The position numbers and the translations under genes were made by a program. From positions 10,195 to 74,194 of the forward strand of contig CANRGA010000001.1 of NCBI GenBank assembly GCA_947630055.1: DNA of 64,000 nucleotides, given 5' to 3'. This DNA is from an uncultured Bacilli bacterium. GTDB taxonomy: Bacteria > Bacillota_I > Bacilli_A > RF39 > UBA660. The notes under the pieces were generated by a model. The model saw nothing but the letters and a program-made list of their open reading frames with translations. It was not told the DNA's origin and did no database searches. Positions 1 through 64,000 of the stretch are shown one piece after another; positions within the stretch are counted from its first letter, which is position 1; each line of letters starts with the position of its first letter.

Positions 1-9143: not shown

Positions 9144-10049
9144 TTGCGAACATTACCAGAATTAATAATTATGATAGGACTTGCAATATTTGTTATCATA
9201 TATCGTAATAATCAAAATGGTAAGTCTTATAAAGAAGTTTTGAAAAAAGCTGAAGACATATACGACAAATATGCACCGTATTCTTTTAAAGTTGTAAGAG
9301 AAAAAAGTAAGGAATTAGGTCAAGAATATACTACAAAACAATATGTAATGCAAATAGTAATAATGGGTGGATTTGCTGCTTTAATTGGTTATTTCTATTT
9401 TTATAGTATTATTTGGGCTGCAGTATATGCAGTTGCAACAGTAGCATTTATTCCTTATTTAGCTTATTTACGTTGTCAAAGAGTATATAGTGAATTTATA
9501 TTTGAACAAATTCAAACATATACTACTAACGTTATTATGGAATTTAATACTACTCAAAGCTTTGTAAAAAGTTTAGAGGGTGTTAGAGATTCTGGTATAA
9601 TAGAAGAACCTGTACTTTCTGATATAAAAAAAATGATAGATTTATCTTACAAGAATGGTACAATTGATGAATCTATTGAATATTTCAATCAAAAGTATCC
9701 ATTTTATATGGTTAAAAATATGCATCAATTATTTTTACAAATAACCAAAGAAGGTGCAAAAGATGCGGGAGAATCATTAGAAAACATGTCAATGGATATC
9801 GATGCCCTAGTTGAAGGTGTTTATCGTGATCAAATGGATAGAAAAAATTTCCATAAAAGATTTATAACTTTTGCTGTAGTATTATTTTCTTTAGTTGTAG
9901 TAGTAGAATTTATGTTAGGTAAAGATAACTATATAGAACTTTTAGATATATGGTATGTTCAGTTAATATTACATGCTATTGTTTTAATAAATGTATATTT
10001 CTTGATAACAGGAGAGAAATATTATAATGAAGATGTGGGGGCTGAATAA
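9144..10049 (+). CDS. TadB-like (T2SS-F family) pilus platform membrane protein
   Basis: TM segments at the N- and C-termini flank a soluble helical domain. Position directly after the ATPase. TTG start after GGGAGGTG. Confidence 0.5.
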   Translation: MRTLPELIIMIGLAIFVIIYRNNQNGKSYKEVLKKAEDIYDKYAPYSFKVVREKSKELGQEYTTKQYVMQIVIMGGFAALIGYFYFYSIIWAAVYAVATVAFIPYLAYLRCQRVYSEFIFEQIQTYTTNVIMEFNTTQSFVKSLEGVRDSGIIEEPVLSDIKKMIDLSYKNGTIDESIEYFNQKYPFYMVKNMHQLFLQITKEGAKDAGESLENMSMDIDALVEGVYRDQMDRKNFHKRFITFAVVLFSLVVVVEFMLGKDNYIELLDIWYVQLILHAIVLINVYFLITGEKYYNEDVGAE

Positions 10050-10837
10050 TGCAAGTAGAAATAATTATTATTGGTATTCTAATCTTTGTTGTAATGACTT
10101 ATAATGGTCAAGTTAGTATTAAAGATTTAATTAGTGATAACTTTTATTTATTTAGAAAGTTAAAAGAAGACGATTGGGATTTTTATGTTAGTGCAAAATA
10201 TGGAGATAGTGTTTCATCTGATGCAATTTTTATGAAGAGAATTCGAAATGGTTTAATGGTAATTGTAATTAGTTTATTTTTCTTCATAAGACAACTTGAT
10301 GCTCTTTATATATTAATATCTTTTGTTTTAGGTTTCTTAGTATTTAAAATGGACTATATGAATATTAAATCTTATTATAAAACTCATATGTTTAAAATAG
10401 ATAGTATGTTACCTCACTATTTAAAAAGTATTGAAATATTAATTCAACACTATACAGTTCCAGTTGCTATTGGTAAATCAATAATTGATGCACCTGATAT
10501 ATTTAAAGATGGATTACAAGAAATGATTAATGAAATAAATTCAGGTGATGACTCAATTAACCCTTATATGAATTTTGCTAAAAAATATCCGGTAAGAGAT
10601 TCAATGCGTATGATGCGTCTTTTATATCGTTTAAGCTTAGGAAGTCAAGATCGTAAACAAGAACAAATGTTGATGTTTTCAAGAACAATATCTAATTTAC
10701 AACAAAAAGCTAGAGAGACGAAATATAAAAATAGACTTGATAAGATGGAAGGCAAAACAATGAATATGTTAATGTCAACTGGTTTTGGAGTAATGATCTT
10801 ATTAGTCCTAGCCGTATTACAAATGATGGATTTATAA
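10049..10837 (+). CDS. TadC-like (T2SS-F family) pilus platform membrane protein
   Basis: Same architecture as the preceding gene. TAATG stop/start overlap with the preceding gene. Confidence 0.5.
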   Translation: MQVEIIIIGILIFVVMTYNGQVSIKDLISDNFYLFRKLKEDDWDFYVSAKYGDSVSSDAIFMKRIRNGLMVIVISLFFFIRQLDALYILISFVLGFLVFKMDYMNIKSYYKTHMFKIDSMLPHYLKSIEILIQHYTVPVAIGKSIIDAPDIFKDGLQEMINEINSGDDSINPYMNFAKKYPVRDSMRMMRLLYRLSLGSQDRKQEQMLMFSRTISNLQQKARETKYKNRLDKMEGKTMNMLMSTGFGVMILLVLAVLQMMDL

Positions 10838-10860
10838 AATTCCTTTATAGGAATTTTTTA
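10837..10860 (+). terminator. Intrinsic terminator or attenuator after the tadC-like gene
   Basis: aaattcct-ttat-aggaattt followed by a T run. Confidence 0.55.
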
Positions 10861-10930
10861 TATTATTGCGTAAATTTATATAAAATTTTTAAAAATATTT
10901 ATTTTATTTGTCAAATATTATAAATATTAA

Positions 10931-10959
10931 TTGCTATTTTGTATTATTTTGGTTATAAT
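10931..10959 (+). promoter_or_regulatory. Promoter dedicated to the pilin genes
   Basis: TTGCTA, 17-nt spacer, TATAAT, followed by the strong RBS AAAGGAGG. Confidence 0.55.
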
Positions 10960-10990
10960 ATTTATAGATAATAAAGGAGGAATGTAATTT

Positions 10991-11269
10991 ATGAAAGAAG
11001 CAACAGGTGAATTAAATATGACAGTTGTAACAGTTGTAGCAATTGCAGCATTAGTAGCTTTCTTTTATTTAGTAATATGGCCAACTATTAAAACAGGTAT
11101 GGCATTAAACTCTGCTTGTAGTACATATGCATCAACTGGTGGTACAGTTACTTTAGATGATGGTGGTACTATTGTATGTACAAAGAAAACTGCAACAACA
11201 ACGGCAACATGTACTTACAATCCATCTGCAACCGAAGGTGGAAAACCACAAACTAAAAACTGTGAATAA
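10991..11269 (+). CDS. Small pilin-like protein (candidate major pilin 1)
   Basis: MKEATG|ELNMTVVTVVAIAALVAFFYLVIW: short charged leader ending in Gly, then a hydrophobic helix. Small Cys-containing globular tail. Confidence 0.55.
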   Translation: MKEATGELNMTVVTVVAIAALVAFFYLVIWPTIKTGMALNSACSTYASTGGTVTLDDGGTIVCTKKTATTTATCTYNPSATEGGKPQTKNCE

Positions 11270-11285
11270 TAGTGAGTAGTAATAT

Positions 11286-11552
11286 ATGAAAGAGACAACA
11301 GGTGAATTAAACGCTACTGTAGCAGTTATGTTAGCTATTGGTGTTTTAATAGCTTTTTTTTACTATACTTTGTGGCCACTTATTAAAAATAATTTCGATA
11401 AAAATTCTCAATGTAGTAAAGCTATATGTGAAAAATGCGATTTAAATGGTGATGGAAAAGCAGATGTTGGATGCGAAACAGTAACTTGTTATCCAAAAGG
11501 TGAAGAACATCAACCTGGTGTAAATGACTTTCAATGTGTCTATAAAGGTTAA
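11286..11552 (+). CDS. Small pilin-like protein (candidate major pilin 2, paralog)
   Basis: MKETTG|ELNATVAVMLAIGVLIAFFYYTLW; Cys-rich tail (six Cys). Confidence 0.55.
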   Translation: MKETTGELNATVAVMLAIGVLIAFFYYTLWPLIKNNFDKNSQCSKAICEKCDLNGDGKADVGCETVTCYPKGEEHQPGVNDFQCVYKG

Positions 11553-11566
11553 GGAAGTGGAATAAA

Positions 11567-12079
11567 ATGCGGGAAGCAATTGGAGGAATATCCATATTTC
11601 AAATAGTTATATTTTTTATATTGTTATTTACAGGGGTTATGTGCTTAACTATTAATCACTCTAAAGCTTTTGGCGTTAAAGATGAAATAATAACAATAAT
11701 AGAAAATGAACCATTAGGAAGTACTTCTACTTCTTCTTTTGGTTTGAGTGAAAGTACAATGGATAAAATTGCTGAGCATTTAAAAGATGCTGGATATAGA
11801 ATTACTGGTAATTGTCCGAATGGATATCAAGGATATAATCGGGAAGGAAATCCCACTAATAATGATGCATCATTTTGTATAAAAGCTAATAAGGTAGAAG
11901 ATAAATTTTATAAAGATGCTAGAGAAAAATGTACTGGCAATAAATGTGTTGTTACAACTGGTGATTTTCCAAATATGGTATACTACGATATAGTATTATT
12001 TTTCCAATTAGACATTCCATTTGTTAAAGATTTATTTGAATTTAATGTAATGGGTTCTACTAAGACTATATTTGGATAG
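11567..12079 (+). CDS. TadE/pseudopilin-like minor pilin candidate
   Basis: MREAIG|GISIFQIVIFFILLFTGVM leader plus helix; ~140-aa Cys-containing ectodomain. Confidence 0.45.
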   Translation: MREAIGGISIFQIVIFFILLFTGVMCLTINHSKAFGVKDEIITIIENEPLGSTSTSSFGLSESTMDKIAEHLKDAGYRITGNCPNGYQGYNREGNPTNNDASFCIKANKVEDKFYKDAREKCTGNKCVVTTGDFPNMVYYDIVLFFQLDIPFVKDLFEFNVMGSTKTIFG

Positions 12080-12089
12080 GTGATATAAA

Positions 12090-12551
12090 ATGCGCGAATC
12101 AATAGGAACTCAAACAATTTTTAAAGCTGTCTTGATTTTCACTTTTTTATTTTCTGGCTTTATTGCAGTTGCAATAACATATAATAAAGCCTTTAAATTA
12201 AAAAATGAGACTATTAATATTTTAGAAAAATATGAAGGCGTTAATAAACAATCTTTAACTATCATTAATAACTATTTGAATCAAAATGGTTATTCTACTA
12301 AAAATCCTTGTGATACCACTGAATATGGAGTAGCAGATTTAAAAAATCCAACATATGAAAAAAGTAATCCTAATAGTAGGTATTATTATTGTCTTTCTTC
12401 TGAGGTAAAAAATAATCAAATATTTTATGGTATTAAATTATTTTCAAGATTTAATTTACCTATAATTGGAGATTTATTCTATTTTAGAGTTACTGGAGAG
12501 ACAAAAGGTATTAAATTATATGATAATAAACAAAGATTAGAAAATAATTAG
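12090..12551 (+). CDS. TadE/pseudopilin-like minor pilin candidate (paralog)
   Basis: MRESIG|TQTIFKAVLIFTFLFSGFI. The C-terminal motif (FNLPIIGDLFYFRVTGETK) parallels the preceding ORF (LDIPFVKDLFEFNVMGSTK). Confidence 0.45.
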   Translation: MRESIGTQTIFKAVLIFTFLFSGFIAVAITYNKAFKLKNETINILEKYEGVNKQSLTIINNYLNQNGYSTKNPCDTTEYGVADLKNPTYEKSNPNSRYYYCLSSEVKNNQIFYGIKLFSRFNLPIIGDLFYFRVTGETKGIKLYDNKQRLENN

Positions 12552-12563
12552 GGAGATGTGAAT

Positions 12564-13544
12564 ATGAATGTAATAGTATCAAATAAATATCAATCATTAC
12601 TAGGAACACTAGAAATAGATGTAATTAAAACAATTAATGGTGAATTTACGGTTCAAGATTTGGTAAATCAATTTAATAATTTTTTCTTTAATAAAATGAT
12701 AATTGATATAACTGCTATTAAAAATTATGAAAATATTAATATAATGCGGGAATTATCATTGAATTTTGAAATGGATAAAATAATTATCTTGTTAGATGAT
12801 TCACCAAGTGTAAATTCAGCAAATTATTTATCTCAATTGGTATCTTTTGGTATTTATAATTTTACAAGAAGTGTAGATGCTATTCCATTTTTAATAGATA
12901 ATCCAAATTCTTATAAAGATGTAGCGGCATATCAAAATTTAAATCCAGATACTAATTTGGACAGTAAAAAAGTTAAAGAAATTGCTCCTGTTAAAATGGA
13001 GCAAAGAGTAATTGGCTTTAAGAATGTTACTGAACATGCAGGAGCTACTACTTTAATATATATGTTAAAAAAGCATTTACAAAGTGAATATAAAGTTAAA
13101 GCAATTGAAGTAAATGCAACCGATTTTGAAAATTTTAATGATAAATCACTTGAAAGTGCTGATTTTATGAATATTTCAATAAAATTAGCAAATAATAGTG
13201 ATGCCGATGTTATTTTAGTGGATTTAAATGATGGTCCAGAAACAATTTGTACCGAAATTATTTATCTAATTGAACCAGGTATTTTAAAATTAAATAAATT
13301 AATTAGGAATGATCGAAAAATATTTGAAAAATTAAAGAATAAAAAAATCGTTTTAAATAGAAGTGTTTTAAACGATAAAGATGTTCATGATTTTGAATAT
13401 GAAAGTGGTAGTAAAATATTCTTTAATATTCCAAGTTTAGATGAAAAATTAGATAATAATAAAAAAATAATTGAATTTTTAATTGCTTTAGGATTTTCTA
13501 GATTAGATGTAGAAAATAATAATAAAAAATTTGGTATTTTATAA
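12564..13544 (+). CDS. TadZ/CpaE-like protein (receiver-like N-domain + ParA/MinD-like domain with degenerate P-loop)
   Basis: The position where KGGxGKT(T) is expected reads FKNVTEHAGATTL. Overall ParA-like layout and last-gene position in the tad-like operon. ATG at 12564 is preferred (RBS GGGAG). Confidence 0.4.
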   Translation: MNVIVSNKYQSLLGTLEIDVIKTINGEFTVQDLVNQFNNFFFNKMIIDITAIKNYENINIMRELSLNFEMDKIIILLDDSPSVNSANYLSQLVSFGIYNFTRSVDAIPFLIDNPNSYKDVAAYQNLNPDTNLDSKKVKEIAPVKMEQRVIGFKNVTEHAGATTLIYMLKKHLQSEYKVKAIEVNATDFENFNDKSLESADFMNISIKLANNSDADVILVDLNDGPETICTEIIYLIEPGILKLNKLIRNDRKIFEKLKNKKIVLNRSVLNDKDVHDFEYESGSKIFFNIPSLDEKLDNNKKIIEFLIALGFSRLDVENNNKKFGIL

Positions 13545-13558
13545 TAAGTAAGATAAAG

Positions 13559-13582
13559 TCTCTAGTAATAGAGATTTTTTTT
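13559..13582 (+). terminator. Intrinsic terminator of the pilus operon
   Basis: tctcta-gtaa-tagaga followed by eight T. Confidence 0.6.
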
Positions 13583-13589
13583 ATTGTAT

Positions 13590-13735
13590 AGTAAAGTTTA
13601 AAAGTTCAACAGTGTTGAACGAATTAAGGTGGTCTCATTATTTAAAATTAATAAAGATAGATAATGAAATTAAAAGAAGACAAAAATTTCATTAAAGATC
13701 CATATGTATTAGAATTTTTAGATATAAAAGAAAAA
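13590..13735 (+). pseudogene. Highly decayed DUF1016/YhcG remnant
   Basis: Reads ..STVLNELRWSHYLKLIKIDNEIKRRQKFH*, then IKDPYVLEFLDIKEKY. These match the ..LRQLMWSHIIELLSIKNENERNYY.. and MIKDPII.. segments of the intact copies. Confidence 0.55.
13604..13620. repeat. Palindrome inside the DUF1016 remnant
   Basis: gttcaaca-g-tgttgaac, at the same relative position (just before the ..W-S-H codons) as in the other copies. Confidence 0.85.
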
Positions 13736-13800
13736 TACTGGATAATTTTGCTATATTGTGGTATTATATGAAACAATTGATTTTGAAGGGGTGTTTTGTT

Positions 13801-16800
13801 ATGAAATACGCAAAATATAAGTATATATTTATGTTATTTTTAGTGATCATTTTTTTACCATTTAAAGTTATGGCCAAAAATATTAATTTAGATATTGATA
13901 AATATGATTTAACTATTGGTGATGAAATAACAGTAAGTGTTAGTTTACCAGATGAAATAAAAGCTTATGCAGTTATGGCAACTTTTACTTATGATGAAAA
14001 TGTTTTTACTAAAATAGATATTGATGATTTTTCTATTTTAAATAAAAATTTAAATATTTCTTATAATGATAATACTAAAAAATTTGGTTTAATAAACGAA
14101 ACAGGTAAATTAGATAATGAATTATTTCAAGTTCATTTAAAAGTAAAGGAAAATGCTAATGTTGGCGATACTAATATAGCTTTAACAAATATAGTAGTGT
14201 CTGATGGAACAAAGAAAGAAGAATATAATAAGACTATTAAAACTATTTTAGTTACAAGAGATGCTAAGCCTGGTGAAGAAATACCTATTAATAAATCTAA
14301 TAAAGTAGAAGAAAGTAAAGAAATTGAAACTAAAGTATTTACATCTAAGCCGTTTATGATTACTTTAGGTATAAGTGCTATTGTAATTTTAGGATTAGTG
14401 ATTTATATTACCTTATTTAAAAAAGATAAAAAGACTTTAAAAAATATTCTTGTTGGTTGTGCAACTATTTTAACCATTTCTTTTGTAGTTATATATATAT
14501 TTAATATTAATAAAAGAGATGTTAATAATGATGGAGTTAAAGATTACAATGATGCAAAAGAAATACTTAAATATCTTTTAGATATTACAGGTACTGAAGA
14601 AATTGATAATAATAAAAATACTTCTAATAAAAAACCAAGTATTAACCCAAATAATAAATATGATGTTAATAATGATGGTAAAATTGATATAAATGATGTT
14701 GGTAATAATACGGAAAATGTTACTGAAAATACAAAAGTGATTTTAAAAGAAAAGAACGATAATAAAGATTTTTATGTCAAAAAAGGTGATATTACTTTAA
14801 AATTTACTGCAGAAATTACACCTAAAAATGTAACAATAACTAAAGTAAAAATTAATAATAAATATTATGATGTTATCAATAATAATGGCGAATATTCTGT
14901 TACTATAGAGTCTAATAAAGCAGGTAAATACGAATTTGCTATTACTAGTGTTATTTTATCTAATGGCAAAGAAATAAATGTTAAACTTAAATTTGTAAGA
15001 GAAGTTTTAAAAGTTACTCCTTATGTTAATAAATTTAATTTAAATGATGAAAAAGGTTCTTTAAGTTTTGAACTAGTAGATCCAGAAGATGCTTTTATTA
15101 GTGGTGAAGTTACTGTTTATGATGGTGAAAAAGTAATTGTCAAAGAAAATGTTAAAAGTACAACTAAAATTAATGATATTCCTATTGATGAAGATAAAAT
15201 TTATCGTTTAGAAGTAATGGGAGAATATGATTTAGATAGCAATAAAAATGATGATAATAATCATTTTACTAATCAAACTATGTTTAACCATTCCTTTATG
15301 ATAGGGGGAGATTATAACTTCACTTTAACTGATGTAGGAATTACAGATGCGATTAAAAAGGGTGAAAAGCCAGTTATAAGTTTTAAAAGTACAAATACTA
15401 AAGGAGTGACTGTTGAAAATGCTTCTTTAACTATTGGAAATAAAACTAATAATTATGTCATTAGTAAAATAGATGGTGATAATTATGAAGTTATTTTAGA
15501 AGATGCTGATACATCTGTAGGTAAACATAAAGTAAATTTAGATAGTGTTAGATTAAAATCTTTAAAGACGTTTAATAATAAAAAAGACTATGATGCTAAT
15601 ACACTAACTTATACTGTGTTAAAAGATTCGCCAAAAGTAACTAGTTTGAATGTAGAAGAAGATTCCGAAAATAAAAGTATTATTGCTAAATTTAGTATAA
15701 ATGATGAAAGTAGTGCTATTAGTAGTTTAAAAGTTGTTTTAGTAGATTCAACTGGAGCAGTTATTGCATCACAAATTTTAACAAGAGAAGAATACTTAGA
15801 AAAAGGTGAAGTATCACTATCTTATGATGGTAGTACAGATGGTAATTATAAAGTTAAAATTTTAGCTGATTATGCCCTAAGTGATCAATATAACTATACT
15901 GATAAACCAATTGGGGAAGAAGCAATTACAGTTAATACTGGTGTATATATTGAAGCTATTGAATATGTTGAAACAAAACAAAATAATCGTGTTATTGATA
16001 GTGGTAAATTTGCTAGTAAAGGCCAAAAAATGTATCGAATGAACTTTATCGTTCATACCAAAGGAATAAGATCATATTCACGTCTTTCATCTATTACGAT
16101 TAATGGTTTAAATTATATTGCTAATGGTGGAGCATCTGCCATAGAAAATGCTGAAGGTGAATATAGATATACCTCAACTGTTGCTATTACTGTGCCAAAA
16201 GAAGCAGGTATTATGACAATTACTGCTAATCGTGTTCAATTAGAAGTTAATAGTTATAATTACAAGGTTAATCAATTTTATCATGTTCCAGATGTATCTA
16301 AAGAATATGAAGTATTAAAAGATATTCCAAGTATTGCTAATTTAAAAATACAAAAAGAAGATTATGAAGCAAAAGAAGTTACTTTTAATTTTGATGTTAT
16401 CGACAAAGAAGATTCATTTATAAGTGGTAAATTAGAATTAAATGGTAAGAGTGAAGAGATAAATAAAGGTAATAATACAGTTACTTTTACTGGTATTGAA
16501 ACTGATAAAGTTCATGATTTGATTTTTAAAGCTGATTATAAATTAAGTACTGGTGAAATTGAAGATCCAATTAATCAAACAGAAAAAAGTAATGCGGAAA
16601 TATATAAAGTTAAATATGGTTTATATAAAGAAGATACTTATAATGATATTAAGATAAGTGAAATTACTCCAGTTAGTGAAAAGAACAATAAATATTTTGA
16701 AAAAAACGAAGATATTAAATTAAATCTTATTATTGTAGGCATTCCCGAGTATTTAAATGTTTATCCAGAAAGAGTTATTATTAATGATAAAGAATATGAT

Positions 16801-19800
16801 TCAAAAGCTTTAATGACTTGTCATGAAGTAACTTTAAAGGGTTATACTTCATCTGGTGAAAAAGAACTTAAAGTTAGTGCCATCATTTTAAATAATGGTA
16901 AAGTTATAACTTTAGATAAAGAAGTAACTATTGAAGTATTAAAAGATATACCAAAAATAACTGATTATAAATATTCTATTAATGATAATAGTATTAAAAT
17001 TACTTTAGCTAATAAAGATAGTGATTCATCTTTAGATGGTGATTTACAAGTTAAAGTTACTGATGATACAGGGAAAGAACTTTATAATAGTAAATATCAA
17101 GAGACAATTGAGTTTAAAAAGAATAAAGATGCTTTAAGATATTATATTTCTGTTATAGGTAGTTATGATAGAGATATTGATAAACAAGAAGATAGTGAAA
17201 ACTATAATAAAGATATTAAATTATTAGATGAAACTATTTCTCTAGATAAAAATAATATTGAATTAAAAGATATTACTTATATAACCTTATATAAAGAAGA
17301 AAATGATAAAATATTAGAGATTAGAGAAATAACTAAAGAAGAATTAGAACAAAATATTGAAAAATATTTTGTCGAAGTTAATATGGAAAATATGCCTTCT
17401 GTTTATGCTAAACTTAAAAAAGTTACTATTGAAGATAATCATTTAATGCTAATTTTAGATTATGAATATGTAACTAAAGAAGAAAGTAAATCTAAAGAAA
17501 TCAAAGTTGATTATGGGGCTATAATTAATGGTAAAGCAAAAAATGAAACTAATCCATTAAATGAATTTAATATCTTAAAAGAAAGAATTAAAAATAATGA
17601 ACATATCATTTTAACTCATGATTATGATTTAAAAGATATTGAAGTTACTACAAGTTATTATTTTGAAAACTTTAGTGGTTCAATTGATGGTAATGGTCAT
17701 AAAATAACTAATTTAAGTAAACAATTATTTAATGAACTTAGTAATGCGGAAATTAAAAATTTAATAGTAGAAAATGCTAATATAAGTGGTGCTGTTCGTG
17801 GTATTTTAGCCGATAAAGGTACAGATGTAGTAATTAATAATGTTCATTTATATAATGGTAATATTAAAGCTAATCTTGTTACTAATGGAACTGGTATTAT
17901 GTTTGGTGAAACAAGAAATAGTATAGAAATATCAAATTCATCAATTGTAAATAGTTCAGTTAGTGGTGGCAAAAGAACTGGTGGCTTTATTGGTCAAGCT
18001 TATAATAAAACAACGATTACTAATAGTTATATCAATGATAGTAGTGTAACTGGTAATAATGACGCTATTGGTGGCATTATTGGCGAAGTAAGTAGTGCTA
18101 ATAATGTTTCTATGACTAATTGTTATAGTAAAGTTACTATGGATGGTGGTGCTGGTAATGCTAAAGCTGGTATTTTAGGCTATACTAATAGTAGCGGTGC
18201 AACTAAATTAATTAATAGTTTAAGTATGTCTCAAGGAAATAGTGGTACGAGAGTATATGGTAATGGTATCTCTGCTACTAATGTCTATGAGTTAAAAGAA
18301 TCTACTATGAGATCGCAAGCTGGTGGCCAAATTAAAGAAATAACTGGTAATGATATTAATAAAGAATTCTTTATTAATTCATTAAATTGGGATGAAGAAG
18401 TGTGGAATTTAGATAATGTATCAGCTGATGTACCTCCTATTTTAAAAGGCGAAAAATTTGAGCCTGTGAAAAGCCCAATAGAAGCTGAAGATGGTTATGA
18501 TCCAAATAAAAGAATACTTTATAATAACTTAATGAAATTAATGCCTTTCTATGATAGTGAAAAAATAGTTAGAACTGGTATGCATATTACTGATAATAAT
18601 TTACTTAATAAAGAAATTCAACATATTGTGCCAATTGATAATAAAGGAAGTATTGTTACATATTTAACAAGTGATAATTTAAAGAAAATAAGTAAGATAA
18701 AAGTAGTATATAAAACGAAAGAAAAAGTTACTTATGATGTAAAATTTGATAATACTTATGATATGGTAGCAAGTTATCGTATACCTGATTTAAATATCGA
18801 TTATACTTATAACCATTATATTATTGATGCTAACTCTCAAGTAGTAAATAATATAACTAATTATTTAAAAGATTTAAGTTATACAAATAATTTAGATACT
18901 TTAACTGCTACTAAAGATAGTAGAATATTAAGAGATTTCTATAATGATGTTACTAGTAAAGAATTAAAAGAATTTACTTTAAAATATTTATCTAATAGTA
19001 ATTATACTAATACCACTAACAATGATAGTATTAATAGTCATTTGGAAAGTGAAATTAAAAAAGATAAAAAAATTGAAAAAGTATTATATATGTATAATTA
19101 CTTTAGAAGATTCTATGATGTTGAAATAGATGGTATGAAATTATATGATTTTATGCTATTTAACATGAATGGTTTTGATGAATCATTAACAAGCCAAATG
19201 ATAGCCCGTATTTATTTACAAGATGGTAATAACTTTAACACTGGTTCAACTGGTACTAAATATCGTGATTTACTAGGGGGTTATACTAAACTTAATACTA
19301 TTGCCAAATTCATCGAATATATGGTAACTGAATTTAGTAATGATAATATGAATGATTGGGTAAGGAAAGAATTTGCAGGTTACTTAGTAGAAATTCCAGT
19401 TAAAGGTCATGAAAAAGACATTCAATATACTTTATGGGATCACTTTAGTAATGAAGATGCTGTTTATAATAATCCACATAGAGCATATGATATGATGTTA
19501 CCAATTTTAACATTGCCAAAGAATGCAGCTTATATAATTTCTACGCCAGTTCAATTTATCATCGGGGCGCAAAGAAGTTATATTGAAGATCCAGAAGATC
19601 CTACTTCTCAAAGTATTTTCCAAAGAAGAGTTAAAAGCTACGCTAAGAGAATGGAAACTTATTTTGATACAGCTTATAAAATTTTAGGCGATGCAAAATA
19701 CTTTAATGATATTCATACTTTCCAACTTGATAAAAGATTTGCTTATGATGAAAATGGCGCAATGGTATATCAACAAGCCTATGTTACAGAGGAGCCATTC

Positions 19801-21174
19801 CATAAGAACTTTAATGAAGTAACTGGTCGTTGGCAAACAAGTGATGGTAATGCTGCTGTTGCTTGGGGAGATCGTATTGACTGGAGTGCAGAAGGTTTAA
19901 TGGATGGTAATATTGATCCAGATTTAGTTAGTGTTTTAAATAAACAAATTCAAGAATATACTTATCATACCTTTACGCATGAAACAGCCCATAATATTGA
20001 TGCTAGACTATTCTTAAAAAATAATGGTAGAAGATTTGATGCTGGAGGAGAAGATTATGCTGATAGTAATCTAATGCAATCTTTTGGACCAAATGATATA
20101 GTTATGAATTTATCAACTTATCGTAATGGTGAAAAAATTGCTTCAAATTATACTCCAGATCGAATTAACTCACCAGAAAAAATTCAAAGTTACTATGATA
20201 AAGTATTCCAAACTATCTATGTAATGGATTATATTGAAGCAGAGGCTTTCTTACAACTTCCTAAAGAAGTTCAAGCAAATTTAGCAGTTCAAGTATCTTA
20301 TCCAAATGAAAATTTACAATTTGAAACTTTAGAAGATGGTAAAACTTTCACTGGACCAACTTATAAAGAAGATCCTTATGCTATTTTTAGAGCCCGTCAA
20401 ACATCAAGATTTACTCAATTAAGTGAAATACCAGATGTATTTAATCAAATGAAACTTACATCAATTAATGATTTAATTGATAATCATATTATGATTTATC
20501 CGGGTATTTATAAAGTAGGATCTAGAGGGTCTAACTCTTATGGCGGTGAAGGCATTGGTCATGTTCACTGGTATCAACCATGGAATCCAGAAGGAAGACC
20601 TGATTCATACGCAATTAAATGGATTGCTTATGAAATGCTTGGTTTAAAAGGATATGATGAAGGTTATATTGAGTATTATAGTAATATAAATTCAACACCA
20701 AGAGAAATTTATAAAAACTTATCTAAGCCTAAAGAAGGTAAATCAACCGTTAATTATAAAACTGATTCTATGGCATTAAGTAGAATAACTGAAGGTAGAT
20801 TTGATGATTTTGATAAGTATAAGAAATATCGTTTTGCAGAAACTAAAGCAAAATTAGATAAACTTAATGCCAAAGTTAATGTAAAACAATATGTTCAAAA
20901 ATTATATGATGCTTTACTTGAAGATAATGAATATTCTAAAACAAGATTAGAATCATTACTTCAAGCATATAAAACTGATGAAAAAGGTTGCTTAGGTAGT
21001 TATTGGTGTGCCAGAGGAATATCTGGTGAAGTTAGAGGTTTCTTAAAAAGTACTGCTGTAAGACAAGAAATATATTATACTTTAAAAGATTTAACAAATG
21101 ATTTTGAAGGTGAAATATTTGAAAAAACTACTCAACAAAATGTCAGCGATTTAACTGTTAATAAAGGTGAATAA
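13801..21174 (+). CDS. Giant surface Zn-metalloprotease, ZmpA/B/C (peptidase M26)-like, with cohesin-like and dockerin-like modules
   Basis: Signal peptide MKYAKYKYIFMLFLVIIFLPFKVMA, with RBS GAAGGGG 9 nt upstream. Cohesin-like N-domain and two TM helices. EF-hand dockerin-like DVNNDGVKDYND / DVNNDGKIDIND. Multiple Ig-like repeats. GLUG-type motifs (GGFIGQAYN.., IGGIIGEVS). HExxH site HTFTHETAHNID. Confidence 0.75.
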   Translation: MKYAKYKYIFMLFLVIIFLPFKVMAKNINLDIDKYDLTIGDEITVSVSLPDEIKAYAVMATFTYDENVFTKIDIDDFSILNKNLNISYNDNTKKFGLINETGKLDNELFQVHLKVKENANVGDTNIALTNIVVSDGTKKEEYNKTIKTILVTRDAKPGEEIPINKSNKVEESKEIETKVFTSKPFMITLGISAIVILGLVIYITLFKKDKKTLKNILVGCATILTISFVVIYIFNINKRDVNNDGVKDYNDAKEILKYLLDITGTEEIDNNKNTSNKKPSINPNNKYDVNNDGKIDINDVGNNTENVTENTKVILKEKNDNKDFYVKKGDITLKFTAEITPKNVTITKVKINNKYYDVINNNGEYSVTIESNKAGKYEFAITSVILSNGKEINVKLKFVREVLKVTPYVNKFNLNDEKGSLSFELVDPEDAFISGEVTVYDGEKVIVKENVKSTTKINDIPIDEDKIYRLEVMGEYDLDSNKNDDNNHFTNQTMFNHSFMIGGDYNFTLTDVGITDAIKKGEKPVISFKSTNTKGVTVENASLTIGNKTNNYVISKIDGDNYEVILEDADTSVGKHKVNLDSVRLKSLKTFNNKKDYDANTLTYTVLKDSPKVTSLNVEEDSENKSIIAKFSINDESSAISSLKVVLVDSTGAVIASQILTREEYLEKGEVSLSYDGSTDGNYKVKILADYALSDQYNYTDKPIGEEAITVNTGVYIEAIEYVETKQNNRVIDSGKFASKGQKMYRMNFIVHTKGIRSYSRLSSITINGLNYIANGGASAIENAEGEYRYTSTVAITVPKEAGIMTITANRVQLEVNSYNYKVNQFYHVPDVSKEYEVLKDIPSIANLKIQKEDYEAKEVTFNFDVIDKEDSFISGKLELNGKSEEINKGNNTVTFTGIETDKVHDLIFKADYKLSTGEIEDPINQTEKSNAEIYKVKYGLYKEDTYNDIKISEITPVSEKNNKYFEKNEDIKLNLIIVGIPEYLNVYPERVIINDKEYDSKALMTCHEVTLKGYTSSGEKELKVSAIILNNGKVITLDKEVTIEVLKDIPKITDYKYSINDNSIKITLANKDSDSSLDGDLQVKVTDDTGKELYNSKYQETIEFKKNKDALRYYISVIGSYDRDIDKQEDSENYNKDIKLLDETISLDKNNIELKDITYITLYKEENDKILEIREITKEELEQNIEKYFVEVNMENMPSVYAKLKKVTIEDNHLMLILDYEYVTKEESKSKEIKVDYGAIINGKAKNETNPLNEFNILKERIKNNEHIILTHDYDLKDIEVTTSYYFENFSGSIDGNGHKITNLSKQLFNELSNAEIKNLIVENANISGAVRGILADKGTDVVINNVHLYNGNIKANLVTNGTGIMFGETRNSIEISNSSIVNSSVSGGKRTGGFIGQAYNKTTITNSYINDSSVTGNNDAIGGIIGEVSSANNVSMTNCYSKVTMDGGAGNAKAGILGYTNSSGATKLINSLSMSQGNSGTRVYGNGISATNVYELKESTMRSQAGGQIKEITGNDINKEFFINSLNWDEEVWNLDNVSADVPPILKGEKFEPVKSPIEAEDGYDPNKRILYNNLMKLMPFYDSEKIVRTGMHITDNNLLNKEIQHIVPIDNKGSIVTYLTSDNLKKISKIKVVYKTKEKVTYDVKFDNTYDMVASYRIPDLNIDYTYNHYIIDANSQVVNNITNYLKDLSYTNNLDTLTATKDSRILRDFYNDVTSKELKEFTLKYLSNSNYTNTTNNDSINSHLESEIKKDKKIEKVLYMYNYFRRFYDVEIDGMKLYDFMLFNMNGFDESLTSQMIARIYLQDGNNFNTGSTGTKYRDLLGGYTKLNTIAKFIEYMVTEFSNDNMNDWVRKEFAGYLVEIPVKGHEKDIQYTLWDHFSNEDAVYNNPHRAYDMMLPILTLPKNAAYIISTPVQFIIGAQRSYIEDPEDPTSQSIFQRRVKSYAKRMETYFDTAYKILGDAKYFNDIHTFQLDKRFAYDENGAMVYQQAYVTEEPFHKNFNEVTGRWQTSDGNAAVAWGDRIDWSAEGLMDGNIDPDLVSVLNKQIQEYTYHTFTHETAHNIDARLFLKNNGRRFDAGGEDYADSNLMQSFGPNDIVMNLSTYRNGEKIASNYTPDRINSPEKIQSYYDKVFQTIYVMDYIEAEAFLQLPKEVQANLAVQVSYPNENLQFETLEDGKTFTGPTYKEDPYAIFRARQTSRFTQLSEIPDVFNQMKLTSINDLIDNHIMIYPGIYKVGSRGSNSYGGEGIGHVHWYQPWNPEGRPDSYAIKWIAYEMLGLKGYDEGYIEYYSNINSTPREIYKNLSKPKEGKSTVNYKTDSMALSRITEGRFDDFDKYKKYRFAETKAKLDKLNAKVNVKQYVQKLYDALLEDNEYSKTRLESLLQAYKTDEKGCLGSYWCARGISGEVRGFLKSTAVRQEIYYTLKDLTNDFEGEIFEKTTQQNVSDLTVNKGE

Positions 21175-21353
21175 GTAAAATTATTCATCTTTTTTATGAG
21201 AAAATATATTAACCTGTGTGAATATTTTATGAAATTTTTCAAAATAAAAAGGAAATTAGCCTATGAGTGACGAATAATATATATGAAAGGAGAAAAAAAT
21301 ATATGAAAAATTATAATTAAATTGTAAAAAGATATGGAACAAATTAATTAAAA

Positions 21354-22313
21354 ATGAAAGGCAAAATTATGACAGAAGAAAAAATATACAACGAAATAGT
21401 TGAGTTAATTGAAGAAAGAGAAGTAAAAAAGTTTGTTAGAGAATTTAAAGAAAATTCAGAAACATTAAAAACTAATTGGGAGATAGGTAGATTACTAGTT
21501 AATGCTCAAGGTGGAGAAGCTAGAGCAAAATATGGTGAAAATCTAATTAAGAAATGGGGCGAAAAATTATCTTTAGAATATGGTAAGAATTATAATAAAA
21601 GAAATCTTATGTATTATAGACAATTTTACTTAACATTTCAAAATGTGAACACAGTGTGTTCACAATTTAGTTGGTCAATATGTAGATGCTTATTATCAAT
21701 AAAAAATGAGAATGAGAGAAACTATTATATAAATCAAGTAATACTTAATAATTTATCTGTTAGAGAGTTAAGAAATGAAATAAAAAGTAAAGCCTTTGAT
21801 AGATTATCTTATGCAGATAAAAATAACATTAAGTTAATAACAGAGAATAATAATTCAATAACATTAAGTGATATGATAAAAGATCCGATAATTATTAAAA
21901 CTGATAAAGATACAACTAATTTAACTGAACAAAAATTACATGAAATATTAATTGAGTTAGTTGAAAATCATTATATGGAATTAGGAGCAGGTTTTGCTTT
22001 AATAGGTCATGAATATAAATGCAAAATAGATAATAGAACTTATAAAATAGATTTATTATTCTTTAATTATAAAATAAATGCCTTTGTTGTAGTAGAAGTG
22101 AAGATAAAAGAATATAATCCAAAAGATAGAGGGCAAATAGAATTATATATGGATTATGTTGATAAAAATATAAAAGAAAATTATCATAATAAAACAGAAG
22201 GTATATTAGTAGTTAGAGAAAAGAATAAACTAGTTACTAAATATATTTCTAATAATAATTTATATATTACTACTTATTTATTAGAAAATAAAAAAGTACA
22301 AAATGGCAAATAA
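21354..22313 (+). CDS. DUF1016/YhcG-family PDDEXK nuclease-like protein (copy D, intact)
   Basis: Full-length paralog of copy A: GRLLVNAQGGEARAKYGENLIKKWGEKLSLEYGKNY ... IDLLFFNYKINAFVVVEVKIKE. Confidence 0.8.
   Translation: MKGKIMTEEKIYNEIVELIEEREVKKFVREFKENSETLKTNWEIGRLLVNAQGGEARAKYGENLIKKWGEKLSLEYGKNYNKRNLMYYRQFYLTFQNVNTVCSQFSWSICRCLLSIKNENERNYYINQVILNNLSVRELRNEIKSKAFDRLSYADKNNIKLITENNNSITLSDMIKDPIIIKTDKDTTNLTEQKLHEILIELVENHYMELGAGFALIGHEYKCKIDNRTYKIDLLFFNYKINAFVVVEVKIKEYNPKDRGQIELYMDYVDKNIKENYHNKTEGILVVREKNKLVTKYISNNNLYITTYLLENKKVQNGK
21640..21668. repeat. Palindrome inside DUF1016 copy D
   Basis: aaaatgtgaacaca-g-tgtgttcacaattt. The 10-bp core arms are perfect; there is one mismatch in the outer arms. 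Encodes NVNTVCSQF. Confidence 0.9.
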
Positions 22314-22336
22314 TAGTAAAATAATAATATTATTTC

Positions 22337-22365
22337 TTGACATAATATATTTAATTAGATAAAAT
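22337..22365 (+). promoter_or_regulatory. Promoter at the head of the T4SS module
   Basis: TTGACA, 17-nt spacer, TAAAAT. Confidence 0.55.
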
Positions 22366-22397
22366 TTAATTAAGTAAAGGAAAGAAGGTATATATTT

Positions 22398-22763
22398 ATG
22401 TTATTAGGAGCTACATTTTGTACTGATACTGCAAATATATGGCATTTAGTTGGTATGGTAGTTTATATTTTAAAAATTGTTATTCCACTTGTATTAATCA
22501 TTTTAGGTATGCTTGATTTAGGGAAAGCTGTTGTTTCAAGTGATGAAAAAGCTATTAATAAAGCAGTTGGTACATTAATAAAAAGATTTATTGCAGCAGT
22601 TGTAGTATTCTTTGTTCCTACTATAATTAATGGAATTTTTGGAGTAATTGGTGTAATTGGTGGAAGTTCAAAAGATGATTACCAAGTATGCGTTAGATGT
22701 GTTACTCAAACTTGTGAAGCAGAAGCAGAAGCAGCAAGACAAAGCATCGGCTTTACTCAATAA
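22398..22763 (+). CDS. VirB2/TrbC-like two-TM protein (core-only paralog P1)
   Basis: Contains ..IVIPLVLIILGMLDLGKAVVSSDEKAINKAVGTLIKRFIAAVVVFFVP.., a module shared with the C-termini of the ORFs at 22873, 24153 and 25714. C-terminal Cys cluster. Confidence 0.45.
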   Translation: MLLGATFCTDTANIWHLVGMVVYILKIVIPLVLIILGMLDLGKAVVSSDEKAINKAVGTLIKRFIAAVVVFFVPTIINGIFGVIGVIGGSSKDDYQVCVRCVTQTCEAEAEAARQSIGFTQ

Positions 22764-22847
22764 TTTTTAGTAATTAATGTGTATAGAAAATAGTGTCAAC
22801 AAAGTTAACACTATTTTTTTGTTTTAATTTAATATTTACAATAACCA

Positions 22848-22856
22848 TGTTATAAT
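22848..22856 (+). promoter_or_regulatory. Extended -10 element (TGtTATAAT) upstream of P2
   Basis: The aataaccatgNtataatttag block is duplicated at 24121-24140. Confidence 0.4.
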
Positions 22857-22872
22857 TTAGGTGGGTGAGTCT

Positions 22873-23970
22873 ATGAAAAAAAATAAAGCAATAGCTATAT
22901 TTTGTTTGTTATTTATGATTTTAATAGTTTTTGCAATATGCTCATCTGTATATTTAAGTAAAAGAGAAAATAATAAAGATATAATCATTTTAGCAGCAAA
23001 TAAAAATTATGGTTTAACTAAGGAACAAGTAGAACAAGAATTAAATAAAATGAAATCTACTCCAACTTATGATGAATTAGTATCATTAGCTAAAAGAAAA
23101 TATGGAATGAGTGAAGATGTTTTTCAAGTGGTTTTTGGTTGGGCAATTGGTGAAGGCTATGATAGTCATGATCATTATCTAGGTTACTTATGCGATAATG
23201 TTGGAATTAATCATTATATGGGGTATGGAAAAACTACTGCTAGTTCCTTAGCTGCATCAATAGCCGGAAGAGATAGTAGTGGCTATTATTCAACAAGTAG
23301 GATGCAAGGAAGATCTATTTCTGCTAAAAATAATCCTGGAAGCTATGTAGCAGCTTATAAAGGAATGTATTTAGCTTTGAAATATCCTGAAGAGAATGCA
23401 CATGATTGTGATGGTGTATCAAACTATAGTGGATATGGAGGTCAAAAAATTTATTCAGCAGTAGTTGGAAGATATACAATAAATGTATGGTCTGTTTGGT
23501 ATGATGGCATAAAGCATTGGAACTCTGATGGTAAATATTCTGATAGTAAAGGTGGAATAAAAGGTGCCAAAAAAGAAGAAGTGCTTGTAACATTAAAAGA
23601 CAAAGATCCACGTATAGATTATGCTGATTTATGTAAATCAAAAGGTTTTAGAATGGGTTCTAAAATAGCAGGTATAGTTATATTGGTAGTAAAATGGTTA
23701 ACGCCAATGATATTAATAATACTTGGGATGACAGATTTTACTAAAGCAATGGTTTCAAATGAACAAGATTCATTAGGAAAGGCGACAAAAACATTTATAA
23801 TAAGAATGATGATTGCAATAATGCTACCATTTATTCCAGGACTTATGTATTATTTAGTTGATTATTTTATTGGCGATTTAAAGGATGAAGCCGGGGAACT
23901 TGTATCATGTACTGAATGTCTTAAAGATCCTTTTAGTTGTGTAGTTGAATTGTATGACAATAATAATTAA
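22873..23970 (+). CDS. VirB2-like module fused to a ~270-aa secreted N-terminal domain (P2)
   Basis: Signal anchor MKKNKAIAIFCLLFMILIVF. C-terminus KIAGIVILVVKWLTPMILIILGMTDFTKAMVSNEQDSLGKATKTFIIRMMIAIMLPFIPG...SCTECLKDPFSC. Confidence 0.5.
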   Translation: MKKNKAIAIFCLLFMILIVFAICSSVYLSKRENNKDIIILAANKNYGLTKEQVEQELNKMKSTPTYDELVSLAKRKYGMSEDVFQVVFGWAIGEGYDSHDHYLGYLCDNVGINHYMGYGKTTASSLAASIAGRDSSGYYSTSRMQGRSISAKNNPGSYVAAYKGMYLALKYPEENAHDCDGVSNYSGYGGQKIYSAVVGRYTINVWSVWYDGIKHWNSDGKYSDSKGGIKGAKKEEVLVTLKDKDPRIDYADLCKSKGFRMGSKIAGIVILVVKWLTPMILIILGMTDFTKAMVSNEQDSLGKATKTFIIRMMIAIMLPFIPGLMYYLVDYFIGDLKDEAGELVSCTECLKDPFSCVVELYDNNN

Positions 23971-23989
23971 AAAAGTTTGAGGTGATAAA

Positions 23990-24070
23990 ATGGAAAAAAA
24001 TAAAGCGATAGCTATATTTTGTTTATTATTTATTATATTAACTATTTTTGCAACAATTTCTATTATATAA
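23990..24070 (+). pseudogene. 26-codon remnant duplicating the signal-anchor of P2
   Basis: MEKNKAIAIFCLLFIILTIFATISII* compared with MKKNKAIAIFCLLFMILIVFAICSS; has its own GAGGTG RBS. Confidence 0.6.
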
Positions 24071-24127
24071 TAAGTGTTAAATGCCTTTACAGTTTTATTT
24101 AATTTGTTTTATTATTTAAAATAACCA

Positions 24128-24136
24128 TGATATAAT
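24128..24136 (+). promoter_or_regulatory. Extended -10 element (TGaTATAAT) upstream of P3
   Basis: Duplicate of the block upstream of P2. Confidence 0.4.
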
Positions 24137-24152
24137 TTAGTTAGGTGTTAAT

Positions 24153-24875
24153 ATGAAAAAAAATTGGAAATTATTAGTATTTTGTTTGATTATTATGTTT
24201 TTTATTAATTGTAATATTGCTATTGCGGATTCATCTTGTGATAAATATGCCACACATAATGAAGAAATATGTAATTATGAATCATCAACTTCAGGAGAAG
24301 CAGTATGTAGATGTCTTTATGATTTGAATAAAACTAATGAAACTACTTGTGATAGAGGCTATACAAATAATGTATTAAACATATGTGAGGCTTCATTTCC
24401 AACAACATATGATTTTTCAAAAACGCCGGTAGAAAATAATCCATCTAATACAAATAATACTGAGAGCGATGATACTATTAAAGGATCTAGTGATAGTGCT
24501 GGAAATCCTACAATAGGCGATAGTGGTCCAAGATTGGAATATAATAATTTATGTGAATCAGAAGGATTTAAAACAGGATCTAAAATAGCAGGTATAGTTA
24601 TATTGGTAGCAAAATGGTTAACACCACTTGCATTAATGATATTAGGAATGATAGATTTTTTCAAGGCAGTTATATCGAGTAATGAAAAAGCACTAAGTGA
24701 CGCTACGACTACTTTTATAAAAAGAATAGTAATAGCAATTATTGTTCCATTTGTACCTGGTTTGTTATTTTATTTAGTTGATTTTTTTATCGGTGACGAA
24801 ATTGCAGATACTAAAGTTGAATTTGGCTCATGTACGGAATGCTTAAAGGATCCTTTAAATTGTACAATTAAATAA
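24153..24875 (+). CDS. VirB2-like module fused to a ~140-aa Cys-rich secreted N-terminal domain (P3)
   Basis: Signal peptide. C-terminus KIAGIVILVAKWLTPLALMILGMIDFFKAVISSNEKALSDATTTFIKRIVIAIIVPFVPG...SCTECLKDPLNC. Confidence 0.5.
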   Translation: MKKNWKLLVFCLIIMFFINCNIAIADSSCDKYATHNEEICNYESSTSGEAVCRCLYDLNKTNETTCDRGYTNNVLNICEASFPTTYDFSKTPVENNPSNTNNTESDDTIKGSSDSAGNPTIGDSGPRLEYNNLCESEGFKTGSKIAGIVILVAKWLTPLALMILGMIDFFKAVISSNEKALSDATTTFIKRIVIAIIVPFVPGLLFYLVDFFIGDEIADTKVEFGSCTECLKDPLNCTIK

Positions 24876-24890
24876 TAATAGAGTTGTTTA

Positions 24891-25619
24891 ATGAAAAATT
24901 TTTTACTTAATAGTAATGAAAAATATATTATAAAATTATTTGGTTTTTGGCACATATTTTTAATGCTATTTATATTATGTGTAGTTTATTTTATTGTAAA
25001 AAATAAGAGTAAATTAATTAATTTGAATAGTAAAAAAAAGAAAAAAATAAGAATAGTATTTACGATTATTTTGATTTTGAATTTGTTTATAAGAAGAGGA
25101 GCATTTTTAATTTACAATGTATATGATTTCCACTTTCATTTAGATATAAATATTTGTAATTTTTTAAATATTATTTATATTATATATGGTTTAACGGGAA
25201 ATTCAAAAATATATCCTATTTGTTTTTATTTGAGTTTTGTTGGACCTTTTATAGCTATTCTATTTCCCTGTATTAATTTTAGTGTTTTAAATTATTCATT
25301 TTATTCATTTTTAATTACTCATCATTTTGTTTTTATTTTTAATTTCATTTTTCTTTGTTTTGAAAATTACAAATATATTAGCAAAGATTTTAAAAACATA
25401 TTTCTATTTTTAACAATCTATTTTTTTATTGTTTATTGTTTTAATTATATTTTTAATACTTCATATTTATTACCATTTGAATTTGTCAACAATGATTTAT
25501 TAACAAATGGATTTATTAATTATATATATCATTCTAGAATATTAATTTATTTCATATATTTTTCATTTATTTTTAGTTTATTATTTTTAAGTAGATCAAT
25601 TTTAAAAAAAATAAATTAA
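24891..25619 (+). CDS. Polytopic membrane protein (YwaF/TIGR02206-like?)
   Basis: About 7 predicted TM helices and very Phe/Ile/Leu/Asn-rich. The N-terminal FGFWHIFLMLF resembles the F..H start of the YwaF family. Weak call. Confidence 0.3.
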   Translation: MKNFLLNSNEKYIIKLFGFWHIFLMLFILCVVYFIVKNKSKLINLNSKKKKKIRIVFTIILILNLFIRRGAFLIYNVYDFHFHLDINICNFLNIIYIIYGLTGNSKIYPICFYLSFVGPFIAILFPCINFSVLNYSFYSFLITHHFVFIFNFIFLCFENYKYISKDFKNIFLFLTIYFFIVYCFNYIFNTSYLLPFEFVNNDLLTNGFINYIYHSRILIYFIYFSFIFSLLFLSRSILKKIN

Positions 25620-25713
25620 TAATATATAAATTATGTAATAAAAATTAGTAGTATTTTCAAAAAATATATGCTAAAATAAAAATATAAATAATAAAGATGT
25701 TAGGAAGATTTCT

Positions 25714-26574
25714 ATGAAAAAAACAGTTAAGTTTATATTTTTATTTGTTTTAATTTATATATTTCCTTTTGTTGTTGTAAATGCAGGCGGAAAAAGTGAT
25801 GATAGTATTAATAATAATGCTAATGTTTCAAGTAATGAACCAGCAAAACCTTTAACATGTGTATATGGCCCCTCAGGAAAAACATATTATAGATTAATTC
25901 AAACAGCAGATGGACAAATAAATTTACAAATGTCGCATGTTGATAATATTAATTATACAGATATGTCTTCACAAAATTGGGGTGGAGATAGAACAACTGC
26001 AAGTAGCCAAACAATTTTAAAGAAAACTAAAAATTTTGAACAAACTTCAAAATATGTTAATGGTCATTTAACAGGATGTCCAGAATATTTACTTGATTAT
26101 GGTTGTGATAAACATCCTGTTAAGTGTGTTAATGTGTATTTTACTGATGAAAAAGAAGGAAATGATAGAGCAAATTCATATGATTTGATTTCGTATTTGC
26201 CAAAAGTTTTTGAAACTGAGAGTGTTCCAAACTATTTTAATGATCCAAGTTCTTCATATGAAGGATTAGAACCAATAACTGAATGTACTGCATTGTTAGG
26301 TGATCCTGGTACAGATGGAACTCCAGCATTTTATTTAGTAAAAGCTTTTCATGTGATAAAATATGTTGCGTTAGTATTATTAATTGTCTTATCAGTTATA
26401 GATTTTACAAGTGCGACAGCAAAACAAGATAAAGATGCAATGGCAAAATTGTTAAAAAAAATTATGATGAGATTCATTTTATGTATAATAATATTCTTAT
26501 TGCCATATTTAGTTAAATTATTGTTAAAATATTTGGTTTCTAGGCAAACTGATTTATGCAAAGGCAATTGGTAA
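25714..26574 (+). CDS. VirB2-like module fused to a ~190-aa secreted N-terminal domain (P4)
   Basis: Signal peptide MKKTVKFIFLFVLIYIFPFVVVNA. C-terminus VALVLLIVLSVIDFTSATAKQDKDAMAKLLKKIMMRFILCIIIFLLP. Own TGcTAAAAT extended -10 at 25669-25677. Confidence 0.45.
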   Translation: MKKTVKFIFLFVLIYIFPFVVVNAGGKSDDSINNNANVSSNEPAKPLTCVYGPSGKTYYRLIQTADGQINLQMSHVDNINYTDMSSQNWGGDRTTASSQTILKKTKNFEQTSKYVNGHLTGCPEYLLDYGCDKHPVKCVNVYFTDEKEGNDRANSYDLISYLPKVFETESVPNYFNDPSSSYEGLEPITECTALLGDPGTDGTPAFYLVKAFHVIKYVALVLLIVLSVIDFTSATAKQDKDAMAKLLKKIMMRFILCIIIFLLPYLVKLLLKYLVSRQTDLCKGNW

Positions 26575-26588
26575 GGTGAGAGGTTTAA

Positions 26589-28862
26589 ATGTTTTTATTA
26601 GGTATATTTGATGAAGCACTTGTTGGTATTGAACTTTTTGTAGTAACTCAATTATATAAAGTTGCTGCAAATGTTTTTAAAATATTTATGATTTTGGCTC
26701 AAAGTGACTTTTTAGAACAAATTGATTATGGTACATTATTGTCTAATTTTTATGTAATTATCGGATTAATTATGCTTTTTATAATGGCTTTCGCTTTATT
26801 AAGGGGAATAATTAATCCTGATGATCAAAAGCAAGGAACAACTGTAGTAAAAAATGTTATAATTAATTTTGTTTTGTCATGTGTATTATTAGGATTTTTA
26901 CCAACAATATTTCCTTTTATGTTTGATTTGCAAGATTCAATTTTAAGATACAATGTTATTGGTGGCTTTTTTGGTTATGGAAGACCGGGTCAAAAATTAA
27001 GTAATTCTGAAAATGTAAACGAAGTTGAATCAAGTTCATATAGAATGGTAAATGGTATATTTACGGCATTTTTTAATGTAAGTAATTCTTTTTGCGATAG
27101 CGTTGATTCAAGTAGTAGTAATAAATTTGAAGAATTAACAAATTGTCAGAAAGAATTGAAAGTTGATCCTTTAGAGATAAATGGCTATGAAGAAAATGAT
27201 AAAGATAATTTTTATGAATATGCTAAACATGTTGATGGAACTGCTGATTTTGGAGTTTATGCTGCGTTTATTGAGGCAGCTTCAAATAATGAAGTTGATT
27301 TTGGCTTTTTCATGCTATTAATTTCAGGAGTATTATTAATATATGTAGGAGTTTCATATTGTTTTGATATGGCATTAAGGTTAATTAAATTAATTTTTTA
27401 TCAAGCGATTGCTCCGATTCCAATATTTTTGAGAATTATTCCTAATAGCAAATTTAGCGGTACATTTAATCAATGGTTGAAAGTTACTTTAACATGTTGG
27501 ATGGAAGTGTTTGTTAGAATATTTATTTTTAGTTTCTGTATGTGGTTATGTCGCGCAATGCAAAGCACAAATTTTTTATCAAGCGAAGTTTATGAATATG
27601 GTAGATTAGCTGGTTTATTAACAAAAGCGTTTATTTTGATGGCTATTGTTATGTTTATGAAAAGATCACCTAAATTATTATCAGAAGTAACAGGAATTGA
27701 TTCTGGAAATATGAAACTTGGCATTAGAGAAAAATTAGCAGATGGTGGTGGCTTTATTGCTGGAGCTGCAGTTGGTGGCCTTGCAACAGCTGGTATTCGA
27801 AATACGGTTGGTGCAGTTAGAAGAACCAGAGAAGCCTATAAGGAAGCTGCTGCTAATAATGCTGGTCGTTGGAAAAAAGCAGGCATAATTGCAAGAGGCG
27901 TTGGTGGCGGTGCATTATCATTCATCGGCGGTGCTGGTTCGGGGGCTTTTAGATCTGGAAGAAGTGCTGTCGGAAAAAAATCTTTTAAAGATGCAGGAGC
28001 AGCTATAACATCAGGGGCAAATGCAGCAACACAAGCGGGTGAAAGAAGGAGAAACTATCGTGCTGAACATGGTGGCTTTTTTGGAGCAATTGGTGGTCAT
28101 GCAAAAGATGCTGTACATGGAGTTGGTGGATATTTTGGTATAGGTGCTAACGAAACAAAAATGGGCTTTTATAATACAGCTGCCCAAACATCAGATGCTA
28201 TTAATTCTGCATCAGAAGGTACGTATAAAAATAAAAAAGAATATCAAGATCAAAGTTCAATTGTTAAGAGACTTGGTGCTGAATATAATGAAGGAATAAG
28301 TAACAGAAAACGCGATATTGAAGAATTACGTATGAAAATGGAAGAAGCAAATAACAGAGGAGATATTGCATCTGCAGCAGCTTTTTCTGAAAGAATGGCT
28401 AAAGCAACTGAAGATTTAAAAGCATTTACTGAATCTTCAAGTGTTAAATTAGAATTTGATAAACAAACTCATGTACTTGAAGAATTACGTAAAGATTTAT
28501 CAAAAAGCAAGACAGATATACTTGCTACTGCTGCAACTAGAATTGGCGTAGATCAAAAAACTAATTATGTAAATGATAAAGAACTTGCATCATCATTTAA
28601 AAGTGCAATTGTTGATGCATTTCATGGTGCTATAGATGCTAGTGGAAATATAAGTGGTATTTCAGGAAATAATTTGAATATTGTAAATGCAATGTTAAGT
28701 GGTAAAGAAATTGATAAAAACTGGATTGATAGAGATAATTTAATCTTTGTTCAAGATGCAATTGATAACATAAATGTTGGTAGACAAAATGTTAAAGGTG
28801 CAAAAGAAAGAGAATATATTGTTGCATCTGGTAATAAACAATCTAGTAAAGATTCGAAATAA
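26589..28862 (+). CDS. VirB6/TrbL-like polytopic T4SS channel protein with Gly/Ala-rich and coiled-coil C-terminal region
   Basis: At least 6 TM helices in the first ~370 aa, then GGGFIAGAAVGGLATAG..GGGALSFIGGAGSGAF, then a charged helical tail. Lies directly upstream of the VirB3/VirB4-like genes. Confidence 0.55.
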   Translation: MFLLGIFDEALVGIELFVVTQLYKVAANVFKIFMILAQSDFLEQIDYGTLLSNFYVIIGLIMLFIMAFALLRGIINPDDQKQGTTVVKNVIINFVLSCVLLGFLPTIFPFMFDLQDSILRYNVIGGFFGYGRPGQKLSNSENVNEVESSSYRMVNGIFTAFFNVSNSFCDSVDSSSSNKFEELTNCQKELKVDPLEINGYEENDKDNFYEYAKHVDGTADFGVYAAFIEAASNNEVDFGFFMLLISGVLLIYVGVSYCFDMALRLIKLIFYQAIAPIPIFLRIIPNSKFSGTFNQWLKVTLTCWMEVFVRIFIFSFCMWLCRAMQSTNFLSSEVYEYGRLAGLLTKAFILMAIVMFMKRSPKLLSEVTGIDSGNMKLGIREKLADGGGFIAGAAVGGLATAGIRNTVGAVRRTREAYKEAAANNAGRWKKAGIIARGVGGGALSFIGGAGSGAFRSGRSAVGKKSFKDAGAAITSGANAATQAGERRRNYRAEHGGFFGAIGGHAKDAVHGVGGYFGIGANETKMGFYNTAAQTSDAINSASEGTYKNKKEYQDQSSIVKRLGAEYNEGISNRKRDIEELRMKMEEANNRGDIASAAAFSERMAKATEDLKAFTESSSVKLEFDKQTHVLEELRKDLSKSKTDILATAATRIGVDQKTNYVNDKELASSFKSAIVDAFHGAIDASGNISGISGNNLNIVNAMLSGKEIDKNWIDRDNLIFVQDAIDNINVGRQNVKGAKEREYIVASGNKQSSKDSK

Positions 28863-28884
28863 TATATGAAGGAGGAATAGAAAG

Positions 28885-29205
28885 GTGAATAATTATTTAA
28901 TACCAGCAAATACAAAGAAATCACAATTAATGTTAGGTTTTTTTACCCCATTGGATTTAGCTATATTTGCAATTGGTTGCTTATGGACACTTATTATGGT
29001 ACTTTTGATAAAAAGTATTAATATGCTTGTTTTAATTCTAATATTATTACCAGCATTAATATCGGCGTTTTTGGTAATGCCAGTACCTCATTATCATAAT
29101 GTATTGCAATTACTAACAAATATTTTCAACTTTTATACAAACAGAAGACGATATTATTGGAAAGGATGGAGTATGTATGAAGAATTCGGAACAAGCGATA
29201 AGTAA
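28885..29205 (+). CDS. PrgI/VirB3-like small membrane protein
   Basis: 106 aa with two TM helices. N-terminus IPANTKKSQLMLGFFTPLDLAIFAIG is typical of PrgI-family proteins that precede VirB4. GTG start after GAAGGAGG. Confidence 0.55.
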   Translation: MNNYLIPANTKKSQLMLGFFTPLDLAIFAIGCLWTLIMVLLIKSINMLVLILILLPALISAFLVMPVPHYHNVLQLLTNIFNFYTNRRRYYWKGWSMYEEFGTSDK

Positions 29206-29740
29206 TCCTAAATTTACAAGCACTTGGTTGCCAATTAGGCAAATAATGAATGGAATGATTCAACTTGATGACGGTACTTATGTAACAGGAGTTAAAATAC
29301 ACCCTAAAAATATATTTATTATGGGTTCACAAGCGCAAGATAATATGATTTATAGTTTACGAAATTTCTATAATACAATAGATTATGAATTCTGGCTTAT
29401 TATTGCGGATCGTCCAGTTGATATTAATTTATATTTAGCAGAATTACAAAAGTTATATAATAATTCTTCTAGTAATGAAGTAAGAAAATTGATTTTGCAA
29501 GATATTAATAAAGCTAATCAATTTATGAGTATTGAATATAATGTTGTTGATACTGAATATTATTTAATATTCCAAGAGAAAAAATTAGAAATTTTACAAA
29601 AAAAATTACATAATATGATAAGTGGACTTGCAAATTGTGGATTACAATCAAGTCAAACAAGTAATGCTGACTTAAGAATTATTTTAGATAATCTTCTTAA
29701 TGGCGGCGAAGCAATTAATTTTGGGACGGTGATGAGCTAA
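29177..29740 (+). CDS. VirB4-like ATPase, N-terminal part encoded as a separate ORF
   Basis: TSTWLPIRQIMNGMIQLDDGTYVTGVKIHPKNIFIM matches the canonical start of Gram-positive VirB4 (ConE/PrgJ/Orf16-type). Ends in a TAATG overlap with the next ORF. Confidence 0.6.
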   Translation: MKNSEQAISNPKFTSTWLPIRQIMNGMIQLDDGTYVTGVKIHPKNIFIMGSQAQDNMIYSLRNFYNTIDYEFWLIIADRPVDINLYLAELQKLYNNSSSNEVRKLILQDINKANQFMSIEYNVVDTEYYLIFQEKKLEILQKKLHNMISGLANCGLQSSQTSNADLRIILDNLLNGGEAINFGTVMS

Positions 29741-31527
29741 TGAGTAATGTAAAAAATGCTATAGCACCAAAAGGTATGGAATTTAAACCTACCGAATTTA
29801 GAATTAGTGGTAAATATTCTACTATTATTACTATTGTAACTTTTCCCAAAAATGTTTATGTAGGTTATTTATCAGATATAACTAATATTTCGGGAGTTAA
29901 AGTTGTTGTTAAACATATTCCAATTCAATTCCAAGTATTGCAAAAAATGATTAATAAGGAAATTGCAGATTTAAAGACAAGATATCAATCAGAGCATGAT
30001 CAAACATTACAAGAAAAAATTCGTCAAGATTATGAATCATTAGAGCAATTTATTAGTATGCTTGCTTCAACTGATGCTAGAATATTCGATTTTCAAATGC
30101 ATTTAATGCTTACTGCTGATAGTAAAGAAGAACTTGATAATAAAAGAATGGAAGTTAAAAGTTATTTAAATGCAATGGGTATGGCAGGCGTAGCTTTAAT
30201 GTTTGAACAAGAAAAAGTACTTAAAAGTATTGTGCCAATATTTCCACCTCAAGATATTGAGCAAAGAATTGGTACACCAATACCTTCAATTACTATTGCT
30301 GCTATGTATCCTTTTGTTTTTGATAGTATCAAAGATCCAGGATTATCATGTTTATTTGGCGTAGATTTCTCTGGTGGTGTTGTATTATTTAATCAATTCT
30401 TGTATCAAATAAGAAAAGAAAATAATCGTAATAATGCTAATATTATTTTACTTGGTACATCAGGAAGTGGTAAATCAACGGCTGCTAAACTTTTGCTTCG
30501 AACTCATTTACGTAATGGTTGCAAAGTTGTGGCAATCGATCCTGAAGGCGAACTAGGTGATATGACTGAACTTATGGGTGGAGATTTCTTAGACCTTGGT
30601 AAAGGTGGCCAATTTGGTATGATTAATCCACTTGAAATAGTAATGGATGTTGATGAAGAAGAAATATCTCAAGGCTTAGGATATACTGTTTTAACAAGAA
30701 CTCTTCAACAATTAAAAGCATTTATGAAGTATTATAATCCATCAATTGAAGAAGATGTTTTAACTCTTTTTAGTGAAGTAGTTCAAGATACGTATAAGAG
30801 ATTTAAAATTGATTTTGATACTGATTTTACTAAATTAACAAGAGATGATTATCCAACATTTGATGATGTTTATGCTACTATTCAAGGAAGACTTTTATCT
30901 ATGGTAGATGCAACTCATGAGCGAGATGTTATGGAAAGATTAGAATTAAAGGTACGACCTTTAGTCAAAGAATTAAGATATTACTTTACTGGTAAAACTA
31001 CCATTCAAATTCAAAGTGATTTTATTGTATTTAATATAAAAGAATTAATGAATAGTGATGAAAATATTAAAAATGCTTTATTCTTTAACATATTAAAATT
31101 TGCTTGGGGCTTATGTTTAGAGAAAGATGTTAATACAGTTATGATGGTGGATGAAGCTCATGTACTTCTTGCCACTCATAATGAACTTGGAGCAGAATTT
31201 TTAGCTCAAATTCAAAGACGTAGTCGTAAATATAATACTGGTACGATAATAATTACCCAACAACCAACTGATTTCGCAGCTCCATCTGTTATTCAACATG
31301 GTAAGGCTATTTTTGATAATGCTTCTTATTATCTAGTAATGGGCCTTCGTAAACAAGCGGTTGAAGATTTAGCTCAATTAATTGATTTAAATGAAAGTGA
31401 AAAAGAAGGAATAAAATATTATCCACAAGGCCAAGGATTATTTATCTGTGGTAATAGAAGAATGCGTATTAATGTTGTTGTTACTCAAGAAGAACTAGAT
31501 TCATTTGGTTCTGGTGGTGGCTATTAA
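29740..31527 (+). CDS. VirB4-like T4SS ATPase, C-terminal part with NTPase domain
   Basis: Walker A GTSGSGKST, Walker B VMMVDEAHVLL. N-terminus IAPKGMEFKPTEFRISGKYSTIITIVTFPKNV continues the VirB4 pattern. Confidence 0.85.
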   Translation: MSNVKNAIAPKGMEFKPTEFRISGKYSTIITIVTFPKNVYVGYLSDITNISGVKVVVKHIPIQFQVLQKMINKEIADLKTRYQSEHDQTLQEKIRQDYESLEQFISMLASTDARIFDFQMHLMLTADSKEELDNKRMEVKSYLNAMGMAGVALMFEQEKVLKSIVPIFPPQDIEQRIGTPIPSITIAAMYPFVFDSIKDPGLSCLFGVDFSGGVVLFNQFLYQIRKENNRNNANIILLGTSGSGKSTAAKLLLRTHLRNGCKVVAIDPEGELGDMTELMGGDFLDLGKGGQFGMINPLEIVMDVDEEEISQGLGYTVLTRTLQQLKAFMKYYNPSIEEDVLTLFSEVVQDTYKRFKIDFDTDFTKLTRDDYPTFDDVYATIQGRLLSMVDATHERDVMERLELKVRPLVKELRYYFTGKTTIQIQSDFIVFNIKELMNSDENIKNALFFNILKFAWGLCLEKDVNTVMMVDEAHVLLATHNELGAEFLAQIQRRSRKYNTGTIIITQQPTDFAAPSVIQHGKAIFDNASYYLVMGLRKQAVEDLAQLIDLNESEKEGIKYYPQGQGLFICGNRRMRINVVVTQEELDSFGSGGGY

Positions 31528-31651
31528 AATAAAATAATTAGATGTAAAAAAAATAACTTTTAGTTATTTTTTTAATCTTTATATCATAAATAAATTGGCT
31601 TTTTTTTACTATTAATGTATGATAAAATATTAAATAGAAGAAGGTGGTAAA

Positions 31652-34504
31652 ATGGATCCAAATGAAGAATTTGAAGAATTAGAAGATTTAGATGTAAATC
31701 CTGATGCCACTGAAGAAATTATAGATGATGGGGGAGAAGAAACTTTTAGTGATTATCCTGAATCTACTGGAAGTAAAACCGGATACAAAGGAAAAAAATA
31801 TCATGCTGATCGTATAAATGAATTAGATGAAAAAAGCGAACAGTTAAAAGAAAAAGTAGAAACTTTAAAAGATGAAAAAAGTAGAGATTGGAAATTAAAA
31901 GATTCTAATAATAAAGAACCAGTTAAAGCTGATGGTTCTAATACAAGATTAAAAACTCAAAGAGAAAAATTTGGTGATAATGCTAAACTTGCTAGAGCAA
32001 AAGCTCAGGAAAAAATAAATAAAGCTCAAAGAATGAAAGCAAAATTAGATAGAGTTACTGATGTTGCAACTCATCCATTAGAAGCTGCCAAAGAAGCTGC
32101 TGAAGATAAAGCTAAAGATATAGCTAAAAAAACAGGAAAAACAGTTGGAAAAGCAGCCGCTAAAGGTGCAGTTAATGCTGCTAAAGCTACGGGAAGATTA
32201 GTTGCTCAAGGTGGAAAAATGCTTGTTAGTTTATTATCTAATCCTTATGTTTTAGCTGCAGTTGTAGCGGCAGCTTTATTATTTATTATTTTCTTTATGC
32301 TATTTTCTAAAGCATCAGATGGTGACTTAGAACCAGAAGGATATTTTGATACTACATGTGATTTCAATTTAACTTCTGTAACCTATAGCTGTAATGGTAC
32401 TAGTAAAATAATGGGAATAAAAGAATATGTTTTAAGTATTGCTTATGGTGAAATGCAAAAAAATAATTTATCAGAAGCAGCAATTAAAGCATTAATGATA
32501 ATTGCAAAAACAAATGCTCTTGCTAATGGCAACTATGATAGTAGTGGTGATAAGGCTATTAGTATAAGTGGAAGTAATTGTAATGCTGCATATGAAAATG
32601 TTTATGAGACACTAGCTGATGAACAAGAAAATAAGACAAAACAAAAGCAAGTTAAAGTATTAGAAAACTATTATAATGAAATAGCTAATTATTTATTTAT
32701 TTCTGAATCATATAAGAGTGAAATCACTGAATTAGGAAGTGAAGATGCTTTAGAATTTAATGATAATATTATTCAAAAATTAGTTTCAACTAATAAAGAT
32801 GGCTATGAAGAAATACTTCAAGAAATATATGCAGTTGAAGATGGTGAAAGTGATAAAACTATAACAGTAACTAATTCAAATCCATCTATATTTGTAGGTG
32901 ATTCTAGAACAGTTGGTATGAAAAATTCTGTTAGTGAATTAAATGATAATAATACCATTGCAGAAGGTTCAAAAAGATATGATTGGTTTGTTAATACTGC
33001 AATAAATAGCATTAATAGTAAAATAAATAATGGCAATTCTTATAATATTATTAGTTGGATGGGAGTAAATGATATTGCAACTAATGCAAGTAGTGTAGCT
33101 GAAAAATATTTTAATAAGTATAAAGAACTTGCACAAGGTAGTTGGAGTAAACATACTATATATGTTGTAAAGGTAGGCCCAGTTGTTGATTCTAAAACAT
33201 ATTATGTTGATAATGCTCAAGTAAATGAATTTAATGATAGAATGAAAGAATTAATAAATAATGCCAACATTAGTAATTTAAAATATATTGATTTAAGTTA
33301 TTCTATTAATTCATATGATGCTGAGGGATTACATTATGGTCAAAGCGATTATCAAAAAATTTATAATGATATAAAAGCAAAAGTTACTTCAACAAAGACA
33401 CTAAGTAAAGTTAAAGCATTATTTAATAATGCTGAATATTGTACATACTATAGATATAAAAAAGAATGTGAAGCAGGTTGGTGGTGGCCAATTGGTACAG
33501 GTACTCCTCGAGGAAATATTTATCCAGATGAACCAGGCTCATCTTTAATGCAATTATATTCACCATTTTCTTATAGTCGTGATATTGGTAAAGGCGCAAG
33601 AGCACATTTGGGCGTTGATATTGGTGGTGGATTTGATGATATAGTTATTGCATCTAGGTCTGGAACTGTTGTTGCCACTCATAATGGCTGTACTGAATTA
33701 AATAATTTACATAGTACTTGTGGTGGCGGTGGAGGCAACTGGGTTAAAATTGATCATGGCGATGGCACATATTCTATATATATGCATATGAAAAATAATT
33801 CTTTAACAGTGAAAGAAGGAGATAGTGTTAATCAAGGTCAAAAAATAGGTTTAATAAGTTCCACAGGTTCATCAACTGGTGCCCATCTGCATTTTGCTAT
33901 TATAGTGGATGGTAATTATGTTAATGCTCTTGATGGTTATATTAGTGCTGATAATCCACGACCATCTGGTAATTGTGATAATTATACAGCTGATAAATCA
34001 GGTGTATGCAAAGCTTTGAAAGATTTGGGATTTAGTGATAACGCAGTGGCAGGCTTAATGGTTAATATTAAGGCTGAAACTTGGTATTTTGATTTTGATC
34101 CTAATGCCTATGTTGCAAATGATAATGGTGGTCCAAGTATGGGACTTATAATGTGGCATGATGTATTTGCTTGTGCTAATTATGATGTCTGTAGTGCTAA
34201 AAATTCAGGATATACTTGTAATGCAAGTGCTTTAAAATGCTTTTGCCAAGAAAATAATTTGGAATGGAATAGTGTTGCCTGTCAAACTAAATATTTAAAA
34301 AAATATATTGATGATCATGCAAATGTTTATGATTTCGATGCTGCAAAAACAATTTATGATCCTAATGCAAGTGCTCATGATATAGCATCACAATTTTGTA
34401 TAAAATTGGAAAGACCCGCAAATAAATATACAAATTGTCCTCAAAGAGCAAGCAGTTATGCGAGTGATATGTTAAGCTTTGTTAAAAATGGTTGTAAAGA
34501 TTAG
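31652..34504 (+). CDS. Membrane-anchored multi-domain peptidoglycan hydrolase (VirB1 functional analogue)
   Basis: Acidic/coiled-coil N-terminus, then a TM (YVLAAVVAAALLFIIFFMLF). SpoIID-like segment (IKEYVLSIAYGEM..ALMIIAKTNALA). SGNH-like IFVGDSRTVGM. M23 motifs HLGVDIGG and GSSTGAHLHFAI. C-terminal phage-tail-lysozyme-like segment (AVAGLMVNIKAET...GGPSMGLIMW). Confidence 0.75.
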   Translation: MDPNEEFEELEDLDVNPDATEEIIDDGGEETFSDYPESTGSKTGYKGKKYHADRINELDEKSEQLKEKVETLKDEKSRDWKLKDSNNKEPVKADGSNTRLKTQREKFGDNAKLARAKAQEKINKAQRMKAKLDRVTDVATHPLEAAKEAAEDKAKDIAKKTGKTVGKAAAKGAVNAAKATGRLVAQGGKMLVSLLSNPYVLAAVVAAALLFIIFFMLFSKASDGDLEPEGYFDTTCDFNLTSVTYSCNGTSKIMGIKEYVLSIAYGEMQKNNLSEAAIKALMIIAKTNALANGNYDSSGDKAISISGSNCNAAYENVYETLADEQENKTKQKQVKVLENYYNEIANYLFISESYKSEITELGSEDALEFNDNIIQKLVSTNKDGYEEILQEIYAVEDGESDKTITVTNSNPSIFVGDSRTVGMKNSVSELNDNNTIAEGSKRYDWFVNTAINSINSKINNGNSYNIISWMGVNDIATNASSVAEKYFNKYKELAQGSWSKHTIYVVKVGPVVDSKTYYVDNAQVNEFNDRMKELINNANISNLKYIDLSYSINSYDAEGLHYGQSDYQKIYNDIKAKVTSTKTLSKVKALFNNAEYCTYYRYKKECEAGWWWPIGTGTPRGNIYPDEPGSSLMQLYSPFSYSRDIGKGARAHLGVDIGGGFDDIVIASRSGTVVATHNGCTELNNLHSTCGGGGGNWVKIDHGDGTYSIYMHMKNNSLTVKEGDSVNQGQKIGLISSTGSSTGAHLHFAIIVDGNYVNALDGYISADNPRPSGNCDNYTADKSGVCKALKDLGFSDNAVAGLMVNIKAETWYFDFDPNAYVANDNGGPSMGLIMWHDVFACANYDVCSAKNSGYTCNASALKCFCQENNLEWNSVACQTKYLKKYIDDHANVYDFDAAKTIYDPNASAHDIASQFCIKLERPANKYTNCPQRASSYASDMLSFVKNGCKD

Positions 34505-34514
34505 GAGGAATATT

Positions 34515-35438
34515 ATGACAAAAAATAATCAAAAATTTGTTATTGTTTTAATTTTAATTTTATTAATACTTACTTCAATTATAGCAATATTTGTAAGTTT
34601 AAATATAAAAGATGATAATGATGATTCTAATACCCCAAATAGTAATATTCCTTCTAGTGAACCAATAATAAATAAAGAAATATCAAGATTAAAGGATACT
34701 GATGAATATTTCGCAGTGCAAAGTGCAATAAATAGTTTTTATGATAAAGTTTCTGCTAATGAGAAATCAGAAATTGTGTCTTTGTTAGATAGTAATTATG
34801 TTATCGAAAATAATATAACAAATGATAATGTTTTTGAAAAAATGAATTTGAGTACTTCTTTTATTAATTTTATTGTTGAAGAAATCTATTATAATGATAA
34901 TAGTAATATTACTTATTATTTTGTTAAAGGTTATGAAAATGAATATTTAATGGGAGAAGATGAATATGTAAAATACAATAAAAATTTGTTCTATCTTTTA
35001 GTAGTTGACACTAATAAACATTATGTGATAAAACCTTTAAATAATGTAAATAATTTAGAAGAATTTGCTAATAATTATGATATAAATGTAGTAACAATAA
35101 ATAATGATAGTAAATTTAAAAAAAGAGAAATAACTGAAGAAAAAAAAGTAACATCTTATATTACTAATTATACCAATTTAATATATTCTGATTCTGATAA
35201 AGCATATAAAATGCTAGACGATAATACTAAGAAAAATTATTTAAATTTGGATAGTTTTATTAATGATATAGATAATATAAGTGATAGATTATTTATTAAG
35301 ATTTGGTCAATAAACACTCAAGAAAATGAAGATAATATAGTTTATAAAGTTCAAAATCATAATGGTGATACTATAACTATAACAGAATATTACCCTAATG
35401 ATTATAAAATTGGCTTTAACTTTATAGAAGGAGAATAA
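34515..35438 (+). CDS. VirB8/TcpC-like membrane-anchored protein (paralog 1)
   Basis: N-terminal TM, a linker, then two NTF2-like-sized segments. The ATG at 34515 follows AGGAGG. Confidence 0.4.
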   Translation: MTKNNQKFVIVLILILLILTSIIAIFVSLNIKDDNDDSNTPNSNIPSSEPIINKEISRLKDTDEYFAVQSAINSFYDKVSANEKSEIVSLLDSNYVIENNITNDNVFEKMNLSTSFINFIVEEIYYNDNSNITYYFVKGYENEYLMGEDEYVKYNKNLFYLLVVDTNKHYVIKPLNNVNNLEEFANNYDINVVTINNDSKFKKREITEEKKVTSYITNYTNLIYSDSDKAYKMLDDNTKKNYLNLDSFINDIDNISDRLFIKIWSINTQENEDNIVYKVQNHNGDTITITEYYPNDYKIGFNFIEGE

Positions 35439-35440
35439 AT

Positions 35441-36358
35441 ATGAAAAATGATAATCAAAAAATGCTAATAATAATAATTGGAGGGTTATTGTTAATAACA
35501 TCTATAACTGCATTTGTTATGGGAGCAAATTCTAGTAAGGAATCTAAAGAAGCAAAGCCAAAAGAAAAAGAACCTATAGTAACATCTATTTTAAAAAGAG
35601 AAATTGCTAAGTTAAATGATTCTGATACTTTTTTTGCTGTACAAGAAACTATAAATAATTTTTATGTTGATTTTTTTAATAATAAAGAAGATGCAATATT
35701 ATTACTTGATAAAAGTTTTGTGTCAAAAAATAAAATTGATATAAATAATATTAATAATTTTATTAAAGAAACAAATGAAAATGTTAATTTTCAAGCGCAA
35801 GATATTTATTATAATCCGGATAGTAATATGACATATTATTTTATTAATGGCTATACAATTTCTTCAAATATTGAAGGCAAAGAATTGAAATATACACCTA
35901 ATTTATATTATCTTTTAAAAGTTGATATGGAAAATAATTATAGTATTATTCCTTTATTAGATGTTGAAAATTTTGAAGAATATGTTAATAAATATTATCT
36001 TGATAGAATCTATATAGATAATACTACTAATTTTAAAGTAGAAAAAATAAATGAAGTTAATAAAATGGTAAATTATATAAATAATTTTAAAAATTTAATG
36101 AATTTAGATGTTAATAAAGCATATAATATGTTAAATGATTCTACTAAAAGTAAGTATGCTAATTTAAAAGAATTTGAAAATAGTCGTGCTATTATTGCTG
36201 AAAAATTATTTACAAAATTTGCTTCTATTAATATTCAAAGAGAAAATGATATAATTAACTATAATTTGACTGGTAATAATCCAGATACTATTATAATTAC
36301 CGAAATGTATCCTAATGATTATAAAATAGATTTTAATTTTTTAGACTTAAGTGAATAA
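35441..36358 (+). CDS. VirB8/TcpC-like membrane-anchored protein (paralog 2)
   Basis: Collinear with the preceding ORF: ..L[KN]D[TS]D.[YF]FAVQ..IN.FY.., ..YYFI/V.GY.., ..ITE.YPNDYKI.FNF. Confidence 0.4.
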   Translation: MKNDNQKMLIIIIGGLLLITSITAFVMGANSSKESKEAKPKEKEPIVTSILKREIAKLNDSDTFFAVQETINNFYVDFFNNKEDAILLLDKSFVSKNKIDINNINNFIKETNENVNFQAQDIYYNPDSNMTYYFINGYTISSNIEGKELKYTPNLYYLLKVDMENNYSIIPLLDVENFEEYVNKYYLDRIYIDNTTNFKVEKINEVNKMVNYINNFKNLMNLDVNKAYNMLNDSTKSKYANLKEFENSRAIIAEKLFTKFASINIQRENDIINYNLTGNNPDTIIITEMYPNDYKIDFNFLDLSE

Positions 36359-36416
36359 TATTAATTTATTTTTCCTTATATTTATAGTATAATATTGGTG
36401 AATTGGGGAGATTTGT

Positions 36417-38636
36417 ATGAAGTTTAAGGTAGAAGCTAAAGACTTTTTCTTATTTGTAGTATATTGTATTATACTTCTTTATTTATGTGCTTTAGCAGTT
36501 TCTAATTTATTTTGCCTACTTAATTATGGTACATTTTATGGACTTCTTCCTTTAAGTGCTTTCTCTTTGCAATATTTACCATTTACTTTAGGATTATTCA
36601 TTGGGGCCTTAATTTTAATATTTACTAGTGTCTCTTCTTATATTTTTAATAAAGATAAAGGTAGTGGCTTTGGTATTAAAGTTAATAAAGAAAAAACTAG
36701 TGATGGTTATGCTAGATGGGCTAAAGATAAGGAGATAAAAACAGCTAATAAAGTTGTTAAAATTAATCCAACTGATAAAGTACTTACAGCTGGTGGAATT
36801 CCTTTAATTAGTAATCCAAAAGAAATATGGGTTGATAATAGTGATTATCATAATTTGGTAATAGGTTCTACTGGTAGTGGTAAAACTGAAAATTTAGTAT
36901 TTCCAATGGTAAATATCTTAGCTAAAAAAGGTGAAAGTATGATTATTACTGATCCTAAAGGTGAGATATATAGTAAAACTGCTAATAACTTAAAAGAACG
37001 TGGATATAAAATTATTGTTTTAAATTTTAGGGAACCAGGAAAAGGTAATGCTTGGAATCCTTTGGATATGCCTTATAAGTATTATAAGGAAGGTAATTAT
37101 GATAAAGCCACTGAACTTCTAGAAGATGTTTCTTTAAATATATTATACGATCCATCTAAAGGAAATGGTGATTCTGAATTCTGGGAAAAAGGATCAGCTG
37201 ATTACTTTTCAGGGTTAGCTATTGGATTATTCCAAGATGCATCGGAAAAAGAAATAAATTTAAATAGTATTAATTATATGAGTACTGTTGGTGAAGAAAG
37301 ATATGCTACTAGTAACTTTATAAAAGAATATTTTAATTTAAAAGGTAAAGAATCAAATGCTTATATGTTTGCTAATACAGTTATTAATGCTCCAAACGAT
37401 ACAAAGGGTGGTTTACTTTCAACATTTAGTCAAAAAATAAGAATGTTTTCTACTAAAGAAAATTTAGCGGAAATGCTTTCTTATAGTGACTTTGATATGC
37501 GTGACATTGGTAAAGGTAAAACTGCTGTATTTATGATTATTCATGATGAGAAAAAGACATATCATACATTGATGACTATTTTTATAAAACAAGTATATGA
37601 AACTCTTATTGATGTAGCGCAAGCTAATGGAGGAAAACTTCAATATCGTACTAATTTTATTTTAGATGAATTTGCTAATATGCCACCTCTTAAAGATGTT
37701 GATAGTATGGTATCAGCAGCAAGAAGTCGTGATATAAGATTTACTTTTATTATTCAAAACTTTGCTCAACTTAATGATGTATATGGTGAAGAAGTAGCAC
37801 AAGTAATTAGAGGTAATTGTGGTAATTTAATTTATTTAATTTCAACAGAACTTAAAGCCTTAGAAGAAATAAGTAAAATGTGTGGTGAAGTTAAATCAAA
37901 AGAAAAGGATAAAACTGCTTCAACTCCATTAGTTACAGTTAGTGATTTACAAAAATTAAAATTAGGTGAAGCAATTATTTTAAGACTTAGAATGAATCCA
38001 TTTAAAACAAAATATGCTCCTAATTTTAAAATAAATTGGGGAGAAGATTATCCACTAGCGACATATCCTACTAGGGAATTTCATCAAGTTGAATTATTTG
38101 ATTTAAAAAAATATGTTACAGAAGAAAAAAGAAAACGTATGATGAATAATACAAATAATGATGCTAATTCAATGATGCAACCAGGTGGAATAAGTCCATT
38201 TGGTATGGGTGGTGGCTTTGGTATGCCAGGTATGCCAGCTGGTAATCCAATGAATTCTTTAAATGGTTCAGCATCAAATCCTTTTGCTGGTGGCTTACAA
38301 AATATGGATATCGATGCTATGATGAAAGATATCGATCGTAAACTTAAAGAACTTGACGAAGAAGAAAAACGTCAAAAAGAAAAATTAAAGATGCAAAATC
38401 AAAAAATTACTAATGATTCACCATTTAAATTATCAGATGATACAGAATTGCCAGAATTAAAAGAAAAAGCATTAAATGAAGAACTTGATAAGGACATAAA
38501 AGAAAAAGAAGAGCCTAAAGATGAAAGTTCAAAAATAGATAAACCAAAAGTTAATATTGATGTTGATAGTGTTATTATGAATGAAAATGTAATAACTGAT
38601 GATGAATTTTTTGACGATTTCTTTGGTGATGAATAA
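36417..38636 (+). CDS. VirD4/TraG-type type IV coupling protein
   Basis: Two N-terminal TM helices, Walker A VIGSTGSGKTE, DPKGEIY, Walker B FILDEFANM. Gly/Met/Pro-rich and acidic C-terminal tail. Confidence 0.85.
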   Translation: MKFKVEAKDFFLFVVYCIILLYLCALAVSNLFCLLNYGTFYGLLPLSAFSLQYLPFTLGLFIGALILIFTSVSSYIFNKDKGSGFGIKVNKEKTSDGYARWAKDKEIKTANKVVKINPTDKVLTAGGIPLISNPKEIWVDNSDYHNLVIGSTGSGKTENLVFPMVNILAKKGESMIITDPKGEIYSKTANNLKERGYKIIVLNFREPGKGNAWNPLDMPYKYYKEGNYDKATELLEDVSLNILYDPSKGNGDSEFWEKGSADYFSGLAIGLFQDASEKEINLNSINYMSTVGEERYATSNFIKEYFNLKGKESNAYMFANTVINAPNDTKGGLLSTFSQKIRMFSTKENLAEMLSYSDFDMRDIGKGKTAVFMIIHDEKKTYHTLMTIFIKQVYETLIDVAQANGGKLQYRTNFILDEFANMPPLKDVDSMVSAARSRDIRFTFIIQNFAQLNDVYGEEVAQVIRGNCGNLIYLISTELKALEEISKMCGEVKSKEKDKTASTPLVTVSDLQKLKLGEAIILRLRMNPFKTKYAPNFKINWGEDYPLATYPTREFHQVELFDLKKYVTEEKRKRMMNNTNNDANSMMQPGGISPFGMGGGFGMPGMPAGNPMNSLNGSASNPFAGGLQNMDIDAMMKDIDRKLKELDEEEKRQKEKLKMQNQKITNDSPFKLSDDTELPELKEKALNEELDKDIKEKEEPKDESSKIDKPKVNIDVDSVIMNENVITDDEFFDDFFGDE

Positions 38637-38641
38637 ATTCA

Positions 38642-38670
38642 AAAAGTAATGTTAATTCATTACTTTTTTA
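38642..38670 (+). terminator. Intrinsic terminator ending the T4SS module
   Basis: aaaagtaatg-ttaatt-cattactttt followed by T residues. Confidence 0.65.
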
Positions 38671-38716
38671 TTATGTGGAATTTTTTTAATAACATAAATT
38701 ATAATGGTGAAATAAA

Positions 38717-38974
38717 ATGCATAGTATTAAAGAAAATGAATATAAACCATATATGGGAATATTAATAGATGTTAGAGATCCGGTAAGCTATAAAGAAGGG
38801 CATAATCCAAGTAGTATTAATATCTATTATGATAAATTGTTATTAAATCATAAAACAATGTTAGATAAAAATAAAAAATATTTTCTTATTTGTGATAAAG
38901 GACATAAAAGTAAACAAGCTGCTAGAATATTAACATTTTACGGTTATAATGTCACATATGTAATAAATTCGTGA
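38717..38974 (+). CDS. Single-domain rhodanese-like protein
   Basis: Active-site loop CDKGHKS and typical EGH..SINI context. Confidence 0.6.
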   Translation: MHSIKENEYKPYMGILIDVRDPVSYKEGHNPSSINIYYDKLLLNHKTMLDKNKKYFLICDKGHKSKQAARILTFYGYNVTYVINS

Positions 38975-39014
38975 AAATTACTCATAATTATATTATAATA
39001 ATTGTGTGGTATTT

Positions 39015-39599
39015 ATGATGAATTTTTTAAATAATTTATATAATATAATTATGGATATAGTAACTAATTCAGTCTTTTGGGGGCCTGTTTTAGCATGCAT
39101 ATTAATATTTTTTGAATCAATAATTCCTGTTTTACCATTGTTTGTATTTATAACAATAATATTTATTGCTTATGGTTATGTATTTGGTTTTATAATATCT
39201 TATATCTTAACTTGTCTAGGATGTTTTTTTATGTTTTATTTATGTCGAACAGTTTTAAAAGATATTTTTACTAAAAGAATTAGAAAAGTAGAGAAGTTTG
39301 ATAATTTAATGAAAAAAATAGATAAAATATCTTTATCAAATTTAGTTTTATTAATAGCTATTCCTTTTACACCAGCTTTTTTAATTAATATAGCCTCTGC
39401 TTTATCAGAAATAAAATTCAAAAAATTTGCAATAGCGGTTTTAATAGGGAAGGTTTCATTAGTATTTTTCTGGGGATTTATTGGTACTAGTTTAATTGAA
39501 AGTTTAAAAAATCCTAAAATATTAATAGTTATTTTAATTATGTTAGCTATAGCATATGTTCTAAGTAAAATTGCTACGAAAAAATTAGATATTGAGTAA
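39015..39599 (+). CDS. DedA / TVP38-TMEM64 family membrane protein
   Basis: Polytopic protein; ESIIPVLPLFVF motif near the N-terminus. Confidence 0.55.
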   Translation: MMNFLNNLYNIIMDIVTNSVFWGPVLACILIFFESIIPVLPLFVFITIIFIAYGYVFGFIISYILTCLGCFFMFYLCRTVLKDIFTKRIRKVEKFDNLMKKIDKISLSNLVLLIAIPFTPAFLINIASALSEIKFKKFAIAVLIGKVSLVFFWGFIGTSLIESLKNPKILIVILIMLAIAYVLSKIATKKLDIE

Positions 39600-39681
39600 A
39601 TAAAATGTCAATTATCCAATAGTAATATTGTTTTACATAATTTTAAATAGTATATTAATAATAGGTTGGTAGGTGATATTA

Positions 39682-40665
39682 ATGCCATTATCAGAAAAAG
39701 AAATGTTTGATAAAATTAATTTGCAAAGTGATTGTCGTAAAATAGCTGAAGAATATATATGTAAATATTATGGTAATTTATACACTTTAGATGAAGCTAT
39801 GAAAATTGCTAAATATTTAATGTTAGAATTACCTAAGAATCCTAATGCATCTACTAAAGATTTTATTTTAAATGGCTACTATGATGATATCATAATTAAT
39901 AGAGGAAAAATGATTGTAGCTAGAAGTAAAAGTATAAAAAATGATACAGAAGACATTATAGAAATAAAATTAAAAACAAAAAAAGAATTAATAAGTAAAG
40001 ATAAATTAAAAAGATTAATTGCAGGATTAGTAGCTACTGTTTCAATTGCGTCTGTTTTTGCATTAAGATTTAATAATAACTATGAAGAATTAAAAGAAGC
40101 AACTACAATAAAATTAGGACAACTTGCTAGTGATGATTATGTTAATAAAACTACTATTTTAGCACAAAATAGTATGCCTACTTATGACGCTCTTGGTAAC
40201 TATATATCATTGTCTGAAGGTGTTGCTAGTGATATTTTAAATATATGTATTAAAGATCCAACCCTTTTTGATGTAACCATATATGATACATATTATAGTA
40301 TAAGTAGTAATAGATTAGATAATTTTAATAATATATGGAATACATTAAAAACTTATATGGCTAATGATGAAGCATTTTCACCTTTATATGCTAAAATTGC
40401 TAATCAATCTTTTTTAGGCTATGTTTTAGAAATGTTAACCAAAAGAGGAGATGTCATTCATTATATGCCTGAATATCAAAAATGTGCAAATATAGTTGAT
40501 GAATATGCTAAAGTTGGTTCATATGATGCTTTAAGTAAAGAATCTCATGTTGTTTTAAGAGAAATGATGGATAAATACGAAGAATTAGGTAAAGAATTAT
40601 ATAAAACAAATAAAAAAACAATTAATAACTTAGTAGAAGAAGAAAAGGAACTAGGTGGAAGATAA
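39682..40665 (+). CDS. Hypothetical single-pass membrane protein
   Basis: ORF with RBS AGGTG. Central TM LIAGLVATVSIASVFAL. Confidence 0.4.
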   Translation: MPLSEKEMFDKINLQSDCRKIAEEYICKYYGNLYTLDEAMKIAKYLMLELPKNPNASTKDFILNGYYDDIIINRGKMIVARSKSIKNDTEDIIEIKLKTKKELISKDKLKRLIAGLVATVSIASVFALRFNNNYEELKEATTIKLGQLASDDYVNKTTILAQNSMPTYDALGNYISLSEGVASDILNICIKDPTLFDVTIYDTYYSISSNRLDNFNNIWNTLKTYMANDEAFSPLYAKIANQSFLGYVLEMLTKRGDVIHYMPEYQKCANIVDEYAKVGSYDALSKESHVVLREMMDKYEELGKELYKTNKKTINNLVEEEKELGGR

Positions 40666-40910
40666 TGGCTGATTTAGATATCTTAACTTTAGAAAATAAT
40701 AAGGATTATATTGTAATAGATACATTAGTAAATGAAGATAATAAATATTTATTTTTAGTAAATAAAGAAGATGATAATGATATAGTTATCAGAAAAGTAA
40801 TAAAAAAAGAAGATGGCGAATATATTATCAAGTTAGATAATGAAGATGAATTTGAAGAAGTAATGTATTTATTTAAAGAAAAACATAAGGGTGATGACAA
40901 TGAAAAATAA
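40665..40910 (+). CDS. Small acidic protein, DUF1292-like
   Basis: The pattern ..YIVIDTLVNEDNKYLFLV...DIVIRKV..EDGEYIIKLDNEDEFEEV resembles DUF1292. Confidence 0.4.
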   Translation: MADLDILTLENNKDYIVIDTLVNEDNKYLFLVNKEDDNDIVIRKVIKKEDGEYIIKLDNEDEFEEVMYLFKEKHKGDDNEK

Positions 40911-41364
40911 TAAAAGTATAATATTAGGAATTGCATTAATTATAATTGTATGCATTATTACAGTTGGTTGTGGATTTTATAATTTATTAGATGCTAAAGA
41001 TTTTAAAGAACATTTTGGTGCTTTAGGATATACTATTAGTGACTCAGAAACGCCAAAATATGAAGCTGATACTTATTTAGTAGCTACTAAAGAAGATGTG
41101 CCATATAAAATTGAATATTATGAATTTGAAGATGAATTGGCTGCTAAAAAAGTCTATAAAAAATATTTCGATAGTATTTCTGACTATATAACAACAGATT
41201 CTAAAAATAAAGAAACAACTGGAGCAGTACTATCTAAAACTGTTGCGGTATCTGATAATGAATATATAATAATATCTAGAGTAAAAAATACTTTAATATT
41301 TATTGCAAGTACTAAAGATTATAAGTCTGAAATAGATAATTTATTAGAAGACATTAAATATTAA
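40900..41364 (+). CDS. Putative lipoprotein
   Basis: Signal peptide with lipobox ITVGC. Confidence 0.45.
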   Translation: MKNNKSIILGIALIIIVCIITVGCGFYNLLDAKDFKEHFGALGYTISDSETPKYEADTYLVATKEDVPYKIEYYEFEDELAAKKVYKKYFDSISDYITTDSKNKETTGAVLSKTVAVSDNEYIIISRVKNTLIFIASTKDYKSEIDNLLEDIKY

Positions 41365-41388
41365 AAAGGAAGATAAAGATTCTTCCTT

Positions 41389-41706
41389 TTAATTTTCTAA
41401 ATTATTTAATTCTGTTTGTAATTCTTTAGCTAAAGTGTCTATTTTAGTATCAGTTGCTTTTTCTAAACTATACCAACCTAAATAAAACATAAGCTCATAG
41501 CTTTTTCTTTGAGCATCAGCTAAAGCATCATACATTTTTTTATAATCTTTATATAGTTTTTCGTGTGATGCTTCCGTTATGGCTACAGTCATATTTTTAG
41601 TAAGTTCTTTTAAATGTGATAAAAGAATAGTCATATAATCTTGATCATTTAAAGATATGCCCGTTGGTACTTCTTTTTTGGAATTACATATTTTATTATT
41701 ATTCAT
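41389..41706 (-). CDS. Spore coat protein F (CotF)-like protein
   Basis: The pattern DQDYMTILLSHLKELTKNMTVAITEASHEKLYKDYKKMYD...LGWY is typical of the Coat_F domain. Confidence 0.55.
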   Translation of the reverse strand: MNNNKICNSKKEVPTGISLNDQDYMTILLSHLKELTKNMTVAITEASHEKLYKDYKKMYDALADAQRKSYELMFYLGWYSLEKATDTKIDTLAKELQTELNNLEN

Positions 41707-41929
41707 TACTATTTCCTTCTTCCAATATTTTTAATACTTTTTGCATATTTTGATAAAATAATTTTGAACAATCTGATACTACTTTTTCCACTTTTCTATC
41801 CGCTATATTAGTAAGGGCATCTTCACATACTTTATATGCTGTATGATGCCAACCAAAGATATCTTTTAAATAATCTAAATCTTTATTTGTTAAAATATCT
41901 GGTGCTAATTTATACTCTTCATTAGTCAT
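41699..41929 (-). CDS. Small helical protein co-transcribed with the cotF-like gene
   Basis: Overlaps the downstream start by 8 nt. No recognisable motif. Confidence 0.4.
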   Translation of the reverse strand: MTNEEYKLAPDILTNKDLDYLKDIFGWHHTAYKVCEDALTNIADRKVEKVVSDCSKLFYQNMQKVLKILEEGNSNE

Positions 41930-42046
41930 AAAATCATCCTTTCTATAATTATTATTAAAATATTATTTAAAAGTATGTATTATTTAAATAGTAATTTTTG
42001 GCTTTATTTATTATATATTTTAGTTAATACTAATATTGTGATAATT

Positions 42047-42544
42047 ATGGATGATTTAATTATAAAGATAGGTCTTTTATTTTATTTATCGAGTATTTTA
42101 GGCTATATTTATGAACTTATTTTATGTTACTTTTATACAGGCAAACTTTTTAGTCATGGCATTTTATCTGGTCCATGGTTGCCAATTTATGGTATAGGTT
42201 CTTTATTTATATTGCTTATTAATAGGTATAAAGATAAGCCTTTAATTATTTTTGCTTTATCATTTTTAATAACAGGTATTTTAGAATATACATCTGGTTT
42301 ATTTTTACTTAAAGTATTTAAAATGCGCCTTTGGGATTATACTAATCGTATTTTTAATATTGATGGTTTAGTTTGCTTACTTAGTGCTTTTTGTTTTGGC
42401 ATTTGTGGATTAATTATTACTTATTTAATTGAGCCTTTTATAAATAAAATATTACAAGTATTTTCGAAAGAAAAAATTAGTAAAATTTTAAATATTTTAA
42501 ATAGTATGTTTATAGGTGATATAATTGCAACTAATCTTAATTAA
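42047..42544 (+). CDS. Membrane protein, 'putative ABC-transporter type IV' (PF06541-like)
   Basis: YIYELILCYFYTGKLFSHGILSGPWLPIYGIGS matches that family. Start is uncertain (track start is 41975). Confidence 0.45.
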   Translation: MDDLIIKIGLLFYLSSILGYIYELILCYFYTGKLFSHGILSGPWLPIYGIGSLFILLINRYKDKPLIIFALSFLITGILEYTSGLFLLKVFKMRLWDYTNRIFNIDGLVCLLSAFCFGICGLIITYLIEPFINKILQVFSKEKISKILNILNSMFIGDIIATNLN

Positions 42545-42573
42545 GTATATAATATACTTGGTTTGGAGGCATT

Positions 42574-43266
42574 ATGAATTTAGATGGCTTAGTTGTTTTA
42601 GTAGTTGGTGGCACCAGTGGTATAGGTAGTACTTTAATTAATATTTTACATGAGTATGGGGCTACCGTAGTTGCTACATATCATAATAAAAAAATAAATA
42701 ATGAATTAATTGATATTTACTATTGTGATATAACAAGTGAAGATAGTATAAATGAGTTAATGAATTATATAAAAGAAAAGCACGAAAAATTAGATGTAGT
42801 TGTAAATTGCAGTGCTATTGATATAGCAAATGATATATATAATAAAACTAAAGATGAATTTATGAAAGTTTTAGAAGTCAATTTAGTTGGTAGTTTTTTA
42901 ATTATGAAAGAGGCCTCTAAAATAATGAGTAGAGGAGTAATTATCAATTTATCATCAACTGATGCTACAGATACTTATAATACTTTAAGTATGGATTATG
43001 CATCTAGTAAAGCAGGAGTAGAGAATTTAGTTAAGAATATGGCAGAAAGATTACCTAATTTAAAGATATGTGCTCTAGCACCTAATTGGGTTGATACTGC
43101 TGCAGTACTTGAAATGGATCCTAATTATTTAAAAGAGGAAATGAATAGAGTAGGACAAAAAGAATTAATTAAAAAAGAAAATGTTGCTTTAAAAATATTA
43201 GAAATAATTATCAATGATGATATTAGAAGTGGCGATATAATTAGAATGAGTGGTAAAGATGAATAA
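42574..43266 (+). CDS. Short-chain dehydrogenase/reductase (SDR)
   Basis: GGTSGIGS cofactor motif and catalytic YASSK. Confidence 0.8.
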   Translation: MNLDGLVVLVVGGTSGIGSTLINILHEYGATVVATYHNKKINNELIDIYYCDITSEDSINELMNYIKEKHEKLDVVVNCSAIDIANDIYNKTKDEFMKVLEVNLVGSFLIMKEASKIMSRGVIINLSSTDATDTYNTLSMDYASSKAGVENLVKNMAERLPNLKICALAPNWVDTAAVLEMDPNYLKEEMNRVGQKELIKKENVALKILEIIINDDIRSGDIIRMSGKDE

Positions 43267-44518
43267 ATATTTAGAATACTTTAAAGTAGAAGAAAAAGTT
43301 AAAGACTTAGTTTTAAAATGTGAAAAAGAATTACAAAATATTTATCAAAGTATTGATGATTTAGCATTTTTAAATAGTTTAAAAGTAATTACAGCTTTTA
43401 ATAAAGAAAATGTTTGTGAAAGTGATTTTAATACCTCAACTGGTTATGGTTATAGTGATATGGGTAGAGATAAAATAGAAAGAATATTTGCAAGCATTTT
43501 AGGTGGTGAAGATGCTTTAGTTCGAAGCCAAATAATATCTGGAACGCATGCTCTCACTATTACTTTGTTTGGCTTACTTAGACCTAATGATACTCTGCTT
43601 AGTATAACTGGTACTCCATATGATACTTTGCATGAAGTTATTGGGATAAAAGAAAACGCTAGTTCTTTGAAGTCTTTTGGTATAAATTATGCTCAAATAG
43701 ATTTAGTAAATGATGATTTTGACTATGATAAAATAAAAGAATATTTAAATAATAGCAAAGTTAAAGTTATAACTATTCAAAGAAGTAAAGGATACTCTAA
43801 TAGAAAAAGTATTACAATTGATAAACTTACTAAAGTAATTAAATTTATTAAAGGTATAGATAAAGATATAATTATTATGGTTGATAATTGTTATTGTGAA
43901 TTTGTTGAAAGTGAAACACCCCTTCAAGTAGGAGCTGATATTATCGTAGGCTCACTTATTAAAAATTTAGGCGGCGGTATTGCTTCAAGTGGGGGATATG
44001 TAGCAGGTAAAAAAGATTTAATAAAATTCATTTCCGAGAGATTAACCGTCCCTGGTGAAGGTAAAGAAATAGGCCCATCTCTAAATTTTAATAAGTCTTT
44101 CTTACTCGGATTATATGAATCTCCTCATGTAGTAGCAAGTAGTTTAAAGGTAGCTATACTTACTAGTAAAGTTTTAGAAGAGTTAGGTTATAAAGTAGAG
44201 CCAAGATATAATGATAGTAGAGCAGATATAGTTGAAAGCATTATCTTTGGTAATCGAGATGATTTAATCAATTATTGTGAAGGTATTCAAGCATCTTCTG
44301 CCATTGATGCTAACTCAAAACCTATACCAACCCCAATGCCCGGCTATGATGATGAAATAATTATGGCTTCTGGTTCATTTACCCAAGGATCATCTATTGA
44401 AATATCTTGTGATGGACCATTAAGAAAGCCTTATATTGCTTATCAACAAGGTAGTTTATCTTATGAATATGGTAAACTTGCTTTAATGGTAGCAGTTAGT
44501 AAAATATTAAAAAAATAG
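43259..44518 (+). CDS. Methionine gamma-lyase family / YnbB ('aluminium resistance')-like PLP enzyme
   Basis: N-terminal ..FNTSTGYGYSDMGRDKIERIFASILGGEDALVRSQIISGTHAL.. is typical of the family. Confidence 0.6.
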   Translation: MNKYLEYFKVEEKVKDLVLKCEKELQNIYQSIDDLAFLNSLKVITAFNKENVCESDFNTSTGYGYSDMGRDKIERIFASILGGEDALVRSQIISGTHALTITLFGLLRPNDTLLSITGTPYDTLHEVIGIKENASSLKSFGINYAQIDLVNDDFDYDKIKEYLNNSKVKVITIQRSKGYSNRKSITIDKLTKVIKFIKGIDKDIIIMVDNCYCEFVESETPLQVGADIIVGSLIKNLGGGIASSGGYVAGKKDLIKFISERLTVPGEGKEIGPSLNFNKSFLLGLYESPHVVASSLKVAILTSKVLEELGYKVEPRYNDSRADIVESIIFGNRDDLINYCEGIQASSAIDANSKPIPTPMPGYDDEIIMASGSFTQGSSIEISCDGPLRKPYIAYQQGSLSYEYGKLALMVAVSKILKK

Positions 44519-44528
44519 CTGATTTTAC

Positions 44529-44557
44529 TTGCACTATCAAGTTAACTATGCTATATT
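44529..44557 (+). promoter_or_regulatory. Promoter of secE-nusG
   Basis: TTGCAC, 17-nt spacer, TATATT, with TGc immediately upstream (extended -10). Confidence 0.5.
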
Positions 44558-44610
44558 ATTAATGAACACGAAAGTGTTTTTTAATTGCAAAAGTTTTAAT
44601 GGAGGTTAAA

Positions 44611-44907
44611 ATGGCAAAAAAAGTAAAAGAAGAAAAAACAAAAGAAGTAAAAAATGCTAACAAAGTTGTTAAAGAGAAAAAGACAAAGTTAGCAAAAAAT
44701 ACTAAAAAAACAAATGATAAGAAACCAAAAGTAAAAAAAGAAGGCTTTATTAAAGGCATCAAAAAAGAACTAAAATTAGTTAAATGGCCTGATGCCAAAG
44801 AAATTATTAAATATACAATTGCGACAATTGTATTTTGTATCATTTTAGTAGCGTTCTTTGAGCTTTTAAATGTTATCTTAGCATATATAAAGGGGTTGTT
44901 TAACTAA
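44611..44907 (+). CDS. secE: Preprotein translocase subunit SecE (Lys-rich N-terminal extension)
   Basis: C-terminus KGIKKELKLVKWPDAKEIIKYTIATIVFCIILVAFFELLN. Immediately precedes nusG. ATG follows GGAGG. Confidence 0.85.
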   Translation: MAKKVKEEKTKEVKNANKVVKEKKTKLAKNTKKTNDKKPKVKKEGFIKGIKKELKLVKWPDAKEIIKYTIATIVFCIILVAFFELLNVILAYIKGLFN

Positions 44908-45443
44908 TGGGCGAAAAATTATGGTATGTTGTTAACACTTATTCAGGTCATGAACAAAAGGTTAAAGAAAAACTAGAAGCAAAAATTGAATCAATGGGAA
45001 TGCAAGATTATATCTTTAGAATAGTTATACCGGAAACTAAAGAAGTTGAAGTTAAAGATGGTGTAAAAAAAGAAAAAATTAAAAAAATGTTCCCAGGATA
45101 TATTTTAGTAGAAATGATTATGTCTGATGAAGCATGGTATATAGTCAGAAATACACCAGGTGTAACTGGATTTATTGGTTCATCTGGTAAAGGTGCTAAG
45201 CCTACGCCATTACTTCCACAAGAAATAGATCGTATTTTAGTTAATATGGGTATGAGTCGTGTTAATGTTGAAGATGACTTAAAAGTTGGCGATAGTGTAA
45301 GTATTATTGATGGACCATTCAAAGGTATGATGGGTAAAGTTGATAATATCGATCTTGAAAATAATCGTCTTAATATTATCATTGATTTATTTGGTCAAGA
45401 AACATCTGTTGATGTTGAATTGTTCCAAGTTAGTAAAAATTAA
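44907..45443 (+). CDS. nusG: Transcription termination/antitermination factor NusG
   Basis: NGN motif WYVVNTYSGHEQKV and KOW motif GDSVSIIDGPFKGMMGKV. Confidence 0.95.
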   Translation: MGEKLWYVVNTYSGHEQKVKEKLEAKIESMGMQDYIFRIVIPETKEVEVKDGVKKEKIKKMFPGYILVEMIMSDEAWYIVRNTPGVTGFIGSSGKGAKPTPLLPQEIDRILVNMGMSRVNVEDDLKVGDSVSIIDGPFKGMMGKVDNIDLENNRLNIIIDLFGQETSVDVELFQVSKN

Positions 45444-45513
45444 GGGCTATTTTTAGCTCTTTTTTAATAAAATAGGAAAGTTATATAAAAAGTCAAATAA
45501 GCTGTTGCCAATC

Positions 45514-45727
45514 GTTTGTTTGTATGACACAATTATATTGTCCAGGAGGTAATGTTATGTTGATTAGTCGAGTGAAAAAAATATAAAATAAAAACAAGTA
45601 CGGCAGCGACTGTCGGAAATATGGCCTGTGGAGGAGTAAAATCCAAAGAAGCAGGAAAGATAAGCCGTGAGGCTTATCAAAGTGAAATGAAATAAATTTT
45701 AATTTATTGAATTTTACTTTTGTTCTA
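45514..45727 (+). mobile_element. tnpB-less miniature derivative of the IS200/IS605-type element found at 59716-61061
   Basis: Left part tttgtttgtatgacacaattatattgtccaggaggtaatgttatgttgattagtcgagtg aligns with 59716-59775. Right part aaacaagtacggcagcgactgtcggaaatatggcctgtggagg...ttttgttcta aligns with 60927-61061. The tnpB body is deleted. Confidence 0.8.
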
Positions 45728-45747
45728 TAAATTTGAAATATGATATA
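45590..45747 (+). ncRNA. Omega-RNA (reRNA)-like scaffold of the miniature element plus ~20 nt putative guide
   Basis: Conserved with the region 3' of tnpB at 60927-61061, including the hairpin gataagcc-gtga-ggcttatc. Homology stops at 45727. Confidence 0.45.
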
Positions 45748-45766
45748 CTAAGGTAAGAAATTTGAA

Positions 45767-64000: not shown

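What the first reader, a model, noticed from the sequence alone, without database searches (positions are those of the whole stretch)
10991..12551. Non-canonical, strictly conserved 6-residue pilin leader M-[KR]-E-[ATS]-x-G shared by five ORFs
The leaders are MKEATG|ELN.., MKETTG|ELN.., MREAIG|GIS.., MRESIG|TQT.. and, at 6824, MKESYWG|YWL... Each is followed by a ~20-residue hydrophobic helix. The leader is shorter than Flp leaders. It lacks the G/xxxxEY Flp signature and the G/FxxxE type IVa signature; Glu is at +1 in the two small pilins and absent from the others. The two small pilins have their own TTGCTA-N17-TATAAT promoter and an AAAGGAGG RBS, consistent with major-subunit expression. 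Their tails contain 4-6 Cys. This looks like a distinct class-III-signal variant.
Basis: seen in the sequence. Interest (0 to 1): 0.6.

Follow-up and report, generated by a model that had tools for sequence, protein, structure and literature searches.

The report
New pilin family beside DNA-transfer machine
Four neighbouring genes in an uncultured gut bacterium encode a previously undescribed family of pilus-subunit-like proteins with an almost invariant start (MKEATG…), made next to a Tad-type pilus motor and a Gram-positive DNA-transfer system, a kind of system that the papers I read say builds no pili.

Summary
Four adjacent ORFs (10991, 11286, 11567, 12090) start M-[KR]-E-[ATS]-x-G followed by a hydrophobic helix. 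A fifth (6824, Pfam DUF5411) starts MKESYWG. The hexapeptide occurs nowhere else in the six-frame translation of the 64 kb window.

- **Conservation:** the motif holds across hundreds of homologues. Residues 1-9 of the small pilin are 99% identical while the Cys-containing tail is 35% identical.
- **Context:** the genes sit in a gene order conserved across about 80 gut Bacilli genomes: adhesin, DUF5411, CpaB-like, CpaF-like ATPase, TadB/TadC-like pair, two pilins, two larger paralogues, then a Gram-positive type IV secretion system.
- **Known signatures:** none fits (G|FxxxE, Flp G|xxxxEY, archaeal G|QxSxE).
- **Open point:** cleavage is unproven. No A24 prepilin peptidase lies in the window or in 80 related loci. 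Some related genomes carry canonical pilins, which implies a peptidase acting in trans.

Verdict: a new variant of class-III-signal pilins, with processing unresolved. DUF5411 should not be counted as a pilin.

The parts
2267..2980 (+). Conserved first gene of the module (signal peptide plus C-terminal TM). No family assigned.
   Evidence: Syntenic in related loci. No Pfam hit. Sequence.
2983..6807 (+). 1274-aa Cys-rich protein with a signal-peptide-like N-terminus, in the 'adhesin' slot that precedes DUF5411 in related and distant systems.
   Evidence: The same slot holds a SpaA-like, Ig-like or thioester-domain protein in plasmid systems.
6824..7231 (+). DUF5411 single-pass membrane protein, N-terminus MKESYWG. 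It is probably an assembly component, not a demonstrated pilin.
   Evidence: Pfam PF17424 5.7e-53. N-terminus conserved in 44 homologues. No profile similarity to the 170-aa family.
7243..8010 (+). CpaB/RcpC-like protein
   Evidence: Pfam RcpC 3.2e-06, just under its cut-off (27.5 vs 28.8 bits). TIGR03177 CpaB 8e-10, below its cut-off.
8034..9125 (+). CpaF/TadA-like secretion ATPase
   Evidence: Pfam T2SSE 2.5e-29. Best solved relatives: CpaF 1.8e-18, then archaeal GspE2 and FlaI, then VirB11.
9144..10049 (+). TadB-like polytopic platform protein
   Evidence: BLASTP 9e-11 to a Priestia plasmid protein annotated 'type II secretion system F family'. One of the 27 aligned family members, a set that includes that Priestia protein, hits Pfam T2SSF at 3.4e-05. 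Paralogous to the next gene.
10049..10837 (+). TadC-like polytopic platform protein
   Evidence: hhalign against the TadB-like family: probability 92%, E 5.4e-07.
10931..10959 (+). Promoter-like TTGCTA-N17-TATAAT upstream of the pilin genes
   Evidence: A matching site lies upstream of the first pilin gene in 35 of 41 related loci, nearly all at -55 to -68.
10973..10980 (+). AAAGGAGG ribosome-binding site
   Evidence: Read from the sequence. AAGGAG or AGGAGG is found at -11 to -19 in most related loci.
10991..11269 (+). Pil1: 92-aa pilin, MKEATG|ELNMTV…, four invariant Cys. Likely the major subunit.
11286..11552 (+). Pil2: 88-aa paralogous pilin, MKETTG|ELNATV…, six Cys
   Evidence: 36% identical to Pil1 and shares its invariant residues. 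Syntenic in related loci.
11567..12079 (+). 170-aa minor-pilin-like protein, MREAIG|GIS…
12090..12551 (+). 153-aa paralogue of the previous gene, MRESIG|TQT…
   Evidence: hhalign probability 100%, E 6.6e-39 against the 170-aa family. Position 6 is G58/S16/A2/T1.
12558..13544 (+). 328-aa conserved protein, possibly a degenerate TadZ/CpaE-like (ParA-like) protein. This is inferred only.
   Evidence: Syntenic in 72 loci. No Pfam or PDB sequence hit for the window protein. One aligned family member hits AAA_31 and one hits CbiA.
13756..21174 (+). 2472-aa surface protein with an M26 (IgA1-protease-like) peptidase region
   Evidence: Pfam Peptidase_M26_C 1.1e-31.
22398..38636 (+). Gram-positive-type type IV secretion system: VirB2-like paralogues, VirB6-like, PrgI/TcpE-like, VirB4, M23/lysozyme hydrolase, VirD4.
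   Evidence: The same genes follow the pilin block in related loci.

Best explanation
The four ORFs at 10991-12551 are the filament subunits of a Tad-like type IV filament machine. Two are small pilins and two are larger minor-pilin-like proteins. The machine is encoded just upstream: a CpaB-like protein, a CpaF-like ATPase and a TadB/TadC-like platform pair. The whole unit is a conserved companion of a Gram-positive type IV secretion system in uncultured gut Bacilli.

The shared M-[KR]-E-[AS]-x-[G>S] hexapeptide is the short cytoplasmic pre-sequence of a class-III-type signal. The proposed sequence of events is:
1. The protein inserts N-in, C-out through its hydrophobic helix.
2. The hexapeptide is probably removed after the small residue at position 6 by an A24 prepilin peptidase encoded elsewhere in the genome. 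The small pilins would then start with Glu.
3. The ATPase and platform polymerise the subunits through their invariant helices, with the hypervariable disulfide-bonded domain facing outward.
4. The filament most likely serves cell-cell contact or adhesin display for the adjacent secretion system.

Shown: the motif, its conservation, the gene context and the predicted pilin fold. Inferred: topology, cleavage, polymerisation and function.
For: **Motif.** It is confined to these start codons in the window. It is conserved across 72-77 homologues of each of the four families, and position 6 is only G, S, A or T. MKEATGELN is the N-terminus of 98 of 145 cluster representatives at 50% identity.

**Pilin-like evolution.** Residues 1-9 are 99% identical, residues 1-42 are 79% and residues 43-92 are 35%. 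Four Cys are invariant. Some loci carry tandem pilin copies with identical N-terminal halves and different tails.

**Machine.** The ATPase is closest to CpaF. The platform pair is paralogous and linked to T2SSF. The CpaB-like hits are weak.

**Synteny.** Gene order is conserved in about 80 genomes. The ATPase lies upstream in 47 of 61 informative loci, and the two larger paralogues follow in 75 of 75.

**Expression.** A conserved promoter-like site and ribosome-binding site lie in front of the first pilin gene.

**Peptidase in trans.** Canonical G|FTL[IV]E pilin genes lie in the flanks of five related loci. In two of them they sit directly upstream of the MKEATG pilin gene. Those hosts must therefore have an A24 peptidase.
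Against: - No A24 peptidase is encoded in the 64 kb window or within about 10 kb of the pilins in 80 related loci. The window itself also has no canonical pilin.
- The pre-sequence has net charge 0 and an uncharged residue at -2, unlike the basic leaders of known prepilins. The small pilins carry Glu at +1, not +5.
- All nine N-terminal residues and the leader length are essentially invariant. That is more constraint than a disposable leader normally shows.
- Small proteins at the equivalent position in pLS20-like plasmids have G or D before the helix.
- In 14 of 61 loci no ATPase lies within 7-10 kb upstream.
Confidence: 0.5

Rival explanations
1. These are pilins of the same Tad-like machine, but the N-terminus is not cleaved. 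MKEATGELN would stay on the subunit (at most losing the formyl group or Met) and act as a fixed docking or packing element, with K2, E3 and E7 neutralising charges in the filament core.
For: - No cis-encoded peptidase in the window or in 80 related loci.
- Residues 1-9 are 99% identical and the leader length never varies.
- The leader has no net positive charge.
- Distant pLS20-like systems have D at the equivalent of -1.
Against: - As far as I know, every characterised type IV filament subunit is processed.
- Position 6 stays G, S or A across three paralogous families even where its neighbours vary. That pattern fits a cleavage site.
- Canonical pilins in some of the same genomes imply that a peptidase is available.
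Confidence: 0.28
2. The pre-sequence is removed by a protease that is not an A24 enzyme. The candidate is the Rce1-like CPBP intramembrane protease encoded divergently at the left edge of the module in many related loci.
For: - A CPBP gene lies immediately upstream of the first module gene in 11 of 14 loci with enough upstream DNA.
- Pfam Rce1-like at about 1e-15 to 1e-17.
- A CPBP gene is also annotated upstream of the distant Enterococcus pZB18 module.
- I found no paper linking CPBP proteases to pilins.
Against: - It is absent from the window's own strain, where chromosomal genes flank the module.
- It is absent near the Priestia, Listeria, Bacillus and Paenibacillus modules.
- It is divergently transcribed.
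- CPBP genes are common immunity-type cargo (my knowledge).
Confidence: 0.07
3. The proteins are not filament subunits. They would be signal-anchored accessory components of the type IV secretion system or cell-envelope proteins, with the shared N-terminus reflecting common membrane-insertion or translation-initiation constraints.
For: - The pilin block always keeps its two larger paralogues and is followed by type IV secretion genes in at least 52 loci, whereas the ATPase is missing upstream in 14 of 61.
- Pil1 has no sequence similarity to any solved pilin, and Foldseek found nothing significant.
- DUF5411 shares a similar N-terminus without any pilin evidence.
Against: - The conserved-helix, hypervariable-tail pattern and tandem variant copies are typical of pilins.
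- The genes sit directly after the platform genes behind a dedicated strong-looking promoter and ribosome-binding site.
- The window's other N-terminally hydrophobic proteins mostly start with a basic MKK/MKN-type N-terminus.
Confidence: 0.15

Closest known systems
Tad/Flp pili (CpaF/TadA, TadB/TadC, CpaB/RcpC, Flp pilin, TadE/TadF, TadV peptidase)
   Same: - A CpaF-like ATPase is the best solved match.
- The two platform proteins are single-domain paralogues.
- A CpaB-like gene sits upstream.
- Pilin and minor-pilin genes lie downstream.
- There is one ATPase only.
   Different: - The subunits are not Flp-type: no G|xxxxEY, no Pfam Flp hit, and a β-sheet domain rather than a bare helical hairpin.
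- There is no TadV peptidase in cis.
- There is no TadE Pfam hit.
- The module is embedded in a type IV secretion gene cluster.
Type IVa / ComG pilins and T2SS pseudopilins (N_methyl class III signal, G|F-x-x-x-E)
   Same: - A leader of about 6 residues ending in Gly.
- A hydrophobic α1-N helix.
- A predicted α/β pilin fold, closest to GspI/EpsI-size pseudopilins.
- A disulfide-capable C-terminal domain.
   Different: - No Phe/Met at +1 and no Glu at +5.
- Glu is at +1 in the small pilins.
- The leader is not basic.
- No Pfam N_methyl hit.
- The assembly ATPase and platform are Tad-type, not PilB/PilC or ComGA/ComGB.
pLS20-family conjugation operon, genes 34-41 (Tie adhesin, p36, 'putative VirB11' p37, p38, p39, p40, p41; PMC8557374), and related modules on Listeria, Enterococcus, Priestia and Paenibacillus plasmids
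   Same: - Same order: adhesin, small N-terminal-TM protein (annotated DUF5411 in Priestia), CpaF/VirB11-family ATPase, two polytopic proteins, then small N-terminal-TM proteins, next to VirB4, VirD4 and VirB6.
- The ATPase is 30-33% identical.
   Different: - No homologue of Pil1 or the 170-aa protein exists in 72,556 plasmid records.
- The plasmid small proteins start MEQNSG, MEPNTD or MLDQNTD.
- The published reading is 'VirB11', and these systems are said to make no pili (PMC8557374, PMC11730352).
DUF5411-CpaF-PilC operon of Roseburia, Ruminococcus and Eubacterium, flagged as an uncharacterised secretion-related system (PMC9523054)
   Same: It shares DUF5411, a CpaF-family ATPase, a PilC/GspF-like membrane protein and an adhesin-like protein. 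No recognisable pilin or peptidase was reported.
   Different: It is found in a different class (Clostridia). No link to a type IV secretion system was described. Pilin N-termini were not analysed there, and I did not examine those loci.
Archaeal class III signal / DUF361 EppA-dependent pilins (G|QxSxExxxL)
   Same: A short leader and a polar residue at +1. The Tad lineage is thought to derive from archaeal Epd-like pili (PMC6668835).
   Different: No Q at +1, no S at +3 and no E at +5. No Pfam Class_IIIsignal hit.

Membership tests
Type IV pilin / pseudopilin (N_methyl class III signal) | Short leader ending in Gly at -1, directly before a hydrophobic helix of about 20 residues | tested here: met
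   MKEATG, MKETTG, MREAIG and MRESIG are each followed by a hydrophobic stretch. G is at position 6 in 58-71 of 71-77 homologues per family.
Type IV pilin / pseudopilin (N_methyl class III signal) | Hydrophobic residue (F/M/L) at +1 and Glu at +5; match to the Pfam N_methyl motif | tested here: not met
   The +1 residue is E, E, G and T; the +5 residue is T, T, F and F. No N_methyl hit at E<=1.
Type IV pilin / pseudopilin (N_methyl class III signal) | α/β pilin fold: a long N-terminal helix packed on an antiparallel sheet | tested here: met
Type IV pilin / pseudopilin (N_methyl class III signal) | Processing by an A24 prepilin peptidase | not testable with these tools
   None is encoded in the window or in 80 related loci. 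Canonical pilins in five related loci imply a peptidase elsewhere in those genomes. Cleavage itself needs protein chemistry.
Flp/Fap pilin (Pfam PF04964) | G|XXXXEY processing motif and a Pfam Flp_Fap match | tested here: not met
   There is no EY after the Gly and no Flp hit.
Flp/Fap pilin (Pfam PF04964) | Small, essentially all-helical mature subunit | tested here: not met
   The predicted model has a four-stranded sheet and four conserved Cys.
Tad/Cpa assembly machinery | CpaF/TadA-type ATPase | tested here: met
   T2SSE 2.5e-29. CpaF is the best solved relative at 1.8e-18, ahead of FlaI and VirB11. The protein scores below every NCBIfam equivalog cut-off, so it is a divergent member.
Tad/Cpa assembly machinery | Two paralogous TadB/TadC (T2SSF-domain) platform proteins | tested here: inconclusive
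   The pair is paralogous (hhalign 92%, 5.4e-07). The window proteins have no direct T2SSF hit. The link runs through a Priestia homologue annotated as T2SS F family (BLASTP 9e-11) and one T2SSF hit (3.4e-05) among the 27 aligned family members.
Tad/Cpa assembly machinery | CpaB/RcpC | tested here: inconclusive
   RcpC scores 27.5 bits against a cut-off of 28.8. TIGR03177 gives 8e-10 but 38 bits against a cut-off of 71.
Tad/Cpa assembly machinery | Dedicated TadV/CpaA peptidase in the locus | tested here: not met
   No Peptidase_A24 hit and no GxGD-type polytopic ORF in the window or in 80 loci.
Archaeal class III signal (DUF361 / EppA substrates) | Q at +1 with the QxSxExxxL motif | tested here: not met
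   The sequence after G6 is ELNMTVVTV. No PF04021 hit.
pLS20-family conjugation module (genes 34-41) | Order adhesin, small TM protein, CpaF/VirB11-family ATPase, two polytopic proteins, small TM proteins, within a Gram-positive type IV secretion operon | tested here: met
   Window order. Plasmid loci. pLS20 gene table in PMC8557374.
pLS20-family conjugation module (genes 34-41) | Sequence homology of the small subunit proteins | tested here: not met
   tblastn of Pil1 and of the 170-aa protein against all PLSDB plasmids gave no match.

The most novel reading that the evidence does not exclude
Monoderm type IV secretion systems may carry their own type IV filament, a Gram-positive counterpart of a conjugative or mating pilus. 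The systems concerned include the pLS20 family, whose ATPase has been read as 'VirB11'. In the gut-Bacilli lineage the filament would be built from a pilin class whose N-terminus is matured without a dedicated A24 peptidase. It would either stay uncleaved or be cut by another enzyme such as the neighbouring CPBP protease.
Probability: 0.25. Interest if true: 0.85.

Novelty: new variant of a known kind. Interest (0 to 1): 0.62.

Why it matters
**A large unnamed family.** These are pilin-fold proteins in uncultured gut Bacilli. There are 626 clusters at 50% identity and at least 435 species-level genomes. None has a Pfam, NCBIfam or informative source name.

**Missed by signature-based pilin finding.** The N-terminus lacks the G|FxxxE, Flp and archaeal class III signatures that, to my knowledge, motif-based pilin finders rely on, so such subunits are likely to be missed.

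**A testable challenge to a common statement.** The genes are physically tied to a Gram-positive type IV secretion system. The same gene architecture occurs in pLS20-type plasmids of Bacillus, Listeria and Enterococcus, where the ATPase is called VirB11 and the systems are said to lack pili. If the module builds a filament, it offers a concrete way to test how monoderm donors reach or hold recipients or host surfaces.

**A question about filament packing.** Glu at +1 instead of +5 raises how the buried N-terminal charge is neutralised.

Tried and rejected
- **Nucleotide similarity.** megablast of the locus against plasmids and phages gave nothing.
- **Sequence profiles against PDB chains.** Profiles of Pil1, the TadB-like family, DUF5411 and the 328-aa family gave no meaningful hits.
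- **One superfamily for the families compared?** hhalign shows only the two larger proteins are paralogues. Pil1 against the 170-aa family aligns over the first 16 residues only (probability 2%). DUF5411 against the 170-aa family gave probability 10%. The Pil1-DUF5411 pair was not compared.
- **Candidate peptidases.** A 283-aa six-TM ORF next to canonical pilins in L006 and L012 reads as a ZIP-type metal transporter from its sequence (HNIPEG motif, my reading; not scanned against Pfam), not a peptidase. The TMEM164-family ORF (24891-25619) is present in few loci.
- **'Integrative conjugative element' label.** I could not support it. The window has no relaxase or integrase hit and no compositional break, and chromosomal genes lie directly upstream in the same strain.
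- **Literature.** Searches for a described Gram-positive Tad-like conjugative pilus or a CPBP-pilin link found none.
- **Flaw in one alignment.** Alignment A6 contains one Pil2 sequence added by mistake, so I did not use it for any comparison with pilins.
Full report
**1. The observation**

All five ORFs exist at the stated coordinates with the stated N-termini: 10991 MKEATGELN, 11286 MKETTGELN, 11567 MREAIGGIS, 12090 MRESIGTQT and 6824 MKESYWGYW. Each is followed by a strongly hydrophobic stretch.

The pattern is not a by-product of the AT-rich genome (26.5% G+C). Of 65 ORFs of at least 80 aa, only these five start M[KR]E. M[KR]E[ATS]xG occurs four times in the whole six-frame translation, each time at one of these start codons. 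The window's other N-terminally hydrophobic proteins mostly start with a basic MKK/MKN-type N-terminus.

The Cys counts (4 and 6), the TTGCTA-N17-TATAAT site (10931-10959) and AAAGGAGG (10973-10980) are as described. Promoter-like hexamers are no more frequent here than in shuffled sequence. Even so, 35 of the 41 related loci examined have a matching -35/-10 pair upstream of the first pilin gene, nearly all 55-68 nt before its ATG. I therefore accept the promoter.

Two corrections apply. The fifth ORF has seven residues before the helix, not six. The motif is 'strict' only within this window.

**2. What surrounds it**

The genes from 2267 to 13544 form one co-directional block:
- a small conserved membrane protein;
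- a 1274-aa Cys-rich protein with a signal-peptide-like N-terminus;
- DUF5411 (PF17424, 5.7e-53);
- a CpaB/RcpC-like protein, with hits just under the curated thresholds;
- a secretion ATPase (T2SSE 2.5e-29), whose best solved relatives are CpaF (1.8e-18), then archaeal GspE2 and FlaI, then VirB11;
- two polytopic proteins that are paralogues of each other (hhalign 92%, 5.4e-07). One matches a Priestia plasmid protein annotated as T2SS F family at 9e-11, and one member of the aligned family set, which includes that Priestia protein, hits Pfam T2SSF;
- the four motif-bearing ORFs;
- a 328-aa protein with no assignable family.

Next comes a 2472-aa surface protein with an M26 IgA1-protease-like region. 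After it lies a Gram-positive-type type IV secretion system with VirB2-like paralogues, VirB6-like, PrgI/TcpE-like, VirB4, an M23/lysozyme hydrolase and VirD4. Housekeeping genes (secE, nusG, bipA, tyrS, bacA) follow from about 41 kb.

I found no relaxase, integrase or compositional break. In the same strain, chromosomal genes lie directly upstream of the block. Calling the region an integrative conjugative element is therefore not justified by what I saw.

**3. Relatives**

- **Small pilin.** The 92-aa protein has 1829 candidate homologues. The best 120 all start MKEATGELNMTV (four with a TTG start printed as L, one MRE, one MKES), carry no Pfam domain and no informative name. An exhaustive profile search gave 626 clusters at 50% identity, every alignment starting at residue 1. 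MKEATGELN is the N-terminus of 98 of 145 representatives.
- **Genomes.** A genome scan found relatives in at least 435 species-level genomes. Nearly all are uncultured gut 'Bacilli', 'Tenericutes' or Candidatus Coprovivens and Ventrenecus assemblies from rabbit, human, goat and chicken.
- **Synteny.** In the 80 loci fetched, gene order matches the window. The two larger paralogues follow the pilins in 75 of 75 loci. The ATPase with its platform pair lies upstream in 47 of 61 loci that have at least 7 kb of upstream DNA. Type IV secretion genes follow in at least 52 loci. In the other 14 loci no ATPase lies within the 7-10 kb upstream; in the loci I read, housekeeping, glycosylation or other unrelated genes abut the pilin block. 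The tie to the ATPase is therefore strong but not absolute in cis.
- **Motif per family (for a further 118 homologues of the 170-aa protein).** Position 6 is G71/S1, G69/S5, G68/S3 and G58/S16/A2/T1, so it is always a small residue. Position 3 is E with some Q or D. Position 2 is K or R.

**4. Are they pilins?**

- **Sequence.** Profiles find no solved relative.
- **Evolutionary pattern.** Residues 1-9 are 99% identical, residues 1-42 are 79% and residues 43-92 are 35%. Four Cys are invariant. Some loci have tandem copies with identical N-terminal halves and different tails. This is the pattern expected of a pilin.
- **Relations between families.** The 170- and 153-aa proteins are clear paralogues. 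The small pilins and the 170-aa family share only their first 16 residues, and DUF5411 shows no profile similarity to the 170-aa family. I did not compare DUF5411 with the small pilins. I treat DUF5411 as a signal-anchored assembly factor whose similar N-terminus is unexplained.

**5. Is the hexapeptide a cleaved leader?**

For cleavage:
- a 6-residue pre-sequence ending in Gly directly before the helix is the geometry of type IVa and ComG prepilins (my knowledge);
- the residue at that position stays small in all four families while its neighbours drift;
- canonical G|FTL[IV]E pilin genes lie in the flanks of five related loci, and in L006 and L012 they sit directly upstream of the MKEATG pilin gene. 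Those hosts must have an A24 peptidase.

Against cleavage:
- no A24 peptidase or GxGD-type polytopic ORF lies in the window or in any of the 80 loci;
- the window itself has no canonical pilin;
- the pre-sequence is not basic and has Thr or Ile at -2;
- the small pilins have Glu at +1 and Thr at +5;
- all nine N-terminal residues and the leader length are invariant.

A Rce1-like CPBP intramembrane protease is encoded divergently at the left edge of the module in 11 of 14 informative loci, and also next to the distant Enterococcus pZB18 module. It is missing from the window's own strain and from the other plasmid systems.

I rate cleavage by a peptidase acting in trans as the single most likely outcome, but only at about even odds.

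**6. Comparison with known systems**

The machinery works like a Tad system and partly passes its membership test: the ATPase is met, the platform pair and CpaB are inconclusive, and a peptidase in the locus is not met. The subunits fail the Flp, N_methyl and archaeal DUF361 signatures while having the pilin fold.

The same architecture occurs on plasmids of Priestia, Enterococcus, Listeria, Bacillus and Paenibacillus: adhesin, small TM protein (annotated DUF5411 in Priestia), CpaF/VirB11-family ATPase, two polytopic proteins, then small TM proteins, next to VirB4, VirD4 and VirB6. It matches pLS20 genes 34-41, where gene 37 is called a putative VirB11. Gram-positive conjugation is stated there to lack pili (PMC8557374; PMC11730352). 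The window's pilins have no homologue in any of 72,556 plasmid records.

A DUF5411-CpaF-PilC operon in gut Clostridia was flagged as an uncharacterised secretion-related system (PMC9523054). I found no paper describing this pilin family or its leader.

**7. Verdict**

The finding is real and non-random. It marks a large, unnamed family of type-IV-pilin-fold proteins with a non-canonical N-terminal signal, attached to a Tad-like motor and a monoderm type IV secretion system. It is a new variant of a known kind. Whether the hexapeptide is removed, and by what, is the open question, and it can be answered directly by protein chemistry.

Noticed in passing
window 13756-21174: A 2472-aa surface protein with an M26 IgA1-specific metalloendopeptidase C-terminal region (1.1e-31; HETAH motif) and a weak dockerin-like repeat. 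It sits between the pilus-like module and the type IV secretion genes.
   Followed up: partly
window 22398-26574: Four consecutive ORFs (121, 369, 240 and 286 aa) share a C-terminal two-TM domain resembling VirB2-type T4SS pilins. The 121-aa ORF has a weak PF18895 hit; the others were matched by eye. Three of them carry Cys-rich extracellular N-terminal parts. Multiple VirB2-like pilins were recently noted in Patescibacteria type IV secretion systems (PMC12857230).
   Followed up: partly
window 89-1267 (-), 1457-2044 (-), 21354-22313 (+): Three YhcG/DUF1016 PD-(D/E)XK nuclease genes (one truncated) flank or interrupt the module. The identical 392-aa protein also occurs on other contigs; the two places shown have the same chromosomal neighbours (DUF6020, a glycosyltransferase, a two-component system, LytR/LCP) that lie just upstream of the module in the same strain (L088). 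Related genes interrupt other loci (L014, L016, L024, L067), which suggests, but does not show, a mobile or multi-copy gene.
   Followed up: partly
window 1-41000; L088: No relaxase, integrase, tRNA border or G+C shift accompanies the T4SS cluster. In the same strain, chromosomal genes (two-component system, LytR/LCP, glycosyltransferase) lie directly upstream. The cluster may be a fixed chromosomal system rather than an integrative conjugative element.
   Followed up: partly
L016, L024, L027-L029, L031, L036, L059, L063, L071, just upstream of the first pilin gene (after the tadC-like gene where one is present): In about ten related loci, YfhO-family (GT-C) membrane proteins lie just upstream of the pilin genes, in some with a family-2 glycosyltransferase and, in at least L027 and L029, an FAD oxidoreductase. 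This hints at glycosylation of the pilins or of a wall polymer. N9-x-T11 is also invariant in the pilins, but it would lie at the cytoplasmic end of the helix.
   Followed up: partly
L008, L015, L017, L026, L030, L034, L040, L043, L056, L066, L070 (upstream of the first module gene); L001 1650-2096: An Rce1-like CPBP intramembrane protease is encoded divergently at the left edge of the module in 11 of 14 informative loci and is annotated near the Enterococcus pZB18 module. It is absent from the window's own strain.
   Followed up: yes
L006 6184-8256; L012 5251-7319; L033 13271-15232; L059 17869-18951; L067 669-1061: Canonical type IV pilin genes (MK..KGFTL[IV]ELL, Pfam N_methyl) lie in the flanks. 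In L006 and L012 they sit directly upstream of the MKEATG pilin gene, in place of the tad genes.
   Followed up: partly
L006 1382-3861; L027 478-1536; L031 5631-6641: Several flanking ORFs have N-termini such as LLVAVVGATFAYFS and AIGGTATYAWFTSN, which resemble the N-terminal signal region of TasA/camelysin-type secreted proteins (my recollection). Not tested.
   Followed up: no
L001 7020-7172 and 11080-11235; L084 8781-9147; L083 12748-13026: pLS20-like and Enterococcus plasmid modules encode roughly 47-65-aa (up to 92 aa as annotated in Listeria) single-helix proteins (MEQNSGRLFLAMGAV…, MLDQNTDRSWWMIGAV…). They look like Flp-sized subunits with a short acidic N-terminus. They are not annotated as pilins.
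   Followed up: no
window 24891-25619: A TMEM164-family six-TM protein is embedded in the type IV secretion cluster. It is present in only a few related loci.
   Followed up: no
window 59721-60905: An IS605-family OrfB/TnpB (Cas12f-like TNB domain) gene lies among housekeeping genes.
   Followed up: no

Follow-up and report, generated by a model that had tools for sequence, protein, structure and literature searches.

Locus and gene product

How a giant surface protease could be held at the cell envelope by modules within its own chain is the question raised by a gene that combines a cohesin, a membrane hairpin, a dockerin and a metalloprotease core. The gene was analysed within its window, the whole 64-kb stretch of DNA from an uncultured bacterium of the rabbit gut. 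It is a single intact open reading frame running from the ATG at 13801 to the stop codon at 21174, and its product of 2,457 amino acids is identical to a database protein of equal length (P0001). The open frame on the + strand spans 13756..21174; the ATG at 13801 is the start given in the original prediction, and direct reading of the sequence placed a ribosome-binding site, GAAGGGG (13785..13791, +), 9 nt 5' of it. Scanning for promoters and terminators gave 58 sites against 65 expected and is uninformative in this AT-rich DNA.

The gene sits co-oriented between a pilus module (7243-13544) and a T4SS module (22398-38636), a placement that is kept in the relatives L003 and L005 (86-92% identity). 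Copies and remnants of the YhcG nuclease flank it on both sides, and this bracketing hints at a secondary insertion of the gene. Because the part of the window from 39 to 64 kb carries the housekeeping genes SecE, BipA, TyrRS and UDG, a plasmid origin was rejected and the window is taken as chromosomal DNA with an integrated Tad/T4SS region. Comparison of the gene with the PLSDB plasmids by megablast returned no match.

The M26 protease core and its stalk

The original prediction of a Zmp-like M26 metalloprotease was borne out by Pfam. The Peptidase_M26_C region, aa 1656-2440 (18766..21120, +), scored 110.3 bits against a cut-off of 22 and covered profile positions 2-792 of 792. Peptidase_M26_N (approximately aa 1131-1349) scored 61 bits against a cut-off of 27.7 when residues 851-1350 were scanned, and was not listed in the full-length scan. 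IgA1 protease entries of the PDB were matched with E = 1e-43, the alignment to chains 6XJB and 7UVK beginning at aa ~1151. The N-terminal part of the core, aa 1151-1655 (17251..18765, +), includes a GLUG-type β-helix region. GLUG motifs had been proposed as well, and two GG[FI]IG motifs were indeed seen, GGFIG at aa 1394 and GGIIG at aa 1424, but the Pfam Glug score of 19.6 bits lies below the cut-off of 20.5, so that the GLUG call is borderline.

The HETAH sequence (aa 2060-2064), put forward as the zinc site, falls within M26_C. Together with a downstream glutamate it pairs residue for residue with the HEMTH...E of the Streptococcus pneumoniae IgA1 protease in 6XJB, giving a zinc site of H2060-E2061-T-A-H2064 plus E2084 (+20; 19978..20052, +). 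In the S. pneumoniae enzyme zinc is coordinated by H1604, H1608 and E1628, with E1605 serving as catalytic base (PMC7695701). The window enzyme is probably catalytically active, and a host mucosal protein is a plausible substrate. The NCBIfam models for ZmpA, ZmpB, ZmpC and ZmpD gave 159.6, 124.9, 145.6 and 67.5 bits, respectively, against cut-offs of 3000; by these scores it does not belong to the orthologues of any of the four.

The core is preceded by a stalk, aa 318-1150 (14752..17250, +), composed of four divergent tandem pairs of β-sandwich (FN3/Ig-like) domains, approximately eight domains in total. Repeated Ig-like modules had been predicted over about 1100 residues; their β-sandwich FN3/Ig character was retained, but since the VLKDxP modules begin at aa 402, 606, 838 and 1046, giving 4 x (A+B) modules, the repeats were shortened to about 830 aa (~318-1150). 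A windowed Smith-Waterman scan with shuffles gave stalk self-alignment z-scores of up to 8, and BLASTP self-comparison of the stalk gave the identity match only. The AlphaFold model of residues 318-725 contained four all-β sandwiches (pLDDT 90, pTM 0.67) and resembled FN3/Ig arrays when searched with Foldseek.

Structure of the N-terminal cassette

Ahead of the stalk the order of modules read in the original prediction, a signal peptide and cohesin followed by two transmembrane helices around KKDKKTLKN and a dockerin with two EF-hand loops, was recovered in full, the dockerin by a narrow Pfam score. Hydropathy analysis revealed only three hydrophobic segments in the full chain, aa 8-26, 185-206 and 216-234. 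The first is the hydropathy peak of a Sec signal peptide, aa 1-25 (13801..13875, +), with a predicted cleavage between VMA and K; AlphaFold predicted a helix at aa 4-18, and Ala25 is invariant in the alignment of 35 homologues.

The cohesin is a nine-strand β-sandwich spanning aa 27-152 (13879..14256, +), identified through Pfam, Foldseek and a family HMM. Pfam PF00963 scored 35.3 bits (cut-off 24.1) at aa 29-145 when residues 1-200 were scanned alone, was not reported with the 345-aa or full-length query, and matches 20 of the 35 family members. A phmmer search of residues 1-200 against PDB sequences found nothing relevant, the cohesin being recovered only via Pfam and fold. AlphaFold modelled the domain with a pLDDT of ~90. 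The top 30 Foldseek matches were all cohesins, and the best PDB matches were the non-cellulosomal cohesins 2VO8 and 2JH2 from Clostridium perfringens, with TM scores, normalised by target length, of 0.76-0.78 and an rmsd of 2.4-2.8 Å.

Alignment and motif counts define a linker, aa 153-184 (14257..14352, +), that ends in a conserved KVFTSKP at the position taken by LPXTG in distant homologues and in streptococcal Zmps. The window protein has the hydrophobic segment and basic loop of a sortase substrate, while LPXTG itself is absent, KVFTSKP standing in its place. The first transmembrane helix, aa 185-206 (14353..14418, +; Kyte-Doolittle mean 2.62), is predicted to run from outside to inside and was modelled by AlphaFold as a helix at aa 183-206. 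It is followed by the short loop KKDKKTLKN, aa 207-215 (14419..14445, +), with 5 Lys in 9 residues; the Lys/Arg-rich character of this loop is kept across the family alignment, and by the positive-inside rule the loop would be cytoplasmic. The second helix, aa 216-234 (14446..14502, +; hydropathy 2.56), would return from inside to outside and was modelled as a helix at aa 211-237. This helix corresponds to what in streptococcal Zmps is the second 'signal peptide'. No AxA site comes after it, however, and a signal-peptidase cut at this point in the window protein was rejected on the grounds that its clade has no conserved small-x-small motif there. With the signal peptide removed, the cohesin would lie outside, TM1 would lead inward, the Lys-rich loop would sit in the cytoplasm and TM2 would lead outward again, from where the dockerin, the ~830-residue β-sandwich stalk and the ~1,300-residue protease core would project from the surface.

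The dockerin, aa 239-310 (14515..14730, +), contains two Ca-binding loops of 12 residues, DVNNDGVKDYND (aa 240-251) and DVNNDGKIDIND (aa 288-299); a helix comes after each of them (aa 249-268 and 297-310 in the AlphaFold model). Both loops follow the dockerin type I pattern, with Asp/Asn at positions 1, 3, 5, 9 and 12. Pfam PF00404 (Dockerin_1) is marginal at aa 239-299, with 23.7-23.8 bits against a cut-off of 22.9, and gave 20.2 bits when the full-length chain was scanned against the same cut-off; it matches 21 of the 35 family members, with a best E of 7e-8.

Distribution of the cassette

The N-terminal SP-cohesin-TM-TM-dockerin cassette is apparently undescribed so far, and within the open-access literature no paper was found that ties M26/Zmp proteases to cohesin or dockerin modules. 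It persists in about 120 homologues, down to 27% identity. A signal peptide, a ~150-aa domain, two transmembrane helices and HExxH were present in 120 of 120; a family HMM detected the cohesin in 119 of these and a clade-specific HMM the dockerin in 107, with the cohesin always first, and a precomputed PF00404 match is present in 12 of the 13 homologues without a dockerin HMM match.

In distant homologues the cassette carries the cleavage motifs missing from the window protein. LPQTG immediately precedes TM1 in P0093, P0096 and P0106, as does VPKTG in P0094, whereas P0103 and P0112 show no more than degenerate xTG forms at this point (FTKTG, TPTG). In all six proteins TM2 ends in YAA, VAA, TAA or AAA just before the dockerin. 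A further protein, P0196, contains a cohesin, LPKTG, a TM helix, RNKKCGKK, a second TM helix, VFA/AS (the slash marking the putative cleavage point), a dockerin and a BNR propeller. Read from its domain order, this is the cassette on an unrelated enzyme, and the cassette is thus no one-off.

The two parts of the cassette were also found apart. Stand-alone genes encoding a signal peptide, cohesin, LPXTG, TM helix and basic tail occur as P0244, P0260 and P0264, each complete within its own contig, and for two of these three the adjacent gene encodes a C-terminal dockerin. At L013 a Peptidase_C1-Dockerin gene ends 13 nt upstream of a cohesin anchor gene, and at L012 a gene with a terminal dockerin lies directly 5' of another. 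In these two-gene examples the enzyme gene comes first and its dockerin is C-terminal, the reverse of the order in the cassette.

A proposed fusion of anchor and enzyme

Comparison with the separate genes supports an origin of the cassette by in-frame fusion of two units. One would have been an anchored single-cohesin protein, with signal peptide, cohesin, LPXTG sorting signal, TM helix and basic tail, and the other a secreted dockerin-bearing enzyme, with signal peptide, dockerin and enzyme; from such a fusion it follows that the hairpin would be the sorting-signal helix joined to a second signal peptide. The original prediction had suggested self-assembly or docking to a partner, and this is still the most likely option, self-docking of a fused anchor/enzyme pair being the better-supported form of it. 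The reading that we favour, and hold with fair but not strong confidence as a whole, is that the gene product is a zinc endopeptidase of the M26 (Zmp / IgA1-protease) family, exported by Sec and tethered to the membrane, in which an anchored cohesin has been fused to a signal peptide-dockerin-enzyme, and that this protease docks onto its own cohesin, whether in cis or in trans. The dockerin would then engage a cohesin of the same molecular species, either as a membrane clamp within one chain or as a link between neighbouring molecules.

The AlphaFold model of aa 1-345 (pLDDT 82.5, pTM 0.73) predicts the cohesin, hairpin and dockerin in one defined arrangement. A cis cohesin-dockerin contact may be inferred from this pTM alone, a value that is not specific for docking because the stalk model also reaches 0.67.

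Distant homologues that have LPXTG and AxA sites, like streptococcal Zmps, would be cut by sortase and signal peptidase, and the freed protease would stay cell-bound by re-binding its own wall-linked cohesin. This split-and-rebind scheme cannot be claimed for the window protein, which lacks both motifs; for the same reason the chain of its clade is probably whole and anchored by the hairpin. Tentatively, and with less confidence than the favoured reading, SP-cohesin-(LPXTG)-TM-TM-dockerin can be proposed to serve Gram-positive surface enzymes in general as a self-contained 'split anchor', of which the window protein would be an uncut derivative. Cutting by sortase and signal peptidase would leave the cohesin fixed to wall or membrane and release a dockerin-enzyme, which would re-bind its own cohesin, and in the uncut derivative the two modules would pair in cis or link neighbouring molecules.

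Alternative roles of the cohesin and dockerin

Cohesin-dockerin pairs usually join different proteins, for example in cellulosomes and in the toxin complexes of C. perfringens. The modules of the window protein might likewise serve heterotypic docking, the cohesin recruiting another dockerin protein and the dockerin plugging into another cohesin scaffold to form a mixed surface complex; the neighbouring pilus, Cys-rich proteins or proteins encoded elsewhere are the proposed partners. Such cross-protein use is the rule, the toxin-complex cohesins of C. perfringens are the best structural matches, and the gene lies between Tad-like pilus and T4SS genes at a position kept in close relatives. A small pilin-like ORF (11286-11552) even bears one EF-hand-like loop, DLNGDGKAD, but it is not a dockerin, having a single loop, no acidic position 12 and neither of the two helices. 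Family-specific HMMs, run over all six reading frames of the 64 kb, detected no further cohesin or dockerin, which leaves the pilus or Cys-rich partner of the original prediction unsupported. Homologues at 42-50% identity keep the whole cassette and share no neighbouring genes with the window, and the partner therefore cannot be a local gene. Genes elsewhere in the genome, beyond the window, could encode other partners. Against heterotypic docking also stands the co-retention of cohesin and dockerin in one chain across the whole family, and we regard it as unlikely, while the best placed of the alternatives.

Somewhat less likely again is that the cohesin- and dockerin-like domains are vestigial, binding nothing and acting as spacers or folding units while the hairpin alone anchors the protein. 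The marginal Pfam score of the dockerin fits this, as do a spacing between the two Ca loops that ranges from 0 to ~60 residues in the family and a poorly conserved second helix. The benefit of a cis cohesin-dockerin bond is moreover not obvious, because the hairpin alone would anchor the whole chain and an intact chain has no evident need of a non-covalent anchor. Both modules are nevertheless kept in the same order from 100% down to 27% identity. In the alignment D240, D244, D251 and N290, at Ca-ligand positions of the dockerin, are invariant, as are I255 and Y258, which like L259 are conserved surface residues of helix 1; this is the pattern expected from purifying selection on a binding function.

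A role as an accessory of the surrounding Tad/T4SS element, such as a mating adhesin or a protease clearing the recipient or host surface, appears improbable. Its support is the co-oriented placement between the pilus and T4SS modules, kept in L003 and L005, but more distant members of the family have housekeeping genes as neighbours and no T4SS close by, and the flanking YhcG copies and remnants hint at secondary insertion. No membership of the protease in the pilus or T4SS machinery is demonstrable, and we know of no conjugation system that requires an M26 protease. A cellulosome was rejected, since the only cohesin and the only dockerin in the window both belong to the protease and there is no CAZyme; the ORF encodes a probably active surface metalloprotease and not a cellulosome component.

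Comparison with known systems and significance

When the protease was compared with known systems, its closest counterparts included the Zmps of streptococci and Gemella (ZmpA, the IgA1 protease, along with ZmpB, ZmpC and ZmpD; MEROPS M26; 6XJA, 6XJB, 7JGJ, 7UVK). The ~1,300-residue core is homologous (E = 1e-43) with the same zinc spacing, HExxH+20E, and in both cases a giant protein of the cell surface begins with a signal peptide, after which come two membrane segments and then repeats (PMC3518915). The streptococcal layout, taken from PMC3518915, PMC7939560 and PMC7695701, runs from a signal peptide through LPXTG and two TM segments to a second signal-peptidase site (PMC3518915). In contrast, the window protein shows low identity, has no LPXTG, G5 domain or YSIRK signal, and belongs to an uncultured gut Bacilli bacterium rather than a streptococcus. 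Its hairpin has a cohesin on the N-terminal side and a dockerin on the C-terminal side; streptococcal Zmps have been described with neither. Further counterparts are the uncharacterised gut-Firmicutes proteins named 'ZmpA/ZmpB/ZmpC family metallo-endopeptidase-related protein' at NCBI (for example P0112, from an uncultured Mediterraneibacter), which have the same architecture and the cassette at 27-30% identity. These relatives carry LPQTG/VPKTG or a degenerate xTG before TM1 and an AxA-like site past TM2, both of which the window protein has lost.

The non-cellulosomal cohesins of C. perfringens (2VO8, 2JH2, 2O4E), the best structural match, likewise occur on host-directed hydrolases, there glycoside hydrolases/toxins, and not on cellulases. 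In C. perfringens the two modules belong to separate secreted enzymes, which they join into complexes, whereas in the window protein both modules are in one chain and flank the membrane hairpin. Sortase-anchored single-cohesin anchors of the cellulosome type, such as ScaE of Ruminococcus flavefaciens, hold partner enzymes with a C-terminal dockerin. The cohesins of P0244, P0260 and P0264 are related to that of the window protein (profile E 1e-23 to 1e-25), and their SP-cohesin-linker-LPXTG-TM-basic-tail unit resembles the first half of the cassette. Those systems consist of two genes with the enzyme first, while the single chain of the window protein begins with the anchor, and its dockerin is N-terminal. 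The enzyme family is known, and the new part, the N-terminal cassette, has the appearance of an anchor protein that became joined to its own enzyme.

M26 proteases are virulence and colonisation factors that include the IgA1 protease and the mucin-cleaving ZmpC. To our knowledge, there has never been a clean explanation of how M26 proteases are retained at the cell when their LPXTG is N-terminal, and thus 'upside-down', and accompanied by two membrane segments. The family described here places recognisable interaction modules exactly at the positions of the LPXTG and the two membrane segments, and the intermediates with LPXTG and signal-peptidase sites, together with the unfused two-gene versions, make the anchoring of M26 proteases a directly testable hypothesis. 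The cassette also suggests a compact display unit that could be reused in surface engineering. It extends the non-cellulosomal use of cohesins and dockerins to the proteases of uncultured gut bacteria.

Gene and modular structure of the protease

The protease is encoded by a single uninterrupted open reading frame (window 13756..21174, +), in which the start codon of the original prediction, ATG 13801, lies 9 nt 3' of GAAGGGG. The product from this codon is 2,457 aa long and has the same length and sequence as the database protein P0001. Hydropathy analysis of the whole chain revealed only three hydrophobic segments, at aa 8–26, 185–206 and 216–234, the last two separated by the sequence KKDKKTLKN, in agreement with the predicted signal peptide and two transmembrane helices (TM1 and TM2). 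Pfam was run on the whole protein and on the protein cut into segments. The full-length scan gave Peptidase_M26_C at 110 bits, with both dockerin and Glug below threshold. The segment scan gave Cohesin at 35.3 bits against a cut-off of 24.1 (aa 29–145), Dockerin_1 at 23.8 against 22.9 (aa 239–299), Peptidase_M26_N at 61 bits and Glug at 19.6 against 20.5, so that the predicted GLUG region is present with a borderline score.

The AlphaFold model of aa 1–345, built with 34 homologues as input, had a pLDDT of 82.5 and consisted of a nine-strand sandwich, two long helices (183–206 and 211–237) and the two loop-helix units expected of the predicted dockerin-type loops. All top Foldseek matches of this model were cohesins, the best being the non-cellulosomal Clostridium perfringens cohesins 2VO8 and 2JH2 with target-length normalised TM-scores of 0.76–0.78, which upholds the predicted cohesin-like sandwich. 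The following stalk (aa ~318–1150) is made up of four A+B pairs, with modules opening with VLKDxP at aa 402, 606, 838 and 1046. The model of aa 318–725 contained four beta-sandwiches (pLDDT 90) and resembled FN3/Ig arrays and the extender repeats of bacterial adhesins by Foldseek. The predicted Ig-like repeats are therefore real, but their length is nearer 830 than 1,100 aa. The protease core (aa ~1151–2441) could be aligned to the solved IgA1 proteases of Streptococcus pneumoniae and G. haemolysans with E = 1e-43, placing HETAH (2060–2064) and E2084 opposite HEMTH and the glutamate 20 residues downstream in the aligned IgA1 protease. These counterpart residues are the zinc ligands and catalytic base of that enzyme (PMC7695701), and the M26 metalloprotease assignment stands.

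Conservation of the N-terminal cassette

A search of 5.8 billion proteins found 147 relatives of the protease; the 120 listed range in identity from 100% to 27% and in length from 1,677 to 4,176 aa. The signal peptide, a domain of ~150 aa, two hydrophobic segments (aa ~180–290), dockerin loops and a near-C-terminal HExxH are found in all 120. The family-derived cohesin HMM matched 119 of them, the sole miss being N-terminally truncated. The clade-specific dockerin HMM matched 107, invariably downstream of the cohesin, and 12 of the 13 remaining relatives carry a precomputed PF00404 match. The calcium-ligand positions and first helix of the dockerin are invariant or nearly so among the aligned homologues. 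As judged from these sequences, the cassette is a trait of the family and extends beyond a single protein.

The ends of the hairpin vary between branches. The distant branch (27–30% identity) includes a Mediterraneibacter member named at NCBI as a ZmpA/B/C-related protein. Immediately N-terminal to TM1, three of its proteins (P0093, P0096 and P0106) carry LPQTG and P0094 carries VPKTG, while in P0103 and P0112 the only motifs are of a degenerate xTG type (FTKTG, TPTG). All six have a strongly basic hairpin loop and a TM2 ending in YAA, VAA, TAA or AAA, with the dockerin right after. In the clade of the window the LPXTG position is instead occupied by a conserved [KI][TV]F[ST]x[KR]P, which by a loose pattern abuts TM1 in 67/92 of P0001–P0092, and comparison of TM2 ends across the family revealed no small-x-small site after TM2 in this clade. 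The motif lies in the linker at window 14257–14352 (aa 153–184), and DSSP assigned isolated bridges at aa 177–178 and 294–295 of the aa 1–345 model. The motif may serve in sorting, as a signal not yet recognised, or make a structural contact.

On contig L001 a protease homologue is adjoined by a 2,359-aa FctA/DUF7601 pilin-like protein (2708–9787), whose C-terminus consists of SPKTLDD followed by a hydrophobic segment and then YRKNIK. Such an end is a hint of non-canonical C-terminal sorting signals in the bacterial clade.

The cassette on another enzyme type and stand-alone anchor genes

The cassette profile gave 2,224 matches among 1.84 billion representatives. One of them is an unrelated enzyme, P0196, in which the order is cohesin, LPKTG, TM, RNKKCGKK, TM, VFA|AS, dockerin and BNR/Asp-box propeller. 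Both P0196 and P0197 carry a BNR/Asp-box beta-propeller, sialidase-like or of a related glycosidase, in place of the M26 protease behind the signal peptide, cohesin, LPKTG and TM-TM(AxA)-dockerin. The same search revealed stand-alone anchor genes of ~220–230 aa (P0244, P0260 and P0264), complete inside their contigs, which encode a signal peptide, cohesin, Pro/Thr linker, LPXTG, hydrophobic segment and basic tail. On L013 (1–1845) the anchor gene begins 13 nt past a gene for a papain-family (Peptidase_C1) peptidase with a terminal dockerin (33 bits), and on L012 (1–1351) it directly follows a gene with a terminal dockerin (31.5 bits). The upstream neighbour on L014 (6960–8684) has only sub-threshold matches, cohesin-like at 18.7 and dockerin-like at 18.1 bits.

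Proposed origin and working of the cassette

The distant-branch LPXTG and TM2 ends, P0196 and the stand-alone anchor genes fit together, and at the level of sequence the cassette is most simply explained by an in-frame fusion that joined an anchored cohesin protein to a secreted enzyme bearing a dockerin. TM1 would be a one-time sorting-signal helix and TM2 a one-time signal peptide. In the branch that has both LPXTG and AxA, cleavage by sortase and by signal peptidase would leave the cohesin linked to the wall and set the dockerin-enzyme free, and cohesin–dockerin binding would keep the freed enzyme on the cell. In the clade of the window, with its different motif at the LPXTG position and no small-x-small site after TM2, the chain therefore probably stays whole and hairpin-held, the cohesin lying next to the dockerin outside the cell.

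The conservation of both modules argues that in the clade of the window binding persists, either in cis or from one molecule to the next. Indirect support comes from the joint retention of cohesin and dockerin across the family and from the window, in which no further cohesin or dockerin was present in any reading frame. The pTM of 0.73 for the three-module chain is weak evidence, because the stalk model also reaches 0.67. The cassette may be a self-docking split anchor. The proposed docking to the pilus or Cys-rich proteins found no evidence. The observation behind the original prediction is confirmed, and its interpretation is partly supported.

Genomic setting

The DNA has a G+C content of ~25%, and the nearest relatives (84–96% identity) are on 'uncultured Bacilli bacterium' MAG contigs from rabbit gut. 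The window is chromosomal, because its 39–64 kb region carries genes for SecE, BipA, TyrRS and UDG. An IS605-type TnpB in this region (59721–60905, +; HTH_OrfB_IS605, OrfB_IS605 and Cas12f1-like TNB domains) adjoins housekeeping genes.

Within this chromosomal DNA, Tad-like pilus genes and a type IV secretion set (2–38.6 kb) form a co-oriented block at 2267–38636 (+). It includes DUF5411 (6824–7231), an RcpC/CpaB-like gene (7243–8010), a T2SSE ATPase (8034–9125), a pilin-like gene of the secretion set (22398–22763), a VirB4-like gene (29740–31527), an M23 peptidase plus lysozyme (31652–34504) and a coupling protein (36417–38636), all on the + strand. The ORFs scanned included neither a relaxase nor an integrase, and the 1,274-aa ORF 2983–6807 (+) had no Pfam match. 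Two small paralogous pilin-like ORFs, 10991–11269 and 11286–11552 (+; 92 and 88 aa), share an MKE(A/T)TGELN start, a hydrophobic helix and a Cys-rich C-terminus. A single EF-hand-like loop in the second, CDLNGDGKADVGC, gave a weak dockerin-loop HMM match (E = 0.009); as a lone loop it was rejected as a dockerin.

The position of the protease gene inside the Tad/T4SS cluster is shared only with relatives of 86–92% identity (L003, L005); homologues with 42–50% identity sit among unrelated housekeeping genes. A YhcG/DUF1016 PDDEXK-nuclease gene occurs four times in the window, as a copy or a remnant. A tandem pair lies at the window start (89–1267 and 1457–2044, both −; repeat families D1–D5). 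The protease gene itself is bracketed by YhcG sequences, with a decayed two-frame remnant (LNELRWSHYLKLIKID / IKDPYVLEFLDIKEKYW; 13615–13750, +) directly 5' and an intact copy (21354–22313, +) directly 3'.

Relation to known proteases

The protease was rejected both as an orthologue of ZmpA–D and as a cellulosomal component, and cleavage of IgA or mucin is only a possibility. The enzyme family and individual domains are already known, and in databases the Pfam matches are recorded, as is a generic Zmp-related name. Neither the cassette nor its link to the puzzle of the N-terminal LPXTG in streptococci appears to have been described, since full-text searches of incomplete literature coverage found no open-access paper that ties M26/Zmp proteases to cohesin or dockerin modules. 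Non-cellulosomal cohesin–dockerin display of proteases may be commoner in gut Firmicutes than has been appreciated.

What the first reader, a model, noticed from the sequence alone, without database searches (positions are those of the whole stretch)
22398..26574. Four paralogs share a VirB2-like two-TM C-terminal module but carry unrelated secreted N-terminal domains
The shared module is (K)hhhP.hLIILGM.DF.KA..S..E......K.FI.R...A....F.P ... C..C. It occurs alone in P1 (121 aa). It also forms the C-terminus of P2 (369 aa), P3 (240 aa) and P4 (286 aa), where it follows signal peptides and divergent 140-270-aa ectodomains. T4SS pilins are normally small. Ectodomain-pilin fusions in four variants suggest interchangeable surface heads on a common membrane or pilus stalk, perhaps for recipient or host recognition or antigenic diversification.
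Basis: partly seen in the sequence, partly recalled or inferred. Interest (0 to 1): 0.75.

Follow-up and report, generated by a model that had tools for sequence, protein, structure and literature searches.

The report
Hairpin-anchored surface proteins beside a T4SS
Four neighbouring genes of an uncultured gut bacterium share a two-helix membrane hairpin, three of them carrying different outward-facing domains, and they lie directly upstream of a Gram-positive-type DNA/protein secretion machine, a kind widely said to have no pilin-like parts.

Summary
P1-P4 share a ~110-aa two-TM hairpin (pairwise BLASTP E 1e-4 to 1e-53). P2-P4 carry N-terminal heads that BLASTP does not align.

"VirB2-like" is only partly supported:
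- Against: no profile-profile similarity to canonical VirB2 (hhalign probability 0.07%).
- For: weak matches to Pfam PF18895 T4SS_pilin and to Mycoplasma ICE membrane proteins.
- For: 78% hhalign probability to the N-terminal hairpin of the locus's own VirB6-like protein.

The four genes are three orthologous classes in fixed order:
- A: short (P1).
- B: variable head (P2, P3).
- C: last gene before VirB6 (P4).

In 61 related loci, head-bearing copies go with VirB6/VirB3/VirB4 (19 of 21). Loci with short copies only lack them (39 of 40) and end a Tad-like pilus operon.

Most likely reading: the hairpin is a membrane anchor or docking module that displays wall-cutting and contact domains at the T4SS channel. 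A true pilus is possible but not shown.

Verdict: new variant of a known kind; interest 0.66.

The parts
22398..22763 (+). P1, class A: the hairpin module alone (121 aa), with no signal peptide. Its N-tail carries the conserved Cys, and CxxC...C follows TM2.
   Evidence: Pfam PF18895 E 2.3e-4, 21.6 bits, below the cutoff of 26.6. Clusters with 112 short first-in-array genes.
22861..23970 (+). P2, class B (369 aa; the true start is probably 22873). N-terminal hydrophobic helix, then the head, a linker, and the module.
23008..23520 (+). P2 head (aa 50-220). Confidently modelled helical domain; the best structural match is the SleB catalytic domain. E98, at the end of a helix in the 'GWAIGEGY' motif, is invariant in the family.
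23608..23946 (+). P2 hairpin module (aa 250-362).
   Evidence: HMM envelope; helices 261-299, 302-321 and 324-337 in the model.
23990..24070 (+). Remnant of a further class B gene: 26 codons of signal peptide (MEKNKAIAIFCLLFIILTIFATISII) followed by two stop codons.
   Evidence: Third copy of the 73-nt 5' repeat, 84% identical to the start of P2. Sequence and translation.
24153..24875 (+). P3, class B (240 aa). Signal peptide, Cys-rich head of about 100 aa, an N/S/T-rich linker, and the module at aa 126-239 (nt 24528-24869).
24891..25619 (+). TMEM164-family polytopic membrane protein (acyltransferase-like) lying inside the array. The same family sits in the arrays of L004, L022 and L046.
   Evidence: Pfam PF14808 E 5.7e-18. 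NCBIfam TIGR02206 E 2.4e-11, below its cutoff. Synteny.
25714..26574 (+). P4, class C (286 aa). Signal peptide, a head with the 'CVY...CPEY' domain, and the module at aa 186-283 (nt 26269-26562) with only two flanking Cys. This class is always the last hairpin gene before VirB6.
   Evidence: The hairpin 204-282 has pLDDT 82-89; the head is poorly modelled.
26589..28862 (+). VirB6-like polytopic protein (757 aa). Its N-terminal hairpin (aa 34-123, nt 26688-26957) resembles the module.
   Evidence: NCBIfam pLS20_p028 E 6.5e-6 and Mbov_0395 pilin-like E 2.3e-3 at aa 49-107. Module HMM E 1.1e-3 here and 3e-5 to 5e-4 in five orthologues. hhalign probability 78%, E 1.8e-5; controls 0.1-0.2%.
28885..29205 (+). 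VirB3-like (TcpE/PrgI) two-TM protein.
   Evidence: Pfam TcpE E 1.2e-4 and PrgI E 5.7e-4.
29177..31527 (+). VirB4 ATPase split into two ORFs (29177-29740 and 29740-31527). The split is conserved in related loci.
   Evidence: NCBIfam Mbov_0397 VirB4: E 3e-15 (profile positions 99-276) and E 4e-106 (294-891). Synteny.
31652..38636 (+). Rest of the T4SS block: a 950-aa wall hydrolase (SpoIID, M23, lysozyme); two paralogous single-TM proteins (34479-35438 and 35441-36358, in the VirB8 position, not identified); and the VirD4 coupling protein (36417-38636).
   Evidence: Pfam; the sequences are.
2267..13544 (+). Upstream Tad-like/type IV pilus operon that class A genes normally terminate. It holds a 1274-aa protein, DUF5411, CpaB, a VirB11/TadA-like ATPase, two membrane proteins, three pilin-like proteins with M[KR]E..G leaders, and a TadZ-like protein.
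   Evidence: Synteny.

Best explanation
The four genes are an array of proteins built on one cysteine-stapled two-TM hairpin. Both ends of the hairpin face outward and a conserved basic loop faces the cytoplasm.

The array has three orthologous classes in fixed order:
- A: hairpin alone (P1).
- B: one or more copies with freely exchanged heads (P2, P3, plus a decayed fifth copy).
- C: always last, directly before the VirB6-like gene (P4).

I propose that the hairpin is a membrane anchor and docking module. It packs against the homologous N-terminal hairpin of the VirB6-like channel protein. This places the heads in the wall zone just outside a Gram-positive-type T4SS.

Proposed roles of the heads:
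- P2's head cuts peptidoglycan locally.
- The Cys-rich heads of P3 and P4 make contact with the wall or with the partner cell.

Head exchange between conserved 5' (promoter and signal peptide) and 3' (module) flanks would generate the diversity.

Shown: the shared module, the class structure, the synteny, the head-T4SS association, the head diversity, and the charge and Cys pattern.
Inferred: the topology, the disulfide staple, docking to VirB6, head functions, and the recombination mechanism.
For: Module:
- It is real and widespread: 9014 cluster representatives at E<=1e-3. Of about 170 top hits, 82 are module only, 69 have an N-terminal head, 12 a C-terminal head and 5 tandem modules.
- Heads occur on either end of the hairpin, as expected if both ends are on the same outer side.
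- Charge fits a cytoplasmic loop. Mean K+R is 3.2 in the loop plus a K/R pair at the start of TM2, against 0.8 in the N flank and 1.6 in an acidic C tail.
- Four Cys are conserved at >=96%, one before TM1 and three after TM2.

Classes and order.

Link to the T4SS:
- Head-bearing copies lie next to VirB6/VirB3/VirB4 in 19 of 21 loci, against 1 of 40 loci with short copies only.
- Class C modules stay 60-77% identical where heads no longer align.
- The module resembles the VirB6 N-terminal hairpin: hhalign 78%, E 1.8e-5, with VirB3 and VirB2 controls at 0.1-0.2%.
- Recurrent weak hits to Mycoplasma ICE proteins encoded beside VirB4: NF045889 in 22, NF045848 in 15 and NF045849 in 3 of 148 members. 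PF18895 matched 29 of 148.

Heads:
- Other members carry Glucosaminidase, NlpC/P60, Peptidase_M15_4, C39-like, GsmA and FlgJ-type heads.

Cassette-like repeats and a decayed copy.
Against: - No experiment or complex model supports docking to VirB6. The 78% hhalign probability is moderate and covers only the loop and TM2.
- Class A genes, and permuted module-SleB-like proteins, occur without any T4SS. The hairpin is therefore not T4SS-specific, and the array could simply be wall and surface proteins that travel with the locus.
- The P4 head model is unusable.
- The locus survey was anchored on P1-like genes of one clade of gut Bacilli MAGs, so its proportions are not a census.
Confidence: 0.45

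Rival explanations
1. A true VirB2-type polymer. P1-like hairpins are pulled from the membrane and stacked into a short tube or pilus through the wall. Head-bearing class B/C subunits are built in as a tip or as decorations, giving swappable adhesive or lytic heads on a common stalk.
For: - Weak PF18895 T4SS_pilin matches.
- The hairpin size and topology match VirB2-type pilins, whose two ends lie on the pilus exterior. This is general knowledge of F- and T-pilus structures.
- The array lies directly upstream of VirB6-VirB3-VirB4.
- Tandem arrays of divergent VirB2-like genes are described in Patescibacterial T4SS (PMC12102498, PMC12857230).
Against: - hhalign against canonical VirB2 gives probability 0.07%.
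- Class A genes mostly accompany a Tad-like operon without VirB4, yet VirB4 is needed for every known VirB2 pilus.
- Heads of 140-500 aa on every subunit would be hard to pack in a VirB2 lattice (inference).
- Stand-alone module-hydrolase genes exist.
Confidence: 0.2
2. A generic membrane anchor with no specific T4SS role. The hairpin is simply how this bacterial clade tethers wall hydrolases and surface proteins. The array sits between the pilus operon and the T4SS by history, not by function.
For: - Permuted module-SleB-like proteins lie among housekeeping genes.
- Class A pairs end a chromosomal pilus operon followed by uvrA and lgt.
- Many family members carry ordinary wall hydrolase domains.
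Against: - The association of N-headed copies with T4SS genes is very strong: 19 of 21 against 1 of 40.
- Class C is always immediately upstream of VirB6, with a highly conserved module.
- The VirB6 N-terminal hairpin resembles the module.
Confidence: 0.2
3. Parts of the Tad-like type IV filament system rather than of the T4SS. The hairpins work with the upstream pilus machine, for example as platform partners or displayed cargo, and the T4SS merely follows.
For: Among loci with at least 4 kb of upstream sequence, 61 of 68 have the pilin-like/TadZ-like genes directly before the first hairpin gene. The operon ends with two hairpin genes in common gut Bacilli.
Against: - The survey was anchored on class A genes, which inflates this link.
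- Loci L025, L073 and L076 have class B/C genes with VirB3/VirB4 and no Tad genes upstream.
- Head-bearing classes track the T4SS, not the pilus operon.
Confidence: 0.1
4. Entry exclusion or immunity proteins, or holin-like membrane proteins fused to lysins.
For: Small two-TM proteins next to transfer genes can be exclusion factors. A hairpin plus a wall hydrolase loosely recalls holin-endolysin pairs. Both points are general knowledge only.
Against: No PHROGs hit for P1-P4. No holin, bacteriocin or immunity family in Pfam or NCBIfam. No phage genes in the locus.
Confidence: 0.05

Closest known systems
VirB2-like pilin arrays of Patescibacterial T4SS (Pfam PF18895/PF04956; PMC12102498, PMC12857230)
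   Same: - Tandem arrays of divergent two-helix hairpin genes next to a monoderm-type T4SS (VirB3, VirB4, VirB6, VirD4).
- Chromosomal location with no recognisable relaxase nearby.
- Hosts with reduced genomes that also encode type IV pili.
- Weak PF18895 matches here too.
   Different: - The host is an uncultured gut member of the Bacilli, not Patescibacteria (record titles).
- Three of the four genes carry large ectodomains, which neither paper mentions in the passages my term searches returned; I did not read either in full.
- The module has a four-Cys signature.
- The hairpin also occurs outside T4SS loci.
Canonical TrbC/VirB2 pilins (PF04956), e.g. Agrobacterium VirB2
   Same: Two hydrophobic helices joined by a short basic loop; both ends predicted outside; the gene lies just upstream of virB3/virB4.
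   Different: No sequence or profile similarity. P1 has no long cleaved leader. P2-P4 are 2-3 times larger. There is a disulfide-type Cys pattern instead of head-to-tail cyclisation. Polymerisation is unknown.
Mycoplasma ICE proteins Mbov_0395 (pilin-like), Mbov_0396 and MMCAP2_0566 (NCBIfam NF045849, NF045889, NF045848)
   Same: Recurrent weak matches of the module to the N-terminal hairpin region of these proteins, which are encoded beside the ICE VirB4. The VirB4 here is closest to that ICE family (E 4e-106).
   Different: All matches are far below the curated cutoffs. Those proteins place the hairpin near the N-terminus with a C-terminal extension. No Cys signature or head diversity is documented for them.
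SleB/CwlJ-type cortex-lytic transglycosylases (structures 4FET, 4F55), compared with the P2 head
   Different: 13% identity. No Pfam, PDB-sequence or Foldseek match. It is fused to a membrane hairpin and lies in a T4SS locus rather than a germination context.
VirB1-type and PrgK/TcpG-type T4SS wall hydrolases
   Same: A wall-cutting activity encoded within a T4SS locus to open the peptidoglycan.
   Different: The locus already has a 950-aa PrgK-like hydrolase. P2 would be a second, hairpin-anchored enzyme of a different fold.

Membership tests
Pfam PF18895 T4SS_pilin | Match to the family HMM at or above the gathering score (26.6 bits). | tested here: inconclusive
   P1 scores 21.6 bits, E 2.3e-4; P2-P4 have no hit. 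Among relatives, 29 of 148 match at E<=1e-3, best 1.1e-7, and 4 of 46. About 20 of the 120 listed class A homologues carry a precomputed PF18895 label. This looks like a divergent fringe of the family.
TrbC/VirB2 (PF04956) | Sequence or profile homology to canonical VirB2/TrbC. | tested here: not met
   No PF04956 hit for P1-P4 at E<=1, nor for 148 relatives at E<=1e-3. hhalign of the module profile against 8 annotated VirB2/TrbC proteins gives probability 0.07%.
TrbC/VirB2 (PF04956) | Two hydrophobic helices separated by a short basic loop, with both ends outside the membrane. | tested here: met
   Hydropathy, charge distribution and Cys positions, and helical hairpins in both AF2 models. The topology is predicted, not measured.
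TrbC/VirB2 (PF04956) | A small protein with a long cleaved leader, encoded next to virB3/virB4. | tested here: inconclusive
   Adjacency is met for the array. P1 has no leader, P2-P4 are 240-369 aa, and class A genes usually lie far from any VirB4.
TrbC/VirB2 (PF04956) | Polymerises with phospholipid into a conjugative pilus in a VirB4-dependent way. | not testable with these tools
   No multimer prediction or experiment is available.
Patescibacteria-type VirB2-like array | A tandem array of 2-11 divergent hairpin genes near virB4 in a monoderm-type T4SS, usually without a relaxase. | tested here: met
   Four genes plus one remnant lie directly upstream of VirB6-VirB3-VirB4. Related loci hold 1-6 genes. 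No relaxase or integrase family was found in the window ORFs scanned. The lineage is Bacilli, not Patescibacteria.
Mycoplasma ICE pilin-like/TM proteins (NF045849, NF045889, NF045848) | Match at or above the curated cutoffs (40, 70 and 90 bits). | tested here: not met
   P4 scores 14.5, 11.9 and 9.3 bits. Among 148 relatives, 22, 15 and 3 match at E<=0.01, best 1.4e-4. The hits are recurrent but sub-threshold: a distant resemblance only.
SleB/Hydrolase_2 wall hydrolases (P2 head) | Fold and catalytic Glu of the SleB catalytic domain. | tested here: inconclusive
Holins / phage lysis proteins | Match to a phage lysis family, or a phage context. | tested here: not met
   No PHROGs hit at E<=0.01. 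No holin family in Pfam or NCBIfam. The neighbours are T4SS and pilus genes.
VirB6-like N-terminal hairpin | Profile similarity between the module and the first two helices of the locus's VirB6-like proteins. | tested here: inconclusive
   hhalign probability 78%, E 1.8e-5 over 48 columns, with controls at 0.1-0.2%. The module HMM hits five VirB6 orthologues at 3e-5 to 5e-4 and the window protein at 1.1e-3.

The most novel reading that the evidence does not exclude
Some Gram-positive-type T4SSs do have a pilin-like layer. In this reading, cysteine-stapled hairpins related to the VirB6 N-terminus assemble around or above the channel into a wall-spanning stalk. The outer end of that stalk carries exchangeable enzymatic and adhesive heads. 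The array in gut Bacilli would then be the counterpart, or source, of the essential VirB2-like arrays of Patescibacteria.
Probability: 0.2. Interest if true: 0.88.

Novelty: new variant of a known kind. Interest (0 to 1): 0.66.

Why it matters
Recent reviews state that Gram-positive T4SSs lack pilin genes, with Patescibacteria as the one exception (PMC12102498, PMC12857230). The Patescibacteria paper leaves open whether their VirB2-like arrays came with the monoderm T4SS or were borrowed from elsewhere.

This locus shows a hairpin array joined to a monoderm-type T4SS in Bacilli. That bears directly on the open question.

It also defines a large unannotated architecture: a hairpin plus a swappable ectodomain, in thousands of sequence clusters. 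This could explain how wall-bound bacteria place lytic and contact functions at a mating channel.

It gives concrete targets for experiment: P4 with VirB6, the enzymatic activity of the P2 head, and the four Cys.

If the hairpin is only a generic anchor, the value is more modest. It would still be a new anchor family for surface enzymes in abundant, uncultured gut bacteria.

Tried and rejected
- Megablast of the 9.3-kb region against plasmids found no match.
- Profiles of the module and of the P2 family against PDB sequences gave only spurious rhodopsin/GPCR hits.
- Foldseek of the P2 model against PDB gave nothing significant.
- The afdb50 library was not available.
- AF2 of P4 gave a head with pLDDT below 50, so I ran no fold search on it.
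- The first genome scan with a 28-sequence alignment failed for lack of a conserved stretch. It was repeated with 7 sequences.
- Pfam on 46 head-bearing proteins from the loci identified no head.
- The promoter scan was uninformative in this AT-rich DNA: 49 sites found against 53 expected.
- Holin/phage origin was rejected.
- Homology to canonical VirB2 was rejected at the sensitivity of hhalign.
- Literature searches for RF39 with T4SS, and for monoderm VirB2 pili, found nothing beyond the two papers cited.

Full report
**1. What is in the sequence**

The window is about 25% G+C. Between 22.4 and 26.6 kb on the + strand lie four ORFs:
- P1, 121 aa
- P2, 369 aa
- P3, 240 aa
- P4, 286 aa

A TMEM164-family membrane protein gene sits between P3 and P4 (Pfam E 5.7e-18).

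The C-terminal ~110 residues of P2-P4 align with almost all of P1:
- BLASTP E-values run from 1e-4 (P3-P4) to 1e-53 (P2-P3).
- A family HMM scores the four at 2e-39 to 9e-23.
- No other window ORF scores below 1e-3.

Each module has two hydrophobic helices. P2-P4 also have an N-terminal hydrophobic segment.

**2. Anatomy of the module**

I aligned 348 module sequences. The conserved features are:
- One Cys before TM1.
- A mid-membrane Lys and a Pro in TM1.
- A loop reading D-F-x-K-A-x-x-S-x-D-x-K.
- K/R at the start of TM2, and a Pro in TM2.
- C-x-x-C followed by a last Cys after TM2. All four Cys are at least 96% conserved where the column is present.

Charge distribution:
- The loop plus the start of TM2 carries about five K/R.
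- The N flank carries 0.8.
- The C tail is acidic.

By the positive-inside rule, the loop is cytoplasmic and both ends face out. All four Cys would then lie outside the membrane, where they could tie the two ends together. That is inference. P4-type modules keep only one Cys on each side.

**3. How large the family is**

A profile of the four modules finds 9014 cluster representatives at E<=1e-3 among 1.84 billion. Of about 170 top hits:
- 82 are module only.
- 69 have an N-terminal head.
- 12 have the head after the module.
- 5 have two modules.

P2's own head occurs in both orders. P0011-P0014 are module first, head last. Heads on either end fit the predicted topology.

None of the 152 homologues listed by the three word-index searches carries a source name.

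**4. Is it VirB2-like?**

Only weakly.
- P1 hits PF18895 'T4SS_pilin' below threshold (21.6 bits against 26.6). P2-P4 do not hit it.
- 29 of 148 relatives hit PF18895 at E<=1e-3.
- No protein hits TrbC/VirB2 PF04956.
- I built an alignment of eight annotated VirB2/TrbC proteins from plasmids. hhalign against the module profile gives probability 0.07%.
- NCBIfam gives recurrent sub-threshold hits to Mycoplasma ICE proteins encoded next to VirB4: Mbov_0396 in 22, MMCAP2_0566 in 15 and Mbov_0395 'pilin-like' in 3 of 148.
- The clearest relative is inside the locus. The N-terminal hairpin of the VirB6-like protein aligns with the module's loop and TM2. hhalign gives probability 78%, E 1.8e-5, with VirB3 and VirB2 controls at 0.1-0.2%. 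The module HMM also hits five VirB6 orthologues directly.
- PHROGs gives nothing, so a holin or phage origin is unlikely.

**5. Context**

Downstream genes:
- VirB6-like (757 aa).
- VirB3-like (TcpE/PrgI).
- VirB4 split into two ORFs. Its best family is the Mycoplasma ICE VirB4, E 4e-106.
- A 950-aa SpoIID/M23/lysozyme hydrolase.
- Two paralogous single-TM proteins.
- VirD4.

Upstream, at 2.3-13.5 kb, is a Tad-like pilus operon:
- CpaB.
- A VirB11/TadA-like ATPase.
- Two membrane proteins.
- Three small proteins with M[KR]E..G leaders.
- A TadZ-like protein.

A 2472-aa surface protein and a YhcG nuclease gene separate that operon from P1. The C-terminal part of the 2472-aa protein matches streptococcal IgA1 proteases (E 3e-32).

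From 41.9 kb onward the scanned genes are mostly chromosomal housekeeping: NusG, TypA, TyrS, UppP. I found no relaxase or integrase family in the ORFs I scanned.

**6. Survey of related loci**

A scan of species-representative genomes returned 80 loci. By their record titles, nearly all are MAGs from gut or faecal samples:
- Most are labelled uncultured Bacilli.
- Others are labelled Tenericutes, Mycoplasma sp., Erysipelotrichaceae, Bacillota or CAG:460.
- Five are labelled Muribaculaceae, one is 'Candidatus Onthocola', and one is simply 'uncultured bacterium'.

The scan was anchored on P1-like sequences, so it favours class A genes.

Hairpin genes per locus range from 1 to 6.

Clustering the modules gives three classes:
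- A: 107-146 aa. First in the array, or a pair.
- B: middle positions, headed, four Cys. P2 and P3 belong here.
- C: last position, immediately before VirB6, two or three Cys, with a C-x-S-L-L-G-x-P...P-A-Y-Y-L signature. P4 belongs here.

Among 61 loci with at least 5 kb of downstream sequence:

| Locus type | T4SS genes downstream |
|---|---|
| Has a head-bearing gene | 19 of 21 |
| Short genes only | 1 of 40 |

Fisher p = 1.4e-12.

Short-only loci end the pilus operon and are followed by uvrA, lgt and gltX.

Conversely, L025, L073 and L076 have class B/C genes with VirB3/VirB4 and no pilus genes upstream.

Permuted module-P2-head proteins are lone genes among housekeeping genes.

So the hairpin itself is not confined to T4SS loci. 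The N-headed classes are.

**7. The heads**

- Diversity: the 45 heads in these loci fall into 29 BLASTP clusters.
- Class C: modules stay 60-77% identical while the heads fail to align. Even so, 15 of 19 long class C heads begin with a 'C-x-Y ... C-P' domain.
- P2 head model: aa 51-220 is confident, with pLDDT about 70-97.
- Other family members: some have sequence-level Glucosaminidase, NlpC/P60, Peptidase_M15_4, C39-like, GsmA and FlgJ-type heads. Wall hydrolases are therefore a recurring cargo.
- P4: the head could not be modelled.

**8. Signs of cassette turnover**

- P2 and P3 share a 71-73-nt promoter/RBS/signal-peptide segment (80-84% identity) and a 287-nt module segment (72%) around unrelated head DNA.
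- A third copy of the 5' segment, at 23981-24053, opens a 26-codon signal-peptide remnant that ends in two stops.
- In a near-identical metagenome contig, P2 is split into two ORFs.

These facts fit gain, loss and exchange of heads between conserved flanks. The mechanism is inferred.

**9. Interpretation**

My best reading (confidence 0.45) has three parts:
- The hairpin is an anchor and docking module that associates with the related hairpin of the VirB6-like channel protein.
- It displays wall-cutting and contact domains just outside a Gram-positive-type T4SS.
- Class C is a fixed component and class B is the variable set.

Rivals:
- A true VirB2-type polymer with decorated subunits remains possible (0.2). 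It lacks homology support and must explain class A genes that have no VirB4 nearby.
- A generic anchor with no T4SS role (0.2) is hard to square with the 19/21 against 1/40 association and with class C's fixed position.
- A role in the Tad-like system (0.1) and an exclusion or holin role (0.05) are less likely.

**10. Novelty**

Two recent papers state that Gram-positive T4SSs lack VirB2 homologues, apart from the arrays of Patescibacteria (PMC12102498, PMC12857230). I found no paper describing hairpin-ectodomain fusions or such arrays in Bacilli.

This is a new variant of a known kind, not a new kind. The function is unproven.

Noticed in passing
window 2267-13544 (+): A complete-looking Tad-like/type IV pilus operon lies directly upstream. 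It holds a 1274-aa protein, DUF5411, CpaB, an ATPase scoring best as VirB11/TrbB/TadA, two membrane proteins, three small proteins with M[KR]E..G leaders, and a TadZ-like protein. In most related genomes this operon ends with one or two class A hairpin genes.
   Followed up: partly
window 13756-21174 (+): A 2472-aa surface protein is inserted between the pilus operon and the hairpin array. Its C-terminal ~900 aa match streptococcal IgA1 proteases in the PDB (E 3e-32). The N-terminus has dockerin-like DVNNDG repeats and a TM segment (by eye). Only locus L031 has a homologue at this position.
   Followed up: partly
window 89-1267 (-), 1457-2044 (-), 21354-22313 (+); loci L007, L015, L016, L073, L076: There are three YhcG/DUF1016 PD-(D/E)XK nuclease genes, one of them truncated. 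The same gene family recurs at the edges of the T4SS block and after class A genes in other MAGs. This suggests a repeated element or a recombination hotspot at the junction.
   Followed up: no
window 29177-29740 and 29740-31527 (+): VirB4 is encoded as two ORFs whose end and start share one base (29740). The Mycoplasma ICE VirB4 profile covers the VirB3-like gene and both pieces consecutively (profile positions 2-97, 99-276, 294-891). The split is conserved in the roughly 20 T4SS-bearing loci, so it is not an assembly error.
   Followed up: partly
window 24891-25619 (+); also L004, L022, L046: A TMEM164-family membrane protein (NCBIfam: TMEM164-related integral membrane acyltransferase, below cutoff) sits inside the hairpin array in several loci. 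It could modify the hairpin proteins, as TraX acetylates F-pilin. That is speculation.
   Followed up: no
window 23990-24070 (+): A decayed class B gene: 26 codons of signal peptide, 84% identical in DNA to the start of P2, followed by two stop codons.
   Followed up: yes
L092 5644-6630; L093 6012-7127: Permuted proteins (hairpin first, P2-type SleB-like head last) are lone genes among housekeeping genes. In L092 the gene lies next to a small acid-soluble spore protein gene (SSPI), which hints that these Bacilli may sporulate and that the head may come from germination enzymes.
   Followed up: partly
window 34479-35438 and 35441-36358 (+): Two paralogous proteins, each with one N-terminal TM helix and an ectodomain of about 270 aa, sit where VirB8-like genes are expected. 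No Pfam or PHROGs family matched them.
   Followed up: no
window 22400-41000: No relaxase or integrase family was recognised in the T4SS block or elsewhere among the scanned window ORFs, and the block is followed by mostly housekeeping genes. The system may be a chromosomal T4SS without a relaxase, as reported for Patescibacteria.
   Followed up: partly
window 59721-60905 (+): An IS605-family OrfB/TnpB gene (Cas12f-like TNB domain).
   Followed up: no
L001 1130-2225: In a near-identical metagenome contig, the P2 gene is split into two ORFs (295 and 73 aa). This is a frameshift or a sequencing error.
   Followed up: no
window 2267-2980 (+): The first gene of the pilus operon (237 aa) starts its mature part with 'ACSYTEK' and ends in a TM anchor. 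The 'C-x-Y' start recalls the domain at the front of class C heads.
   Followed up: no

Follow-up and report, generated by a model that had tools for sequence, protein, structure and literature searches.

Results

Genes and features at the nusG locus

The window, which is the whole 64-kb stretch of DNA that was analysed, has a G+C content of 26.5%. On its plus strand, secE (44599-44907; Pfam SecE, 6e-13) lies upstream of nusG (44907-45443; 178 aa; Pfam NusG, 1.6e-30, plus KOW). A terminator scan placed an intrinsic terminator of nusG, with an 8-bp stem plus a T-run, at 45442-45467 (+). An equivalent hairpin plus T-run is present in the strains in which the site described below is empty. A mini element of 252 nt follows at 45474-45725 (+). 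It is succeeded by a gene of the UDG superfamily (45767-46354, +; Pfam UDG, 1.7e-19), whose likely true start is the GTG at 45779 and whose orthologue in L001, one of the empty-site strains, is 96% identical. Next come an ORF of 55 aa (46410-46577) and an inverted ABC operon (46613-49123), in which Pfam identified a permease, an ATPase and an NMT1-type binding protein. The 55-aa ORF showed 39% identity over 49 aa to residues 30-78, in the N-terminal part, of a RhuM-family protein from another strain, and the empty-site strains also carry its equivalent. A preliminary description of this DNA had named a UDG-like gene, a RhuM fragment and an inverted ABC operon beyond nusG. The first and the last were borne out by Pfam, and for the second, the ORF at 46410-46577 is similar to RhuM-family proteins in their N-terminal part.

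Anatomy of the mini element

The mini element consists of a left end, a promoter-like site, an RBS, a tnpB stub, a scaffold and a right end. Its bounds were taken from at least 20 copies at different loci, which become alike at AGGAAAG and diverge after TTGTTC, and from the empty site in L001, L004 and L007. Both ends were aligned by blastn with a full-length element in the same window. The right end (45575-45727) was 90.4% identical over 156 columns (E 9e-52) to 60908-61061, the stretch of the full element from the tnpB stop to the right end. The left end (45460-45561) was just 72.6% identical (E 3e-7) to 59661-59764, where the full element has its left end and the tnpB start. Homology begins at AGGAAAGTT, where position 45474 corresponds to 59675. 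It had been claimed that 45514-45727 aligns to both ends of 59716-61061; the match to both ends stood, and the bounds shift to 45474-45725 and 59675-61059.

A TAM-like pentamer, AAAAT (45469-45473, +), abuts the left end, where the left flanks of 26 copies give the family consensus ATAAT. A promoter-like site, TTGCCA-17-CACAAT with a TG extension, was located at 45505-45533 (+) by a scan and by a left-end alignment of 25 copies. It occupies the position of the conserved TTGACA-17-TATAAT of the family, which is the best-conserved left-end block in this alignment. The site in the window mini is the most degenerate of the family, with a -10 of CACAAT versus TACAAT in its siblings L044 and L062. 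Alignments to the tnpB start placed the RBS and a remnant ORF at 45544-45586 (+). The RBS, AGGAGG, lies at 45544-45549, and the start homologous to tnpB (ATG TTG ATT AGT CGA G) at 45557-45572. The remnant ORF (45557-45586) has 9 codons (MLISRVKKI*), with tnpB homology limited to the first ~5. The internal deletion junction (45572-45575, +) joins tnpB codon ~6 to the 3' UTR just past the tnpB stop; it was defined by the ends of the blastn segments and is the same in L044 and L062. An A-rich linker separates this junction from the omega-RNA-like scaffold (45598-45725, +), which has five helices with the first pair at 45601. The scaffold was identified by a covariance model, covariation and fold energy (z = -4.55), and the model match spans positions 1-143 at 168 bits. 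No internal terminator was predicted within the mini by the terminator scan. The element has kept both ends, and its coding capacity is limited to the 9-codon stub ORF. All 29 of the model pairs are intact and both ends are homologous to the full copy, which confirms the proposed tnpB-less miniature IS with a complete omega-RNA-like scaffold. The reported retention of the RBS and the first tnpB codons was likewise seen.

Neither blastn nor the covariance model with filters off found a third copy in the 64-kb window. The model scored 168 bits for the mini, 151 bits for the full copy and 15.8 bits for the next best match, and the two copies named in the preliminary description are thus the only ones. 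The possibility that the mini is a derivative of the neighbouring full copy was considered and rejected, because the left ends are just 73% identical and the scaffold of the mini is closer to those of L044, L040 and L049. The scaffolds of the mini and the window full copy differ at 13 of ~130 positions, several of which are compensatory or in loops.

At the right end, conservation stops with the C of GTTC at 45725. The putative guide therefore starts at 45726 (TATAAATTTGAAATAT...). By analogy in position with TnpB omega-RNAs, the predicted guide segment is the flank TATAAATTTGAAATATGATA (45726-45745, +). Use of the flank as a guide had been suggested before; the putative guide lies where expected, with its start 2 nt to the left of the string given earlier. 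The 16-nt guide core, ATAAATTTGAAATATG (45727-45742), had no non-self match with fewer than two mismatches in the window. When up to three mismatches were allowed, 8 matches were found versus 15.6 expected by chance, and the only exact one was the core itself. The predicted guide segment overlaps a putative extended -10 of the UDG gene (TGnTATACT, 45741-45749). We also observed that the right end supplies a TTGTTC hexamer ~18 nt upstream of this extended -10, at the position of a -35 box.

The full-length element and its TnpB

The full-length element is an IS1341-type element of 1385 nt (59675-61059, +), with tnpB at 59760-60905 and the scaffold at 60933-61059. Its TnpB has 381 aa, contains the Pfam domains HTH_OrfB_IS605, OrfB_IS605 and Cas12f1-like_TNB, and passes NCBIfam guided_TnpB with 281 bits (cutoff 100). 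The protein aligned over its whole length to the ISDra2 TnpB structures (E 8e-55). In the alignment to TnpB structures, the RuvC residues D190, E274 and D359 and a zinc finger of two CxxC pairs were present. Judged from its sequence, the resident TnpB looks catalytically intact, and the full-length parent is classified as a member of the IS1341 (tnpB-only) group of the IS200/IS605 family.

When 59675-61059 was excised in silico (59674 joined to 61060), the flanks fused seamlessly into one ORF of 161 aa. The restored ORF matched NCBIfam CptIN at positions 1-150 of 150 (127.6 bits); the downstream piece alone matched positions 39-150 only (104.8 bits). Since exact removal restores a CptIN toxin ORF, these bounds are independently supported. 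No empty site was found for the full-length copy, and all eight related contigs are occupied or end inside tnpB. The element interrupts a type III toxin-antitoxin locus (59458-61484), in which the CptIN-family toxin gene is split after ~21 codons. A 50-nt x 2.0 tandem repeat at 59458-59558 is a candidate antitoxin RNA, followed by a terminator and then by the split toxin gene. The putative guide of the full-length IS would target the intact toxin allele.

Conservation and folding of the scaffold

The ~130-nt scaffold block runs from the tnpB stop to the right end, on the tnpB strand. It follows TnpB genes whose products range from 67 to 99% identity to the window TnpB. Compensatory changes were visible in the blocks 3' of the genes with 87%, 72% and 67% identity. 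RNAalifold on 49 aligned copies gave five helices with 29 pairs. Paired cells amounted to 97.8% over these copies versus 34-47% when the partners were slid by 1-3 columns. Compensatory double-sided changes occurred in 16 of the 29 pairs, with 98 doubly changed cells versus 20 in shuffles, and none of 500 shuffles reached the observed covariation values. A single G-U pair is invariant, and at several other pairs G-U and A-U replace each other, which points to an RNA on this strand and not to a DNA hairpin. Both window copies fold to the same four-hairpin shape (z = -4.55 and -4.71). Base pairing was 97.7% in the minis versus 97.3% in the full copies. On these comparisons, the omega-RNA-like scaffold is a conserved structured RNA. 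At the Rfam gathering score, the sole match in the window was a tRNA and no family covered the scaffold; at a permissive threshold, nothing relevant was found at E <= 10 in 45400-45800. As DNA, the right end also forms strong hairpins (z -4.4 to -4.6), in which the last two helices are included. No left-end DNA hairpin stood above shuffles (z -0.33 and +0.78).

Empty sites and target preference

In this study, we found that the site occupied by the mini is empty in L001, L004 and L007, whose NusG is 100% identical to that of the window. There, nusG and its terminator are followed by TTTTTTTTAATATAAT^TTTTGAAATATGATATAC and the UDG gene, with a 76-bp spacer and no element. The order of nusG, UDG gene, small ORF and inverted ABC operon is the same as in the window. 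L002 is identical to the window and occupied, and its contig breaks inside the mini. The empty-site strains differ from the window by a 4-5-nt indel at the joint and in the terminator stem, so that the base-exact donor joint and a match to TAM plus guide could not be reconstructed. A new insertion and a precise excision from an older occupied state are indistinguishable here.

All 26 copies with an aligned left flank start directly behind a T-run plus RTRYAAT and end in TTGTTC. The flanks read T4-8 plus RTRYAAT, with ATAAT as the commonest last pentamer. A target-site duplication was looked for in ~20 copies and was absent. Most insertions of the family lie directly behind an intrinsic terminator, and at nusG the T-run motif of the mini is the tail of the nusG terminator. 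Since the T4-8 plus RTRYAAT target is usually a terminator tail, insertions fall in the gap from a terminator to the gene that follows. The window full copy lies inside a coding region, yet a T-run plus ATCTTAT is present there. In these alignments, the target preference is much longer than a 5-nt TAM. The AAAAT of the window mini makes it the only one of the 26 copies with A at position -4. If excision and cleavage depend on this motif, as they do in studied IS200/IS605 elements, this copy may no longer be able to move. With its CACAAT -10 and atypical AAAAT, the window mini may thus yield little RNA or be immobile.

Another derivative was found at the same spot in a different species, L038, whose NusG is 91% identical. 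At 3380-3850 of L038 (minus strand), a class-C derivative of another subfamily (see below), with its tnpB codons fused in frame, lies right after the TTTTTTTTATATAAT of the nusG terminator. Its place at nusG reflects either a recurrent target or an old shared insertion, and suggests a preferred site rather than a shared rearrangement.

Copies in related genomes

A degenerate 39-nt scaffold pattern was scanned against one genome per GTDB species. The count of further scaffold copies that the preliminary description had proposed came to 51 loci among these species-representative genomes. They lie in 18 MAGs, all labelled 'uncultured Bacilli bacterium' and all from rabbit gut. The scaffold pattern had no match in viral contigs and none in JGI metagenome contigs, and a class-A junction pattern had none in metagenome contigs. 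Left-end matches were used to measure the element lengths at the 51 loci. Minis of 219-257 nt without a tnpB remnant accounted for ~19 loci, and intermediate internal-deletion derivatives of ~290-730 nt for 12; the remaining loci were full-length (~1360-1410 nt) or truncated at the end of a contig. The same MAGs contain both minis and tnpB copies. In more than 30 deletion derivatives, no deletion extends into the scaffold from the 5' side.

The derivatives fall into classes by their deletion. In class A, the window type, the RBS and ~6 codons are joined to the 3' UTR, and the copies are the window mini, L044 and L062. In class B, a left end that carries a perfect TTGACA-17-TATAAT is joined ~25 nt later to the scaffold, with neither RBS nor ATG. 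These minis of ~220-235 nt are the commonest form, with ~14 copies in several MAGs (L024, L025, L027, L028, L032, L034, L035/L058, L039, L045, L048, L050, L053, L057 and L060), and exceed the tnpB copy number in some MAGs. L048, L057 and L060 are visibly decaying. Class C keeps 11 N-terminal and ~28 C-terminal tnpB codons; one MAG holds at least 5 copies, of which L038 is one.

The class-A junction, ...TTAGTCGAG(T/C)GAA..AAATATAAAATAAAAA.AAGTACGG, is identical in L044 and L062, and their flanks are unrelated. Both loci come from the sister MAG GCA_947588795, whose NusG is 100% identical to that of the window and which has no element at its own nusG site. Over its full length, the window mini is ~97% identical to L044, with exactly the same junction. 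The two differ at 1 of ~130 scaffold positions, where pairing is preserved, and at ~7 of 124 positions in the left part. The presence of the same deletion product at other loci indicates that the deletion predates the insertion at nusG and that the mini transposed as a mini. The window mini was thus mobile after its deletion, with an occupancy that is polymorphic among near-identical strains. The scaffolds behind a tnpB gene 91% identical to that of the window (L049) and behind a partial copy (L040) show 5-6 differences from that of the mini. A crude HUH/Y motif scan of 445 kb (the window plus 73 loci) found no Y1 TnpA, which is a weak negative.

L002 ends inside the mini at window position ~45583, and contigs L068-L071 of the same strain end inside the mini or tnpB. 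These contig ends show that repeats of this family fragment short-read assemblies of this organism.

Absence of rplK-rplA downstream of nusG

The preliminary description had stated that rplK-rplA does not follow nusG and had taken the locus for a rearrangement breakpoint. The first statement is correct, as tblastn found neither rplK nor rplA in the 64-kb window. The second was contradicted by L001, L004 and L007, in which the order nusG-UDG-small ORF-ABC occurs without an IS. Since these strains have an identical NusG, the absence of rplK-rplA after nusG is a lineage trait, and the mini is unrelated to it. The two genes, sought elsewhere as had been advised, were found away from nusG in a related MAG (L025). 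At 4589-7336 of L025, ORFs of 166 and 123 aa come after rplK and rplA, whose products are 57% identical to those of B. subtilis. A class-B mini lies just behind the terminator of this cluster, and nusG was not found within 660 nt upstream of the L025 rplK-rplA genes. The cargo after an identical NusG also varies: L005 carries a RhuM-family gene at this place, and L003 and L010 carry unrelated ones. The locus downstream of nusG is thus a variable spot regardless of the IS.

Discussion

In our view, 45474-45725 is an IS1341-type IS200/IS605 element that internal deletion has reduced to a non-autonomous, MITE/PATE-like derivative, and it is probably served in trans by TnpA and TnpB. In the established model of IS200/IS605 elements, single strands are excised and inserted beside the TAM by a Y1 TnpA. 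TnpB, loaded with the omega-RNA scaffold and its flank-derived guide, cuts the donor joint that was vacated, and the element is restored by recombination. The mini would be mobilised in trans by a Y1 TnpA encoded elsewhere. Like its relatives, it inserted with no target duplication and directly 3' of a T-run plus an ATAAT-like motif. Its own left-end promoter would drive an RNA of ~200 nt whose 3' end is the flank. The TnpB of a full copy, such as 59760-60905, would bind this RNA, and the complex would cut the vacated site (TAM plus guide match) after excision, so that recombination would restore the mini. The mini would then be a parasite of the retention or homing function of TnpB.

Because the ends, promoter and scaffold are all kept, the mini could use both proteins in trans. 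Loading of its RNA by the resident TnpB is plausible, since this protein looks catalytically intact with respect to the RuvC triad and the zinc finger. The compatibility of the mini scaffold with the resident TnpB is assumed here; it is plausible, because the L049 and L040 scaffolds have only 5-6 differences from the mini and several of the 13 differences from the window full copy are compensatory or in loops. Counting against this explanation are the CACAAT -10, the AAAAT pentamer, the left-end hairpin at z = -0.33, the lack of a Y1 TnpA in the crude scan and the 13 scaffold differences themselves.

An alternative, which we regard as unlikely though deserving some weight, is that the mini is mobile and its RNA inert. 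It would be a hitch-hiker on the transposase, with the scaffold kept for the right-end DNA or through youth, and with no TnpB loading or homing. The last two helices fold as DNA too (z about -4.5), and part of the conservation could serve the transposase; likewise, the decay of L048, L057 and L060 and the weakened -10 and odd TAM of the window copy would fit an inert RNA. However, the ~130-nt scaffold is complete in every deletion class, and this holds even for helices 1-3, at a distance of ~60-125 nt from the right end. Selection on the RNA part is supported by the retention of the scaffold 5' boundary in all of the more than 30 derivatives, by pairing in the minis as good as in the full copies, and by the comparison of the window mini with L044, in which the scaffold has a single difference versus ~7 in the left part. 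The G-U pairs, one of them invariant, and the strand-specific pairing also argue for constraint at the RNA level. The good preservation of the minis could instead reflect their youth. Standalone omega-RNAs have been shown to function in trans in this superfamily, according to PMC10691335.

A bolder extension of the preferred reading is that the minis of rabbit-gut Bacilli form a selected, promoter-equipped and dispersed guide-RNA repertoire that outnumbers tnpB. They would be hyperparasites that capture TnpB for their own retention, with possible RNA-guided or promoter effects on downstream genes. The preference for a terminator-proximal T-run plus ATAAT would then account for the repeated occupation of the site after nusG in different species. 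We find this reading quite doubtful.

It is very unlikely that the cis effect is the main one, with the mini acting as a mobile promoter or 5' leader that reads through the scaffold into the UDG gene and replaces or boosts a native promoter whose upstream half was displaced. No terminator is predicted inside the mini, which ends 41-53 nt before the UDG start and adjoins the putative extended -10. Many members of the family are placed between a terminator and the RBS of the gene that follows, and class-B minis carry the perfect TTGACA-17-TATAAT. However, the empty-site strains have the same UDG gene and no mini, the position is accounted for by the preference for a T-run plus ATAAT, and the promoter of the window copy is the weakest of the family. 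Such an effect is also compatible with the RNA-guide role and does not exclude it.

It is scarcely credible that a full-length IS after nusG lost its tnpB in situ and marks or caused a rearrangement that removed rplK-rplA: the region downstream of nusG does vary between strains (UDG, RhuM, other cargo) and L038 carries another derivative at the same place in another species, but the deletion predates the insertion, as its junction recurs at two other loci, the nusG-UDG-ABC order exists without an IS in L001, L004 and L007, and we know of no IS200/IS605 mechanism that yields flanking rearrangements of this sort. IS200/IS605 elements excise and insert precisely as single strands.

The kind of element is already described, and what is new is the sequence family, the host clade and the details. 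Mobilised standalone omega-RNAs have neither effector nor transposase, are found alongside effector loci and act in trans, as stated in PMC10691335, citing Altae-Tran 2021. PATE-like minimal IS200/IS605 elements of Geobacillus stearothermophilus 'often encode omega-RNAs' and need TnpB in trans (Meers et al., 10.1101/2023.03.14.532601). The element at 45474-45725 shows the testable features of standalone omega-RNAs and PATE-like minis. It has no protein gene, both ends, and an omega-RNA scaffold with a flank-derived guide, which is predicted here. As with those elements, tnpB copies are present in the same genomes, mobilisation is evident, and service by TnpA and TnpB in trans is presumed. In contrast to them, it belongs to another sequence family that has no Rfam model and whose scaffold is confined to rabbit-gut Bacilli MAGs. 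The present scaffold also lies wholly downstream of the tnpB stop, at least 3 separate deletion classes have each been amplified, and the family targets a terminator-proximal T-run plus ATAAT.

The resident TnpB is homologous to that of ISDra2 (PDB 8EXA, 8H1J; E 8e-55), with the same RuvC triad and zinc finger. Both elements have a 3' structured RNA beside the right end, a flank guide and an A/T-rich 5-nt motif at the left end. Unlike ISDra2, which has tnpA, the present element contains none. The omega-RNA of ISDra2 overlaps the tnpB 3' coding region, whereas the present scaffold is intergenic; the TAM-like motif is ATAAT versus TTGAT, and the mini also lacks tnpB. As in the IS1341 group, the full parent (59675-61059) encodes TnpB alone between conserved ends, with no target duplication; the mini is further reduced and has lost tnpB as well. 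The mini resembles the classical MITEs (Correia, RUP, ERIC) in being short, non-coding, multi-copy, intergenic and mobilised in trans, with outward promoters possible. Those elements, however, have terminal inverted repeats, target-site duplications and a DDE transposon origin, whereas the mini has asymmetric ends, no duplication and a guide-RNA scaffold.

The mini leaves the known working of these elements unchanged. It is a clear natural case of a TnpB guide-RNA scaffold persisting and spreading in the absence of the nuclease gene, backed by an empty site, shared deletion junctions and strong covariation in a scaffold family absent from Rfam. For annotation, it accounts for ~250-nt repeats that break assemblies and are otherwise unexplained. 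It may also provide a compact natural TnpB/omega-RNA pair for trans-loading work.

Other features of the window

Further regions of the window carry repeats. An ORF of 856 aa (53291-55861) consists mostly of 36-nt (12-codon) tandem repeats rich in Asp, Asn, Gly and Cys (...CDLNCDTNNDGK...), with a higher-order period of 321 nt. Motifs similar to these repeats occur in the ORFs at 10991-11552 and in an ORF of 2472 aa (13756-21174). On the minus strand at 89-2044, adjacent ORFs of 392 and 195 aa have several repeated segments in common, with 80-95% identity and spacings of 420, 594 and 1014 nt. By their sequences, the two ORFs look like recently duplicated or recombining paralogues.
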